DNA of 64,000 bases. Origin: Escherichia coli. Lineage in GTDB: Bacteria > Pseudomonadota > Gammaproteobacteria > Enterobacterales > Enterobacteriaceae. A program made the position numbers and the translations under genes. The number at the start of each line of letters is the position of its first letter. Positions within the stretch are counted from its first letter, which is position 1. Shown piece after piece: positions 1 to 64,000 of the stretch. The DNA is taken from the NCBI RefSeq assembly GCF_965641715.1, contig NZ_OZ282453.1, one strand, 5' to 3'. The notes below the pieces were generated by a model that was given only the letters and a program-made list of their open reading frames with translations, did no database searches and had not been told where the DNA came from.

Positions 1-546
1 ACACGCACGCGCGCTTCCGGGAGATGCACACGCAAGAACGCCGACTGCGTGATTACCCGCAGTAACGATAAAAGTATTACCTCCGTCAGAAAAAGAGGGG
101 GTAACCAAACCGTCAGAGTTGACTCTTATTATGGTATCAGTATTCAGGTTTCCACTCGTTTGACTTAGCAAACCAATTGAGTAATCCCCCGTTGTGACAA
201 TCGTATTATTACCCCGCAAAGTGACAGCACCGCCATATTCACTTACGACTGCGCTAGCTGTATATGCTTTGCTTAGAGGACTATTGTCAGAAGGATATAA
301 ACCGCCCGTTGTTACAATGACGCCATTGTTAATGGCTAAATTGCTACCCTCTCCTGCAACAGATACACCGTAACTTCCATTACCCGTTGTTATAACTAGC
401 GCATTATCAATATCTTTTACTTCTCCATCTTTTATTTCCACAGCATGTTTATACTCATCGTGATGAATAAACTGATCAGCATATGCATTACCCACCGCCA
501 GAGCAATAAGTCCTAAACTAAACCCGGGGAGTTTTTTCAGTTTCAT
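1..546 (-). CDS. ycgH: Autotransporter/adhesin-like protein, N-terminal part; gene runs off the window start
   Basis: Minus-strand ATG at 544-546; translation MKLKKLPGFSLGLIALAVGNAYA is a signal peptide followed by Gly/Thr/Asn-rich passenger-like repeats; position next to ymgF fits the ycgG-ymgF-ycgH order. Confidence 0.5.
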   Translation of the reverse strand, partial: MKLKKLPGFSLGLIALAVGNAYADQFIHHDEYKHAVEIKDGEVKDIDNALVITTGNGSYGVSVAGEGSNLAINNGVIVTTGGLYPSDNSPLSKAYTASAVVSEYGGAVTLRGNNTIVTTGDYSIGLLSQTSGNLNTDTIIRVNSDGLVTPSFSDGGNTFIVTAGNHAVGVLACASPGSARAC

Positions 547-945
547 AGATTAACCATCCATTCATTGGATTAACAAACATTCCTGGTCAAATAACCTATG
601 AGTTCAGATTACCAAAACGGAGGGTAAAGACAAAAACAAAAGCACAAGAAATTTAAATAGATAAACAGCGACAATATATAAATGATAAATAAGTCGGCAT
701 TATCATTTTTCACCTTATTTTCATGACATTGATCACTTTGAGGTGACGATTTTGTTTAACAAATAACTCTTCGACATCACAATCATTGATAGTTGCCATA
801 GAAATTATTTAAATGATATATAAAAACAACTGTGATAACACCAGGGTTGACAACTATTTGCGCAATAATTCCTTTCCTTCAATGATCCAGGCGTTCACTG
901 TCAGCACCCCATTCAGCCGCATACTGACAGTGAGAAACTGAAAGA

Positions 946-1164
946 TTATTGCTGATCCCTGTGGCTGACGAGTCTTTCCCTTAATCGATTAACCAGATTG
1001 ATCGCCAGCCAAACAAGGGCATTAAGCAAATTTATCGTCACAAGCACTTCTCCCAGCCCGGTACTGGGTTTTGCAATAAGGATGACCAGGAGAGTGATCA
1101 GCATAAATGCAATGGAAAAGATGATATAGAGAGTGAAATAATCCAGATTATTACTATTGTTCAT
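946..1164 (-). CDS. ymgF: Small inner-membrane protein YmgF
   Basis: ORF 946-1200; likely start at MNNSNNLDYFTLYIIFSIAFML; two hydrophobic helices; synteny. Confidence 0.6.
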   Translation of the reverse strand: MNNSNNLDYFTLYIIFSIAFMLITLLVILIAKPSTGLGEVLVTINLLNALVWLAINLVNRLRERLVSHRDQQ

Positions 1165-1295
1165 GCTACTAATGGCAATCCTGTCAAAACTTTCAAACAA
1201 TTATAGCAAACAAAATAATGAACAATAGTAACAAGAGGCAACGAGCTAATTAGCTGTCTATAATTACACCGCACCATGGCCTTATTGATCAATTT

Positions 1296-2819
1296 TCACT
1301 CAACCACAACCTTCACCTTCGGTTTAGAAAGGATAATTTTGACCAGGTTTATGTATGTAACAGGTTTATAGAAATAATAACCCTGCTGAAATGTAATATT
1401 ATTTTGATTCAGATAGTCAAGTTGTTCTTTCGTTTCGACACCTTCAGCGACGATACTGATCGAAAGTTTACGCGCCAGATCCAATACACAATCCAGAATT
1501 CGGGTTGATTCTGGGTCTGCGTTGACGCGGCCAACGAAACTGTGATCAATTTTGATATAATCAATATGCAGGTCATGCAGATAAGAAAGCCCTGAGTAGC
1601 CAGTACCGAAATCATCCAGCGCGATGACAAAACCATTTTCATGCAGAATGTTCAACCGCTGAACCAGACTTTCATCAACATTTAATGGCTCACGCTCGGT
1701 AACTTCCAGAACGAGGTTTAAATCGCGGCGGGTAAAACTGTCACGGTAATTTAAGCACTCGTCGACAAACGTCGGCGAAATAATATGCGAGGCGCTAAAA
1801 TTAATTCCAATATGAAAACCTTCCGGCAATTTACTCGCGATAGCGTTCATCTGTCTGGCAACCTGATTCATCAGGCTTTGCGTAAGCGGAACGATTAATC
1901 CGGATTTTTCAGCAAGTGGAATAAATGCCGCGGGTGAAATATATCCACCGTGAGGTTGTTTCCAGCGGGCTAACACCTCAACTCCCCGCAATGTCCCTTC
2001 CCGACCATTCACCACTGGTTGGTAAAAAGGGACGATCTCCCCATTATTTATAGCCCGCCGCAGGATCTCTTCAGGCGTTGCGCTTTTATTGAAATACCTA
2101 TCTAGCAGGAAGGCAGCGGCGCAGGCGATTAACAGAATAAAGATCAAAATCCCAAAGCCTTTATCGATAAGTCTGTAGAAGCTAAAGAGTGGCGGCGAGT
2201 TAAAGATAATAGTGAAATGATATTTTGTGGAGTGAACCTTCTCGGTATAGGGATAATGTCCATTAAGCGTCATCACATCACCCGTAGGTCCAATAATGTC
2301 ATCTGCCACGCGTAATACATACCTTACCCCTTTCAAGGGTACATTAAGCGCCCCGCGAATATGCTGATCACTTATCGTAACCAAAATGCGCGTATCTGCA
2401 AATTGGCTCTGATAGAGCAGGATAGGTAATCTATTAACGGTGTCGATTGCCGGAGCCAACAGTAAATTACTGTCCGGGAAAACAGGAATACGAGACAACA
2501 GGACCCGATTCCCAGGCAGGGATGTACACCAGACTATTCCCTGTTTGAGAATGATGATTGTGCGCAGGTGAGGTTTCAGAGCTGCTTCAGTGCCAAGCTG
2601 ATATTGCTCCTCGAGGTCGCATTCCTTCCCGGCAATGTTAACCGCTGTTTGAGTCGCCTGTGACGCTTCTTCAAGTATATGATTGATATTGTTGGCGGCA
2701 TATCTTGCTCCCGCCAGGTACTCTGCTTTTGCGGAATACCAGAGCTGGATGTTCAAAATAGCGACACCGGTAATAAACAAGCATATCGCAACGAGGATGG
2801 GTATGAGTGTATTGCGCAT
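1296..2819 (-). CDS. pdeG: c-di-GMP phosphodiesterase, CSS-EAL type
   Basis: 521-aa ORF (1296-2861); N-terminal TM helix, periplasmic region, C-terminal EAL domain (EVLARW...QPVV, DDFGTGYSGLSYL); likely start MRNTLIPILV. Confidence 0.8.
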   Translation of the reverse strand: MRNTLIPILVAICLFITGVAILNIQLWYSAKAEYLAGARYAANNINHILEEASQATQTAVNIAGKECDLEEQYQLGTEAALKPHLRTIIILKQGIVWCTSLPGNRVLLSRIPVFPDSNLLLAPAIDTVNRLPILLYQSQFADTRILVTISDQHIRGALNVPLKGVRYVLRVADDIIGPTGDVMTLNGHYPYTEKVHSTKYHFTIIFNSPPLFSFYRLIDKGFGILIFILLIACAAAFLLDRYFNKSATPEEILRRAINNGEIVPFYQPVVNGREGTLRGVEVLARWKQPHGGYISPAAFIPLAEKSGLIVPLTQSLMNQVARQMNAIASKLPEGFHIGINFSASHIISPTFVDECLNYRDSFTRRDLNLVLEVTEREPLNVDESLVQRLNILHENGFVIALDDFGTGYSGLSYLHDLHIDYIKIDHSFVGRVNADPESTRILDCVLDLARKLSISIVAEGVETKEQLDYLNQNNITFQQGYYFYKPVTYINLVKIILSKPKVKVVVE

Positions 2820-3150
2820 TTGCTTGTCCCGGCCAAAGGGTTTAATACATGAAAATGCCATTCATTCGCTCGCGCTGGCATCTACAGAGAGCATGGTAGA
2901 TAGCATAAGAAATATCCACGCCGAAGATAAAATTTTCTCCATCTTGATCTAACCCATTAATTATTGAGCATAATGTAGGCAGTATAAAATAAATTAGGCG
3001 GGATATCAGGCGTCAAGAATGGAGAGCGAGAACTCTCCATTCTTGACACCTGATATTGCGGACATATTAAGAAAGCATAACGCCTGAAATGCTCACTTTG
3101 CATCAGCATGGTGATACAGCTGATGTTTATTCTAAAACCTTACTCAAGTT

Positions 3151-3399
3151 CTAAGAGAGCACGGATTCCCTGTCATTAATAATGATATCCGTTAGTGTAG
3201 TCTTATGCATTTCAATGTACTGCAATATTTGCAGATAGAGATCAGAAAGAATCACACTGGTTTCATCTTTTAAACGCAAGCGTAAAGCCTGATCAATAAT
3301 ATGACTATCAACATACCCATGCGTCATGAACACCTCCCTCTCGAGATTTTTAAACAAAGCACATTGAAAAATAAATCTCTCTGGGATTGAATTGTTCAT
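3151..3399 (-). CDS. ymgC: YmgC-like small protein
   Basis: ORF 3151-3462; internal start MNNSIPERFIFQ; synteny with ariR-ymgA-ycgZ. Confidence 0.55.
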   Translation of the reverse strand: MNNSIPERFIFQCALFKNLEREVFMTHGYVDSHIIDQALRLRLKDETSVILSDLYLQILQYIEMHKTTLTDIIINDRESVLS

Positions 3400-3510
3400 G
3401 TCAGCCTCGTAGAAATATAACCCAATAAAATTATGCTGTGTATAGTCTAAAGCGACAGACAAAAATAAGATGAATGAGTTTTCTATAAACTTATACTTAA
3501 TAATTAGAAG

Positions 3511-3777
3511 TTACATATCATCAGCTGTGTATCGCAACACGATTTCCAGTGTTTTTCTAATCACATCAGCTTTGAGAATATCACTTGTTGTTTCCAGGGA
3601 GTGTATCAGACTTAAGATAATATTTTTATTATTAACATTATCGCCTGAAAGCATTAAATTGGTGACAGCCTGCCCTAACACAGCTGACTCTTCTTCTAAC
3701 AAATTACCCGAACTGCGAAAGTAACTTGCTAACGCTTTATCAGTTATTGCATTATGAATTGTAGTATCTTCAAGCAT
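3511..3777 (-). CDS. ariR: Biofilm/acid-resistance regulator AriR (YmgB)
   Basis: 88-aa ORF; position and size in the ycgZ-ymgA-ymgB cluster. Confidence 0.65.
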
Positions 3778-3805
3778 GGTAACCTCTCATCTTACTTATG
3801 AAATT

Positions 3806-4078
3806 TTAATGTATTCTGTTTATTTTCTTACCATTGAACATACTTTTATTGTCAGCTGTCGCTGTTCTTCGGTTTGGCCCTCCTGAATCACTATTGCTAA
3901 AATCACGAATTATGCTGTCAATTAAATCTCGTCGGAAAGCATTTTCCTCAGCCGATTTCATTACGAGTAATTGCTTAATAAGAGTCTGCACCGAAAAATT
4001 TATCTTCATGCGCAGTATCTGGAGCACCGCCTGGCCAGTAATTTCATATTTTATACTTTCATTATCAGATGTCTTCAT
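3806..4078 (-). CDS. ymgA: YmgA, Rcs-connector small protein
   Basis: 90-aa ORF; synteny. Confidence 0.6.
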   Translation of the reverse strand: MKTSDNESIKYEITGQAVLQILRMKINFSVQTLIKQLLVMKSAEENAFRRDLIDSIIRDFSNSDSGGPNRRTATADNKSMFNGKKINRIH

Positions 4079-4120
4079 AACGACTTCATAGCTAACCTGT
4101 TAAATAATCAGGCTGTTGCA

Positions 4121-4357
4121 TTATTCAAAAAGCAACCCAATTAGTGCATTATAATGTTTCTGTTCCTCTTCCCCTGTCGCTTGTTCCAGTCGGCAAAGAA
4201 GTTTGGCACAAAGCGACTTTCGACTCAGATTACGTCCATCTTTCAAAATCTCAGTCACAATTTCCCCGAGAGTTTCCTGCTGAGTAGGCAAGTTAGCTTT
4301 TGCAAAGTAACGAGTGATTGCTCCCGCAGAATCTGAAGTCACTGAATTTTGATGCAT
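4121..4357 (-). CDS. ycgZ: YcgZ small protein
   Basis: 78-aa ORF transcribed divergently from bluF; synteny. Confidence 0.6.
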   Translation of the reverse strand: MHQNSVTSDSAGAITRYFAKANLPTQQETLGEIVTEILKDGRNLSRKSLCAKLLCRLEQATGEEEQKHYNALIGLLFE

Positions 4358-4670
4358 GCTACGCCTCTGTTAAAAATGTTAATCAATGTTAAGTGAGGTA
4401 ACAATAGCAAACTTGTACGAAATATGTGTACAGAATGATAAATTAATTTTTTGCAATTAGTGCTAATGCATACAAAACAATACGTTATGATAAAACATAT
4501 TGCATCATTTAACTGACAACCTATACAAGATTTATCGCCAACTCGTGTTCAACTTTTTCCATTTTTTATCAATGTAAAGAAACAGTTATGTTTTGGTATT
4601 AAAAGAAAGACACCGGAAGATATGTCTGTTACCGTCTTACTCTCGCCTCTCCCATTACCCTGGACAGTTA

Positions 4671-5882
4671 ATGCTTACCACCCTTATTTATCGTAGCCAT
4701 ATACGTGACGACGAACCTGTCAAAAAAATCGAAGAAATGGTTTCGATAGCAAATCGCAGGAACATGCAGTCTGACGTAACAGGGATCTTACTGTTTAATG
4801 GTTCTCATTTTTTCCAGCTTCTGGAAGGTCCGGAAGAACAGGTTAAAATGATATATCGGGCTATATGCCAGGATCCACGGCACTATAATATTGTTGAGCT
4901 GCTGTGCGATTACGCGCCTGCTCGCCGTTTTGGCAAAGCGGGAATGGAATTATTTGATTTACGCCTGCACGAGCGAGATGACGTTTTACAGGCCGTATTC
5001 GACAAAGGCACATCAAAATTTCAGCTAACTTATGATGACAGAGCGCTACAATTTTTTCGTACTTTTGTCCTTGCAACCGAACAATCAACCTATTTCGAGA
5101 TTCCTGCTGAAGACTCCTGGCTTTTTATCGCTGACGGATCTGATAAAGAACTTGATTCCTGTACCCTTTCACCAAATATAAACGACCACTTTGCCTTTCA
5201 TCCTATTGTTGATCCCTTATCGCGGCGGATAATCGCTTTTGAAGCCATTGTGCAAAAAAATGAAGACAGCCCGTCAGCTATAGCGGTTGGGCAGCGTAAA
5301 GACGGGGAAATCTACACAGCGGATCTCAAAAGTAAGGCGCTTGTATTCGCGATGGCACACACACTTGAGCTCGGTGATAAAATGATATCTATCAATCTAT
5401 TACCTATGACCCTGGTTAACGAGCCTGACGCAGTCTCTTTTTTACTTGATGAAATAAAGGCCAATGGTCTGGTGCCTGAACAAATCATCGTTGAATTTAC
5501 TGAAAGTGAAGTCATATCTCGGTTTGATGAGTTTGCCGAAGCGGTTAAATCGCTAAAGGCTGCCGGTATCAGTGTAGCAATTGATCATTTTGGCGCAGGT
5601 TTTGCTGGTTTGTTACTCCTGTCACGCTTCCAGCCTGACAGAATTAAAATCAGTCAGGAATTGATTACCAATGTTCATAAAAGCGGACCACGGCAGGCAA
5701 TTATTCAGGCGATCATAAAATGCTGTACATCACTTGAAATTCAAGTCTCTGCTATGGGCGTGGCAACACCAGAAGAGTGGATGTGGCTTGAATCCGCAGG
5801 AATTGAGATGTTTCAGGGGGATCTGTTTGCTAAAGCTAAATTGAATGGTATCCCTTCAGTTGCGTGGCCAGAAAAAAAATAA
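4671..5882 (+). CDS. bluF: Blue-light sensor BLUF-EAL protein
   Basis: ORF 4593-5882; BLUF domain (YRSHIRDD...GILLFNGSHFFQLLEGPEE) plus degenerate EAL domain; likely start MLTTLIYRS. Confidence 0.85.
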   Translation: MLTTLIYRSHIRDDEPVKKIEEMVSIANRRNMQSDVTGILLFNGSHFFQLLEGPEEQVKMIYRAICQDPRHYNIVELLCDYAPARRFGKAGMELFDLRLHERDDVLQAVFDKGTSKFQLTYDDRALQFFRTFVLATEQSTYFEIPAEDSWLFIADGSDKELDSCTLSPNINDHFAFHPIVDPLSRRIIAFEAIVQKNEDSPSAIAVGQRKDGEIYTADLKSKALVFAMAHTLELGDKMISINLLPMTLVNEPDAVSFLLDEIKANGLVPEQIIVEFTESEVISRFDEFAEAVKSLKAAGISVAIDHFGAGFAGLLLLSRFQPDRIKISQELITNVHKSGPRQAIIQAIIKCCTSLEIQVSAMGVATPEEWMWLESAGIEMFQGDLFAKAKLNGIPSVAWPEKK

Positions 5883-5990
5883 TTTTCAGCACATGATTTC
5901 AGTAAATCATCGTGAAAATGAATACGTTATGTTTTAATTTAATCCACATTAAAAATAATGTTTCATCCAATTTAGCTGAAATCTTATTTA

Positions 5991-6026
5991 TACTTTGTAC
6001 AATTTTAGCGTATATTGTACAAAGTA
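5991..6026. promoter_or_regulatory. Perfect 13-bp inverted repeat TACTTTGTACAAT-N10-ATTGTACAAAGTA upstream of bluR; candidate MerR-type operator
   Basis: Read directly: 5991-6003 and 6014-6026 are exact reverse complements separated by 10 bp, about 50 bp upstream of the bluR start. Confidence 0.4.
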
Positions 6027-6076
6027 TTATTGGGTCGTGTACAGGCGACGGAGATTTGTGACCGCAAGGAGGAATT

Positions 6077-6808
6077 GTGGCTTATTACAGCATTGGTGAT
6101 GTTGCTGAACGTTGCGGGATTAATCCTGTCACTCTCCGGGCCTGGCAACGCCGCTACGGTTTGTTAAAACCACAGCGCAGTGAAGGCGGACACCGACTCT
6201 TTGATGAAGAAGACATACAACGTATCGAAGAGATCAAGCGTTGGATAAGTAATGGCGTCCCTGTAGGCAAAGTTAAAGCATTACTGGAAACCACCAGCCA
6301 GGATACGGAAGATGACTGGAGCCGCTTGCAAGAAGAGATGATGTCAATTCTTCGTATGGCTAATCCTGCCAAACTACGCGCGAGAATTATTTCACTGGGT
6401 CGAGAGTACCCAGTAGATCAATTGATTAATCATGTTTACCTTCCTGTTCGCCAGCGTCTCGTGCTTGATCACAACACCTCCCGCATTATGAGCAGTATGT
6501 TTGACGGCGCACTAATTGAATACGCAGCAGCCTCGCTTTTCGAAATGCGCCGTAAGCCCGGTAAAGAAGCCATTCTGATGGCATGGAATGTTGAAGAGAG
6601 AGCACGATTGTGGCTGGAAGCATGGCGTTTATCATTGTCAGGATGGCACATTTCTGTTCTTGCTGATCCCATTGAATCGCCGCGCCCGGAACTGTTCCCG
6701 ACGCAAACATTGATTGTCTGGACAGGCATGGCACCAACGAGAAGGCAAAACGAACTTTTACAACACTGGGGTGAGCAAGGTTATAAAGTCATCTTTCATG
6801 CCCCCTAA
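6077..6808 (+). CDS. bluR: MerR-family repressor BluR (YcgE)
   Basis: 243 aa; N-terminal MerR HTH ([29 protein letters not shown]); synteny next to bluF. Confidence 0.85.
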
Positions 6809-7028
6809 TTTCACCTTTATCCCGCCCCTTAGACAGAATGTTATAATCTGAACCCACAACAGCATTTGTACCGGAGCTGGTCCGTTGCAAAATGCTCACC
6901 GGGAGAATTCAGGTAATCCCTCTATCACACTCTGTACATATCACAGCCAAAGGACAGACCAGATTGAAGTGGTAAAACCGATCGTGCACACTACGCAGTC
7001 TCACAACTAACAAGAGGTTATTATCCTG

Positions 7029-7433
7029 ATGGATCAGGTCGTTGTTTTTCAAAAGATGTTTGAGCAAGTGAGAAAAGAGCAAAACTTCTCCTGGTTTTAT
7101 TCAGAATTAAAACATCACCGTATTGCACATTACATTTATTATCTGGCTACGGATAACATCAGAATTATTACTCACGATGACACGGTTTTGTTATTAAGAG
7201 GAACCAGGAACCTGTTAAAAGTTAGTACGACCAAGAACCCTGCTAAAATAAAAGAGGCCGCATTGCTTCATATTTGCGGAAAATCTACATTTCGGGAATA
7301 CTGTTCAACACTGGCAGGCGCGGGCGTTTTCCGTTGGGTTACTGATGTTAATCATAACAAACGCAGTTACTACGCCATTGATAATACTCTTTTATATATT
7401 GAAGATGTAGAAAATAATAAACCATTAATCTAG
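7029..7433 (+). CDS. ycgX: YcgX (DUF1398-like) protein
   Basis: 134-aa ORF; synteny. Confidence 0.65.
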   Translation: MDQVVVFQKMFEQVRKEQNFSWFYSELKHHRIAHYIYYLATDNIRIITHDDTVLLLRGTRNLLKVSTTKNPAKIKEAALLHICGKSTFREYCSTLAGAGVFRWVTDVNHNKRSYYAIDNTLLYIEDVENNKPLI

Positions 7434-7644
7434 CTAAAGTTGGATGCTTAAGAAGTGCTTCATAATTCAGTAAGGCATTAGCATAATGGGAATAAAAGTA
7501 CAGAGACTATCCCTATGGATGATAAATACTGTCCTTTTATTGCTACCCATAAATAATCACCAGGCCAATACTATCAAATTGATATTTGAAATGTGATCAC
7601 TTGACTTTCTATACGTTATTTTATAACGGTTAACATATTTATAA

Positions 7645-7694
7645 AACCAACGGGCGTGCCATACGCCCGTTTTAATACTTAACGCACATGTGTT
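7645..7694. repeat. About 50-bp imperfect direct copy of the sequence immediately 3' of icd (hairpin AACGGGCGTG..ATACGCCCGTT)
   Basis: 7645-7694 aligns with 8505-8554 with a few mismatches; the two copies flank iraM. Confidence 0.5.
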
Positions 7695-8128
7695 TTGGTT
7701 TAGTCATCATCCAGTTATATGTATTTTAGCCAGGAACAGGTTAAACCTTTCCTATATAACTCAAAAATTGAAACCTTATTCTCATGTCATGCTTATATTC
7801 ATTATTATCGTTATATAAAAAGGCAACCATAATGTTTAGCAAATTGGCACAAAGTAGCATAAAGGCGATGTTTTAATTACAGGATGTTCAGTCATTTGAA
7901 TGTATAACATTATAGCTAAACAAATCTAAAACGAAGTGAATAATTTATTGTTTTCACTAAATCTCATTTTGTTTAACATCCATTGAGATTCCTTGCTTTA
8001 AATTTTGTTTTATATAAGCAATCGTTTTAATTAATTTATTTTTTGAAGGGGTAATATACTCATATGCAAAATAAAGAAATGAACATCCAAATGAACTATA
8101 TTAAATACCGTGGGATAAGACATAACAA

Positions 8129-8452
8129 ATGAAGTGGGTAGTAATTGACACGGTCATTCAACCTACATGCGGCATATCTTTTTCAGCCATATGGGGTGAT
8201 ATAAAAATGATCATCTGGTATCAATCTACTATATTTCTTCCTCCTGGAAGTATATTTACACCGGTTAAGCCAGGTATTATCCTTAAGGATAAAGAATATC
8301 CTATTACTATTTATAACATTGCACCATTCAACAAGAATTTATGGAGTTTACTTAAAAGCAGTCAAGAGTGTCCTCCAGGAGAAAGCGAAATAACAAATAA
8401 ATGTTTGCATAAGAGTTGTATTATAAAAATATGCCCGTATGGGCTCAAGTAA
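8129..8452 (+). CDS. iraM: Anti-adaptor protein IraM (RssB inhibitor)
   Basis: 107-aa [26 protein letters not shown]...; very AT-rich flanks. Confidence 0.75.
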
Positions 8453-8504
8453 TGGGTTTTATATAAATATGCTCGATATGCTATTAATAATATCCACATA
8501 AATA

Positions 8505-8554
8505 AAACAACGGGCGTGTTATACGCCCGTTTCAATATTTAACACATGTAGTGA
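8505..8554 (-). terminator. icd rho-independent terminator hairpin
   Basis: GC hairpin AACGGGCGTataacaCGCCCGTT followed by T-run on the minus strand, directly after the icd stop. Confidence 0.5.
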
Positions 8555-9805
8555 TTACATATTCTTGATGATCGCATCACCAAACTCTGAACATTTCAGC
8601 AGTTTAGCGCCTTCCATCAGACGTTCGAAGTCATAGGTTACGGTCTTCGCATTGATTGCGCCTTCCATACCTTTAACAATCAGGTCAGCCGCTTCAGTCC
8701 AACCCATATGGCGTAACATCATCTCAGCAGAGAGAATAATAGAGCCTGGGTTAACTTTGTCCTGACCGGCATATTTCGGCGCAGTACCGTGGGTAGCTTC
8801 AAACAGGGCGCATTCGTCACCGATGTTTGCGCCAGGGGCGATACCGATACCGCCAACCTGCGCTGCCAGGGCGTCAGAAATGTAGTCACCGTTCAGGTTC
8901 ATACAGGCGATAACATCATATTCAGCCGGACGCAGCAGGATCTGTTGCAGGAATGCATCAGCAATCACGTCTTTAATGACGATCTCTTTGCCGGTGTTCG
9001 GATTTTTAACTTTCAGCCACGGGCCGCCGTCGATCAGTTCACCGCCAAACTCTTCACGCGCCAGCTGGTAGCCCCAGTCTTTAAACGCGCCTTCGGTGAA
9101 CTTCATGATGTTGCCTTTGTGCACCAGAGTCACAGAGTCACGATCGTTAGCAATTGCGTATTCGATCGCTGCACGAACCAGACGTTTGGTGCCTTCTTCC
9201 GAACACGGCTTAATACCGATACCACAATGTTCCGGGAAGCGAATTTTCTTCACACCCATCTCTTCACGCAGGAATTTAATCACTTTCTCGGCGTCGGCAG
9301 AGTCTGCTTTCCATTCGATACCCGCATAAATGTCTTCCGAGTTTTCACGGAAGATAACCATATCGGTCAGTTCAGGGTGTTTAACCGGGCTTGGAGTGCC
9401 CTGATAGTAACGTACCGGACGCAGGCAGATGTAGAGATCCAGTTCCTGGCGCAGGGCAACGTTCAGAGAGCGAATACCGCCACCAACAGGAGTGGTCAGC
9501 GGACCTTTAATGGCAACGCGATATTCACGAATCAGATCAAGGGTTTCAGCAGGCAGCCAGACGTCCTGACCATAAACCTGTGTGGATTTTTCACCGGTGT
9601 AAATTTCCATCCAGGAGATTTTACGCTCGCCTTTATAGGCTTTCTCGACTGCAGCGTCGACCACTTTCAGCATGGCTGGGGTTACATCTACACCGATTCC
9701 ATCACCTTCAATGTAAGGGATAATCGGATTTTCAGGAACGTTGAGTTTGCCGTTTTGCAGGGTGATCTTCTTGCCTTGTGCCGGAACAACTACTTTACTT
9801 TCCAT
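8555..9805 (-). CDS. icd: Isocitrate dehydrogenase (NADP)
   Basis: 416 aa [38 protein letters not shown]...; intact, no e14 prophage attached. Confidence 0.95.
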
Positions 9806-9976
9806 TCACCTCTCCTTCGAGCGCTACTGGTTTGCTCGTCTGCCACCACGTTGCATATGCGTTTGCGTCCTGCGATACGGATGCTTTAGAGCAATTTTTT
9901 GTTAATGATTTGTAATTGGCTTGTCAATACTACCCTATTGTTTGCCGTCATGAAAGATGCGCGTTATTAGGCTATA

Positions 9977-10630
9977 ATGCGGCAATTCATAATCTCTGAA
10001 AATACCATGCAAAAAACTTCTTTTAGAAATCACCAGGTTAAGCGATTCAGCTCGCAACGTTCTACCAGGCGTAAACCTGAAAACCAGCCCACGCGTGTGA
10101 TCCTGTTCAATAAACCCTACGATGTTCTTCCGCAGTTCACCGATGAAGCCGGACGCAAAACATTAAAAGAATTCATCCCGGTTCAGGGCGTTTATGCGGC
10201 AGGTCGTCTTGACCGCGATAGCGAAGGGTTACTGGTGCTGACCAATAACGGTGCGTTGCAGGCGCGTTTAACTCAGCCGGGTAAACGCACCGGGAAAATC
10301 TATTATGTGCAGGTGGAAGGTATTCCCACACAAGACGCCCTTGAAGCCTTGCGCAATGGCGTAACCTTAAATGATGGCCCTACCCTGCCCGCCGGCGCGG
10401 AGCTGGTTGACGAACCTGCGTGGTTATGGCCGCGGAATCCACCAATTCGTGAACGCAAAAGTATTCCCACCAGCTGGCTGAAGATCACCTTATATGAAGG
10501 ACGTAATCGCCAGGTGCGCCGCATGACCGCCCATGTTGGTTTCCCCACGCTGCGACTGATTCGCTATGCGATGGGTGATTACTCTTTGGATAATCTTGCT
10601 AATGGCGAATGGCGAGAAGTGACAGATTAA
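9977..10630 (+). CDS. rluE: 23S rRNA pseudouridine synthase RluE
   Basis: 217 aa; pseudouridine-synthase motif [17 protein letters not shown]. Confidence 0.85.
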
Positions 10631-10639
10631 GGATGCAAA

Positions 10640-12261
<1,622 letters not shown>

Positions 12262-12296
12262 TTATTATCTTTACTTAAAACAAGGAAGCAGTGAAC

Positions 12297-12938
12297 GTGG
12301 CAAAGAATTACTATGACATCACCCTCGCCCTGGCCGGTATTTGTCAGTCGGCACGCCTGGTGCAACAACTCGCTCACCAGGGGCATTGTGATGCCGATGC
12401 GCTACACGTCTCACTCAACAGTATTATTGATATGAACCCCAGCTCGACGCTGGCGGTTTTTGGCGGTAGCGAAGCCAACCTGCGCGTCGGGCTGGAAACC
12501 CTGCTCGGCGTGCTCAATGCCAGCAGTCGCCAGGGCTTAAACGCCGAATTAACCCGCTACACACTCAGTCTGATGGTGCTTGAGCGCAAACTCTCCTCAG
12601 CGAAAGGTGCGCTCGACACTCTGGGCAACCGGATCAACGGCCTGCAACGCCAGCTCGAACACTTCGATTTACAGTCCGAAACGCTGATGAGCGCGATGGC
12701 TGCTATCTATGTTGATGTGATTAGCCCGCTTGGCCCGCGCATTCAGGTCACCGGTTCCCCTGCTGTACTGCAAAGCCCACAAGTGCAGGCGAAAGTTCGC
12801 GCAACCCTGCTGGCAGGCATTCGCGCCGCCGTGCTCTGGCACCAGGTCGGCGGCGGACGTCTGCAACTGATGTTTTCTCGTAATCGCCTGACCACTCAGG
12901 CAAAACAAATTCTTGCTCATTTAACCCCGGAGTTGTGA
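12297..12938 (+). CDS. hflD: Lysogenization regulator HflD
   Basis: ORF 12291-12938; [26 protein letters not shown]. Confidence 0.85.
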
Positions 12939-14312
<1,374 letters not shown>

Positions 14313-14479
14313 ACTCGTATCAGTGCCGGATGGCGATGCTGTCCGGCCTGCTTATTAAGATTATCCGCTTTTTATTTTTTCACTTTACCTCCCCTCCCCG
14401 CTGGTTTATTTAATGTTTACCCCCATAACCACATAATCGCGTTACACTATTTTAATAATTAAGACAGGGAGAAATAAAA

Positions 14480-15151
14480 ATGCGCGTACTGGTTGTTGAA
14501 GACAATGCGTTGTTACGTCACCACCTTAAAGTTCAGATTCAGGATGCTGGTCATCAGGTCGATGATGCAGAAGATGCCAAAGAAGCCGATTATTATCTCA
14601 ATGAACATTTACCGGATATTGCGATTGTCGATCTCGGATTGCCAGACGAGGACGGTCTGTCACTGATTCGCCGCTGGCGTAGCAATGATGTTTCACTGCC
14701 GATTCTGGTATTAACCGCCCGTGAAAGCTGGCAGGACAAAGTCGAAGTATTAAGTGCCGGTGCTGATGATTACGTGACTAAACCATTTCATATTGAAGAG
14801 GTGATGGCGCGAATGCAGGCATTAATGCGGCGTAATAGCGGCCTGGCTTCACAGGTCATTTCGCTCCCCCCGTTTCAGGTTGATCTCTCTCGCCGTGAAT
14901 TATCTATTAATGACGAAGTGATCAAACTGACCGCGTTCGAATACACCATTATGGAAACGTTGATACGCAATAATGGCAAAGTGGTCAGCAAAGATTCGTT
15001 AATGCTACAACTCTATCCGGATGCGGAGCTGCGGGAAAGCCATACCATTGATGTACTGATGGGACGTCTGCGCAAAAAAATTCAGGCACAATATCCGCAA
15101 GAAGTGATTACTACCGTTCGCGGCCAGGGCTATTTGTTCGAATTGCGCTGA
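14480..15151 (+). CDS. phoP: Response regulator PhoP
   Basis: 223 aa [19 protein letters not shown]...; receiver plus winged-helix domains. Confidence 0.95.
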
Positions 15152-16611
15152 TGAAAAAATTACTGCGTCTTTTTTTCCCGCTCTCGCTGCGGGTACGTTT
15201 TCTGTTAGCAACGGCAGCAGTAGTATTAGTGCTTTCGCTTGCCTACGGAATGGTCGCGCTGATCGGTTATAGCGTCAGTTTCGATAAAACTACGTTTCGG
15301 CTGTTACGTGGCGAGAGCAATCTGTTCTATACCCTTGCGAAGTGGGAAAACAATAAGCTGCATGTCGAGTTACCCGAAAATATCGACAAGCAAAGCCCCA
15401 CCATGACGCTAATTTATGATGAGAACGGGCAGCTTTTATGGACGCAACGTGACGTGCCCTGGCTGATGAAGATGATCCAGCCTGACTGGCTGAAATCGAA
15501 TGGTTTTCATGAAATTGAAGCGGATGTTAACGATACCAGCCTCTTGCTGAGTGGAGATCATTCGATACAGCAACAGTTGCAGGAAGTGCGGGAAGATGAT
15601 GACGACGCGGAGATGACCCACTCGGTGGCGGTAAACGTCTACCCGGCAACATCGCGGATGCCAAAGTTAACCATTGTGGTGGTGGATACCATTCCGGTGG
15701 AGCTAAAAAGTTCCTATATGGTCTGGAGCTGGTTTATCTATGTGCTCTCAGCCAATCTGCTGTTAGTGATCCCGCTGCTGTGGGTCGCCGCCTGGTGGAG
15801 TTTACGCCCCATCGAAGCCCTGGCAAAAGAAGTCCGCGAACTGGAAGAACATAACCGCGAATTGCTCAATCCAGCCACAACGCGAGAACTGACCAGTCTG
15901 GTACGAAACCTGAACCGATTGTTAAAAAGTGAACGCGAACGTTACGACAAATACCGTACGACGCTCACCGACCTGACCCATAGTCTGAAAACGCCACTGG
16001 CGGTGCTGCAAAGTACGCTGCGTTCTCTGCGTAGTGAAAAGATGAGCGTCAGTGATGCTGAACCGGTAATGCTGGAGCAAATCAGCCGCATTTCACAGCA
16101 AATTGGCTACTACCTGCATCGTGCCAGTATGCGCGGCGGGACATTGCTTAGCCGCGAGCTGCATCCGGTCGCCCCACTGCTGGACAATCTCACCTCGGCG
16201 CTGAACAAAGTGTATCAACGCAAAGGGGTCAATATCTCTCTCGATATTTCGCCAGAGATCAGCTTTGTCGGTGAGCAGAACGATTTTGTCGAGGTGATGG
16301 GCAATGTGCTGGATAATGCCTGTAAATATTGCCTCGAGTTTGTCGAAATTTCTGCAAGGCAAACCGACGAGCATCTCTATATTGTGGTCGAGGATGATGG
16401 ACCCGGTATTCCATTAAGCAAGCGAGAGGTCATTTTCGACCGTGGTCAACGGGTTGATACTTTACGCCCTGGGCAAGGTGTAGGGCTGGCGGTAGCCCGC
16501 GAAATCACCGAGCAATATGAGGGTAAAATCGTCGCCGGAGAGAGCATGCTGGGCGGTGCGCGGATGGAGGTGATTTTTGGTCGCCAGCATTCTGCGCCGA
16601 AAGATGAATAA
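15151..16611 (+). CDS. phoQ: Sensor histidine kinase PhoQ
   Basis: 486 aa; TM helices, H-box [11 protein letters not shown], ATPase domain; start overlaps the phoP stop. Confidence 0.95.
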
Positions 16612-16686
16612 ATATGTCCATACTTCACGCATTACGTTAAGCATCCGTTATAATCGGTTGCAGATACCAGCCTGTGGATGCTTAAC

Positions 16687-17808
16687 ATGGAATACCAACT
16701 CACTCTTAACTGGCCCGATTTTCTTGAACGTCACTGGCAGAAACGCCCGGTGGTGTTAAAACGCGGCTTTAATAATTTTATTGACCCGATCTCTCCAGAC
16801 GAGTTGGCGGGTCTGGCGATGGAAAGCGAAGTCGACAGTCGACTGGTCAGTCACCAGGATGGCAAATGGCAGGTCAGCCACGGTCCGTTCGAAAGCTACG
16901 ATCATCTCGGTGAAACTAACTGGTCATTGTTAGTGCAAGCAGTGAATCACTGGCATGAGCCGACCGCCGCGCTGATGCGACCGTTCCGTGAACTACCGGA
17001 CTGGCGTATTGATGATCTGATGATCTCTTTTTCTGTACCTGGCGGCGGCGTCGGCCCGCATCTCGATCAGTACGACGTGTTTATCATTCAGGGTACCGGT
17101 CGTCGTCGCTGGCGAGTGGGCGAAAAGCTGCAAATGAAACAGCACTGTCCGCACCCGGATCTGTTACAGGTCGATCCGTTCGAAGCCATCATCGATGAAG
17201 AGCTGGAGCCTGGCGATATTCTTTATATTCCGCCAGGATTCCCGCATGAAGGCTACGCGCTGGAAAATGCGATGAACTATTCCGTGGGTTTTCGCGCGCC
17301 AAATACGCGGGAATTAATTAGCGGATTTGCCGATTATGTGCTGCAACGTGAACTGGGCGGCAACTACTACAGCGATCCGGATGTTCCACCTCGCGCTCAT
17401 CCTGCGGATGTTCTGCCGCAAGAGATGGATAAACTGCGTGAGATGATGCTCGAATTGATCAACCAGCCGGAACACTTTAAGCAATGGTTTGGCGAGTTTA
17501 TATCCCAGTCACGTCATGAACTGGATATCGCGCCGCCAGAGCCGCCTTATCAGCCGGATGAAATCTACGATGCGCTGAAACAAGGTGATGTGCTGGTGCG
17601 CCTGGGTGGTCTGCGCGTATTGCGCATTGGCGACGACGTGTATGCCAATGGTGAGAAGATCGATTCCCCGCACCGTCCGGCACTGGATGCACTCGCCAGC
17701 AACATTGCGCTGACTGCGGAGAATTTTGGCGATGCGCTGGAAGATCCGTCATTCCTCGCGATGCTCGCGGCGCTGGTCAATAGCGGGTATTGGTTCTTCG
17801 AAGGGTAA
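16687..17808 (+). CDS. roxA: Ribosomal oxygenase RoxA (YcfD), JmjC/cupin
   Basis: ORF 16678-17808; MEYQLTLNWPDFLERHWQKRPVVLKRGF. Confidence 0.8.
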   Translation: MEYQLTLNWPDFLERHWQKRPVVLKRGFNNFIDPISPDELAGLAMESEVDSRLVSHQDGKWQVSHGPFESYDHLGETNWSLLVQAVNHWHEPTAALMRPFRELPDWRIDDLMISFSVPGGGVGPHLDQYDVFIIQGTGRRRWRVGEKLQMKQHCPHPDLLQVDPFEAIIDEELEPGDILYIPPGFPHEGYALENAMNYSVGFRAPNTRELISGFADYVLQRELGGNYYSDPDVPPRAHPADVLPQEMDKLREMMLELINQPEHFKQWFGEFISQSRHELDIAPPEPPYQPDEIYDALKQGDVLVRLGGLRVLRIGDDVYANGEKIDSPHRPALDALASNIALTAENFGDALEDPSFLAMLAALVNSGYWFFEG

Positions 17809-17856
17809 GTTTGGATTTAAGCCGGATGCGGCATCACATGCCGCATCCCTTTTCGC

Positions 17857-19083
17857 TTACTTCCGTTGCGCCGTTAACTCGGCAATACGGACGATCACCT
17901 GCACCGCTTTTTCCATACCTTCCAGAGTCACAAACTCATGCTTACCATGATAGTTGTAACCGCCAGTGAACAGGTTCGGGCACGGTAATCCCATAAACGA
18001 CAACTGCGCGCCGTCGGTACCACCGCGGATCGGTTTCAGTTCCGGTTCAATATCGCAGTCACGCATCGCCTGCTGGGCGATATCGAGAATATGCGGATGC
18101 TCAACCACTTTCTCGCGCATATTGTAGTAACTGTCTTCAATCACCAATTCAATGTAGCAATCAGGATGTAACCCTTTGCCCACTTTTTTGGCGATCTCCA
18201 TCATTTTACGTTTACGCGCTTCAAACTGTTTACGGTCGAAATCACGGATGATGTAGTGCATATCGGCCCGTTCAACGGTGCCTTTCATGCTCGCCAGGTG
18301 ATAGAAACCTTCATAGCCTTCTGTCATTTCCGGGCTTTCATCCGCCGGAACTTCCGCATGAATACGTGCCGCCAGCGACAGCGCATTTACCATCACTCCT
18401 TTCGCCGTGCCCGGATGAACATTGTTACCGACAATTTTGATATTGACCGATGCGGCGTTGAAGTTTTCAAACTCCAGTTCGCCTACGCCACCACCATCAA
18501 CAGTGTAAGCCCAGCGGGCATCGAAGGCATCAACATCAAAATGTTTCGCCCCTTTGCCCACTTCTTCATCCGGGGTAAAGGCGACGCGAATATCACCATG
18601 CGGAATGTTTTTCTGTTGCAATACCGCCAGCGCGGTCATGATTTCTGCAATACCTGCTTTGTCATCGGCACCTAACAAGGTTTTACCATCGGTGGTAATC
18701 AGCGTCTGACCCAGTAGCTGATGCAGCACCGGGAACATAACCGGTGATAAAACTTCATCGCCGATACCCAGCGCAATATCGCCACCGCGATAGTTTTCAA
18801 CAATTTGCGGATTAACATTTTTGCCGCTGCAATCCGGTGAGGTATCCACATGAGAAATAAAGCCAATCGCCGGGATATCGCCAGGGACGTTAGCCGGTAA
18901 CGTCGCCATCAAAGTGCCCTTCTCACTTAAGGTCACATTGATAAGCCCCATCTCTTCGAGCTGCTCTTTCAGCAGATGCAATAACTTCCATTGGCCTTCC
19001 GTGCTGGGAACCTGTCTCACCCCTGCTTTTGATTGGGTATCCAGAGACACGTAGTTCAAAAATCGCTCAAGTAGTTTATCCAT
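17857..19083 (-). CDS. pepT: Peptidase T (tripeptide aminopeptidase)
   Basis: ORF 17857-19125; M20 peptidase motifs; likely start [16 protein letters not shown]. Confidence 0.9.
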
Positions 19084-19332
19084 GTAGTCACCCTCACTTT
19101 TTGTGACAACATTATTAAGAAGCAAGAAAAGACAAATATTGCGTCAGGTCACTTTTACCCCTGCAAGCGGGAATATTTATCAGCATTACCTTAATGAATA
19201 TAAAGCTAAGCCAGTAATTCACAACAAAGATTGGCGATTCAAGCGGTTTGCCGTAGAATTACCGCCCTCATTAAGAGTCACCAAGGTGGTTAACCACAAA
19301 CCCCGCATCGGTAAGCCATCCGTTGCGTTTAC

Positions 19333-20469
19333 ATGGGACAGAGTAAAAAATTGAATAAACAACCGAGTTCGCTTTCACCGCTGGTGCAATTGGCGGGAAT
19401 TCGCAAATGCTTTGATGGTAAAGAGGTCATTCCCCAGCTGGATCTGACTATCAACAATGGCGAGTTCCTCACGCTGCTTGGCCCTTCTGGCTGCGGTAAA
19501 ACAACCGTTCTTCGCCTGATTGCAGGTCTGGAAACTGTTGATTCCGGACGCATCATGCTGGATAACGAGGACATCACCCACGTTCCGGCGGAAAACCGCT
19601 ATGTGAACACTGTTTTCCAAAGCTACGCACTTTTCCCCCACATGACCGTGTTCGAAAATGTGGCCTTTGGGTTGCGCATGCAAAAAACCCCCGCTGCTGA
19701 AATTACGCCCCGCGTGATGGAAGCCCTGCGGATGGTGCAGCTGGAAACCTTCGCTCAACGCAAACCGCATCAGCTCTCTGGTGGTCAACAGCAACGCGTC
19801 GCCATTGCTCGCGCGGTGGTTAACAAGCCTCGTCTGTTGTTGCTGGATGAGTCGCTCTCAGCGCTGGATTACAAACTGCGTAAGCAAATGCAGAACGAGC
19901 TGAAAGCGTTACAGCGTAAGCTTGGCATTACATTCGTCTTCGTGACTCACGATCAGGAAGAAGCACTCACCATGTCAGACAGGATTGTGGTGATGCGCGA
20001 TGGTCGCATTGAGCAAGACGGCACGCCGCGTGAAATCTACGAAGAGCCGAAAAACCTGTTTGTTGCCGGCTTCATTGGCGAAATCAATATGTTTAACGCC
20101 ACTGTCATCGAACGTCTCGACGAGCAGCGCGTACGCGCCAACGTTGAAGGCCGCGAATGTAATATCTACGTTAACTTCGCCGTTGAACCGGGGCAAAAAC
20201 TGCATGTTCTGCTGCGCCCGGAAGACTTACGTGTTGAAGAGATTAACGACGACAACCACGCTGAAGGGCTGATTGGTTACGTTCGCGAGCGTAACTACAA
20301 AGGCATGACGCTGGAGTCGGTTGTTGAACTGGAAAATGGCAAGATGGTGATGGTCAGCGAATTCTTCAATGAAGACGATCCTGACTTTGACCACTCTCTC
20401 GACCAAAAAATGGCCATTAATTGGGTAGAAAGCTGGGAGGTCGTACTGGCTGATGAAGAACACAAGTAA
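19333..20469 (+). CDS. potA: Spermidine/putrescine ABC transporter ATPase
   Basis: 378 aa; Walker [13 protein letters not shown] signature [14 protein letters not shown]. Confidence 0.95.
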
Positions 20470-21316
20470 GTTCCAGAATGTAGTGATTGTCACTATTGTC
20501 GGTTGGCTTGTGTTGTTTGTCTTTCTGCCCAACCTGATGATCATTGGCACCAGCTTTTTGACCCGCGACGACGCCAGTTTCGTCAAAATGGTCTTTACGC
20601 TGGATAACTACACGCGTCTGCTCGATCCGCTCTATTTTGAAGTGCTATTGCACTCGCTGAATATGGCGCTGATCGCCACCCTCGCCTGCCTGGTGCTGGG
20701 CTACCCGTTTGCCTGGTTTCTGGCGAAGCTGCCACACAAGGTGCGTCCGCTGCTGCTGTTTCTGCTGATTGTTCCCTTCTGGACCAACTCACTGATTCGC
20801 ATCTACGGGCTGAAAATTTTCCTCAGCACCAAAGGCTACCTCAACGAGTTTTTGCTCTGGCTGGGCGTTATCGACACACCAATTCGTATCATGTTCACGC
20901 CCAGTGCGGTGATTATCGGTCTGGTTTACATTCTGCTGCCGTTTATGGTGATGCCACTGTACTCCAGTATCGAAAAACTGGATAAGCCGTTGCTTGAGGC
21001 GGCGCGCGATCTCGGTGCCAGCAAGTTACAGACTTTTATCCGCATCATTATTCCACTGACGATGCCGGGGATTATTGCCGGATGTCTGCTGGTGATGCTG
21101 CCAGCGATGGGCCTGTTCTATGTGTCCGACCTGATGGGCGGTGCGAAAAACCTGCTGATCGGTAACGTCATCAAGGTCCAGTTCCTTAATATTCGTGACT
21201 GGCCGTTTGGTGCAGCTACCAGCATTACGCTGACTATCGTAATGGGCCTGATGTTGCTGGTTTACTGGCGCGCTTCTCGTTTGCTGAATAAGAAGGTGAG
21301 CGAATTAGATGATTAA
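20453..21316 (+). CDS. potB: Spermidine/putrescine ABC transporter permease
   Basis: 287-aa ORF with multiple TM helices; overlaps potA end; prophage DNA begins within about 430 bp downstream. Confidence 0.9.
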
Positions 21317-21749
21317 TCCTTTATATTCAATGCATTAAGTTTGTTTTTGAGTGGTTTTGCCGTTTAAGGTAACGACGTTATAGATCCTATCAAAATCAAT
21401 CAATTCCATTCTGGTTTTGGAGAAAGATTTTTCGAGAGCTTCGGTCTTTAACTAAAACTGATTGCGTATAATCCCAATACCCCTCCCCGACTATCTGAAT
21501 GGTCGGGGAGGCACTTCAAGCACAAAATATCATCCCTGCGCCGTTGATTACTCTGCAGGTGAAGTCGGCCACTCAATATCAGGTGCAGTTGATGTATCAA
21601 CACGGTTCAGCAACACCCGATACTTTTTCCAGGTTGTTACCAGACTCACATTCGTTCATTAATATGTCCTGTGATTTGCGTGCGGTGAGGTAGCCTTTTC
21701 CCAACCTCACCATCATCCGGCAATTTGTATTTATCACAAACGGCCTGTA

Positions 21750-24152
21750 TCAGTTGTCTGTTGCACCAACCATACCCGCAAATTTGAGCCATTGTCCTGA
21801 TGGACTTCTGTTACCGCGGTAGTGATAAACAAGGATTGCATTTGTTACTCCACCATAGTCAGCTTTATGTGATGTGGTTAAGCGAATTGTATAATCACCA
21901 TCGGGCAGGTTAAAAACTTCAATTACAGTCCCTGCTAATTCAACCGCTCCAAACCCCGTTATATTGTTGATGCTGCCCGCATTGAATCCCATCATATCGC
22001 CAAAACCAATCCAGTACTTTTTGCTGAACGCACCATTTGACCTCAGGTGGTTAATAAATGTGGACATACTCATGCCCATTTCGCCGCCAGTTATGGCTGA
22101 TGTACGTACCGAAATACTTGGCAGAGCACTACTCTTCACATAAGAGCTCAGAAGATTTATGACTTCTGTTTTCGTATAAGCATTAACGTTAGCCGCAGTC
22201 AACGTTATATCCGCAGTGCCATCAAACTTCACACCAGCAATTTCCCTTGCAGTCTGCAATTTCGTGGCACTGGCTGCGTTACCCGTTGTATCCTGATTGC
22301 CTGCCGCATTCACCCCCGGGATCAAATCTTTTACTGTATAAATCTGCGCCCAGTCCGACTCAAACCCATACTCATCCCGTGAGGAACGATAAAACAGCCC
22401 ACCATTTTTATAATTGGCCCTGATTTGCAACGTCCGGCAACTTCCACCCCCTGTATAGAAGTTTGCAACAATATAGCTGCTGCCTGTCCGGGTGACATTG
22501 TATGCACCAGATTTGGCATTCCACGGAACGCCTCCCTCTGACTCTGCGTGCACACCGGACGATCCAAGAGCAAAAGCAGAGACATCTGCAGCGGACAGCC
22601 TGATGTCTGATTTCAATGCCTTACCATTCACCTTACGACCAGATGGAACCCGGTCATTTGCATTATCATTCACCGCTTTCACCGCCATTGGTGTTGCCGC
22701 CAGCGATTCACTGTCACTGTCCGTGGCACTGCTGAGCTGTACCACCCCCTTTCTCGTCGTGCTCGCATCCTCTAGCGCCACGGCAGATGCAATATCCTCT
22801 GCCCGTTTTGCTGCTGTCTCGGCACGCGTTGCTGCAGATTCCGACGTACTTTTGCTCTGAGCTGCCGCTGTCGCACTACCAGCTGCCTCTGTCGCCTTCG
22901 TGGATGCCGTCGTGGCACTGACCTTCGCCTCTGACGCCTGTCTTACCGCCTCATCTTTTGAAGCAGACGCCGATGATGCTGATGACGCCGCCGAACTGGC
23001 GGACGATGCGGCTGCCGTTTCTGAGGCTCCTGCGCGGGTTTCCGACGCTTTCGCATTCGTCTCAGATGTCTTCGCTGCGGAAGCAGAACTCGCAGCTGCA
23101 GTGGCCTGTTCAGTGGCTTCGCCAGCCTTCGTTGTGGCTGTTGAAGCGGACGATGCAGCGCTTTCTGCCGATTTTCCGGCGGCAGCGGCACTGGCTACAG
23201 CCTCCCCTGCCTTCACTGATGCCTCACGGGCCGATGATGCAGCCGCGGTTTCTGAGCCTGCCGCAGCTGAGGCACTCTGTCCCGCTGCCGTTTCAGAAGA
23301 CCTGGCGTTCGTCTCGGACGTTTTTGCCGCTTTCGCGGAATTGCCTGCCGCTGTTGCCGAGGAAGCTGCGCTACTGGCGCTCGAGGATGCGTTCGTTTCT
23401 GATGATTTTGCCGCCTCTTTTGAAGCCGCCGCATCCCGGGCTGAGGTGGCAGCTTCTGACGCTTTCGTAGTCGCGGTGGATGCAGAAGTGGCTGCTGATT
23501 GTTGTGACGCTGCCGCATTCGTTTCTGACGTTTTCGCGGCACTGGCACTGGTAGCTGCCGCGCTTTTTGAGGACTCTGCAGCGGCAGCACTTTTTGATGC
23601 TTCAGTGGCCTTTGTTGATGCCGTTCCTGCGCTGGAAGTCGCTGACTGAGCCGACGACGCGGCCTGTCCGGCTGACGTGCTGGCTGCGCGTGCTGAGTCC
23701 GCAGCATCAGTCGCATGGGTTGCCGCCTCACGGGCTGATGTGCTGGCATCACTGGCTGACTTCTTCGCGGCTGCCGTGTTCTGTGCCACCACGGACGCGT
23801 TACGCGCCACCTCTTCCACCATCAGCTCAAAACGGCGCAGTGCCTCCGGACGGGCATCATCCTCCGTCATGGCACCGAGAAAATCATTCAGCGTACCGGG
23901 TCGGGAATCTTCATACACGGTGATGGTCCCGGCATGTGACGGCGGGAATCCTTCCACCAACAGAATAACGCTGTACTGACCGTACTCAACGTCCATGCTG
24001 TAACGCCCGGCTTCATCCGGATTTTCTGAGGCCAGCGTGTTCACCACCACCGTGGTACTGTTACGTTTTGCTTTCAGCTGGATTGTGCAGTTCTGTACCG
24101 GTTTTCCTGTGCCGTCTTTCAGTACACCTGAAATCTTTACTGCCATATTCAC
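21750..24152 (-). CDS. Phage tail fibre protein with Ala/Ser-rich repetitive shaft
   Basis: 800 aa; N-terminus MNMAVKISGVLKDGTGKPVQNCTIQLKA; long low-complexity repeat region; follows lom as the lambda side tail fibre does. Confidence 0.8.
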   Translation of the reverse strand: MNMAVKISGVLKDGTGKPVQNCTIQLKAKRNSTTVVVNTLASENPDEAGRYSMDVEYGQYSVILLVEGFPPSHAGTITVYEDSRPGTLNDFLGAMTEDDARPEALRRFELMVEEVARNASVVAQNTAAAKKSASDASTSAREAATHATDAADSARAASTSAGQAASSAQSATSSAGTASTKATEASKSAAAAESSKSAAATSASAAKTSETNAAASQQSAATSASTATTKASEAATSARDAAASKEAAKSSETNASSSASSAASSATAAGNSAKAAKTSETNARSSETAAGQSASAAAGSETAAASSAREASVKAGEAVASAAAAGKSAESAASSASTATTKAGEATEQATAAASSASAAKTSETNAKASETRAGASETAAASSASSAASSASSASASKDEAVRQASEAKVSATTASTKATEAAGSATAAAQSKSTSESAATRAETAAKRAEDIASAVALEDASTTRKGVVQLSSATDSDSESLAATPMAVKAVNDNANDRVPSGRKVNGKALKSDIRLSAADVSAFALGSSGVHAESEGGVPWNAKSGAYNVTRTGSSYIVANFYTGGGSCRTLQIRANYKNGGLFYRSSRDEYGFESDWAQIYTVKDLIPGVNAAGNQDTTGNAASATKLQTAREIAGVKFDGTADITLTAANVNAYTKTEVINLLSSYVKSSALPSISVRTSAITGGEMGMSMSTFINHLRSNGAFSKKYWIGFGDMMGFNAGSINNITGFGAVELAGTVIEVFNLPDGDYTIRLTTSHKADYGGVTNAILVYHYRGNRSPSGQWLKFAGMVGATDN
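22895..23825 (-). repeat. Imperfect tandem coding repeats inside the tail fibre gene (peptide units containing KTSETNA / SSASSA)
   Basis: KTSETNA and KSSETNA units recur at least four times in the translation; many long antisense ORFs in this interval are a by-product. Confidence 0.6.
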
Positions 24153-24210
24153 CCCACAAAAAAGCCCGCCTGAACCGGCGGGCTGTCATAACACTGTGTT
24201 ACCTGGCTAA

Positions 24211-24810
24211 TCAGAATTTATAACCGACACCCACGATGAAACCGTCAGTGCGCCAGTCACCACTGCCGGAGCCTTCATAAGCGACATCAATGGCCACGGA
24301 TTCGGTCGGGTTAAACTGCACGCCAGCCCCCCACGCCAGAGACGTGTTGCTGTGGCGACCGTCATCACTTCCGGTCAGCACGTCGTGCGTTTTCCCCTTG
24401 TTATCAGTTACGCGGAGATAATCCCCGGAAAAAGTCGACACACGGCTGTAAGCCACACCCGCCATCGCATACGCGCTGAACCATTCATTCACGCGCACAG
24501 ACGGCCCCGCCATCACGCTGAACCAGCGGTTACGCACGGAATCTTCATGCCAGCGGGTATCGCTGTAACGGGTCAGCTGGCGATTCTTGTCTCCTGCATA
24601 GCTGAACGACGTCACCATCCCCAGTGTGTCCGTAAACTCATAACGGTATTTCACGTTAATCCCGTTCAGATCATCGCTGCCGGGGACGTTCGTCGAGGCA
24701 TGAAGATAGCCCGCGCTCAGCGTGGACTGATGTTCAGACGCCCATGCAGGCGCACAGGATGCGGCCAGACAAATGGCTGCGGACAAAATGGCGGCATAAA
24801 GTTTACGCAT
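24211..24810 (-). CDS. lom: Lom-like outer-membrane beta-barrel protein
   Basis: 199 aa; signal peptide MRKLYAAILSAAICLAASCAPAWA; C-terminal aromatic residue; position between J and tail fibre. Confidence 0.85.
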   Translation of the reverse strand: MRKLYAAILSAAICLAASCAPAWASEHQSTLSAGYLHASTNVPGSDDLNGINVKYRYEFTDTLGMVTSFSYAGDKNRQLTRYSDTRWHEDSVRNRWFSVMAGPSVRVNEWFSAYAMAGVAYSRVSTFSGDYLRVTDNKGKTHDVLTGSDDGRHSNTSLAWGAGVQFNPTESVAIDVAYEGSGSGDWRTDGFIVGVGYKF

Positions 24811-24879
24811 AATTACCTCTCGCTTTTCTGCAATAAAAAAGGCACCATTTCTGGTGCCCTTATCTGGGTTATAAATATT

Positions 24880-35830: not shown

Positions 35831-36276
35831 TTGCTTAAGACCTCATCAATAGCCTGATTCATTCGCTGTATGGCAACCTGCGCCGCCAGTTCTTCTGTCG
35901 TATCAAACGCCGGACGAATGAACGGGTGAGCAGGCATGTTTACCGTTCCCAGTTCGACAAAGCGCCAGTAAAACGCATTTCGGGGATCGCTGGCTTTCAT
36001 GCTGTTATCACTGTTTCCGGTTCGCAGATTTCGTCCACGAATGTGGACACCCGAGATAATTTCCCCCCGACGTTTTGATCGCTGAGTGAGAACAACCACA
36101 TTTTTCTTCAGTTTTCCGGTTCGCTCCGGCGCTCGCTCAACAACCGCATCCCGCATAGCTTCAGCACCGGCACGGGTGGCATCGCGCAGTACCTTATTGT
36201 TTTCTGCCCTGCTGAGCGTCTCCAGATCCCGTGCAATATCCGCCAGACCTGAAAAATCAAGACTGAAATCCATCAC
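35827..36276 (-). CDS. Head-tail joining protein (HK97 gp10-like / gpZ-like)
   Basis: 149 aa; order in the head-tail module. Confidence 0.55.
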   Translation of the reverse strand: MMDFSLDFSGLADIARDLETLSRAENNKVLRDATRAGAEAMRDAVVERAPERTGKLKKNVVVLTQRSKRRGEIISGVHIRGRNLRTGNSDNSMKASDPRNAFYWRFVELGTVNMPAHPFIRPAFDTTEELAAQVAIQRMNQAIDEVLSK

Positions 36277-36611
36277 ACATTCCCCTTCTGAGAACAGAGT
36301 ATCTCAAGCCGGGTAGCACGAGCATCCGGTATCGGCGGACCGTCTATACTCAGAATCGCGCCTTTGAATGCACCAGTCAGCACTTTCAGACATGAAGTTG
36401 CTGTCACATCTCGCCGGAATCTCATCCAGACCCTCACTGTAGCCTGAGCAGTTTCTGCACCTCCGGATATTCTCTCCCTGCCACTGATCCCCTTAACTTC
36501 TGCCCATATGGTTGCCCCCTCCGTCATTGTTTCCACAGGGTGCCCTGACGGAGACCGAACGGTGGTGGCATTCAGAATAACCACACGATCACGTAATCTT
36601 CCTGCCTGCAT
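36273..36611 (-). CDS. Head closure / head-tail adaptor protein
   Basis: 112 aa; order. Confidence 0.55.
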   Translation of the reverse strand: MQAGRLRDRVVILNATTVRSPSGHPVETMTEGATIWAEVKGISGRERISGGAETAQATVRVWMRFRRDVTATSCLKVLTGAFKGAILSIDGPPIPDARATRLEILCSQKGNV

Positions 36612-36619
36612 GAATCCCC

Positions 36620-36925
36620 CTATGTTCCGGGATGAAACCGATACATCCGCAGTCCGGTGTAGAAAAAATCAGGCACTGCATCCTGCATTTCCCTGTTCTC
36701 GTACCAGTAGCCAACCAGTTGCATAAGACGCAGCTTTATCAGCGGTGTTATTACAAGCCCGGTCGTATCCTGCTCAGAAACAGTTTCATCGTAAAGCGTC
36801 CGGTTTAAAAACTTTTCAGCCTCTTCCCTGGCAGCAGCCAGATACATCATAAGAAGAGCATTCTCCTGTTCATTGTCATCATCAATCCGGCACTGAACAC
36901 GAAGCTCTTCCAGAGTGGGCATCAT
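36620..36925 (-). CDS. gp6-like head-tail connector protein
   Basis: 101 aa MMPTLEELRVQCRIDDDNEQENALLMMYLAAAREEAEKF...; related to the satellite protein at 44445-44744. Confidence 0.6.
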   Translation of the reverse strand: MMPTLEELRVQCRIDDDNEQENALLMMYLAAAREEAEKFLNRTLYDETVSEQDTTGLVITPLIKLRLMQLVGYWYENREMQDAVPDFFYTGLRMYRFHPGT

Positions 36926-36936
36926 TTGGGCAACCT

Positions 36937-37125
36937 CTATGAATGCTGTTTTTTAGACTTATCAGCCCCCCGCGCAACAGGTGTTCTCTTATCAGAGACA
37001 ATCCCAGCTGCAGTGGCAATTTCGCGTACCCGTTCGGGTAATTCTTTATCTTCATACTCACCGGCCCGAATAACCTCAACACGCATACCGTCCGGTGACC
37101 ATTTCAGATCTTGTTTCAGGATCAT
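36937..37125 (-). CDS. Small hypothetical protein between capsid and connector genes
   Basis: 62-aa ORF only. Confidence 0.3.
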   Translation of the reverse strand: MILKQDLKWSPDGMRVEVIRAGEYEDKELPERVREIATAAGIVSDKRTPVARGADKSKKQHS

Positions 37126-37175
37126 GATTCTTTCACCTGTCAGAACAGGGGCGCACTTCTGCGCCCCCTGAATGA

Positions 37176-38381
37176 TTACGCCGCTGCAATCTTCAGCAGT
37201 TTAATGGCCTGCGAATCGACCAGCATGCCGCCGGTGCGCTTGGTGGTATAAAAACCGACAAACGGTTTATTGGTGTACGGGTCACGCAGAATGCGGGTGC
37301 CGATACGGTCAACGATGGTGTAACCCCGTTTGAAGTTACCAAATGCAATGGCTTTCGCATCAGCGGCGATATCCGGCATCTGTTCGTTTTCAGCGATACC
37401 GTAACCCGCCAGAGAGGACGGCTGCCCCAGCTCCAGCCCCGGACGCCACAGATAGTTACCCTCGCTGTCTTTCAGCAGACGGATGGCAAACAGGCTGTTG
37501 TTGTTCATCATGAACTTCGCGCCAGTGCGGTGTGCCTTACGCAGCGTGTAAATCAGTTTGATAATGGCGTCTGCGGTCACCGTCGTCGCTTCGCCGGATA
37601 CAATATGCTGAAGTTTGCCGAACGCCCGGACCTTATCGGTTTCATCGGTGGATTCATACGCCAGGAACCCTTTTGGCTTCTTGGTACCATCGCCGGAGGT
37701 AAAGGCAATTTCTTCCTGTTCGGCAAATTCGGTTGCCAGCTCGCTGTTGATCCAGGCCTCCACGTTGAAGAAAGCATCATCCAGCATTTTCTGGGTGGCC
37801 TGCGGGTTACCGTAGATTTCCCCCATGAAAGGTTCAATCAGTCCCAGTTTTGAGGTGGCAGTCTGGGAGCGCGCGTCAGTCTCGCCCACCCACCCGGAAG
37901 CCGTGCCGCCCAGATTCACCAGTTTTTTGTAGTCGGAACCGCCAACGGTGATCACCGTGGCTTCCTGGCGCATCACCACTTCATCTTTCAGCAGGGTGAG
38001 AATGTTGCGATCCAGTGCTTCCGGCACGGCATAGCCGCCGTCTTCATCGGTGCCCACCTGTAATGCCTTGCGCTCCAGATCGCGCAGACCATCTTCACGG
38101 CCTTTACGCAGGAAGCCCACAAACGCTTCTTTATGCTCGGTGGCCAGTTTATTTTGCGCACCACCTGCCGGACGTTTCAGCTCAAGCAGCTCTTTTTCAA
38201 GATCGCTTTTGAGATTTTCCAGCTCGCTGAGTTTCCCGTTCAGGGTTTCCACCTGCCCGGCAAGTTTGCCTTTTTCCTGCTCAATCGCATCCACGCGCTT
38301 GTCGTTCTTTGCTTTGAAGTCGTCAAACTTCTGCTGCAGCTCCTGCGCGACCTGTTCGACATCTTTAATATCTACCGCCAT
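37176..38381 (-). CDS. Major capsid protein, HK97 family (prophage copy)
   Basis: 401 aa; N-terminal coiled-coil delta domain; conserved GDGTKKPKGF motif. Confidence 0.9.
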   Translation of the reverse strand: MAVDIKDVEQVAQELQQKFDDFKAKNDKRVDAIEQEKGKLAGQVETLNGKLSELENLKSDLEKELLELKRPAGGAQNKLATEHKEAFVGFLRKGREDGLRDLERKALQVGTDEDGGYAVPEALDRNILTLLKDEVVMRQEATVITVGGSDYKKLVNLGGTASGWVGETDARSQTATSKLGLIEPFMGEIYGNPQATQKMLDDAFFNVEAWINSELATEFAEQEEIAFTSGDGTKKPKGFLAYESTDETDKVRAFGKLQHIVSGEATTVTADAIIKLIYTLRKAHRTGAKFMMNNNSLFAIRLLKDSEGNYLWRPGLELGQPSSLAGYGIAENEQMPDIAADAKAIAFGNFKRGYTIVDRIGTRILRDPYTNKPFVGFYTTKRTGGMLVDSQAIKLLKIAAA

Positions 38382-38395
38382 CGTATTTCTCCTGA

Positions 38396-39082
38396 TTAGA
38401 AGTTCAGATTTTTCAGTGCATTCAGTGCAGAGCCCACATCCTCAGCGTCGCGCAGGGACAGTGCGCCATAGCCCCCGGCCATGAATGCTTTGGCCTGGGT
38501 ACGGGAGAGTCCGACATCACGCAGGACTCTTTCGATTTTTTTCTGTTCGGGGATTTCCCCGCGGGCCAGCGCGTTCTTGACGTCGCTGATCCGCGCCTCG
38601 TCGTTAGACGGAAACGTCACCAGACTGACTTCCCAGAGGTCGATTTCTTTCAGCAGAAAGGCTTCTTTCGTCCGGTCGTATTCCCAGTCCTTCAGGACGT
38701 ACCCAATAGAAAGGCCGGTTAACGAACCGGCCTTCATGTGTGCATGTGCGCGTTTTGCCAGGGGATCATCATCAATGAGCAACCGCCCCCTGACGTAAAG
38801 CCCGACATCGTCTTCCTTCATTTCGGTGTAAACACCGATGGGCTCATCCATGCGGTGCTGCCAGAGCAGCGCAGGCAACGCTTTTCTGTCACTCCACGCC
38901 CGCAGGGAAGCAGCAAATGCCCCGGACATCACCACATCATCGTGACTGTCCTTTACACCAAAGACGGAGCCATATCCTTCAAACTCACCGGAGTCACTGA
39001 CAGATTTCAGACTCAGCGGTACATCAAGACGTTGTTTCGTCTGCATTGGCGTTATCCTTCTGCTTACCGGCTTTACTGCCAT
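38396..39082 (-). CDS. Prohead protease, HK97 family
   Basis: 228 aa; GEFEGYGSVFGVKD...MSGAF motif region. Confidence 0.85.
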   Translation of the reverse strand: MAVKPVSRRITPMQTKQRLDVPLSLKSVSDSGEFEGYGSVFGVKDSHDDVVMSGAFAASLRAWSDRKALPALLWQHRMDEPIGVYTEMKEDDVGLYVRGRLLIDDDPLAKRAHAHMKAGSLTGLSIGYVLKDWEYDRTKEAFLLKEIDLWEVSLVTFPSNDEARISDVKNALARGEIPEQKKIERVLRDVGLSRTQAKAFMAGGYGALSLRDAEDVGSALNALKNLNF

Positions 39083-40265
39083 CGGAGGGTTTCGTGGTCA
39101 TGTTCATCGGTGTGAGATAGACATCACCACCGGGACGCGGATTCATATCTTCCAGGTCACGGCAGTCATTGGGAGAGTAAATTCCCCAGTTAATCCCGGT
39201 GGCGTAGGCTTCAAAACGGGACTTCATATCCCCGCGCAGTAACGCCCCGGCGTTAAATTTGGCGTAATAAACGCCCTGCTTACTTTTTCGTACCAGTCCG
39301 GTGTTGATCCGCTGTTCGATGCGGGTCAGATACGGCACCAGTGAATAGTTGATAAATCCGAGCCCCAGTTCTTCGATATTGTTGAAGGTGGCGCGATCGG
39401 TGTTCTGTACCATGTGCAACGGCACCCGGAACAAACGACAGATTTCTTCAAGCTGAAACTTGCGGGTTTCCAGGAACTGGCTGTCCTCGGCGTTCAGCGC
39501 CATCGACTTCCAGTCCAGCCCCATCTCAAGGATCATCGGGCGGTGAGCATTGCCAAGCCCGGTGTGGCGCTCCTCAAAATCTTTCTTCAGGCGCTCATAA
39601 GCCTGATCCGACAGCGTCTGCTCTGTACGCAATACACCCGACGTCACCGCGCCATTGCTGAACAGTCTGGCCCCGTGCTCTTCGGTCGCTGCCGCCAGCG
39701 ATATTGCCTCGCGGGCATAGGCGATGGGATTCAGTCCCACCAGGCCGTCCAGCGTCAGCGTGCGCACATGCCAGATATCCTCCTGGGTCAGCACATCCGT
39801 GGAGCCGTCCGGGAATGTGACCTGATAGACCGGCTCCCAGCTACTGTTAAGCTTCGGTACCACACAGCCAGGATCGACGGGCAGCAGTTCAGCCACTTCG
39901 CCAAATGCTTTCACTTTGTAGGCGTAAAAGTTCCCCCTCAGGCACAGACAGGTGACCACCAGCTCCCAGAACTCCTGCGGCGTCATATATCCATTGGGAT
40001 GCGTGGAGATCAGCTTATGCAGACGTTCGCCGGTGGCTCTCTGTTTCAGGCTGCCGTTCAGGTGATACAGATTGCAGGGCAACATCCCGACCGACTCTGC
40101 CAGCACCCTGACGCAGGAAAAAACCGCCGTCAGTCGCATGGCCCGCTGGCTGCTGATCTGCTTTCCGGTATAGGTGTCGTATGACAGCCCGATAGCATCT
40201 GCCAGCTCTGCTGGCGTGGTCACCGGCGCGTCACTTTTTCGTTGAAATAATCCCGAAAAGAACAC
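39024..40265 (-). CDS. Portal protein, HK97 family
   Basis: 413 aa; LEEICRLFRVPLHMV motif region. Confidence 0.85.
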   Translation of the reverse strand: MFFSGLFQRKSDAPVTTPAELADAIGLSYDTYTGKQISSQRAMRLTAVFSCVRVLAESVGMLPCNLYHLNGSLKQRATGERLHKLISTHPNGYMTPQEFWELVVTCLCLRGNFYAYKVKAFGEVAELLPVDPGCVVPKLNSSWEPVYQVTFPDGSTDVLTQEDIWHVRTLTLDGLVGLNPIAYAREAISLAAATEEHGARLFSNGAVTSGVLRTEQTLSDQAYERLKKDFEERHTGLGNAHRPMILEMGLDWKSMALNAEDSQFLETRKFQLEEICRLFRVPLHMVQNTDRATFNNIEELGLGFINYSLVPYLTRIEQRINTGLVRKSKQGVYYAKFNAGALLRGDMKSRFEAYATGINWGIYSPNDCRDLEDMNPRPGGDVYLTPMNMTTKPSDGSKAGKQKDNANADETTS

Positions 40266-40447
40266 TATTTACCTCCGCCGACAGACGGCTGTGTACGGTC
40301 GAGATATCGCGCCACCAGCCACGACCAGAACAGGCACAGCCCCCCGGCAACAACAAAACCCGCCGGGGGATAAATCAGCCAGGCACCATACGCCAGCAAA
40401 AGCGCACCCAGCACGCCCACCAGTGGTGCGAGAATTATCAGAAACAT
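40265..40447 (-). CDS. Small two-helix membrane protein between terL and portal
   Basis: 60 aa [49 protein letters not shown]; two hydrophobic helices. Confidence 0.35.
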
Positions 40448-40458
40448 AATGACCTCGG

Positions 40459-41195
40459 TTAAAGCGAGCGGATGCCCACGCTGACCAGATGTTCAGACAG
40501 ATCCGGCTCCGGTTCACCACCATTGACCAGCATCCGGCTCATTGCTGTAAACATCGCAACAGGGCCGTCGATTTTGGCTTCCAGCGTGGATTTATTCGGG
40601 AAGATATTGTCGTTTTTGTCCGGTTTTACCGTAACGTTAGACATCATCCAGTTCATGACCGGATGATTGCTGTGATGGAAACGCCCGGCATAGACCAGTG
40701 ATTCCGTTTCCTTCATGGCCTCTGACAGATTGCGAACCGTCTGCGGAACCTCCACCAGCGGTATCCCTTCTTCAGCCAGTGCCAGGCTGAACTGCATCGC
40801 GCTCCACGGGTCAAATCCCAGCTCCCTGAGGTTTTCACCACCAATCCATTCCAGTAAGTCACTTTTTATCTGAGCATGATCGATAACATCACCATCCGTC
40901 AGAATCAGCTTATCCATCTCCGCCCACTTCCGGTAAAGTTCTGCCTGCTGCCGCGAGCATCGTTCCAGCCGTCCTTCCGGAAGCCAGAATTTAAAATCGG
41001 CATGAACATGCCCGTTATCCGTTCGCCAGAGTTTTGCCGCCGCACAGATATCAATCTTATGAGCAAGGTCAACGCCGACCCACATGGGATACGTTTTCAG
41101 CTCATGTCGTGGGGCAATGTATTCGCACTTCTCCCACTTAATCATGTCCATCCAGGCAGACTCTGCTGTTACCCACACATTCATGTGTTTTGTGA
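40459..41195 (-). pseudogene. Prophage terminase large subunit, C-terminal fragment, separated from its N-terminal part by the satellite insertion
   Basis: 241-aa ORF MNVWVTAESAWMDMIKWEKC... aligns residue-for-residue with the middle of the satellite TerL (NIWCQGATPWMGNGAWAEC...). Confidence 0.8.
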
Positions 41196-41270
41196 GAATA
41201 TTTCAAGTTTTTTAAAATCACCTGTATATCAATCATTTAAAATGAAAAAACAGTCTTTATAAATCATCGA

Positions 41271-41292
41271 GCAATACACAGCGCAATACACG
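41271..41292. repeat. Tandem GCAATACACAG / CGCAATACACG motif near the satellite left end; candidate integrase arm site
   Basis: Same motif occurs as a tandem pair at 56094-56116 beside the int start. Confidence 0.45.
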
Positions 41293-41479
41293 TATCTGTA
41301 TTGTTTTAATGCTGATACACACCGTTTTTTGATACAGTGATTCGACCTACCATCGCGAAGCATTTTTTATTTCTTGTGTGTAACAATCTGACGAGGTGAG
41401 CACTCAAAGAGATAAGAGGCAGTAGAAATTTCGATCCCCCCCCTGAATGCAATTTTTCGTATATATATATACAAAACAG

Positions 41480-41636
41480 TGCGGGTTATGCGGGTTAGCG
41501 GGTTATCTTCGCGTGCTAAGTATTTTTTACTCTTTAATATCAATACGTTAAAAAACAACGTATCTAAATATCAGCCAGAATGTAACCCGCAAGACATTCA
41601 AAATAACCCGCAAACACCACTCAAATAACCCGCAAA
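41480..41636. repeat. Iteron cluster B: three direct TGCGGGTTAT-like copies and three inverted ATAACCCGCAA copies around an AT-rich spacer
   Basis: Direct copies at 41480-41508; inverted at 41582-41591, 41603-41613, 41626-41636; same consensus as cluster A. Confidence 0.6.
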
Positions 41637-41714
41637 AACATCCCTGAAAGTGGGTGCCGATAATACTGAAAATTTATTCCATTAAATGAGCATTGTCCTC
41701 TCTCATCCATTCCG

Positions 41715-43376
41715 TTACACACCATCAAACGTCGCAAGCCGCTCTTTGTGGCTGTCGCTCATATCGAATGCAAATTCCTCATGCTCTGCCTGGAATGTGC
41801 CAAACGCCATCAGCGCCGCAACGCTCGGGTCTATCTTGTTGGATGATTTTTTCTTGTTCGGCTTGATATTGGCGTTCGCGTCACTCTGCATCACAACATT
41901 ACTCATTGACCAGGCCAGCACCGGATCACCACGATGCACAATCACCTTCCGGTTAACAAAAACTTCGAACGATTTCGCCGCCGGACTGAAACGAAGGTAC
42001 GTTTGCGGGAACGGCTCCACCTCAAATCCCGCCCCCTGTAGCTGTGTTCTCAGGTGAGTGGCGTTCCATGTATCGAAGCCCACCAGCCTGATACTGAAAT
42101 TCTCTGCATCCACCATGATGTCATCACGGATACGGTCATAATCAATGCAGTCACCCGGTGTTGTGCGTATCCAGCCCGCCTTTACCCACTGGCGATAAAT
42201 GGCGCGGTTTTTATTGGCGGGGTTCTGTAACTGAAATTCCGGCAGATAGTGACGGGAAACCAGCATAATCTTTTTACCGACCGGAAAGGCATAGCACACG
42301 CTGGAAATATCGCTGGTTGATGATAAGTCCAGCCCCACGTAGCACTCCTGCCCGTATAAATCCGCCTCCGCGAACGTTCCGGCGCACTCCGCCCATGCAC
42401 CGTTACCCATCCACGGCGTAGCCCCCTGACACCAGATATTGAATCGCTTGGTGAGCATTTCCACCCACTGCGACGGAATACCCCGCGCTTTCTGGATGGT
42501 TGAGGCCAGTTTTTCACGATCGACGGAAACATCGATATTGGGATTCGCCTTTATCCACATCGCCGGATCGTCAACCTCGCTTTCATCATCCAGCTCGTAA
42601 ATCAGTACGAACATGGATTCGTTCACCTCTTCACCATCCAGTATCTGGCAGCAATAGTCGTAGTGTTGTTTACAGGCTGAAACAACGTTGCTCCCCGATG
42701 TGGTGATGGCAAATAATAACCCCTCCGGACGCGCCCCCATTCCCAGTTCAAGCGCGGAATAAACCCCGTTGTCAGGGTGCAGGTGATATTCATCTACAAT
42801 GGCAAGACTCGGGTTTGTACCTTCAATGGTTGCCGCTTTTGCTGCCAGTGGCTTTAACAGGCTGTTGGTTTTCGGGTGTATCACCTTGTGTGCCTGAATA
42901 TTTACCCGCTTTCGTAACGGTCGGGATAAAAGGCACATCTGACGCGCATCATCAAACACGATCCGCGCCTGATCACGACTCACGGCGGCGGTGTAAATAT
43001 CCTGCTGCCCGTTTTCCATAACCAGAAACCAGTTAGCCAGGATAGCGGCGACCGTGGATTTGGCATTTTTTCGCGGTACTTCAATGAATGCGCTGGTGTA
43101 TTTGCGCCGTCCGGTGGCCTTAACCTTAAAGCCCAGGATGCACGCAAAGGCGAACTGCTGCCACGGCTCCAGCTCAATGGGGCTACCGCGCATTGCGCCT
43201 TTTACGTGCGGACACACCCTGGAAAAGGCAATAAACTGCTCCACGACCTCCGGATCGAACGTGTAAAGGGGGTTTTCAAGGTCAGAAAAATACCGTTTAA
43301 CGGCCTGTTTCAGTCGTTTACAGGCCGTAATTTTGCCGTTTTTTACGCCTTCTGCGTACTCATGCCAGGCGGTCAA
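41715..43376 (-). CDS. Terminase large subunit (satellite copy, intact)
   Basis: 553 aa; ATPase and nuclease regions; homologous to but diverged from the interrupted prophage TerL. Confidence 0.9.
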   Translation of the reverse strand: MTAWHEYAEGVKNGKITACKRLKQAVKRYFSDLENPLYTFDPEVVEQFIAFSRVCPHVKGAMRGSPIELEPWQQFAFACILGFKVKATGRRKYTSAFIEVPRKNAKSTVAAILANWFLVMENGQQDIYTAAVSRDQARIVFDDARQMCLLSRPLRKRVNIQAHKVIHPKTNSLLKPLAAKAATIEGTNPSLAIVDEYHLHPDNGVYSALELGMGARPEGLLFAITTSGSNVVSACKQHYDYCCQILDGEEVNESMFVLIYELDDESEVDDPAMWIKANPNIDVSVDREKLASTIQKARGIPSQWVEMLTKRFNIWCQGATPWMGNGAWAECAGTFAEADLYGQECYVGLDLSSTSDISSVCYAFPVGKKIMLVSRHYLPEFQLQNPANKNRAIYRQWVKAGWIRTTPGDCIDYDRIRDDIMVDAENFSIRLVGFDTWNATHLRTQLQGAGFEVEPFPQTYLRFSPAAKSFEVFVNRKVIVHRGDPVLAWSMSNVVMQSDANANIKPNKKKSSNKIDPSVAALMAFGTFQAEHEEFAFDMSDSHKERLATFDGV

Positions 43377-43716
43377 GCTCGTCCTCTTCCTCTGTTTCCG
43401 GTGGATTTCTGCGGCGACTTACCGGGTCAAAACCCAGCAAAGAAGCCATTTTGATCATTATTCTTTCAGCGTCAGCCTTTGCGCTCAGGGCGGGGTTTCT
43501 GCTCTCGCTGCCCTGACTGTTAACAATGCTGAACCCGCGCGTGGCAAGGTCTTCGACGGCTTTGCGGTATATGGAGTAGTTAACGCAATACAGCTCCAGA
43601 TTGCTCCAGTCGGCGGGGGTAAGGTCTTCCCGTCCGGAAAGCTGGCGCGATTTTTCCTTCCACTGCCTGACCGCGATTTCATCCAGGTAAGCGGGGGCTT
43701 TTGGTGGTCTTGCCAT
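43360..43716 (-). CDS. Terminase small subunit, P27-like (satellite copy)
   Basis: ORF 43360-43857; likely start MARPPKAPAYLDEIAVRQWKEK; homologous to prophage TerS at 57273-57755. Confidence 0.75.
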   Translation of the reverse strand: MARPPKAPAYLDEIAVRQWKEKSRQLSGREDLTPADWSNLELYCVNYSIYRKAVEDLATRGFSIVNSQGSESRNPALSAKADAERIMIKMASLLGFDPVSRRRNPPETEEEDELDRLA

Positions 43717-43814
43717 GTTCTTTTTTCGCCCAATTATTTTCAAAAAAATTCCCGTGCACAAAAATTTGAGGAGGCGGTCGGTGTCCGGCAGGGACGGTTT
43801 TGTCCTGAAAACCT

Positions 43815-43825
43815 CCCCCCCCCCC
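43815..43825. repeat. Homopolymeric C11 tract between satellite HNH and terS
   Basis: Counted directly: 11 consecutive C on the plus strand, about 100 bp upstream of the terS start. Confidence 0.6.
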
Positions 43826-43835
43826 TCTGACGGCC

Positions 43836-44021
43836 TCACCAGCGATTGCGAAAACATTCCATGACCTCGCGGTCACGGTCGGTTAATCGCTTCGCTGTGG
43901 TGCGTTCTGTGCGCCCTGTCCTGTTGGCTTTGTGCCCTGTCTCCTGTGTCTTCCATAAGTCACGCTGCCTTATCAGTCCACGTATCAGCCTGTTTTGCTC
44001 CTGTTCAGTCATCATCGCCAT
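43836..44021 (-). CDS. Small hypothetical ORF between HNH and terS
   Basis: About 61 aa MAMMTEQEQNRLIRGLIRQRDLW...; basic protein; may not be expressed. Confidence 0.25.
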   Translation of the reverse strand: MAMMTEQEQNRLIRGLIRQRDLWKTQETGHKANRTGRTERTTAKRLTDRDREVMECFRNRW

Positions 44022-44445
44022 ACATCCAGTCGTTACGGTGTGCCGCCCGTTCTTCCTGCTCGCGATACATACCCGCCTTACGGTTCGCTTTCGTGGCTGG
44101 ATCTTCCCGTGTTGTCTTACGGTTATGGCACGTCTGGCACAATGCCTGGTGGTTCCACTCAGGCCAGAAGAGAACATCACCGCCGCCATTGATGGGAATG
44201 ATGTGATCCACCACAAGAGCTGGCGTATAAATCCCCTTAGCCAGACAACGCACGCATAACGGATTTTTGCTCAGGTACAGGGCGCGGTATTTGTCCCACT
44301 GTCGGGAATACCCGCGCGCGCGGCGGTGTCCCCGTCTGGCATCCTCTGCACGCCATGCAGCCCGCCTGTGATCTTCGCACTTGCCGGACTTCACGCGCTT
44401 ATTACAGCCCGGCTCAGTGCATCGCCTTAATGGTTGCCACGGCAT
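44005..44445 (-). CDS. HNH endonuclease (packaging-associated, satellite copy)
   Basis: 146 aa; Cys-rich HNH core VDHIIPINGGGD...CQTCHNRKT; sits next to terS. Confidence 0.85.
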   Translation of the reverse strand: MPWQPLRRCTEPGCNKRVKSGKCEDHRRAAWRAEDARRGHRRARGYSRQWDKYRALYLSKNPLCVRCLAKGIYTPALVVDHIIPINGGGDVLFWPEWNHQALCQTCHNRKTTREDPATKANRKAGMYREQEERAAHRNDWMYGDDD

Positions 44446-44744
44446 CAGTACACCCCTACATCACGATAAACCGACCAGAGCGCAGAAATAGCCATAGGCA
44501 GTTCAGACTGCTCCACAGGTGAAACCGCTTCCCTGTTCTCGTACAGGAAAGCGATGTACATCAGGCAACCAACACGTATTGCCGGGGTAAATTCCAGCCC
44601 GTCTTCAAAACGTTTCCCGATATGCTTCTGGCAGGCTTCCAGCGCCGCATCGGTATACATTTTCAGAAGTTCGCCCTCACCTGAGAAGTCATCAAGGCGA
44701 AGATGTGCCCTGACTTCATCAGGTGTAATTTTTTCTTCACTCAT
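44445..44744 (-). CDS. gp6-like head-tail connector protein (satellite copy)
   Basis: ORF 44445-44825; likely start MSEEKITPDEVRAHLRLDDFSGEGELLKMYTDAALEA. Confidence 0.6.
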   Translation of the reverse strand: MSEEKITPDEVRAHLRLDDFSGEGELLKMYTDAALEACQKHIGKRFEDGLEFTPAIRVGCLMYIAFLYENREAVSPVEQSELPMAISALWSVYRDVGVY

Positions 44745-46041
44745 CTTTTTCACCTTTAATTTCCACCGTCTGCTTCCATGCCTGGCTGAACTCGTCACCA
44801 CCTTCACGCGGCGGCATCCCCTCACGTTCGCGGGCTTCGTTCGGATTCATGATCCCGTTCTTAATCCCTTTCTCATACGTGGCGTAACGCTCGGTTGGAG
44901 TAGCGCGCAGTAAATCGGCTGAATCAAACTCAACCAGATAACGGGTACCAGGTATGGGAGAAGCCACCAGCAAAGCGGCCTTAATTTGCTGTTCGAAGTT
45001 CGCCAGCCATGGGCGCATTGTCATGGTCAGAAACGCGCGGCTTGCCTCACTGAAATTGCTGTAGGTGCTGTTGCTGTATTCCTGAAGAAAAATCGGCGAC
45101 ACGTTGAACATCCGGGCGATGTCTTCAATGGAGAAGCGACGGGAGGCCAGCCATTCTGCATCCTGGTTACTCATCCCCAGTTGCTTGTAATCCATACCCC
45201 CTTCAAGGATTGGCGTTTTTCCGGCATTTTTCGCCCCCTTGTAGCGTTCCAGGGCGTCTAATGCCTGTTTACCTTTCACGCCGTCCAGCCATTCGCCTGA
45301 CGTGATAATCCCTGCCGCCATCATGCCATCTTTCATAATGCTGGCTCCGTGACGCTGTTGAGCAAGGCCAAGCCCCAGCGCCTCACGGCAAATCGTGACA
45401 GGGGAGCGCCCCAGAAAGCCATCATCCGAGGCATAGCGGAGATGCAGAACTTCTTCCTGCAAATACGTGCGCACCGTTCCTGTATAGGGTTCGGTGATGG
45501 TATAGCGGTATTTGTGTGCGCCAGTGCGTTCCGGTACAACACACCCCGGCGCATAAGGATGAAGTGATTTTGGCTGACCGTCCCGCCCCCACTCAATAAC
45601 CGCATAGGCGTTACCGTTCAGCAGGCAGTGACGCATCATTGTGCGTTTAAACTGGTAAGGTGTCTGGCACGAATTAGGCTGCTCATTCAGCAGAATATCG
45701 ACCGGGTGACTGTCCAGCCATTCCCGCGCCTCCCTGCCCTTGTCATTGCGTACCAGATACAGATAACACGGCATCGTGGCCACCGCCTCAGCGATGACAG
45801 AAACCGCGTTCATCACAGCAGGCAATGATTCAGCCGTCCCGGCAGAAACATATTCTCCGGATCCGGTATTCGGTACGCCGGACAGCGCCAGAAAATCATC
45901 AATGGACAGGTTACGCAGATCGCTTTTTTTACGACTAAAAGGCCACCACATATCACAACCCCGCCAGTTCAGCCCAGCGATGACGATTATTTCCTGTCGG
46001 GCGTAATTCAGGGTGCTGTGCAAACAACGAACGGTGGGCAA
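44737..46041 (-). CDS. Portal protein, HK97 family (satellite copy)
   Basis: 434-aa ORF; FSIEDIARMFNVSPIFL region; true start may be MWWPF near 45951. Confidence 0.85.
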   Translation of the reverse strand: MPTVRCLHSTLNYARQEIIVIAGLNWRGCDMWWPFSRKKSDLRNLSIDDFLALSGVPNTGSGEYVSAGTAESLPAVMNAVSVIAEAVATMPCYLYLVRNDKGREAREWLDSHPVDILLNEQPNSCQTPYQFKRTMMRHCLLNGNAYAVIEWGRDGQPKSLHPYAPGCVVPERTGAHKYRYTITEPYTGTVRTYLQEEVLHLRYASDDGFLGRSPVTICREALGLGLAQQRHGASIMKDGMMAAGIITSGEWLDGVKGKQALDALERYKGAKNAGKTPILEGGMDYKQLGMSNQDAEWLASRRFSIEDIARMFNVSPIFLQEYSNSTYSNFSEASRAFLTMTMRPWLANFEQQIKAALLVASPIPGTRYLVEFDSADLLRATPTERYATYEKGIKNGIMNPNEAREREGMPPREGGDEFSQAWKQTVEIKGEKDE

Positions 46042-46513
46042 TCTCCACGCCGGATTCGGGATAAGCAGGCATCGACGTTATCGTGATTTCACGGAGTTCT
46101 GCGGCGGTAACAGTGCGCAGATACGGTTTTTGCGCGATATTCCACTCTTCGCATAATGCGCGAAAGCCAAAGCTCATTCCTGTAATGTCGCCACGCTCCA
46201 CCAGCGTAAGCACATCTTTTCCAAGCTGGGTATCAGGCGGTGTCAGTTCAAAACGTAGCCCGGTGTTGTCCTCAGTCAGTACCAGTGTTCCGGATTTGGT
46301 GCGCCCCAGCAGTCGGGTATAGTCATGCTCATACAGGCAGCGCACATCATTACCCGCCGCCAGATAGTCAGCAAAAGCCCCCGGCGTGAACTGTTCGCGG
46401 AATTCGTCCCAGATAATTTCTGAAAGGCTGTTCCAGCGAACGGCATACCCCACCAGCTTTTTATTGCTGGCGGTCAGTTCAGATGTGCGGATTTCAAAAT
46501 CGGTGTTTTTCAT
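45953..46513 (-). CDS. Prohead protease, HK97 family (satellite copy)
   Basis: 186 aa; VGYAVRWNSLSE...FTPGAF motif region. Confidence 0.85.
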   Translation of the reverse strand: MKNTDFEIRTSELTASNKKLVGYAVRWNSLSEIIWDEFREQFTPGAFADYLAAGNDVRCLYEHDYTRLLGRTKSGTLVLTEDNTGLRFELTPPDTQLGKDVLTLVERGDITGMSFGFRALCEEWNIAQKPYLRTVTAAELREITITSMPAYPESGVEIAHRSLFAQHPELRPTGNNRHRWAELAGL

Positions 46514-46567
46514 CGGTGTACTCCATAAAGCTGAAAAAGGAGGCCGCAGCCTCCTCCTTACTCATGA

Positions 46568-47737
46568 CTAGCCAGCTTTCATTTCCAGAATTTTGATGGC
46601 GTTTGAATCCACCACACCACCGCCCAGATATTTATCCGTGTGGACCTTGTAGAATCCGGGCTCAGTAATGTTGTCCGGTCGGGTGCGAATCCCTGTTACA
46701 TGATCAACGATGAAATAACCACGACTGAAATCGCCAACCGCTAGCGGTGCTTTTCCTGCGCCGATGTCCGGCATGGACTCCAGGCAGAAAACAGGACGAC
46801 CAAGCAACATATCCGGCGCACCTTCTTTAAGGCTGTCGCGCCAGATATAATCGCCATTCTCATTTTTCAGCTTCTGTAGTGTCCCTGCCGTGCCCGAGTT
46901 CATCACCCAGACGGCATTTTTGCGGTATTTCGCTTTCAGCTTGTAGAGAATGTCGATCAGTTCGTCCGCTGTAATGGCGGTTCCACTTGCCGCTACCACT
47001 TTTTCAATGGTGCCAAAAGCGCGGGTTTTGTCACTGGTCGCCGCACGGGTGTAAGCCATGAAGCCTTTCGGCTTGCCGTTACCGTCGCCATTAACAAAAT
47101 CATCCTCTTCGGTGCTGGCGAACGTGTCGGCAATTTCGGAGGATAACCAGCCCAGAATATCCACCTCTGAAAAATCCAGGATTTCCTGCGTGGTTTTCGG
47201 GTAGGCGTAGATCGGATTCAGCTTGATGGTTACACGTTCAATTTTCGGGGTGTTGGTTTCACTACGTGCGCAGCCTTCTGTGCCTCGTCCTACAGTTGCG
47301 CCGCCAGTGGAAACCAGTTTCTGAAACTCATTTGATTTTGCGGTCTTCACGGTCGCGATCACGCGCATAACACTGTCATCCTGTAGCTGGCGCATGACTT
47401 CGCGATCAAGCTCAGGAATTACGGTATATCCGCCATCCCTGCCGCTGTCAGTGCTGGTGGACAGTGATCGCACATCTCCGGTTACGATGTAGTTACGCAA
47501 TTCATCAGATGATAATTTCTGGATGCCCGTTCCTGGCTTGCTGCGTTCTTCATCAGCCACAGACTCGAGGCGGTAAATTTCTGTGTCGAGGGAATCGGCT
47601 TTTGCACGCAGTTCATCAAACTGTTTGCCCTCGTCATCGTTCAGGCTGCGGTTTTCACTGTCGGCTTTTTCCAGCAGGGATCGCATCTGGTTTTTCAGGG
47701 CGGTTTTTTGCTGGCGGAGTTCGATTAATTTCTTCAT
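46568..47737 (-). CDS. Major capsid protein, HK97 family (satellite copy)
   Basis: 389 aa; coiled-coil delta domain; GDGNGKPKGF motif; diverged from prophage copy. Confidence 0.9.
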   Translation of the reverse strand: MKKLIELRQQKTALKNQMRSLLEKADSENRSLNDDEGKQFDELRAKADSLDTEIYRLESVADEERSKPGTGIQKLSSDELRNYIVTGDVRSLSTSTDSGRDGGYTVIPELDREVMRQLQDDSVMRVIATVKTAKSNEFQKLVSTGGATVGRGTEGCARSETNTPKIERVTIKLNPIYAYPKTTQEILDFSEVDILGWLSSEIADTFASTEEDDFVNGDGNGKPKGFMAYTRAATSDKTRAFGTIEKVVAASGTAITADELIDILYKLKAKYRKNAVWVMNSGTAGTLQKLKNENGDYIWRDSLKEGAPDMLLGRPVFCLESMPDIGAGKAPLAVGDFSRGYFIVDHVTGIRTRPDNITEPGFYKVHTDKYLGGGVVDSNAIKILEMKAG

Positions 47738-47973
47738 GAAGGTTTTCTCGTATTGGTTAAGATTCAGGACGTGAAACCAACACGGAGGGAGCGCCGCCCG
47801 ACACTCTCGGCATCTCGCAGATCAACCCGGCATCGCGCAGGGGGTCAGGCGGCATTGTGGCGGCTCACGTCTGAGTGCCACACGCCAACATATACATAAA
47901 AATCAGTATGTAAACATCAGCCAGAATCACCGAACAACCTGGAACAACCACGAACAAATAATTTACAAAACCT

Positions 47974-48000
47974 GAAAAAAAGACCTGGAGAAAATCCAGG
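47974..48000 (-). terminator. Rho-independent terminator separating the satellite replication block from its capsid operon
   Basis: Hairpin CCTGGA-gaaaa-TCCAGG followed on the minus strand by TCTTTTTTT; lies between the 82-aa ORF and the capsid gene. Confidence 0.5.
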
Positions 48001-48011
48001 CCTTTATCGCT

Positions 48012-48260
48012 TTATTGTTTCACTGGATCCCGCATTCTGCGTCTTATTTTCCACAGATATTCGATCATCGCTTCCACCTGCTCACGATTGGTTGCGAAAA
48101 TTTCCCCGGTCAGTGAGCTGCGCAGAAAATCATGATGATCCACAACAAACAACGCATCGGAAGAAAGCAGACGGCGATATTTTTTTGCTGTCGTGGTTTC
48201 CAGATCATCAAAACCATGAAACTTTTTATGTTGCTGGACTTCTTCAAATGTCACTGGCAT
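48012..48260 (-). CDS. Hypothetical small protein
   Basis: 82-aa ORF MPVTFEEVQQHKKFHGFDDLETT... Confidence 0.4.
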   Translation of the reverse strand: MPVTFEEVQQHKKFHGFDDLETTTAKKYRRLLSSDALFVVDHHDFLRSSLTGEIFATNREQVEAMIEYLWKIRRRMRDPVKQ

Positions 48261-48793
48261 GTATCCCCCTTTGCCGCCCGGCGCTGGCGCTTGTGCTTCT
48301 CATTCAGCGCCATCAGCCGCGTTTCTGCCTCCTGCTGTTCCTGTGGTGTCACTTCCCCACATGGCTGGCCTTTCAGGTCGTATCGTACCCCACCAGCAAC
48401 CAGGGCGCGGTAATAGCGCGGAGACTGCGCATAAGATGCCAGCGTCGCACGTAATGCCCCCGGCCCGAATGCCAGCCCCCTGACGGCGAGATCCTGCATC
48501 AGGTCGTCGAATATCCCCACCTTAAGCGGCTTCGGTGCTTCCCTGTTGAATAAGTCAGGCCACATCTCAGTGAGGCGGTTAACGCGCCTGCGGTTTTTGC
48601 GCTGGCGTTTGGTCATATGCCGCCACGGTGTCACCCCTGTGGGCTGCCCTTTGCGGCTCTGCTGTGCGTTCTGATTGCCGGGTATCACTTTATGCGCCGA
48701 TGTGGTTTTATCCCGCTCTTGCGCCGCCTGCGTCGTTTTCTGCGGCGTGCCGTAAATGCCTTTCGGTTTTCGGTTAATGGTCAGCTTTGTCAT
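48251..48793 (-). CDS. FinO/ProQ-domain RNA-binding protein (putative)
   Basis: 180 aa; PLKVGIFDDLMQDL...RATLASYAQSPRYYRALVAGGVRYDLKGQPCGEVT matches the ProQ/FinO N-domain pattern from memory. Confidence 0.55.
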   Translation of the reverse strand: MTKLTINRKPKGIYGTPQKTTQAAQERDKTTSAHKVIPGNQNAQQSRKGQPTGVTPWRHMTKRQRKNRRRVNRLTEMWPDLFNREAPKPLKVGIFDDLMQDLAVRGLAFGPGALRATLASYAQSPRYYRALVAGGVRYDLKGQPCGEVTPQEQQEAETRLMALNEKHKRQRRAAKGDTCQ

Positions 48794-48957
48794 GCCTTCC
48801 CCTGTAATTACTCTGTTCGCTGTTGTGAATTAAAACGGTATGTTATCCCCGTACAGGTCATCGTGCTGGCCTGTCTGTTGTTTTGCCCTGTTCAGTGCGT
48901 CAGTGGCCTGCCCCTGTTGGCCTTTTTTGCCGCCCGGTCGCGCCGTTCTCGCACTGA

Positions 48958-49254
48958 TTACGCTGTCTGCGATGACCTGCCAGCCCTGCCGCGTTTCGCC
49001 GTTCTGCCCTGTCCACTGCTTACCTGCATGTTACCCGCCACGCTCACCAGTTCGCCTTTGCGGTGTTTTGCCAGTGCGTCGGCCTGTCTGCCAAACGCCA
49101 GGACGGATAACCACATCGTCGCCGTTCCGTCATCTGCCTGGCTGCATGGCAGGGGAACCGCCATACTCGCCATCGCCATTTGTGTTCCCTTGCTGGTGGT
49201 CTTTAACTGCGGGTCAGCCACCAGCCGCCCGTAAGCCGCTATCTGTGCTGTCAT
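48958..49254 (-). CDS. SSB-like OB-fold protein (short)
   Basis: 98 aa; GRLVADPQLKTTSKGTQMAMASMAV...WLSVLAFGRQADALAKHRKGELVSVAGNMQ follows the SSB OB-fold pattern. Confidence 0.4.
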   Translation of the reverse strand: MTAQIAAYGRLVADPQLKTTSKGTQMAMASMAVPLPCSQADDGTATMWLSVLAFGRQADALAKHRKGELVSVAGNMQVSSGQGRTAKRGRAGRSSQTA

Positions 49255-49317
49255 GCTGTCTGCTCTCCGGTTTTAACGTTGATGGTTACGCTTGTTTACA
49301 CCCTTACGGTGAAATTC

Positions 49318-49442
49318 TGCGGGTTATAATCGCACTTTTGCGGGTTATAACTGCCGTTTTGCGGGTTACGTGCGGGTTATTGATTTCCTTTTTATTCATA
49401 CAGTTAATGCACTTATATACATGATAACCCGCATAACCCGCA
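49318..49442. repeat. Iteron cluster A (candidate satellite replication origin): four direct TGCGGGTTAT-like copies, an AT-rich spacer, two inverted copies
   Basis: Direct copies at 49318, 49339, 49359, 49371; inverted ATAACCCGCATAACCCGCAA at 49423-49442; immediately 3' of the primase gene. Confidence 0.65.
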
Positions 49443-49464
49443 ACTTTTCACCTCACACAGGGGG

Positions 49465-51588
49465 TTAATCTTCTGCCTCAGGCTGGAACATCAGCACGTA
49501 AAAAACATGCTGCTTCCCCCCAATTTTGCCGAGCGCCTTTTTCTTGTAACGGCGATCGTTACCCGCTTCCAGCATTCCGGCAGCACTCAACGCGCGGGCA
49601 AAGTGAGACGGATTAAATCCCTGTGCTATCTCACCCTCAAATACATGCGGGAACGTGTAAAAACGGAACTCGTCATCTTCGTTTCTGATACTCCCCTTTC
49701 TGTATCCGGCAAGTTCTTTAATCGATAAATCACGCTCGTCGGTATTGGGCCACGGAAGGTATCTGCTGAATCCGAACGACGCTAAAAAAGCTTCTGCCTG
49801 TTCAACCATCTGTTTAAATTCCCTGTTACCCGTGCCGAACTCCTTCACCCAGGCATTAAAATTATGCTGTATGGCATCGCGGCATTCCTGCTCATCCCAG
49901 CCAGTAACATGACCTGAAAGCACAAGCGCGGCCTCCAGTATGGCAAATCGCTCCCCCACACGGTGAACCTGTTCGCCGTAGCTCTCCGGTATCAGGTTGC
50001 GCCACCGCTCACGGCATGTCCTTACCGTGTCCTTTGCCTCCTGCTGGTGTTCTGCCAGCCATTTAACCCACTCACGACCCGCCGCCCCGTGATTTTCTGT
50101 CCAGGCATCCTTTAACGCGTCTGCGTGCGCCTTTCCGGTGCTGTATTCGTGAAATTGCGTGGCTTTTTCCATCGGAACGTTAAGCAGGCGGACAAGCTGC
50201 CCCGCTTTGACTTTTATCCCCTCCGTTTTGAGGAATGTCTCAACGTCCATTTCTCCGGTGCTGATTGCCACCGTGCGCCAGTGTTTGATCTCCCTGTTGC
50301 CGCCGTCCTTCGCCCCCTGTAATTTCCCCGAACCGTTAAACAGCGTATAGGCTGACGTGGACACCTCCCGCGCGTTTCCGGCCTGGCCTATTTCATCCAG
50401 GGGTAAAAGCCCGTCATTGTGTGCCTCTGCTTCGTTGGCGATACCTAACGCTGTGCCGTACCAGGTCAGCCGCTGCGCGTCCGGCTCTCCCCATAAACTT
50501 GATGCGATGTTCTGTGTGGTGGTTTTCCCTGCCGATGACTGTTCGAAAAGATGTACCCCGAAGCCGTCAGCGCCCACCAGCCCGATTAATGGTGCGGATA
50601 ACGATACCGCCACACCCAGCATCATGGACGGATTACCACCAGCCAGCCGCGCAACGGTATCGCGCCAGCCCTCCGCCGTTCCTGCCACGGAATAGCCATT
50701 AACAGCAGCCGTTTTTCCGGTAAACAGGACTGGCTTTTCGCAATCACCAATGACCGAACCGTCCGGCATGATGTACGCGCCAAAATGCCAGCCCGTTGTT
50801 GTGCTTAACTGCCATTCCTCATGGCTTCCGCTTAACTGCATCCAGTCAGCCAGGATAGCCCTGTATTTACCGTTGGTTGTTACGTTCAGTCCGTGGTCTT
50901 TCAGCAACCGCCAGCCGTCACGGTCGCCAATGCCACCGCACGGAACCGCCATTGTGATGACTTCATGGTTTGCTAATTTTTTCCAGCGCATCACGCGGTA
51001 ATGCTCTTTACCGATTGTCCCCGTTCCCAGTAGTTCAAGCGGGGAACATAACCACGTCTCAGGCCGGATAATTTCGCCTGACTGCTTATCCACTTTTGGC
51101 GTTACCCAGAAAACACCATCGGCGCGACTTTCAACGCGGGGCTTTAATTCATCATCGCCCTGGATTTCTGTGATTTTTTTCTTTAAGGGCAACACCAGAC
51201 TTTCCCCGCGCTCGTATTCGTCTTTGAGGCGAGGCAACTGGTCGGATAAATCCGCCGGGCTGATGTCAGTTATCCCCGCGTATTCGTATACGGTCTTCAC
51301 GCCAGCCACAGCCAGCAACGTGACGATCTGTGTAAGGCTACGTTCAGTGATGTGCCCTGCGCGGTAAACACGCACACACTGACGGCTATCATCAATAATT
51401 TGATAACCGGTAATATCTTTCAGGTGTTCATCTGACAGAACGACAGGCGGCACATTGTCGGCGGCAATATGCTTACCTGCCCATTCCTGCCACTCTTTCG
51501 CATGGCTCCACGCATCACTACCCGCAAAGATGATAACCTCCGTCATTTTGTCGGCTGGCTGGTGCTTTAAGTTTGGTGCGCGCTTCAT
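49465..51588 (-). CDS. Replication primase/helicase with P-loop NTPase
   Basis: 707 aa; Walker A-like SSAGKTT; largest non-structural gene; adjacent to iterons. Confidence 0.75.
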   Translation of the reverse strand: MKRAPNLKHQPADKMTEVIIFAGSDAWSHAKEWQEWAGKHIAADNVPPVVLSDEHLKDITGYQIIDDSRQCVRVYRAGHITERSLTQIVTLLAVAGVKTVYEYAGITDISPADLSDQLPRLKDEYERGESLVLPLKKKITEIQGDDELKPRVESRADGVFWVTPKVDKQSGEIIRPETWLCSPLELLGTGTIGKEHYRVMRWKKLANHEVITMAVPCGGIGDRDGWRLLKDHGLNVTTNGKYRAILADWMQLSGSHEEWQLSTTTGWHFGAYIMPDGSVIGDCEKPVLFTGKTAAVNGYSVAGTAEGWRDTVARLAGGNPSMMLGVAVSLSAPLIGLVGADGFGVHLFEQSSAGKTTTQNIASSLWGEPDAQRLTWYGTALGIANEAEAHNDGLLPLDEIGQAGNAREVSTSAYTLFNGSGKLQGAKDGGNREIKHWRTVAISTGEMDVETFLKTEGIKVKAGQLVRLLNVPMEKATQFHEYSTGKAHADALKDAWTENHGAAGREWVKWLAEHQQEAKDTVRTCRERWRNLIPESYGEQVHRVGERFAILEAALVLSGHVTGWDEQECRDAIQHNFNAWVKEFGTGNREFKQMVEQAEAFLASFGFSRYLPWPNTDERDLSIKELAGYRKGSIRNEDDEFRFYTFPHVFEGEIAQGFNPSHFARALSAAGMLEAGNDRRYKKKALGKIGGKQHVFYVLMFQPEAED

Positions 51589-51899
51589 TTTGCCTTTCCC
51601 CGTTCACGAATAATTTCACGTACTGCCTTAATGCGTTCCATTCCTGTAACGCGCATGATTCTGTCGATGTCGCTTAATTCTGCTGGTGGTGCTTTACTTA
51701 CCAAGGTGAACTCCCTGTCAAAGCGCATATGTGACGACACGCAGGGATGCGCATAACCTTCGCGGATATAGGTCACACGAAAATCATCGACGGTTTTGAT
51801 CGTTATCGTGCTGCCGTATTTATCCTGGAAAATATCGCCGGGGCGGATTTCAGGCCGAGCGGGGCCGCTGGCAGTAAAGCCAGAATTTTTCTTTTTCAT
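51585..51899 (-). CDS. Hypothetical protein
   Basis: 104-aa ORF directly upstream of and overlapping the primase start. Confidence 0.45.
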   Translation of the reverse strand: MKKKNSGFTASGPARPEIRPGDIFQDKYGSTITIKTVDDFRVTYIREGYAHPCVSSHMRFDREFTLVSKAPPAELSDIDRIMRVTGMERIKAVREIIRERGKAK

Positions 51900-51904
51900 G
51901 TTTT

Positions 51905-52153
51905 TTACTCCAGAGGCAGCTTTTTAGCGGCGAGCTCAATATCAGATGTCAGAGAAACCTGTGTATTTGCCAGGTCTAACAACAAAGAAATAAGAATTTC
52001 TTCTCTGCTATCGGATTTATCGGTGCTAAGGCTGTTCATCCACATATTGACGACTTCCCTGATTTTTTTCGCAGAGTGCAGGGCTTCAAATGCCAGGTCT
52101 TCAATATCATGTTTATTTCGCATAATCGCCCCCGCCATTTTCACAATCAGCAA
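51905..52153 (-). CDS. Hypothetical small protein
   Basis: 82-aa ORF. Confidence 0.35.
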   Translation of the reverse strand: MLIVKMAGAIMRNKHDIEDLAFEALHSAKKIREVVNMWMNSLSTDKSDSREEILISLLLDLANTQVSLTSDIELAAKKLPLE

Positions 52154-52358
52154 TCAGGATGGCTTTTGCCTCATTCAGCGCCATATCAGCACTAAATTGC
52201 ATAACAGCCAGTGAGTGAGGAACGAAAGCCCCGGCATATTCTGTTTCGCTGGTGGCGTGCTTATGCGCCTTGTCTGCGATAACAGAAATATCAATCAGCG
52301 CGTGCATCAGCGTTTTGATGGCTTCGGCGGCTGCGTCCGGACGGGTGTTATTGCACAT
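52113..52358 (-). CDS. Hypothetical small protein
   Basis: 81-aa ORF. Confidence 0.35.
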   Translation of the reverse strand: MCNNTRPDAAAEAIKTLMHALIDISVIADKAHKHATSETEYAGAFVPHSLAVMQFSADMALNEAKAILIADCENGGGDYAK

Positions 52359-52554
52359 GGCGCACCTCCTGACGAATACGGGCAGCGAATACCATCACGC
52401 AGCCAGCCGGGGATTGCTGGCGTGCTTCCTGTTCGCTAGTGGCCTCAATGGTAATCACACGCGGTTGTGCCGTGCTCAGGGCGATAAAACGCCAGATGTA
52501 TTTATTCAGGTTGTGCGAGTCCCGCCCTTGCGGGTGTGTGGTATGATTTAACAT
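52348..52554 (-). CDS. Small Icd-like protein (putative host cell division inhibitor family)
   Basis: ATG at 52554 with GAGGT ribosome-binding site 7 nt upstream; 68 aa ending ...SEQEARQQ...FAARIRQEVRHVQ; family assignment is from memory. Confidence 0.45.
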   Translation of the reverse strand: MLNHTTHPQGRDSHNLNKYIWRFIALSTAQPRVITIEATSEQEARQQSPAGCVMVFAARIRQEVRHVQ

Positions 52555-52750
52555 AGCTACCTCGATAATCTTGCTATCGTTGGTGGTTAGAAGCCCGGTT
52601 AGTGTTAGCGCACTGCCGGGTTTCGTCGTTTGTATTTCAATAAAACCATTGGTGTGTTTCATGTTATTTTGGAGTGAAACACACGTCAAGCCTTTTTTGT
52701 ATTTCTTTTTTGTGTATACTGAAACACACCAAATTTGAGGAGTTTCAGTT

Positions 52751-53056
52751 ATGGCGACTACCAACAAAAACGCTAAATCACAATTGACCACCGTCAGAGT
52801 CCCCCACGATGTTATGGAGGGCATGGAATCCGTAAAACTGGACGGCGAAAGCAACGCCGGATTCATAGTAACCGCCATGCGCGGTGAGATCGCCCGCCGC
52901 CAGGCAGAAGGAAGCGGAGAAAATCCCCTGGTTTCTTCGCTCGATGCACTGGCGCAGGTGGAAAAAATTGGAGTCAAGGCTGCCGAGGAGATCGGGCAAC
53001 TCGTCACCGTCGCGCGTGAAGAACTCCAGCGACGCAAGGTCAAAGAGCAGGAATAG
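52751..53056 (+). CDS. Putative transcriptional regulator, divergently transcribed
   Basis: ATG at 52751 with GAGGA ribosome-binding site 9 nt upstream; 101 aa; only confident plus-strand gene in the satellite. Confidence 0.55.
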   Translation: MATTNKNAKSQLTTVRVPHDVMEGMESVKLDGESNAGFIVTAMRGEIARRQAEGSGENPLVSSLDALAQVEKIGVKAAEEIGQLVTVAREELQRRKVKEQE

Positions 53057-53113
53057 CCACTATCAGCGCCATAGTTTGAGGAACGCAGGCGCATTGCTTT
53101 ACAGGACAGCACC

Positions 53114-53293
53114 ATGAGCGACACAGAATCAACCAAAACACCATCACCAACTCGTAAGAGACGACGCAAAAATATAGCGCATGAACATGAATCAGAAAGA
53201 TTCGCACCTTGTTCGTTTGCTCTTGAGAAATTCCTTAAAGAGCACAGGAAAAAGCTCTCGTTGCAAACCTTGGAACGAACCAAATCTGACTGA
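53114..53293 (+). CDS. Small basic protein (possible)
   Basis: 59-aa ORF MSDTESTKTPSPTRKRRRKN... below the ORF-track cutoff; followed by terminators. Confidence 0.3.
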   Translation: MSDTESTKTPSPTRKRRRKNIAHEHESERFAPCSFALEKFLKEHRKKLSLQTLERTKSD

Positions 53294-53358
53294 TCACATT
53301 GCCCACCAGCCGCAAATGTGGCATTGTTGGTGATGCTTTTGTTTTCCCTTGTTCCCAC

Positions 53359-53388
53359 TGGCGACCCTTTTGCGGTCGCCTTTGTTTT
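53359..53388 (+). terminator. Rho-independent terminator of the plus-strand cassette
   Basis: Hairpin GGCGACC-cttttgc-GGTCGCC followed by TTTGTTTTG; a second hairpin plus T-run at about 53484-53515. Confidence 0.45.
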
Positions 53389-53673
53389 GCCTGTTATCCG
53401 GCAATAGTGGCGCTTCGTCACCTGTCTGATATAATTCCACAGCTTATATTCATTTTTTGCGCAGTAGGTTAATTGTTCGCAAGGGCGCTCCGGCAACGGG
53501 GCGCTTTTTGTTTTTACCCACCAGCACAATAAAAATCTTCATTTTCCATTTTTGTAAAATTTCATGCTTTCCGGACGACTGGTCATATGTCATTTTTTAG
53601 CAGAAGATTTTGCCTTGCTGGTGGGTAGCTTCCCGGTCAACACGATGTACCGTATAATCAACACCGCGTGTGG

Positions 53674-54252
53674 TTACTGAATACGCTCACCAAAGTAAAA
53701 CTCAGGCTGGTATTCACGTATCAGCCTTTTTTCTTCTTCCTCCAGCTCACGCTTTTTGCGCTTACATGCCTGTAGCTCCCTCCCCTTCTCACTGGCACTT
53801 ATCTGGTATTGCTCTTTGCGGCGGGAAAAATCCTGTAATGCGCCCCACGGGATACCATAAGCCCCCGTTTTTCTGATACCCGGTATCACATTTCTGAATA
53901 CCCAGTTACTGAAACGATGAGCAAATGTGCCAGGCGTCGTTGCTTTGCGGCTGCGGGCTATTAGTTTGTAGAAACCTGACTCGGAGATAATGCTCATATT
54001 CTGATTTCCTCCGGGGGTGTAAGTTAAATTTACTCCCTTTTCGTCATCATCAAGCATCTGCAACGCCGTACGCGAATTGGTCAATTCCAGCGCAGCACAA
54101 ACATCCTTTGCAACAAACCACGGATCGCCGTTTAGATACACCACACGAACATCCACGCCATCAAAGCGCAGAACGACCAGATCACGAATATCACAGAATT
54201 TTTTCACATGACGTGCGTCACCCTTGCCCGTCACGGCAATATTTTTATTCAT
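53674..54252 (-). CDS. Bro-N domain protein (antirepressor-like)
   Basis: 192 aa; Bro-N pattern RVVYLNGDPWFVAKDVCAALEL...ISESGFYKLIARSRK; C-terminal charged coiled coil. Confidence 0.65.
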   Translation of the reverse strand: MNKNIAVTGKGDARHVKKFCDIRDLVVLRFDGVDVRVVYLNGDPWFVAKDVCAALELTNSRTALQMLDDDEKGVNLTYTPGGNQNMSIISESGFYKLIARSRKATTPGTFAHRFSNWVFRNVIPGIRKTGAYGIPWGALQDFSRRKEQYQISASEKGRELQACKRKKRELEEEEKRLIREYQPEFYFGERIQ

Positions 54253-54309
54253 TGCTTTTTACCTCACATACAAAAAACCCCGCATTGCGTGGTGCGGGGT
54301 TGTCGGTAA

Positions 54310-54588
54310 TTACTTATTGGCGTTTTTGTATGGGCTGTTTACTTCCTTTACTCCTGGCGGATGCATAACCCACCAGAGCACATCAGAGAGCAACCAGGAA
54401 ACAGACACTTTCCCTAAATGAGCACGAGCAGGAAATGCTCCCTCCTGTTCAAGTACCCAACGTCTGCTTCTTGAAAGCCCGGTACGATTGGCACACTCAT
54501 GTTCGCGTATACGGCGATCATACGGTTCGCCATGATCTTTCAGAATCTGAATGCGTTCTTCGGGTGTAGGATAAATAAATTTTTGCAT
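54310..54588 (-). CDS. AlpA-like HTH regulator (second copy)
   Basis: ORF 54310-54618; HTH region ECANRTGLSRSRRWVLEQEGAFPARAHLG. Confidence 0.5.
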   Translation of the reverse strand: MQKFIYPTPEERIQILKDHGEPYDRRIREHECANRTGLSRSRRWVLEQEGAFPARAHLGKVSVSWLLSDVLWWVMHPPGVKEVNSPYKNANK

Positions 54589-54651
54589 AAAAATATCACC
54601 TATAAAAAAACCCGCCAAAAGACGGGTTGATTATATCTCATTTAATTTAGC

Positions 54652-54822
54652 TCAGGGTTTCCATTCACCTTTTACCCATTCCAGCACCTCAGATAAGCGC
54701 CAGACTTTTGTTTGTGGGCCAATACATATTTTTCGTGGAAATTTTCCTTCCTTTTCAAGTAACGATCTGTGTCTCCTGCCAAGAGCGGTTAACCATGCAC
54801 ATTCATCCTCCTTAATCATCCT
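54652..54822 (-). CDS. alpA: AlpA-family excisionase/regulator
   Basis: ORF 54652-54885; HTH WLTALGRRHRSLLEKEGKFPRKICIGPQTKVW; directly downstream of int. Confidence 0.65.
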   Translation of the reverse strand, partial: RMIKEDECAWLTALGRRHRSLLEKEGKFPRKICIGPQTKVWRLSEVLEWVKGEWKP

Positions 54823-54850
54823 GTCGATTGTTTCATCATTTTCAAGTTCT

Positions 54851-56074
54851 TCACGCGTAACTATTTGAATCATTACTGTCACCACTAATTTGCTTATTCA
54901 GATAGTCGTACCACCAGTTCATAGCTTCTTTTTTTCTGTCCATATACTGGCTTCTGTTATAAACCCCGGCAACACCGCCTAATGTGTGCCCAAGCAACTG
55001 TTCAACCACATTATGTTCAAAACCATGATCACTTAGTTTTGTGGCAAACACTCTTCGCATATCATGCGCCGTCCATTTCTCCGAGTGTTTCATCCTTTTC
55101 CATGTCTTACCGATAGTTACGCTTGCCGTACACTGACGCATATCAAACCCAATCACATTTTCTTTGTTACCTGTTATTTTTTTTAACGTAACTAACCAGT
55201 TAAACATGCCATCAGGAATCGGTCTGATTATTTCCCTGCCATTTTTGCTATGATCAGCGGGAACGCGCCATAATTTCTTATCAAAATCCCACTCTACCCA
55301 GGACGACAGTAATACTTCTGACAGTCGACAACCAAAAACTACCAGGAAACGTAAAATAATTCGGTTTTCATATGATAATTCGTGATTGTCATAATCAGTA
55401 TTAATACTTCGCCATAAATCTCTGATTTCATCATCTGTTAAAACCCTGCTTCTTCGCGCAGACTTTTTTCCCACATCACAGACCTCAAGATCATCAATTT
55501 CATGACTAATCGCGTATTTTCTTACCCTACAAAATTTAAGCGCCTGTTTTGATATACGCAACAAAGCTCCGGCCTGTACAGGTGCTACTTTTTTTATTTT
55601 GTCAAAACACTTAATCCACATAGATATAGAGCAATCACTAAGTGGTACATGACCAATCACCGGATAAATATGTTTACCAAAGCACTGCCTGATATGTTCT
55701 GCTCCCCTACGCTTATCCATTGCATAATTATCAAGCCAGTATTCAAGTGCCTCACGAACGGTAACAGGTTGCAAGGTGGCTTCCCGTTCAATTTTTATCT
55801 GAATCCGTGGATCTCTGCCCTCCGCAAGCCAGGTTCGACACTGATCGCGCATCTCTCTCGCTGATTTGAGACTCAGATCAGGATATTTTCCAAGTGTCAG
55901 CCAGATGGGCGCGGTTCCCCTTCCCGCCAGTCTGTAAAAGAAAACAAAACTAACACATCCGTATTTACTGACCCGTACCGAAAGCCCGTTACCATCAGCG
56001 ATGGTTTCCTGCCTCTCACTCCTGCGCCCAAGCAGGGAACGAAGTTTTTTATCGCTCAGTTTGTTTAGCGCCAT
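54851..56074 (-). CDS. int: Tyrosine integrase, P4 type
   Basis: ORF 54851-56110; likely start MALNKLSDKKL; arm-binding N-domain; catalytic C-domain with HxxR and terminal Tyr region. Confidence 0.9.
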   Translation of the reverse strand: MALNKLSDKKLRSLLGRRSERQETIADGNGLSVRVSKYGCVSFVFFYRLAGRGTAPIWLTLGKYPDLSLKSAREMRDQCRTWLAEGRDPRIQIKIEREATLQPVTVREALEYWLDNYAMDKRRGAEHIRQCFGKHIYPVIGHVPLSDCSISMWIKCFDKIKKVAPVQAGALLRISKQALKFCRVRKYAISHEIDDLEVCDVGKKSARRSRVLTDDEIRDLWRSINTDYDNHELSYENRIILRFLVVFGCRLSEVLLSSWVEWDFDKKLWRVPADHSKNGREIIRPIPDGMFNWLVTLKKITGNKENVIGFDMRQCTASVTIGKTWKRMKHSEKWTAHDMRRVFATKLSDHGFEHNVVEQLLGHTLGGVAGVYNRSQYMDRKKEAMNWWYDYLNKQISGDSNDSNSYA

Positions 56075-56093
56075 GTGATTTATAACCCGTTTT

Positions 56094-56116
56094 TGCAATA
56101 CACAGTGCAATACACA
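56094..56116. repeat. Tandem TGCAATACACAG x2 near the satellite right end; candidate integrase arm site
   Basis: Same motif as 41271-41292; 20-40 bp upstream of the int start. Confidence 0.45.
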
Positions 56117-56245
56117 AATGATGAAAACAGCCAGAACCTTCCAGAAAAAACAAAAACGACGAACAAGAAAAAATCTTTTTCTTTCATTTGGTTACTAAAA
56201 AAATCAGGACAGGTCGCACTGTTGTTACGGCGTGATGTTACTTTC

Positions 56246-57273
56246 TTTGTGAAAAAATTCACCCGCGCCGAGACCTGCTCCTTCGCCTTTTTCGCCAGAC
56301 GACGCAGATCATCCCAGCGTTTACAGATGCCCAGGCCGGGATTCGCTTTCTGCCAGACCGTTTCATCAAACGGATCATCTCCCTCATCGAGCGTGTAAAT
56401 GATCGCAAAGTAAGAGTCGTCTTTTACCGCGCCCTCCACGTCACTGTTATAGCCACGCAATACCTTAATGGCGTAATCACGCTGCTCGTAACAAATCCCT
56501 TCCTTGTTAAACCCTGCCGTGGTGATACCAAATAAAAGGGACTGCAGACGGGCACCGGTTGCCGTTTCCAGAACGTCCCACACGTCACGGGTTTTATGTG
56601 CATGCAGCTCATCAATAATGGCGCAGTGGATGTTCAGACCGTCCAGGTTGTTTGCATCCGAGGAAAGCGGTTCAAATTTTGATGCGCTCTGCTCCTGGTA
56701 GATCGCCAGCTTGTTGAAATCAAATAACCGCCCGAGTGTCGACCGGGCTTTTCTGACCATATTTTTGGCGTCTTCAAACACGATTCTGGCCTGGTCACGC
56801 GTGGTTGCGGCTGAATACACCTCAGCTCCACCTTCACCATCTGCCCCCGTCATATACAGGCCGATACCCGATGACAGAGTTGATTTTGCGTTTTTACGGG
56901 CGACTTCGTTGTACGCCGTCCGGAACCGGCGCACCATCACCGGACGTCCGCTGCCATCGCTGCGCATGACAACTTCCCCGGTCTCTTCATTCACCAGCGG
57001 AATGACAAAACCAAAAATATTAATGAGGATAAATACATGCCAGTCCATCAACTCAATGGGCTGGCCTGCCAGCGCCCCTTTTACATGAGGCACAAATTTG
57101 TAGAAATTCAGGATGTGCTGCGCACGGGGTTCACTGAAATAAATCCCCCGCTCTTCGCCGTACTTCAGATCATCAAGAAAACGCTGGCAGGCCAGACGGA
57201 CAAATTCCCCAGCAACAATTTCTCCTGCAACAACACGTTCGGCGTAGCGGATCCCGTCAGCCACTTTTGCCAT
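56246..57273 (-). pseudogene. Prophage terminase large subunit, N-terminal fragment (about 343 codons), interrupted by the satellite
   Basis: ORF 56080-57273; terminase ATPase region through ...ARVNFFTKK, then non-terminase read-through into satellite DNA. Confidence 0.8.
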
Positions 57274-57755
57274 CAGTCTCTCGCTTTTAAAAGCTCTGCC
57301 AGCGGATCAACATCATCCGGTCCGGCGATATTTACTTTCGCCCGGCTTGCCGGTGACATACCAAACTCTGCAAGCATTGCCCGGATCCGCTTCCAGGCAT
57401 CCGCTTTCATTGCCGCCGCGGGGTGCGCCTTAATCAGTACATCACCGCTCTGCGTTTCCGTGCGGTAGGTATACCCCTCAACATCGAGTGTTTCGCAGTG
57501 ATGCCGATATTCGGTGTAGGCTTCCACCAGCAACTCGAGCGCACGCGCATCAAGCTGAGAAATGATCCCTTCCGCATTCAGCTCTTCCGCCATTCGCCTG
57601 AACCAGTACTTCCCCTGAGCCCCTAAATGCTGCGGAATTTTAGGAAGACCTTTTTCATCCTTTTTAGCGGTTTTTTTGGGGTCTTTAACGGGGCGCTTTG
57701 AGGGATTGCCTCGTATCAAATGCAGGCGTGGCGGGGTTTTCGGAGGTCCTGACAT
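57273..57755 (-). CDS. Terminase small subunit, P27-like (prophage copy)
   Basis: 160 aa; overlaps terL start by 1 nt. Confidence 0.8.
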   Translation of the reverse strand: MSGPPKTPPRLHLIRGNPSKRPVKDPKKTAKKDEKGLPKIPQHLGAQGKYWFRRMAEELNAEGIISQLDARALELLVEAYTEYRHHCETLDVEGYTYRTETQSGDVLIKAHPAAAMKADAWKRIRAMLAEFGMSPASRAKVNIAGPDDVDPLAELLKARD

Positions 57756-57903
57756 AATCGGTTTTACCTATCAATCATTTAATCACATTCCCAAAAAAAA
57801 GTTTTCGAACCTGCGGCGATGCGAGGAAAGGTCAGGCGGCGGTACTGAGCAGCCAGGGCTGCAGAGATTTGACCCGCCCCTCCCCTACAGATGGGAACTG
57901 TTA

Positions 57904-58254
57904 TCAATTGATGCGTTCGCGTGCTGTTTTTGCTTTATGACAGGGGCAGCACAGACTCTGCAGGTTACTGTCTGCATCCGTGCCACCATGAGCTTTCGGA
58001 ATGATGTGGTCCACAGTTCTGGCTTCAACGGCTCTCCCATTGCGCATGCAGTTCTGACACAGATGATTATCACGCTTCAGTATGCGCGCACGTATGGCAT
58101 CCCATTTCGAGCCATAGCCACGCTGGTGGCGGCTCAGTCCGCGCTGATGCTGTACCCATCCTTCGCCACGATGTTTATCGCAGTAACCAGAACTGTCTGT
58201 GGTTGTACCTGCACATCCACGCTTACGGCAGGCGCGGGGGATTTGTGATGGCAT
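57904..58254 (-). CDS. HNH endonuclease (prophage copy)
   Basis: ORF 57904-58290; VDHIIPKAHGGTDADSNLQSLCCPCH. Confidence 0.8.
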   Translation of the reverse strand: MPSQIPRACRKRGCAGTTTDSSGYCDKHRGEGWVQHQRGLSRHQRGYGSKWDAIRARILKRDNHLCQNCMRNGRAVEARTVDHIIPKAHGGTDADSNLQSLCCPCHKAKTARERIN

Positions 58255-58296
58255 AGAATTTCGCTCCGCTAAAAAATATTCTGCTCTCACCGTCGG

Positions 58297-58479
58297 TCAG
58301 TTCTGCAGACACTGCCGGACACTATCAACAATTTCGCAGACCTGAGAAGCTGTATCGAAAAGCTGACGCGCCTTATCCAGGCTGACGCATCCCGCCAAGA
58401 AAAAAGGCACCAGTATCGCTACCAGTGCCCATTTCGCCGCCACTCGTGGCATTCTGTGTGTCCAGTGTTTTCTGCTCAT
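58297..58479 (-). CDS. Spanin-like lipoprotein (Rz1-like)
   Basis: About 60 aa with signal peptide and LAGC lipobox; directly after the endolysin. Confidence 0.45.
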   Translation of the reverse strand: MSRKHWTHRMPRVAAKWALVAILVPFFLAGCVSLDKARQLFDTASQVCEIVDSVRQCLQN

Positions 58480-58493
58480 AACACACCTGGTTA

Positions 58494-58877
58494 TCAGCGT
58501 TTCAACTGAAAGTGAGGCCCGTCTTTCAGTGTTTTCCAGTCCCCGCCCCATTCGATGGCAGTTCCCAGCTCTGCGGCAGCCTGCTTAAATGCCTGCGCGA
58601 TTTTCTCGTACAGAGCCCAGTCCCATGACACCTGGCTGCCAACGTAAGCCACAACATCCACCGCATCACCGGTCAGGTGACGACTGTTCATGGTCTGGCT
58701 CTTGCCTTCTGCAACCAGCTGTTTCTGGCGTTCTTTCGTGCGCAGGCCTTCCGTAATACCGAAATCAACCTCCGTCAGCTCCAGCGCACGGCGAACCACG
58801 GCAACCAGCTGTGGTTTGACGCCCTCCAGATTCTTTTCGCTGCGACGACTAAATCTGAATTTACCCGACATATTCAC
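58494..58877 (-). CDS. Endolysin, peptidase M15 family
   Basis: 127 aa; HLTGDAVD and GGDW motifs. Confidence 0.75.
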   Translation of the reverse strand: MNMSGKFRFSRRSEKNLEGVKPQLVAVVRRALELTEVDFGITEGLRTKERQKQLVAEGKSQTMNSRHLTGDAVDVVAYVGSQVSWDWALYEKIAQAFKQAAAELGTAIEWGGDWKTLKDGPHFQLKR

Positions 58878-59149
58878 CTCAACAATGGAAAGATTTTTGT
58901 GACGTTCCCGCGTGCGCGTATTACCAGTACGCAGAACAACAGATTAAAAAACACGACCAGCCAGTTACCGGGAAGAATGGTGCCACAGAGAAAGGCAAGT
59001 GGCGGAAGCGCATATACCGTCATCAACAACCAGGCCAGCCATGACATCAGCGGTTTGTGTCTGGAGTCACGACGGCGATAAAAAAAGAGCGTCGGCACGA
59101 TAAACGAGCACAACGCCACATTCAGCAATCCGGGAAGGTTATTTAACAT
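58874..59149 (-). CDS. Small multi-pass membrane protein (holin or antiholin candidate)
   Basis: About 92 aa with three hydrophobic helices; between holin candidate and endolysin. Confidence 0.45.
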   Translation of the reverse strand: MLNNLPGLLNVALCSFIVPTLFFYRRRDSRHKPLMSWLAWLLMTVYALPPLAFLCGTILPGNWLVVFFNLLFCVLVIRARGNVTKIFPLLR

Positions 59150-59531
59150 TGCCGCCTCCTCCGCCCCGCAGGCGGGAGAACAGGCCGGACACCAGTGATG
59201 CAATATCCTGCTGGTGGATGAACGACAGAATCTTTACCGACACCACTGACACCAGTACTGCACACAATGCGTCAACAGGTGCACCGTCAAACCCTGTATG
59301 CTTTACCAGCCAGGACGCCAGAACCTCTGCGCCCAGCACGCCGATAATGAACGACACAAGAAAATGCGCCACCACACGCCAGGCTGAAAGCGCCTGCGGC
59401 ATCGTTGCCACAAATAACGCCCCGGCGAACGCACCAAACACAATCCCGAAATCCGTTCCGGTAAACAGCCCGAAGACCGTCGCTCCACCGAGCGCCGCAG
59501 CCGTGCCGGAACCGGATAAGGGTTCAGACAT
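59139..59531 (-). CDS. Holin-like membrane protein
   Basis: ORF 59139-59654; likely start MSEPLSGSG; Gly/Ala-rich TM helices; first gene of the lysis cassette. Confidence 0.5.
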   Translation of the reverse strand: MSEPLSGSGTAAALGGATVFGLFTGTDFGIVFGAFAGALFVATMPQALSAWRVVAHFLVSFIIGVLGAEVLASWLVKHTGFDGAPVDALCAVLVSVVSVKILSFIHQQDIASLVSGLFSRLRGGGGGNVK

Positions 59532-59896
59532 ACTTTTTCTCCTGTAAATAAAAAAGGGCCACCAGCGGCCCGTAAAAAACACCCCGTCAAAAGCACCGGC
59601 ATCCGCAGATGCCCTTTGTGTGGCGTTATTTGATGCGCACCAGATGTGGCGCAAAGAAATGAAATAAGACTTACCGAAAATTAAGGTTAATTTGAGGATT
59701 TAAACCACTTCTGAAGCTTAGTAGTATGAACATGTCCCCGGAAGGGGGCCAATACTTATTATTCTTCATGGACTTTGTCCCGCGGTCTTAATCCGACGAC
59801 CGCGCTACTTTTTACCCTCTCGCAAATTGCTATCTAAAGGACGTTGTCCCACGAGTATTCCTGGATGCTCGTGTCTTTTTTTGTCCTGAGAAAGGA

Positions 59897-59923
59897 ATAA
59901 AAAAAACCGCCAGATATGGCGGT
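59897..59923 (-). terminator. Rho-independent terminator between the tRNAs and the lysis cassette
   Basis: Hairpin ACCGCCA-gata-TGGCGGT followed by a T8 run on the minus strand. Confidence 0.45.
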
Positions 59924-60858
59924 TGGTCAATGCAAGGGATGAATTTTTTAATTGTTATTAAACCGAGGCGCCGGGTGCCTCCCGAAGTATTCCGTGCTGT
60001 ATGGATACTGTGGTTTCCCGCTAAACCGACTCTATAAACCACCCTCGCGCTGAGGAACGCCCCAATTCATGTTTTTCAACACAGAGAAGCGCATCACTGG
60101 TTACTCAACGCTAAATCCGGCTTCCTGTCGTGGGCAATGCGCCATTTCTGTGTCATAAAAAAATACAGCACTGAATCCGTAACCGATCTCCATTACAGAA
60201 TGAGGCCCAACAAAGGAATTAACGAGATCTGTTCCTCACAAAAAACGCCAGTGCTGTAAAAACTCATCAAAGAACAATGAAGGTACGGAGAACAGGAATC
60301 GAACCAGTATCACTAACCTAAAAGGCTGAAGTAATAGCCACTGTACGATACCTGTATATAGAGCGGGCCTCCGTAACCACAGTAATGATACTATAACAAT
60401 ATGATTAAACGGATGCCAGCAATGACCCGCGAGGCAGCTGGTCATGCGCCAGTGAACACAGACTCGCTGCCTTTTGGGTCGGGAGTAATATTACCGATAA
60501 ATCATATGACATCAAAAAATAATTGGTTTTAAGATTTTAATATGTGTATAAATATGTATCAGATAAATACAAATTATTTTATTTCATCCAGAATTCTGAT
60601 TTTACGCAAGAGATTGCTAAAAAATAACACAAACATGATCAGTTTGGGAACAAACCAATTCCGTTGTCGCAATAAATAACAGGAAATACTCCGGGAACAA
60701 CGGAGCGCAAGAATTACATCAGCAGTGGTTTTTGTAACGTTTAACGTTAATTGTATCGTTGATAGAAAAGCTTTGACGCAATATAGTGAACTAACAGGGC
60801 CTGACGAATAGCCCTATTACGCCGAGCTAATAGCGCTGCCAGCTAAACTTGCATGGAA

Positions 60859-60935
60859 TGGTCCGCCACCGAGGACTCGAACCTCGCACCATCAACTTAG
60901 AAGGTTGATGCTCTATCCCGATGAGCTAGTGGCGG
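60859..60935 (-). tRNA. tRNA-Arg (anticodon UCU)
   Basis: Folded by hand: acceptor CCGCCAC/GTGGCGG, anticodon loop CT-TCT-AA, T-loop TTCGAGT, 3' ACCA. Confidence 0.85.
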
Positions 60936-60936
60936 T

Positions 60937-61012
60937 TGGTGGCCCTTGCTGGATTTGAACCAGCGACCTGGCGATTATGAGTCGCTCGCTCTCACCACTG
61001 AGCTAAAGGGCC
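60937..61012 (-). tRNA. tRNA-Ile2 / Met-like (anticodon CAU), ileX/ileZ-like
   Basis: Reverse complement GGCCCTTTAGCTCAGTGG...GACTCATAATCGC...GGTTCAAATCC...GGGCCACCA; near-identical in layout to E. coli ileX. Confidence 0.85.
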
Positions 61013-61221
61013 GGGCGCAGGATAATAACGTTACAAAATCAATGTTGCAAGCATTCAAAAATCACCTGGTTAAAAATCCCCCTTACTTCCTCCACCAGCG
61101 CATTCACCATGTCTATCCGAGATAAGTGGCACAAAAAACCCGCATTTCGGCGGGTTTTGTTTGCTTTTGCCATCACGTACAAAATCGGCAAAATATCAGA
61201 TTTGCGTGAAATATATGCCTT

Positions 61222-61917
61222 TCAATCTACTTTTGCAACACTTTGCTTTGAAAATGCCGCCTTTTGTTTTGAACGCGTTCTCATTACAAACAATAAAGCC
61301 CCACTATCCAGTCGGTAAAAAATGTGTTTCATTGCAACCCAGTGACGAGTAAATGTTTTGGACCAGTTTTTAGTTGTCACTCCCGCCAGTAATGCCAGCT
61401 CCTGGTATTCATAACCTTCCCCACCAAAAAGTTCTGCTTTTACTGCCTGCGCCGCCAGCCAGATTAATTTTTTCAGGCGTTCCTGCGTTTTCCCTGCAAT
61501 TTTTCTGGTACCGGATTGAGTATTAAATTCATTCCACGCCCACTGTGTTATCGCGATCTGATATTCCCAACAAATACTCCCGCTGTAACACCACAACAAC
61601 CAGGCTTTATGATGTTCTTCAAGAGACAGAACAGCCCGCCGCCACGATGATGTCGAAAACTCAACCGGACTGACCAGAGGAATTGACGTCCCCTTCGCCA
61701 GCGATTGCTTTCCCGGAATTGGTGGATTATCCCGCGTTATCATTTTTCCAGTCACTTCATCGCGGTACCGGATTTTTTTTCGCCTGTAACGCCCTGTATC
61801 GAACATGGCATTCTCTTGCCAGGCTTCAAGCTGACCTTTTGTTGCCCCACTCAAATCAGCGGTGGCGATAATGAGCTGCTCACGCACAAACTGTAAATAC
61901 TGGTTATTCATGCGCAC
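61222..61917 (-). CDS. Late-gene antiterminator Q-like protein (putative)
   Basis: 231-aa ORF directly upstream of the tRNAs and lysis cassette and downstream of rusA. Confidence 0.5.
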   Translation of the reverse strand: MRMNNQYLQFVREQLIIATADLSGATKGQLEAWQENAMFDTGRYRRKKIRYRDEVTGKMITRDNPPIPGKQSLAKGTSIPLVSPVEFSTSSWRRAVLSLEEHHKAWLLWCYSGSICWEYQIAITQWAWNEFNTQSGTRKIAGKTQERLKKLIWLAAQAVKAELFGGEGYEYQELALLAGVTTKNWSKTFTRHWVAMKHIFYRLDSGALLFVMRTRSKQKAAFSKQSVAKVD

Positions 61918-62273
61918 TCCAGTTCTGTGATTTTTATCCCCAGCCGCCCACCAGGAACGAGCTGACCGCGCACAATATTGATTTCATCAAACTGCTCGTC
62001 GTCTATAAGTAGTCCGGCATGCGTCAGCGCATCCAGTGGTGCCTTCAGGATATTGTCCAGGTCGCGGCGGCGCTTATCCGGTGGCTCTGCAATAATCTTT
62101 ATCGCCAGCCTTCCGGACAGGCTTAATTTCAGCCGCTGCTGGCGAACAATTAGCGCCACATCACGGCGATAACGCTTTCCGGCTTCCGAGATGAAATACG
62201 TATTGCCATGACGTCGCCAGTAGGTATTCACCGTCGGCGGGTAAGGCAAAACAAATTCTATGCGTTCAGTCAT
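61908..62273 (-). CDS. rusA: Holliday-junction resolvase RusA
   Basis: 121 aa; RusA motifs PPTVNTYWRRHG and DKRRRDLDNILKAPLDAL. Confidence 0.8.
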   Translation of the reverse strand: MTERIEFVLPYPPTVNTYWRRHGNTYFISEAGKRYRRDVALIVRQQRLKLSLSGRLAIKIIAEPPDKRRRDLDNILKAPLDALTHAGLLIDDEQFDEINIVRGQLVPGGRLGIKITELECA

Positions 62274-63329
62274 TCATGCTTTCCACTTCAGGACACCCGA
62301 ATTTCTCGCGTGCATTAAAAAACGAATCAGCAACAACAGCTGGCTGCCGTGTTTTTCTTCAAAATCTTTTACCCCGGCGTGCAGTTCGTTATGACATTTA
62401 CGGCACAGCGGAATAACAAACAAATCATCAGCCTTTGTTCCCATCCCTCCCAGTCCATGACCAATGATGTGATGCGGATCATCTGCCTGATTACCGCACG
62501 TCATGCATTTCTGCGTTTTTACCCAACGCGTGTATACAGGCATCTCTTCCCGTTGTGGTTTCTGGCGCTGGAGATACTGAGCCGGTGACTCCGGATCAAC
62601 GGCAATGCTGACCACCGTCTTTTCCTGTGGCGGGTTTTGCTGGTGGGCGTGAGGCAGCGGCGCAAGATTTTTTGTGCACTGCTTCAGTATGCTGGTGGCG
62701 GTCTGCTCTCCCGGTACGATGTCGCTTTCACGGTACATTGGGCGGATTTTTTCCGCACGCAACCCCAGCGAACGACGTAATACCGCTTCCGGTAGCGCGT
62801 CCGCCACCTGATTGCGGACCGCCCACCAGGATAATTCAGCCAGCGATAATTCCCGCTCCTGTGTGCCATTCATTGCGTGACGGATGACGTCAATCATCCA
62901 TGCTGACAGGTTTTGTTGAGCAAGTTGCCCGAGTGACTCTGATGTCTGGTCGCGCAGCTGGTTGTCACAGTGCCAGCACAATACCATCGCGCCAGTACCG
63001 TAACGATGTATGACGGTTTCACTGTGATGGTAGTCACCATGAGGCCACTGGCAGGATTTAATATGACGCAGGAGCCAGTCAGACAATGCGCCTGCGCCGC
63101 CAGCAGCACGAATCACCCGTTCGTCGCTGAAAAATGGCAGTAATGATTTATCTTCCATCAGTGGCTGGCGAACGGCAGGAACAATCCCGGATGGCAGACC
63201 GCGCATGCTTTTCGGTTCCGGCTCCACCAGCACTCGAGGGTTATGAAATACCTGCATGGATTCACGGCCCGGCTTTAGCACCACCAGCCCAAGTTCCGGT
63301 ACCGGAACAGGTCGAAGTAATACCCGCAC
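62274..63329 (-). CDS. DUF968 / YdfU-like phage protein with Cys-His zinc-finger-like motif
   Basis: 351 aa; CMTCGNQADDPHHIIGHG...CRKCHNELH. Confidence 0.55.
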   Translation of the reverse strand: MRVLLRPVPVPELGLVVLKPGRESMQVFHNPRVLVEPEPKSMRGLPSGIVPAVRQPLMEDKSLLPFFSDERVIRAAGGAGALSDWLLRHIKSCQWPHGDYHHSETVIHRYGTGAMVLCWHCDNQLRDQTSESLGQLAQQNLSAWMIDVIRHAMNGTQERELSLAELSWWAVRNQVADALPEAVLRRSLGLRAEKIRPMYRESDIVPGEQTATSILKQCTKNLAPLPHAHQQNPPQEKTVVSIAVDPESPAQYLQRQKPQREEMPVYTRWVKTQKCMTCGNQADDPHHIIGHGLGGMGTKADDLFVIPLCRKCHNELHAGVKDFEEKHGSQLLLLIRFLMHARNSGVLKWKA

Positions 63330-63330
63330 G

Positions 63331-63738
63331 TTACCTCCAGATCCGTTGCTGGAATGTGCGGGACGGACGCGGTGGGCGTTCGGAGTAAGGAAGCCTGACG
63401 GAGATTATCCAGTGACGATAATCGAGGCTGAGGGCTTTCTTAATCTCGTATCCGTGTCTGCGGTAGCACTGAATTAGCCATTCAGCTTGTTCTTCAGTAC
63501 ATGGGGGATGCTGGTACCAATCAGATTTAAATGCGTGAGAGCGCCGCCCGTGCCTGCTGGCAAAGACGGCTGAATTATCAGAATTGTGTAATTTGGTATC
63601 GTGCGCCATCGGTTGTCTCTGCTGGCGCAGCAGGTGCCAGTTGTTCAGGCTGGCGTGCGAATTGTAAACCAGAATGCCAGGAAAAAACAAAACCCGCCGA
63701 AGCGGGTTAAGTGCGGGTGCGTTGAGGATGCCTGACAC
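63331..63738 (-). CDS. Hypothetical nin-region phage protein
   Basis: 135-aa ORF; start uncertain. Confidence 0.35.
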   Translation of the reverse strand: MSGILNAPALNPLRRVLFFPGILVYNSHASLNNWHLLRQQRQPMAHDTKLHNSDNSAVFASRHGRRSHAFKSDWYQHPPCTEEQAEWLIQCYRRHGYEIKKALSLDYRHWIISVRLPYSERPPRPSRTFQQRIWR

Positions 63739-63776
63739 ATCAGAGGTGGCGAGGGATTTCTCCCCCGCCAGGTCTC

Positions 63777-63932
63777 TTACTCCTCAGGTTCGTAAGCTGT
63801 GAAGACAGCGACCCCCGTCTGGCCGGTTCGGATTCGTACCTCGCAGAGGTCTTTCCTCGTTACCAGTGCCGTCACAATGACGGTTAAACAGATGACGATC
63901 AGGGCGATTAACATCGCCTTTTGCTGCTTCAT
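63777..63932 (-). CDS. hok: Hok/Gef-family type I toxin
   Basis: MKQQKAMLIALIVICLTVIVTALVTRKDLCEVRIRTGQTGVAVFTAYEPEE matches Hok-family sequence; the longer 63777-63989 ORF corresponds to the overlapping mok frame. Confidence 0.8.
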   Translation of the reverse strand: MKQQKAMLIALIVICLTVIVTALVTRKDLCEVRIRTGQTGVAVFTAYEPEE

Positions 63933-64000
63933 AGCCTGCTTCTCCTTGCCTTTCGGCACGTAAGAGGCTAACCTAGATTTGCCGTTCATAGATTGAGCCT

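Follow-up and report, generated by a model that had tools for sequence, protein, structure and literature searches.

Helper-embedded PICIs (HE-PICIs) were defined at 14 sites in the late genes of prophages by Tommasini, Mageeney & Williams (NAR Genom Bioinform 2023; PMC10111431). One of these sites, designated A:Terminase_1:245 in the text of that paper and _246 in its tables, is represented by dozens of instances, and potB is among the loci at which the helpers of HE-PICIs reside. The listed elements include Eco33.15.A_Terminase_1_246 of E. coli 042 (FN554766.1/2250958-2235714; Supplementary File 1 of PMC10111431) and Eco8512.15 (CP027447.1/1392647-1377567). The core at the terL site occurs as ttaccaa, which is the commonest allele, tcacgaa, or tcacaaa, the last of which is found in 2 of ~58 entries, Eco14930.15 (15,055 bp) and Eco5051.15. 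A doubled motif, tgTGTATTGCantgTGTATTGCa, flanks the centre of attP, at 81 ± 2 bp on the upstream side and 132 ± 2 bp on the downstream side (PMC10111431).

The same authors used the term "regulated gene integrity" for the reversible disruption caused by HE-PICIs, and noted that many of the helpers appear truncated or degraded. They proposed that expression of the interrupted gene is delayed and that the satellite is passively transcribed with the late genes, and suggested that the helper gene that is interrupted might be backed up by a late gene captured by the satellite. The founding element, Eco567.11capE, is inserted in gene E, the capsid gene, of a lambda-like prophage, and measurements of the sequence of excision and replication exist for this HE-PICI alone; upon induction, the composite of helper and satellite excises, then replicates, and the satellite excises thereafter (PMC10111431). 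In the literature on helper-embedded satellites, induction data are confined to this capsid-site element.

The other relevant group is that of the capsid-forming PICIs (cf-PICIs), as typified by EcCIEDL933 (Alqurainy et al., 2023, bioRxiv 10.1101/2022.09.08.507074). Helper mutants in head or packaging genes lose transfer of the phage and keep transfer of the PICI, while helper mutants in the tape-measure or major-tail genes lose both. The packaging genes of EcCIEDL933 play no role in packaging of the helper phage, and the element is harmless to its helper. The cf-PICIs were reported from six chromosomal attB sites in which prophages are never found (bioRxiv 10.1101/2022.09.08.507074).

Here, we describe a satellite in a 64-kb stretch of E. 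coli DNA (the window) that is very probably a HE-PICI with the body of a cf-PICI, inserted site-specifically and reversibly in the terL gene of its helper prophage, from which it would need only tails. The preliminary description of the window held that this insertion site had not been described. In fact, it was published in 2023 as A:Terminase_1:245/246, with the elements of 042 and CP027447 and both tcacaaa elements among the instances (PMC10111431). The family, the site, the integrase clade and the core allele are already known, and the window contains another instance of them.

The interrupted terL gene and its uninterrupted homologs

The helper is an HK97-type lambdoid prophage integrated at potB. 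Its terL gene is present in two parts on either side of the satellite (Table 1), as the preliminary description had recognized. The N-terminal coding sequence runs on through the core to K343 (...ARVNFFTK), past which the open reading frame takes up 54 unrelated satellite codons before reaching a stop at 56080; the C-terminal frame (H-MNVWVTAES...) continues down to 40459 and lacks residues 1-343. At the two boundaries, there are exact copies of the 7-bp repeat previously noticed there, TTTGTGA on the plus strand and TCACAAA on the gene strand. The gene (minus) strand reads gaattttTTCACAAAgaaag from 56260 to 56241 and tattcTCACAAAacacatga from 41200 to 41181. The attP of the satellite brings no replacement sequence for the gene, so that the helper terL is disrupted. 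The satellite and the late operon of the helper have the same orientation.

Removal of positions 41196-56252 in silico (15,057 bp) produced a stop-free ORF of 1,758 nt encoding 585 residues, in agreement with the in-frame TerL of about 585 residues first claimed. Pfam places TerL_ATPase at residues 112-268 of this protein and TerL_nuclease at residues 283-563. The split point lies between the ATPase domain and the catalytic part of the nuclease domain; the N-terminal fragment contains the complete ATPase domain, and most of the nuclease domain is on the C-terminal fragment. The old single Terminase_1 profile is split in two in the current Pfam; the insertion falls at about position 61 of TerL_nuclease, in keeping with the published designation 245/246. 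The reconstructed helper TerL and the TerL of the satellite are 32% identical (E 4e-87), and their alignment crosses the junction without a gap, as had also been asserted.

Table 1. Coordinates of the satellite, its att sites and the neighbouring helper genes in the window
Feature	Position	Strand	Remarks
Helper late operon downstream of the insertion	21750..40447	-	Names from the collinear 042 and RM10740 prophages
Helper terL, C-terminal fragment	40459..41188	-	Last base of K343 and residues 344-585
attR crossover core TCACAAA	41189..41195	-	Flanking sequence almost the same as that published for attR of Eco14930.15
Satellite body	41196..56245	-	15,057 bp including one core copy; cf-PICI architecture, HE-PICI integration module
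Doubled arm motif TGTATTGCGCTGTGTATTGC	41271..41290	-	Distal attP arm
Satellite head and packaging module	41715..47737	-	PHROG matches, E 1e-28 to 6e-180
Satellite TerL	41715-43376	-	PHROG
Satellite TerS, P27-type	43360-43716	-	PHROG
Satellite HNH	44005-44445	-	PHROG
Satellite head-tail adaptor	44448-44744	-	PHROG
Satellite portal	44740-45951	-	PHROG
Satellite prohead protease	45953-46513	-	PHROG
Satellite major capsid	46568-47737	-	PHROG
Replication zone	48830..51899	-	DUF4222 gene, DUF927-type primase (49465-51588), ssb
Opposite-strand gene	52751-53056	+	Assigned to a PHROG family without known function
Bro-N anti-repressor-like gene (Bro zone)	53674..54252	-	phrog_2593, E 7e-86; 100% identical to the 042 copy
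Two AlpA-like excisionase/regulator genes	54310..54885 (54652-54885, 54310-54618)	-	phrog_2790
Satellite tyrosine integrase	54851..56074	-	407 aa from ATG at 56074; phrog_1, E 6e-57
Doubled arm motif TGTATTGCACTGTGTATTGC	56095..56114	-	Integrase-proximal attP arm
attL crossover core TCACAAA	56246..56252	-	Spans helper terL codons F341-T342-K343
Helper terL, N-terminal fragment upstream of the core	56253..57273	-	Residues 1-340 and first base of F341
Helper TerS (P27 family, 57273-57755) and HNH endonuclease	57273..58290	-	Directly upstream of the interrupted terL

A pair of 7-bp repeats 15 kb apart has no significance alone, and the comparisons with other genomes are decisive. The reconstructed TerL matches, at 585/585 residues, the TerL that is annotated as an intact protein in E. 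coli RM10740. The prophage of that strain occupies the same chromosomal locus as that of the window, adjoining potB/potA/pepT. We searched 5,426 complete E. coli genomes with the 269-nt reconstructed junction, which is present at 100% over its full length in five of them; at ≥80% coverage, it is found in 901 genomes, uninterrupted and annotated as "terminase large subunit". The gene is likewise uninterrupted in 11 sequenced phages, and is intact at 96-98% identity in the free temperate phages phi467, Evi and vB_EcoM-606R7. Occupied junctions are rarer, with attL in 35 and attR in 33 of the 5,426 genomes, and the attL-attR pairs are usually 15-16 kb apart. One of the occupied genomes is 042, in which the matches coincide with the coordinates of the listed HE-PICI; the genome nearest to the window at attL is CP027447 (99.7%). 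The preliminary description had proposed that the reconstructed protein be aligned with other terminases, and that other genomes be searched for the empty site and for the satellite in terL elsewhere; all three checks bore out the reconstruction. Neither of the outcomes that it named as refuting the claim was observed, since the junction does align with uninterrupted terminases and the gene is not split by nature in relatives. The reconstruction from sequence alone has been shown by this case to be workable.

At almost every base, the attL and attR of the window agree with the alignments in Supplementary Files 3 and 4 of PMC10111431. Over 407 aa, the integrase shares 99.75% identity with that of Eco33.15 in 042, and this pairwise identity to a listed member places it in the HE-PICI clade. 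Exactly two copies of tgTGTATTGCantgTGTATTGCa are present in the 64-kb window, one in each attP arm, compared with 0 expected from 100 shuffles. The doubled TGTATTGC is thus found in both arms at the published spacing: relative to the core centre, the proximal arm has half-site starts at +135 and +147, with the motif beginning ~133 bp downstream, and the distal arm has them at -98 and -86, with the motif ending ~79 bp upstream.

Judged by these sequence features, the window element is a member of the A:Terminase_1:245/246 group. It shares with the group the terL family and codon, attL and attR, the integrase, the TGTATTGC geometry, a size of ~15 kb, the organisation into zones and the potB helper locus. 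Nothing essential differs, although the window element has the rarer core allele TCACAAA. Compared with the HE-PICI of 042, the window element has a ProQ/FinO-like accessory gene in place of PerC, and its ssb is frameshifted. Eco567.11capE and the window element have an integrase of the same clade and the same arm motif, and both are inserted into the helper homologue of a gene that the satellite itself carries. However, 11capE targets a capsid gene, is 11 kb in size and has no terS or terL; it is presumed to use the packaging machinery of its helper, unlike the window satellite, which has its own terS and terL.

Gene content of the satellite and of the helper late region

All genes of the satellite but one run in the direction of the helper late operon (Table 1); in 042 and AST217, the annotation at the position corresponding to this exception is a YlcI/YnfO family protein. 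The four zones of HE-PICIs, namely integration (Int/AlpA), Bro, replication and late, are all recognizable. Both AlpA-like genes are 100% identical to their 042 copies, and strong hairpins resembling terminators come after the first (54628->54609) and the second (54301->54276). Small genes of unassigned function are located between the Bro and replication zones, and the ProQ/FinO-like gene lies between ssb and the major capsid gene. The frameshift in ssb is caused by a 1-nt deletion near 49018. The head and packaging genes all retain their full length and share 97-100% identity with their counterparts in 042; these include terS and terL, so that the claim that the satellite carries its own terminase holds.

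No tail, lysis, repressor, lambdoid immunity or Q genes were found among the genes of the satellite. A scan for sigma-70-like promoters returned fewer sites than in shuffled sequences. Using Rfam at the gathering threshold, we found no P4-type immunity RNAs (C4/isrK) in the Bro zone, and the only matches were two helper tRNAs. Nor was the satellite found in phage or virion records, where there were only ~76%-identical matches to the capsid and portal genes, for example in the 16.5-kb vB_KppS-Ant.

The body of the satellite has the properties by which cf-PICIs are recognized. Its left end contains an integrase, an AlpA-type regulator and a primase/replicase, and it encodes its own capsid, protease, portal, adaptor, HNH, TerS and TerL; since one adaptor/connector gene was recognized, the element has ~10 of the 11 SatelliteFinder core components. 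At 15,057 bp and without tail or lysis genes, it is of the expected ~10-15 kb. What sets it apart is the attB, which is located inside a prophage gene instead of at a prophage-free chromosomal site; that requirement is, however, a screening rule and not a mechanistic property. With EcCIEDL933, it has in common int, alpA, primase, capsid, protease, portal, adaptor, HNH, TerS and TerL, a size of ~15 kb, and the absence of tail and lysis genes. In contrast to EcCIEDL933, which spares its helper, the window element lodges in the helper and interrupts its terminase gene.

A chromosomal island of cf-PICI type in yifB of AST217 is 93.6% identical to the satellite body over 10.7 kb, and similar matches are present in many other genomes. 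The integrase of the yifB island is only 40% identical to that of the window, and the arm motif is absent there. The presence of the same body behind a different integrase at yifB shows that tropism for terL resides in a swappable module comprised of Int, AlpA and attP.

The late operon of the helper downstream of the insertion encodes the portal, protease, capsid, connectors, tail proteins, J and fibre. The window stops short of the early region of the helper, and our assessment of the helper genes refers to the late region only. Within it, the reading frame of the tape-measure gene contains an amber codon (TAG, 32164-32166) at the position of Gln607 in 042 (98.7% identity, no gaps), and the remaining late genes are full length.

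Apparent reversibility of the insertion and rival explanations

The preliminary description had concluded that the satellite knocks out terL. The gene is indeed split, but the permanence implied by the term is not borne out, since the parts required for excision are intact. The two cores are identical (7/7), and both arm motifs, the integrase and the two AlpA-like genes are preserved. We therefore regard the insertion as an apparently reversible disruption. The accompanying claim, that the satellite sits inside the reading frame of its helper's terL such that its removal restores an intact gene, is upheld: the element entered by site-specific recombination, and its clean removal restores terL.

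The strongest rival is that the knock-out is permanent, in which case a dead-end satellite would have fossilised a defective prophage from which nothing excises now. The in-frame TAG in the helper tape-measure gene and the frameshift in the satellite ssb both point in this direction, as does the observation of the HE-PICI authors that many helpers look truncated (PMC10111431). If the two lesions are real, the composite would be unable to make its own tails and may be stranded, and the window copy may no longer be mobile. However, the att cores and both doubled arm motifs are unaltered, and the integrase (99.75%) and both AlpA genes (100%) are intact and match those of 042. None of the head and packaging genes of the satellite is truncated, nor is any other late gene of the helper in the window, and the two halves of terL remain undecayed, as judged by the 585/585 match to the intact allele. 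We therefore consider a permanent knock-out to be unlikely, although its probability is not negligible.

It might also be argued that the insert derives from another HK97-like prophage that was once nested in the first, or arose when two prophages recombined, given that it contains a complete HK97-type head and packaging module with 30-36% identity to the helper in TerL, portal and capsid. Such an origin is highly improbable. Tail, lysis, repressor and Q genes are absent from the insert, and we detected neither the lysis, tail, immunity or early remnants nor the outward-pointing int that would mark a defective or nested prophage; instead, it follows the PICI order of Int-AlpA-Bro-primase-late with int pointing inward. 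A size of ~15 kb has been kept in at least 30 genomes, and the same body forms the discrete island at yifB. Furthermore, its junctions are at the 7-bp core beside the integrase and outside any stretch of homology, as the two terL genes share only 22/39 nt around the site. Homologous recombination between the two terL genes is ruled out by this low similarity around the site, together with the identity of only 32% of residues.

Finally, RefSeq annotates the C-terminal part separately in other genomes, as a "terminase TerL endonuclease subunit", but the idea that phages of this lineage have a split terL by nature, or that the split is an assembly artefact, has a vanishingly small probability and is refuted by the 901 empty-site genomes, the TerL of RM10740 and the 11 phages with an uninterrupted gene, by the occurrence of the break only where the 15-kb element is present, and by the same junctions in 33-35 independent complete assemblies.

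A proposed course of events and its consequences for the helper

The course of events that we propose for the reversible, site-specific insertion is modelled on 11capE and EcCIEDL933. The integrase recombined the 7-bp attP core TCACAAA with the same 7 bp at terL codons 341-343. Upon induction, the composite would excise and replicate, as in 11capE. By analogy, late transcription of the helper, modified by Q and resistant to terminators, would then read into the satellite; the hairpins after the alpA genes suggest that such transcription needs antitermination, which we assume. The satellite would subsequently excise precisely and restore the helper terL without a scar, and until it did so, the helper would be unable to package its own DNA. 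In the meantime, satellite DNA could be packaged by the satellite terminase into its own small capsids, and, as for EcCIEDL933, helper tails would be the only need. When the data on 11capE and EcCIEDL933 are combined, they suggest that the insertion delays or handicaps a helper function that is dispensable to the satellite. By sitting in the helper, the satellite would also be kept physically linked to its tail donor.

There are precedents for such timing in regulated gene integrity, or active lysogeny, of which phi10403S in Listeria comK and skin in Bacillus sigK are examples. As in those cases, an element with a tyrosine recombinase interrupts a gene without replacing it, and timed, precise excision would restore the gene. 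In contrast to phi10403S and skin, which interrupt host genes to the benefit of host or phage, the satellite interrupts a gene of another mobile element, and the timing here presumably serves the satellite.

The suggestion that a captured late gene backs up the interrupted gene of the helper conflicts with the packaging data for EcCIEDL933. We also considered that insertion in terL may itself be the means by which a cf-PICI that depends on tails alone interferes with its helper, although we regard this as a doubtful proposition. In that event, the composite would yield tails and satellite particles, with helper DNA left unpackaged until, or unless, the satellite excises. Moreover, a late-expressed TerL fragment, consisting of 343 residues and the 54-residue tail and limited to the ATPase, might poison the rings formed by TerL from restored copies. 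Tommasini, Mageeney & Williams proposed delayed expression in general terms, with no link to dependence on tails only and no mention of a dominant-negative fragment (PMC10111431).

The window adds one instance to the terL group of HE-PICIs, with a rare core allele and with signs of decay. It presents a parasite of a parasite, in which a satellite that carries its own packaging motor and head genes resides in the packaging-motor gene of its phage. The question it raises is whether cf-PICIs that are otherwise harmless might handicap their helpers through the inactivation of terL. Were this so, it would matter because cf-PICIs have otherwise been described as harmless to the helper.

The integrase match to a terminase profile

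Coordinates of the four genes discussed below are collected in the table. The integrase of the satellite, a PICI of the helper-embedded type (HE-PICI), matches the "terminase large subunit" profile phrog_9 through its residues 275-406, which align to profile positions 690-811 (E 2.6e-25). Genuine TerL matches positions 165-676 of the same profile, and the terminal stretch of phrog_9 appears to be integrase sequence. The probable source of this integrase tail is terL::int fusion ORFs mis-called at the same junction, since the table of a 2023 paper on HE-PICIs carries the remark "reannotate term_int fusion" for E. coli 042, a strain with an HE-PICI in terL (Tommasini, Mageeney & Williams, PMC10111431).

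Positions of the satellite and helper genes discussed in the text
Feature	Coordinates	Strand	Remark
Satellite integrase	54851-56074		
Satellite ssb gene	49254-48830	minus	
Satellite accessory gene, ProQ/FinO family-like	48251-48793	minus	AST217 annotation is ProQ/FinO
Helper tape-measure gene	~33984-30757	minus	

The helper prophage and other junction arrangements

On its chromosomal side, the helper prophage is flanked by pepT, roxA, potA, and potB (window ~16000-21700), and it is therefore integrated at the potB site. This locus is among the helper loci given in the 2023 paper (PMC10111431). Two tRNA genes, a tRNA-Arg (TCT) and a CAT-anticodon tRNA that was called as Met but is possibly Ile2, lie in the helper's interval between Q and the lysis genes (60859-61012, minus strand). 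Such genes are usual at this position in lambdoid prophages. As a separate observation, the attL and attR junctions in strain ETEC4090 (NZ_CP122620.1) are located at 3,033,723 and 2,884,895, respectively, and are thus ~149 kb apart, compared to the usual ~15 kb. This spacing suggests a chromosomal rearrangement, either through the composite or between prophages.

The helper tape-measure protein is 98.7% identical to that of 042, and its gene contains an in-frame amber codon (TAG; 32164-32166, minus strand) at the place occupied by Gln607 in the 042 protein. A sequencing error could be the source of this TAG. The amber codon itself would, by analogy with the gp14 tape-measure mutants in the published experiments on the capsid-forming PICI EcCIEDL933, abolish the tails of helper and satellite alike.

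The satellite body and its relative at yifB

In strain AST217 (NZ_AP043630.1), a replication, capsid, and packaging body that is 93.6% identical over 10.7 kb to window positions 41708-52372 is located in the chromosomal gene yifB. The AST217 island differs from the window satellite in that its integrase is 40% identical to that of the satellite, it has a single HTH gene, and it is without the TGTATTGC arm motif. Exchange between the two is bounded on one side within the Bro zone (~53500-52370) and on the other shortly after terL (~41700-41370).

Compared to the AST217 and 042 copies, the satellite ssb gene has a 1-nt deletion at ~49018; the frame is shifted past about residue 79, and the C-terminal tail (...DDLYGDNIPF) is lost. 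A variable accessory position separates the replication genes from the capsid genes; it is filled by the ProQ/FinO-like gene in the window satellite and by a PerC-family regulator in 042.

Directly 3′ of each of the two AlpA-like genes is a strong terminator-like hairpin carrying a T-run (at 54628-54609 and at 54301-54276, both on the minus strand). To reach the remaining satellite genes and the portal-to-tail genes of the helper, late transcription that enters from the helper terL would therefore need antitermination.

Core alleles at the terL site

The integrases of the window satellite and the 042 element are 99.75% identical and go with different 7-bp crossover cores, TCACAAA for the window and TTACCAA for 042. 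A third core, TCACGAA, is listed for the same site group (supplement, PMC10111431). The three cores differ from one another synonymously at the F-T-K codons, and the attL core equals the attR core within each element (window, 042, and the supplement of the 2023 paper). The satellite's own terL carries TCACCAA at its homologous L-T-K codons (42448-42454, minus strand), which differs at one position from the core in the window and at one from TTACCAA, the commonest core. Its flanks diverge from those of the helper terL site, with identity at 22 of 39 nt. Which alleles of helper terL are accessible to a given satellite may depend on the core allele.

Follow-up and report, generated by a model that had tools for sequence, protein, structure and literature searches.

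What does a prophage related to the Stx phages carry in its toxin slot when the toxin genes are absent? The window analysed here, a stretch of 64,000 nucleotides, contains such a case. The late operon runs on the minus strand in the order Q, pR'/tR', tRNA-Ile2, tRNA-Arg, slot, holin, and the tRNA-to-lysis slot (59535-60858) is free of cargo protein genes. A sequence-only reading had equated this interval with the Stx toxin slot, correctly: phage P27 has the order ileZ-argO-stx2eAB-holin, with homologous tRNA genes (84%) and holin (91%). That reading had further suggested that the slot encodes small RNAs or preserves remnants of a lost moron. We propose, with somewhat more confidence than doubt, that the slot serves a P27-like, stx-negative prophage as the non-coding leader of its lysis cassette, that recombination put it together from three modules, and that it carries a candidate small RNA (sRNA) gene, a usual sort of element in such phage regions, along with two terminators, T3 and T4.

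The flanks of the slot are those of a late operon. Directly after the Q gene (61222..61917, minus; Pfam Phage_antiter_Q, 306 bits) come a pR'-like late promoter, TTGCAA-17-TATATT (61210..61238, minus; consensus scan), and a short pR'-tR' leader RNA predicted at 61129..61204 (minus; fold z = -3.2). Its terminator tR', a stem at 61158-61135 followed by a U-run, spans 61158-61129 on the minus strand and was absent from the earlier list of terminators. A sigma-70-like promoter found by the scan, TTGCAA-17-TATTAT (61022..61050, minus), ends ~10 nt ahead of tRNA-Ile2 and is probably a constitutive tRNA promoter. The two intact tRNA genes are tRNA-Ile2 (60937..61012, minus, anticodon CAT; Rfam 72.5 bits; tRNA-Ile in RefSeq) and tRNA-Arg (60859..60935, minus, anticodon TCT; ARAGORN and Rfam, 59.4 bits), and the only ARAGORN calls in the window are tRNA-Arg and tRNA-Met(cat). 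On the far side of the slot, the holin gene (59139..59531, minus) opens the lysis cassette; it was identified by Pfam (Phage_holin_8, 81.6 bits) and by the RefSeq annotation of the ETEC1749 locus, a near-identical one that also served for the neighbouring genes.

Within the slot, three pieces form a mosaic: 60377-60858, 60284-60358 and 59535-60283. We envisage a first module comprising tRNA-Ile2 and tRNA-Arg and then a rare AT-rich spacer, a second that would be a dead copy of a phage tRNA-Gly, and a third formed by a tRNA-Gly-to-holin spacer, with T3 and T4 on the late strand and the putative sRNA gene between them on the opposite strand. The third piece (59535-60283) is a conserved tRNA-Gly-to-holin spacer known from many E. 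coli prophages, and in our alignment 59535-60360 is collinear with this spacer in 11 other loci. The rare non-coding spacer at 60377..60858 ('segB-left', no strand assigned) has an AT-rich core at 60450-60675 (27-29% GC). It is present in 31 of 5426 E. coli genomes, annotated in none, and occurs as three variants of 82-100% identity with frame-breaking indels; searches of phage and plasmid collections gave zero matches. Transposon-like ends were considered for this piece and rejected, as it lacks terminal inverted or direct repeats.

The candidate sRNA lies on the plus strand of the third piece and begins with a promoter-like block (59666..59730). One possible reading of the block is TTTAAA at 59699-59704, 17 nt, and TAGTAT at 59722-59727; this gives 8 of 12 consensus matches, under the scan threshold, and the exact -10 and -35 are uncertain. 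The K-12 paralogue described below and the prophage copies disagree on a single -10/-35 register. The block is strongly kept in that paralogue and among variants just 74% identical overall. Its conservation within our IMG/VR set is circular because the collecting pattern included the block, and the non-circular tests are confined to BLAST-collected loci and the K-12 paralogue. Downstream, the short form (59733..59813, plus; fold z = -2.9, covariation, and 182.9 bits with our covariance model R1) is made up of a stem-loop (59734-59749), an unpaired conserved stretch (59750-59769), a mini-hairpin (59770-59780) and the terminator T1 (59781-59813). A second unit (59814..59883, plus), with a mini-hairpin at 59839-59849 and the terminator T2 at 59850-59883, would extend it to a long form. 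The predicted RNAs should be ~80 nt and ~150 nt in length.

Comparison of related copies supports this structure and this strand. Over 47 distinct sequences and 31 pairs, 97.8% of base-pair cells can pair, against 36-47% when the partners are slid. Seven pairs have changed on both sides, and the observed covariation score was reached by 0 of 500 shuffles. The 5' stem-loop covaries, from C-G to U-A in 20 of the 47 sequences; helices 4 and 5, in the second unit, each contain 2 pairs with compensatory changes; and conservation is higher in the unpaired stretch than in the stems. These 47 sequences represent two or three haplotype lineages that recombine, and with an effective sequence number of 1.42 in the model, the independent compensatory events are few. 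The alignment holds 117 G-U cells when read on the plus strand versus 4 A-C cells, so that pairing reaches 97.8% on plus and 90.0% on minus.

The element (~59733-59883, plus) recurs in 74 IMG/VR contigs and in about 8% of E. coli genomes, as a discrete module linked to its neighbours; E. coli W/KO11FL is one carrier of it. T3 lies at a fixed offset, 166-172 nt downstream of the promoter block, in 74/74 contigs; tRNA-Gly follows the block at ~563 nt in 64 of these 74 contigs; and T4 is found 126-131 nt upstream of it in 62 of the 68 contigs with enough sequence. At permissive thresholds, the only Rfam matches in the slot and in 16 related loci besides tRNAs were sub-threshold hairpin matches to STnc100, STnc240, CyaR, isrK/isrJ and mir-983, which were dismissed, and Rfam contains no family for the candidate sRNA. 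Of the small RNAs suspected earlier, one unit (~59733-59883) gains support from conservation, covariation, strand-specificity and an RNA 3' end at the K-12 paralogue. In the trailer 3' of the tRNA-Gly pseudogene (59925..60283, minus), which is collinear with the trailers of intact tRNA-Gly genes in other prophages, RNAalifold on the 47 sequences found no conserved structure besides T3. A structured late-strand RNA ending at T3 was accordingly rejected, the terminator being all that this analysis retains.

The slot region is dense in terminator-like sites, with 12 between 59400 and 61400 versus 2.9 +/- 2.0 in shuffled sequence. T1-T4 fit the definition of an intrinsic terminator, a G+C-rich hairpin with a U-run directly behind it on the transcribed strand, and three of them had been picked out in the sequence-only reading. 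T1 folds as then stated, with a 7-bp stem (59781-59787/59798-59804), a 10-nt loop, CUAC and U5 (59809-59813), and covariation supports it; the length of its loop kept it off the simple scan's list. The loop, the 4-nt spacer and the U5 make T1 weak in the window variant. T2 (stem 59850-59873, U7 59876-59882) and T3 (59897..59924, minus; stem 59924-59905, U-run to 59897) are both canonical in the scan, and T3 matches the minus-strand terminator placed earlier at 59897-59923. T4 (59546..59571, minus; scan), missing from the earlier list, stands right before the holin ribosome-binding site and is kept ahead of P27-type and EssD-type holins alike. As the late direction is the minus strand, the two plus-strand terminators of the sequence-only reading, T1 and T2, are antisense to the late operon.

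A paralogue of the plus-strand unit occupies the yodB-serU spacer of K-12. It shares the promoter block and T1, and the body between them differs. It is a core locus that 5417 of 5426 E. coli genomes possess; no lysis genes lie opposite it. Under two of its three conditions, Term-seq in K-12 recorded an 'orphan' RNA 3' end at 2,043,181(+) (Adams et al. 2021, PMC7815308, supplementary file 1). This position is the last U of the paralogue's terminator, and the paralogue of T1 is the only one of these sites with a measured in vivo RNA 3' end. Since the paralogue lies ~190 nt 3' of yodB on the same strand, that end could be the yodB terminator. We found no literature on an sRNA at yodB-serU, and in a contig scan outside Escherichia for a 22-base motif the only matches were two mis-binned contigs carrying the E. 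coli yodB-serU locus. We tentatively raise the possibility that the plus-strand unit belongs, as one branch, to an Escherichia sRNA family so far undescribed, in which the promoter block and terminator are kept and the target-recognition body is swapped. The core member would sit at yodB-serU beside a phage attachment site, and others, in about 8% of prophage-bearing E. coli genomes, in the tRNA-Gly-to-holin spacer, with prophages bringing alternative 'seed' versions of a host regulator.

A rival account would have T1/T2 and T3/T4 serve only to stop stray transcription both ways around the lysis genes, with no discrete sRNA. All four elements are terminator-shaped, the promoter match is weak, and selection on the terminators themselves would account for the covariation in T1 and T2. 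We judge a pure insulator unlikely. It leaves unexplained a 5' stem-loop that covaries (C-G to U-A in those 20 sequences), an unpaired stretch better conserved than its stems, and the recurrence of the block and T1 around another body at yodB-serU, and there is no upstream plus-strand gene needing termination.

The RNA might instead act in cis. It is perfectly antisense to the Q-dependent late mRNA ~200-350 nt upstream of the holin start and could, by pairing or by transcription collision, delay or dampen the lysis genes. Such an action would agree with a place directly upstream of the holin that is fixed in 74 contigs for any holin type, and with the duplex search, in which the sole strong partner within the 64-kb window was this cis-antisense site; candidate trans targets inside the window were no better than those of shuffled seeds, a point against our preferred reading. 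The module is retained, however, where a TerB-DUF3927 moron parts it from the holin (L019), and the core yodB-serU paralogue faces no lysis genes at all. For PasA and PasC, which occupy the corresponding place, binding to many trans targets on Hfq is moreover reported (PMC8550237). We therefore regard a cis role as rather improbable.

Our preferred reading, a lysis-cassette leader with an sRNA gene embedded in it, suggests the following working model. In the lysogen, transcripts from pR' would end at tR' and those from the tRNA promoter at T3, with T4 as a second barrier ahead of the holin; only Q-modified polymerase would read through all late-strand terminators. The sRNA would be made in the lysogen from its own promoter, and because T2 and T3 face each other, it could be transcribed without overlap with the tRNA transcripts. 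By analogy with PasA and PasC, it may be a trans base-pairing regulator, presumably Hfq-dependent, that recognizes its targets through the conserved unpaired stretch.

The remainder of the slot bears on whether these features are neutral debris of a lost moron, the hairpins and the tRNA-like piece being left from a toxin or other cargo. Relatives do hold cargo at the equivalent place (stx2e in P27, TerB with DUF3927, a 174-aa protein, IS elements), the tRNA-Gly copy has decayed, and the rare spacer at 60377-60858 is without recognisable feature. Yet no cargo remnant could be detected at the protein or DNA level: tblastn of 10 cargo proteins (Stx2e A/B, LT-IIb A/B, TerB, DUF3927, SASA esterase and others that relatives encode at this place) gave nothing credible in the slot, and a 23.5-bit match to P27 L27 contains a stop codon and was set aside as noise. 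An intact or recognisably decayed cargo ORF, the mark of a protein-coding moron, is likewise absent from the slot. The sole decayed gene is tRNA-Gly, which belongs to the phage tRNA cluster rather than to a moron, and 59535-60283 forms an ordered module that is widespread and whose structure covaries. The lost-moron part of the sequence-only reading is hence unsupported, and we consider debris very improbable.

That tRNA-Gly copy corresponds to the degenerate tRNA-like T-arm noticed earlier on the minus strand (GGTTCGATTCC, 60306-60296). The region at 60284..60358 (minus), recognized by homology and by a below-cut-off Rfam tRNA match, descends from a tRNA gene and, from its sequence, is now a tRNA-Gly(UCC) pseudogene. 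The RF00005 match (60284-60355, minus) scores 27.1 bits (E = 0.0076), under the 29-bit gathering score, and ARAGORN makes no call. The acceptor, D, anticodon and T stems all contain mismatches, with UUU standing where the parent gene has the anticodon UCC. The pseudogene is 75-80% identical to phage tRNA-Gly genes over 65-82 nt, in the same relative place and with the same trailer 3' of it. Among the tRNA-Gly copies of related loci, one scores 31.8 bits with RF00005 (L004), and two (L008, L104) are unreported at E <= 1. Next to the pseudogene, 60359-60376 may be a scrap of a tRNA-Thr 3' end. The sequence-only reading had named zero Rfam matches and a failed cloverleaf as what would refute it, and formally, with 27.1 bits against 29 and no ARAGORN call, this is the outcome. 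It means only that Rfam does not include the RNA and that the tRNA gene has become a pseudogene.

Nor does the slot appear to code for protein. The ceiling of 70 aa given earlier for its ORFs is correct: the longest, at 59830..60042 (minus, GTG start), has 70 aa and the next 69 aa, and a Pfam search of six slot ORFs yielded zero matches above cut-off. In relatives these ORFs are disrupted by frame-shifting indels or run straight across the terminator T-runs. Annotations of 'hypothetical proteins' across the spacer in several genomes begin at GTG or TTG, cross T-runs and are probably spurious. A small protein from the 21-codon ORF that the window variant does have in the plus-strand unit (ATG 59726, stop 59789-59791) is scarcely credible, given that B-type copies lack a start codon and stop early in the same frame, that the K-12 paralogue uses a different frame for the shared 3' part, leaving no reading frame common to A-type, B-type and K-12 copies, and that the ORF would cross a terminator stem.

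The 'empty' toxin slot of a pig-ETEC prophage, a relative of the Stx2e phage, thus holds a conserved regulatory-RNA candidate rather than junk, among layered terminators that we propose keep the lysis genes silent. The candidate family lies outside Rfam; among complete E. coli genomes about 8% carry it, and virtually all, K-12 included, have a paralogue. If expressed, it would be a widespread addition to the few prophage sRNAs that rewire gene expression in their host (PasA-D, AsxR, AgvB, StxS), and the identity of the K-12 'orphan' RNA ending at 2,043,181 would become a testable question.

Several known systems invite comparison. IpeX is an sRNA of the cryptic prophage DLP12, encoded beside nmpC and ahead of that prophage's lysis genes; it resembles the candidate in being a non-coding RNA in the cargo region ahead of a prophage lysis cassette. 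The K-12 DLP12 locus (L007) has no BLAST match to the slot and a model score of 11 bits, at chance level. Stx2e phage P27 (AJ298298) is alike in its tRNA-Ile/tRNA-Arg pair (84%), its holin and lysis cassette (91%), its P27-family small terminase and the slot itself. It differs in what fills the slot, with toxin genes and the antisense ORF L27 in P27 and a spacer, a pseudo-tRNA and the sRNA module in the window; the two inserts have no sequence in common. Lambda 6S RNA and StxS (Sy et al. 2020, PMC7547250) are the short pR'-tR' transcripts that lambdoid and Stx phages make. In the window, Q, promoter, ~75-nt RNA and terminator and then tRNAs and cargo slot follow one another in the same way, but this leader (61129-61204) lies outside the slot, and its Rfam similarity is weak and sub-threshold, with 27.8 bits for isrJ and 23.3 bits for isrK.

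The closest parallel in layout is offered by PasA and PasC, Hfq-binding sRNAs of EPEC E2348/69 prophages (Pearl Mizrahi et al. 2021, PMC8550237). They lie between an upstream cargo gene and the holin, antisense to the late genes, and measure 85 nt (PasA) and 79 nt (PasC), each with an intrinsic terminator at its 3' end and with a minor 236-nt form of PasA ending at a second terminator (PMC8550237, table S6); the same paper reports numerous trans targets for both on Hfq. The window departs from these loci in holin type and neighbouring genes, and Hfq binding and expression are known for the Pas RNAs, whereas for the candidate here both are proposals. [quoted passage not shown] The late-direction unit ending at T3 stands between upstream genes and the antisense sRNA as PasD2 does relative to PasA; membership in STnc100/PasD (RF02076), prophage sRNAs read in the late direction in this region, was rejected for it, since the window scores 13.5 bits and one relative (L005) 24.4 bits against a 47-bit cut-off, 12 other relatives give no match, and the terminator hairpin is its only conserved part. 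Pas family members share their ends and differ in the 5' part, with tRNA genes and TerB as common neighbours (PMC8550237; Zhu, Shabalina & Storz 2026, bioRxiv 10.64898/2026.05.13.724894). A late-strand terminator also stands right before the EPEC holin, as seen in the EPEC sequence. Like PasA and PasC, the candidate sRNA lies directly upstream of a holin-lysozyme operon, antisense to it, with a predicted form of ~80 nt that would end in an intrinsic terminator and a longer one.

We identify a conserved plus-strand unit (about 59733-59883) in the gene-free slot (59535-60858) at the right end of the window and propose that it is likely a small RNA. A lambdoid prophage has its late-control region here, oriented on the minus strand. 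The Q antiterminator (61917..61222, minus; Pfam Phage_antiter_Q, 306 bits) is followed directly by a pR'-like promoter (61238-61210, minus) and a tR' terminator hairpin (61158-61135, minus), both located by sequence scan, then by tRNA-Ile2(CAU) (61012-60937, minus), tRNA-Arg(UCU) (60935-60859, minus), the slot, and a lysis cassette of two holins and an M15-endolysin that starts at 59531 (minus). A sigma-70-like promoter, TTGCAA-17-TATTAT (61050-61022, minus), ends ~10 nt upstream of the mature tRNA-Ile2 5' end, which suggests that transcription of the phage tRNAs does not depend on Q. The cassette is followed by an HNH gene and a small terminase of the P27 family. The prophage large-terminase gene is itself divided by a 15-kb insertion (41203-56245; junctions 41202/41203 and 56245/56246) that has ~14 bp repeated at both junctions and does not occur in strain ETEC1749. 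It encodes a P4-type integrase, Bro-N, a DUF927 primase-helicase-like protein, a ProQ/FinO-family protein, an HK97-type capsid, prohead protease, portal, head-tail connector, HNH, and its own small and large terminases, with no tail genes among ORFs of at least 120 aa. By gene set and size, it is presumably a capsid-forming PICI-type phage satellite inside the terL of a helper-like prophage.

The sequence-only reading had placed this DNA in the toxin slot of Stx phages, a placement borne out because the Stx2e phage P27 carries stx2eAB between tRNAs and a holin homologous to those of the window (84% and 91% identity, respectively). As it had also claimed, the slot holds no ORF over 70 aa; the longest, of 70 and 69 aa, lack Pfam matches, and their reading frames are not conserved in relatives. 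Of its two interpretations, a small RNA is likely, given the conserved, covarying plus-strand unit, and remnants of a lost moron are not supported, as no trace of Stx2e, LT-IIb, TerB, DUF3927, SASA esterase, or other cargo proteins from this slot was found. Relatives carry cargo (TerB-DUF3927, a 174-aa protein, or IS elements) inserted beside the module, meaning the tRNA-Gly-to-holin spacer with the candidate RNA, and not in its place, which suggests a form of the slot that is free of cargo, not one that has been gutted.

The chromosomes of the pig ETEC strains ETEC1749 and rl0044 match the slot at 100% identity. By BLAST matches to phage records, fetched loci, and the 5426 complete E. coli genomes searched, the slot divides into four pieces. 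The holin with its 100-bp leader (59400-59635) is common to all P27-type lysis cassettes; 438 genomes have segA (59543-60061), as do phages SerU-LTIIb and vB_EcoS-683R6; segB (59972-60858) is found in the full window arrangement in only six genomes, and its left part (60356-60858) in 31. The segA/segB overlap (59972-60061) is likely a recombination joint. In the common arrangement, contiguous tRNAs (Ile-Arg-)Thr-Gly precede ~750 bp of non-coding DNA that extends to the holin. Multiple alignment shows window 59535-60360 to be collinear with this entire tRNA-Gly-to-holin spacer, the tRNA-proximal part being more diverged and the tRNA decayed.

That decayed tRNA is the degenerate tRNA-like piece already noticed by eye, which scores 27.1 bits with the Rfam tRNA model (cut-off 29 bits) and is not called by ARAGORN. 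It is 75-80% identical to genuine phage tRNA-Gly(UCC) genes and aligns at the tRNA-Gly position relative to the trailer. Each of its four stems contains mismatches, and the anticodon reads UUU instead of UCC. The RM11911 copy reaches 31.8 bits, and those of ETEC1730 and one IMG/VR relative fall below reporting with the same model. We interpret the element as a tRNA-Gly pseudogene with copies at differing stages of decay; RM11911-type phages have an intact tRNA-Gly further downstream. The adjoining spacer (60377-60858) is rare, lacks annotation in every genome carrying it, and has no match in phage or plasmid collections. It has an AT-rich core (27-29% GC), its three variants differ through frame-breaking indels, a search for repeats that mark mobile elements found none, and in ETEC1730 a TerB-DUF3927 moron follows its counterpart. 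This spacer is probably transcribed as the trailer of the tRNA genes, because the sigma-70-like promoter precedes tRNA-Ile2 and late-strand transcription meets no strong terminator past tRNA-Arg before T3.

The two plus-strand terminators and one minus-strand terminator of the sequence-only reading are all present: T2 (59850-59883, plus) and T3 (59924-59897, minus) are canonical, and T1 (59781-59813, plus) folds as claimed, with a long loop and short U-run. There are two further late-strand terminators, tR' and T4 (59571-59546, minus), the latter immediately preceding the holin ribosome-binding site. Part of the T4 hairpin (59554-59564, plus; AAGGGCCACCA) is identical to the tRNA-Ile2 3' end including CCA (60937-60947, minus; inverted repeat I1), probably by chance. 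Across 59400-61400, a scan finds 12 terminator-like sites, fourfold the 2.9 +/- 2.0 in shuffles, and T2 and T3 converge 14 nt apart. A cluster that does nothing but terminate and insulate would suit these sites, and yet we consider it unlikely: conservation extends to parts of the unit outside the terminators.

Together with T1 and T2, those parts form, in the segA alignment, an ordered plus-strand set antisense to the late genes. First comes a highly conserved block (59666-59730), where TTTAAA-17-TAGTAT may be a promoter; it is followed by a 6-bp stem-loop (59734-59749), an unpaired conserved stretch of ~20 nt, a 4-bp mini-hairpin abutting T1 (59770-59813), a variable 25-nt stretch, and a second mini-hairpin abutting T2 (59839-59883). 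Both terminator units consist of a GGAC-NTT-GTCC mini-hairpin, a C, and the terminator stem, and look like a tandem duplication. T1 is weak in the window's variant, so a ~150-nt form ending at T2 may be dominant; in B-type variants, U7 immediately follows the T1 stem. The antisense orientation would also fit a brake on lysis acting in cis, to which we give somewhat less weight still, the core-genome paralogue of the unit having no lysis genes opposite it.

A search with a pattern that included the conserved block, the conservation of which is tested only by BLAST-collected loci and the yodB-serU paralogue, retrieved 74 IMG/VR viral contigs. T3 lies 166-172 nt downstream of the block in 74/74, and most have T4 126-131 nt upstream and a tRNA-Gly that follows at ~563 nt downstream. 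Over an alignment of 47 distinct sequences, 97.8% of cells pair in a five-helix structure; sliding the partners by 1-3 columns lowers this to 36-47%. Two-sided changes occur at seven pairs, in the 5' stem-loop (C-G/U-A), T1 (U-A/C-G, C-G/U-A), the second mini-hairpin (G-C/U-A, A-U/G-C), and T2 (A-U/G-C, G-C/A-U), and represent few independent events because the 47 sequences comprise two or three lineages with recombining modules (effective sequence number in the model, 1.42). G-U pairs number 117 on the plus strand and 4 on the minus strand, which argues that the structure is maintained on a plus-strand RNA. Neutral debris, which the decayed tRNA might suggest, is very improbable for the unit itself, whose covariation was matched by 0/500 shuffles. 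Translation of a 21-codon micro-ORF in the window's variant can be set aside almost entirely, with no reading frame found in common among the variants.

The family covariance model also matches the yodB-serU intergenic region (43-46 bits), carried by 5417/5426 E. coli genomes, K-12 among them. Phages use serU as an attachment site, and the prophage version of the module occurs in phage SerU-LTIIb. The K-12 paralogue (plus; 2516-2692 of the fetched locus L106, NC_000913.3 ~2,043,015-2,043,191) has no RNA annotation in K-12 RefSeq and no Rfam family match. It has the upstream block and mini-hairpin-plus-T1 in common with the prophage unit and differs in the body, as in sRNA families with a varying seed; PasA and PasA-2 likewise have a common 3' end and differ in their first 40 nt (Zhu et al. 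2026). A Term-seq 'orphan' 3' end at K-12 2,043,181(+), detected in two of three conditions, LB at OD 2.0 and one other, and absent from LB at OD 0.4 (Adams et al. 2021, PMC7815308, supplementary file 1), is the exact U-run end of the paralogue terminator, indicating that this type of terminator is functional in vivo on this strand. The RNA ending there could start at the conserved block or be the yodB 3'UTR. The family is unannotated and widespread, and its K-12 paralogue is easy to test.

We propose that in the lysogen pR' transcripts would end at tR', those from the tRNA promoter would end at T3 with T4 as backup, and only Q-modified polymerase would reach the holin. The candidate small RNA would be made from its own promoter between these terminator barriers and act in trans through the conserved unpaired stretch.

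Several known phage RNAs bear comparison with this region. Within 61129-61238 (minus), the pR'-like site and tR' define a leader of ~75 nt equivalent to lambda 6S RNA and StxS; its only Rfam matches, to isrJ (27.8 bits) and isrK (23.3 bits), fall below threshold. Some module-carrying phages have full-score isrK (74 bits) and C4 antisense RNA (77-78 bits) elsewhere in the contig (IMG/VR relatives L029 2338-2540 and L044 981-1182); such full-score matches are absent from the window. In other genomes, 'hypothetical proteins' are annotated over the tRNA-Gly-to-holin spacer (L014 2621-2941, L015 2441-2773, L002 4230-4547); with GTG/TTG starts, on either strand, and running through terminator T-runs, they very likely reflect erroneous gene calls on non-coding RNA elements.

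The closest parallel is EPEC E2348/69, in which PasA (85 nt, with a minor 236-nt form extending to a second terminator) and PasC (79 nt) lie immediately upstream of the holin on the strand opposite the late genes (PMC8550237 table S6), and PasD is encoded further upstream, in the orientation of the late genes (PMC8550237 table S6; Zhu et al. 2026). The E2348/69 sequence likewise has a late-strand hairpin and T-run just before the holin. BLAST finds the candidate unrelated to the PasA, PasC, and PasD loci, its covariance model has no match there, and the T3 unit scores only 13.5-24.4 bits with Rfam STnc100, said to be related to PasD. Because the sequences are unrelated and the STnc100 score is low, we do not assign the candidate to the PasA/PasC family; the window nonetheless matches the E2348/69 PasA/PasC layout element for element, and we file the candidate as an RNA that may work like PasA/PasC.

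Follow-up and report, generated by a model that had tools for sequence, protein, structure and literature searches.

The window, i.e., the whole 64,000-nucleotide stretch of Escherichia coli DNA that was analysed, very probably ends within a hokD/hokW-type hok/mok/sok locus, a canonical type I toxin-antitoxin system borne by a lambdoid prophage, of which it contains about the distal three quarters. hok/sok is the textbook example of such systems. The parts that fall within the window are listed in Table 1; outside it lie the promoter of hok, 101 nt at the start of the leader and most of the antisense RNA Sok. These parts are present in every close relative examined, and intactness of the locus beyond the window would follow from these relatives only.

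Table 1. Features of the hok/mok/sok locus and its prophage surroundings, in window coordinates.
Feature	Coordinates	Strand	Remarks
Two prophage tRNA genes	60859..61012	-	Just downstream of the Q-like ORF
ORF at the antiterminator Q position of relatives	61222..61917	-	Placed by position
hok 3' UTR	about 63684..63776	-	About 93 nt
Intrinsic terminator hairpin of the hok mRNA	63691..63708	-	Terminator scan; T run to about 63681
fbi (fold-back inhibition) element CCUCAACGCACCC	63715..63727	-	Complementary to the mRNA 5' end GGGUGCUUGAGG
3' UTR stem-loop GGCGGGGGAGAAAUCCCUCGCC	63748..63769	-	Just after the stop codon; predicted in full-length and truncated folds
hok CDS (HokD/HokW type)	63777..63932	-	51 aa plus stop, complete; ORF list, Pfam HOK_GEF
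hok stop codon	63777..63779	-	
mok ORF	63777..63989	-	70 aa, ATG start, 19 extra N-terminal codons, in the hok frame
UACG motif at Tyr47	63791..63794	-	TadA A-to-I editing context, Tyr to Cys; the edited A would be 63793
Hok codon 40, GGG (Gly)	63813..63815	-	GAG (Glu) in nearly all relatives
hok mRNA leader, 3' part	63927..64000	-	Rfam RF01794 positions 85-157, 32.9 bits, flagged 5'-truncated
hok AUG	63932	-	
hok Shine-Dalgarno AAGGAG	63942..63947	-	9 nt before the hok AUG
Sok promoter	63946..63974	+	-35 TTGCCT 63946..63951, 17-nt spacer, -10 TAACCT 63969..63974
Hypervariable 21-nt patch	63976..63996	both	mRNA nt 106-126
Predicted Sok RNA, first ~20 nt, single-stranded 5' tail	63981..64000	+	Alignment to K-12 sokC
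mok AUG	63989	-	
mok Shine-Dalgarno (G)AGG	63998..64000	-	Cut by the window end; minus strand from 64000 reads AGGCTCAATCTATG

As regards the toxin, residues 25-66 of the 70-aa ORF match the whole 42-position model of Pfam PF01848 (HOK_GEF) with E = 9.8e-22 and 76.7 bits, the curated cut-off of the model being 22 bits. This full-length match bears out the Hok-family type I toxin of the preliminary description, and the Hok observation is real and far beyond chance. The 51-aa peptide starting at the internal ATG 63932 (MKQQKAMLIALIVICLTVIVTALVTRKDLCEVRIRTGQTGVAVFTAYEPEE) is 98% identical to HokD of K-12, 90% identical to HokW of the Stx2 phage Sp5/VT2-Sakai and 41% identical to Hok of plasmid R1; both K-12 HokD and HokW are toxic on induction (for HokW, see PMC8621323). 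The same DNA in E. coli ETEC1749 and other strains is hokD in the RefSeq annotation, and the exact protein can be found on 156 public contigs, where it is named HokD (118 contigs for the exact 70-aa form). The gene is present as a single copy within the 64-kb window. Its reading frame contains neither a frameshift nor an internal stop and the coding sequence is complete, so the disruption that had been named as grounds for abandoning the toxin is absent, as could be seen without extending the sequence. In the initial description the strand, which is minus, was missing, and the coordinates left out the ~93 nt of 3' UTR, which are part of the locus.

The overlap with an upstream mok frame, also claimed beforehand, was confirmed by an in-frame ATG that opens the 70-aa ORF. 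Since mok lies in the hok frame, ribosomes starting at mok would make an N-terminally extended Hok of 70 aa. This geometry (213 nt with hok nested at the 3' end) is that of the annotated mok/MokW of VT2-Sakai and Rac-SA53, and the nested mokC of K-12 (210 nt) is the equivalent of the 70-aa ORF. The hok Shine-Dalgarno sequence is invariant in 70 unique relatives, and that of mok, which is truncated in the window, reads GAGGC in relatives.

Upstream of hok, the leader is recognized by Rfam RF01794, a model of 157 nt which, in spite of its name 'sok', spans the sense strand of hok between +1 and the hok AUG, and which therefore describes the hok leader and not the antisense RNA itself. The score obtained in the window is below the cut-off of the model (59 bits) because only its positions 85-157 fit before the window edge; the full model reaches 112.5 bits in the relative HCP5S3_I2 (L001), whose DNA matches the window over the shared region. 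ETEC1749, to which the window is 100% identical over its final 421 nt, has the full leader and a promoter with the -10 hexamer TAGAAT, and the full hok leader follows in HCP5S3_I2 and EC416 as well. The mRNA 5' end would lie at the equivalent of 64101 with a TAGAAA-17-TAGAAT promoter just upstream, and the leader of the window locus would accordingly be expected, by comparison with them, to continue to GGGTGCTTGAGG about 90-101 nt past the window end.

The antisense partner had been predicted to lie at or beyond the window end, and a search for a Sok-like promoter near the mok start had been proposed. A candidate promoter of this kind was indeed located on the plus strand, with hexamers identical to those of sokW, and the combination TTGCCT-17 nt-TAACCT occurs only once in the window. 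Window positions 63944..63973 (30 nt) match exactly the probe YO-597 of Takada et al. (PMC8621323). In the promoter-less sokW generated with primer YO-421, where TAGGTTA of the sense strand is swapped, protection against HokW is lost (PMC8621323), and TAGGTTA is the complement of the Sok -10 hexamer in the window. A generic sigma-70 consensus scan of the window did not call this promoter because its hexamers match the consensus at only 7 of 12 positions; with 8 of 12 by our own count, the Sok promoter of R1 would be missed by the same scan too. The promoter call was made by homology with sokW and sokC.

The ends of Sok were placed by alignment to the annotated sokC of K-12, whose first nt is the 9th of mokC and whose 3' end is GGGGCUUUUCUCUAU. 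With a start at ~63981 and an end at ~64057, the promoter and ~20 nt of Sok fall inside the window (63946..64000, plus strand) and the remaining ~57 nt outside, in keeping with the position first suggested for the antisense RNA. By homology, the Sok end beyond the window would be GGGGCTTTTCTCTAT at about 64043..64057. For the 77-nt Sok homologue of ETEC1749, the predicted fold (-33 kcal/mol, z = -5.8) shows a long hairpin flanked by a short 5' tail and a U-rich end.

For the folding of the sense RNA, a 418-nt mRNA was reconstructed from ETEC1749, in which mRNA position N corresponds to window coordinate 64102 - N, the sense strand being minus. In its predicted minimum-energy fold, nt 1-12 pair with nt 375-387, i.e., with fbi, and no other segment of the mRNA is predicted to form a better duplex with the 5' end than fbi does (-21.5 kcal/mol). 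Such an interaction between the mRNA ends is the classical tac/fbi pairing. The R1-type mRNA has the same end pairing at the same distance but with other sequences, GGCGCUU/AAGCGCC vs. GGGUGC/GCACCC plus UUGAGG/CCUCAA here; this change on both strands is consistent with compensatory change, as read from the sequences and not from a formal count of pairs. As a further comparator for the end pairing, hokB of K-12 yielded no 5' end motif in a pattern search. When the 3' end is removed in silico, the 5' end is predicted to fold locally and the mok Shine-Dalgarno sequence and AUG to be contained in a hairpin of nt 101-138, the counterpart of the one to which Sok binds in the R1 model (PMC1635323).

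Within the 3' UTR, the stem-loop that follows the stop codon is likely, by analogy with R1 (PMC1635323), to act as a road-block for 3' trimming, and the terminator is identical in ETEC1749. The region 63687..63768 (minus strand) also gives a sub-threshold match to the Rfam isrK family, with 27 bits for a cut-off of 50. A sensitive search of phage records returned no Salmonella or Gifsy counterpart among the 25 matches listed, two further Salmonella records being counted, so the resemblance to the Salmonella sRNA IsrK is probably one of hairpin and terminator only, and this identity was set aside.

Taken together with the mechanisms known for R1 and hokW-sokW, these elements lead to the following model. 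A stable hok mRNA would start about 101 nt beyond the window end and would be locked by the pairing of its 5' end with fbi. Slow trimming from the 3' end would then remove the terminator and fbi, upon which the leader would refold and expose the hairpin with the mok Shine-Dalgarno sequence and AUG. As long as the unstable Sok RNA is made from its promoter, it would bind this hairpin by its 5' tail, blocking the translation of mok and hence of hok and marking the duplex for RNase III. Once Sok synthesis stops, be it that transcription is shut off, that the element is lost or that the prophage is induced, translation of mok and hok would set in, and the 51-aa Hok would enter the inner membrane and depolarize it. 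Processing, Sok binding, RNase III cleavage and hok-mok coupling are here inferred from R1 and hokW-sokW: the R1 mechanism includes the initiation of target recognition by the Sok 5' tail (PMC1635323), and in the case of hokW, sokW neutralizes HokW, and a partial dependence of hokW-sokW on RNase III and Hfq was shown (PMC8621323).

While the overall assignment is well supported, two other readings of the locus itself have to be weighed. According to one of them, which was suggested by the preliminary mention of an adjacent relBE-type module, the gene would be the tail of a relBE operon as in the K-12 Qin prophage (relB-relE-hokD, or relBEF), without mok, Sok or leader and with relE just beyond the window edge. 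The 98% identity to K-12 HokD, the Qin-like downstream context (a rem-like ORF, DUF968/YdfU and Q) and the presence of the relE-hokD junction in 1173 of 5426 complete E. coli genomes speak in its favor. In K-12, 71 nt separate hokD from the end of relE upstream. Downstream of the hok ATG, window and K-12 differ by only 4 mismatches in 244 nt, whereas upstream of it they are identical for 14 nt only (AGGAGAAGCAGGCT); over the next 54 nt there are 11 identities, i.e., chance level. The breakpoint, at 63946/63947, lies inside the Sok -35 hexamer, and the 54 nt match exactly the canonical hok leader as found in hokW and ETEC1749, in agreement with the RF01794 match. An arrangement of the relBE-hokD kind, with relE ~70 nt upstream and neither mok nor Sok nor leader, is thus not what the window contains, relBE is found beside hokD in none of the three close relatives, and the intact leader is the majority form both in genomes and in IMG/VR loci. 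As judged from the sequence inside the window, the relBE reading is refuted, a mok start and leader at 63933..64000 being incompatible with an adjacent relE, and the likelihood left to it is negligible. Since the homology breaks off before mok, Sok and the leader, it is rather the K-12 hokD that is a rearranged relic devoid of these elements, a view with which the literature agrees (PMC12214031).

According to the other reading, the locus would be a decayed, non-functional copy, either by disruption beyond the window, where the hok promoter is situated, or by a Glu40Gly substitution disarming the toxin. Chromosomal hok loci are often inactivated, with insertion sequences or rearrangements in hokA, hokC, hokD and hokE of K-12 (PMC12214031). 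Regarding the substitution, seven positions are conserved in >80% of Hok peptides, namely M1, C16, T18, L30, C31, E32 and E41 of R1 Hok (bioRxiv 10.1101/2025.08.07.668861); six of them are retained in the window (M1, C15, T17, L29, C30 and E31 in HokD numbering), and the seventh, residue 40, equivalent to R1 E41, is the Gly. This Gly40 was found in 0 of 197 hokD/W-type coding sequences from IMG/VR. However, all visible elements are intact and identical to those of the functional hokW-sokW or of close relatives, the ETEC1749 copy with its 421 identical nt has the whole leader and promoter, and the exact Gly40 protein is carried by 156 contigs; the allele is shared by ETEC1749, UMNK88 and rl0044, all porcine E. 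coli. Moreover, R1 Hok E41A is still toxic on overexpression (bioRxiv 10.1101/2025.08.07.668861), so Glu40Gly excludes neither membership of the Hok family nor activity. By this analogy Hok-Gly40 is probably still toxic, and decay of the locus is considered very unlikely. The toxin also retains the UACG motif at Tyr47; this motif and the editing of hokC, hokD and hokE mRNAs have been described (bioRxiv 10.1101/2025.08.07.668861; PMC12214031), with 6% editing for K-12 hokD.

With regard to the biological role of the intact hok/mok/sok locus, its initial designation as a known prophage addiction or abortive-infection module is overstated. Plasmid stabilization, post-segregational killing and a lowered plating of phage T4 were shown for hok/sok of plasmid R1 (PMC1635323), the exclusion of T4 going back to Pecota and Wood (1996) as cited in PMC8621323 and PMC10305079, while the chromosomal hok loci that were tested gave no post-segregational killing (bioRxiv 10.1101/2025.08.07.668861). 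The only prophage relative tested, hokW-sokW, advances lysis and raises phage release after induction: under mitomycin C, sokW falls and HokW rises in a RecA-dependent manner, and deletion of the locus halves phage release (PMC8621323). Because hokW-sokW, with its near-identical regulatory region, acts in this way and the chromosomal loci tested show no post-segregational killing, help with lysis on induction would be the best-supported role of the window locus. Since hokW lies in another place, near one end of the VT2-Sakai record, the transfer of its role to the window locus remains an extrapolation. Addiction or abortive infection as the main role of the intact locus, in place of help with lysis, could draw on the effects of R1 hok/sok on plasmid stability and T4 plating and on the about four-fold enrichment of hok in prophages, but hok is not enriched near defence systems (bioRxiv 10.1101/2025.08.07.668861) and the sole prophage locus tested acts in favor of the phage. 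We regard addiction or abortive infection as main role as rather doubtful, bearing in mind that the sequence does not tell these roles apart and that they are not mutually exclusive; the locus may also stabilize the prophage or exclude other phages.

A further feature of the locus is a hypervariable patch which covers the spacer between the mok Shine-Dalgarno sequence and AUG together with mok codons 2-5 and, on the other strand, the predicted Sok 5' tail and the few nt between the Sok -10 hexamer and the start. Among 70 unique CDS-anchored IMG/VR sequences, its mean entropy is 0.82 bit, vs. 0.18 for nt 1-105, 0.13 for nt 127-169, 0.09 for the hok coding sequence and 0.13 for third codon positions. 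This variability was seen in two IMG/VR samples, one anchored on the leader and one on the coding sequence to avoid ascertainment bias. About 8 discrete alleles, 2-9 of 16 positions apart, can be distinguished across about 200 prophage loci, and the window has the commonest one, MNGK. It can be hypothesized that the patch is a specificity cassette whose alleles define mutually non-cross-reacting Sok/hok pairs, in which case each prophage copy, of which there are up to ten per genome, would respond only when its own Sok is lost or shut off. A comparable principle operates in Sib/Ibs and in the antisense incompatibility determinants of plasmids. On the same view, the rare Gly40 toxin could in addition be an attenuated variant. 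This proposal is nevertheless held to be improbable, and selection for orthogonality of Sok tails found no support: in locus pairs from the same genome, the allele is shared in 5 and different in 11, against a random sharing of 0.13, i.e., at least as often as at random and without any sign of avoidance, in a sample which is small and may include duplicated prophages. A plain alternative is that the patch would be the sole stretch of the leader that is not locked by alternative structures. The patch offers a small lead on cross-talk between multiple prophage-borne hok copies.

Regarding its frequency, the canonical leader can be found in 4262 of 5426 complete E. coli genomes (about 79%; at least 80% of the query covered), and the locus is therefore an already known, very common E. 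coli prophage hok/sok element. Among CDS-anchored IMG/VR loci, 86 of 89 have the canonical leader and 3 of 89 the K-12-type junction, and copies of the hokD/hokW type are often several per genome. In the 10 E. coli records sampled, no RefSeq feature lies under the hok leader and Sok region, so this class of loci is probably under-annotated. For the window, the gain in annotation consists in the strand and boundaries being fixed and the regulatory parts being sorted into those inside and those outside. The window contains the canonical Sok-regulated form and not the relBE-fused relic of K-12, and an extrapolation from K-12 would consequently mis-predict the neighbouring genes.

Within the lambdoid prophage, the locus has the replication/nin region on one side and the DUF968-RusA-Q genes on the other. 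Downstream of hok, the minus strand carries a rem-like ORF, a DUF968/HNH protein (YdfU-like), RusA, the ORF at the Q position and two tRNA genes, the latter being assigned to Arg(tct) and to a tRNA with a CAT anticodon (Met according to ARAGORN, Ile in the annotation of relatives). Over its final 24.5 kb, the window matches lambdoid prophages of E. coli from pigs and cattle, with EC416 as the best match (98.3% over 96%), and induced temperate phages match this prophage end at 96%. Upstream of the hok promoter, three close relatives carry unrelated cargo, with relBE in none of them, which suggests a variable insertion spot next to hok. This cargo differs per relative, consisting of a Ser/Thr kinase and a PP2C phosphatase, of various small hypothetical genes, or of just one ORF of 270 aa, and is located at 8343..9837 in L001, 5587..6847 in L002 and 3555..4364 in L003.

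Different hok systems can be compared with the window locus. With hokD (relF) of the K-12 Qin prophage it shares the toxin (98%), a near-identical 3' UTR, fbi and terminator, and the downstream rem-like ORF, DUF968/YdfU and Q, but the K-12 locus has relE 71 nt upstream in place of mok, Sok promoter and canonical leader. The chromosomal hokC/mokC/sokC (gef) locus of K-12 likewise has an in-frame mok (69 aa), and its sokC annotation fixes the Sok ends; unlike the window locus, it is not borne by a prophage and its 3' end has been lost to IS186, and the mok-frame proteins are 68% identical. In hok/mok/sok (parB) of R1, the order of the parts is the same, RF01794 matches, mok overlaps hok, fbi as the predicted partner of the 5' end lies about 375-390 nt further downstream and the Sok promoter follows GTAAGAGGC at the homologous position (TTGCGC-17-TATCCT vs. 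TTGCCT-17-TAACCT in the window). In contrast, the identity of the Hok proteins is only 41%, R1 hok/sok is borne by a plasmid and not by a prophage, mok is in another frame than hok according to the Mok codon labels (PMC9841398) whereas it is in frame in the window, and the leader hairpin that forms the Sok body is 18 nt longer than in K-12 hokC. For hokW-mokW-sokW of Sp5, VT2-Sakai and 933W (Takada et al., 2021; PMC8621323), the differences comprise 6 of 16 positions in the Sok 5' tail and mok codons 2-5 (MNGK in the window, MLNT in hokW), the C-terminus (TAYEPEE vs. VDYESEK), Gly40 in place of Glu, the lack of an obvious hairpin terminator after fbi in hokW, and the location of hokW near one end of the VT2-Sakai record and not between the replication genes and Q. 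Nonetheless, both are loci of lambdoid prophages with a 70-aa in-frame mok and 90% identical Hok proteins, their leader, hok Shine-Dalgarno sequence, Sok -35 and -10 hexamers and fbi are near-identical, and the probe YO-597 designed for sokW matches the window exactly.
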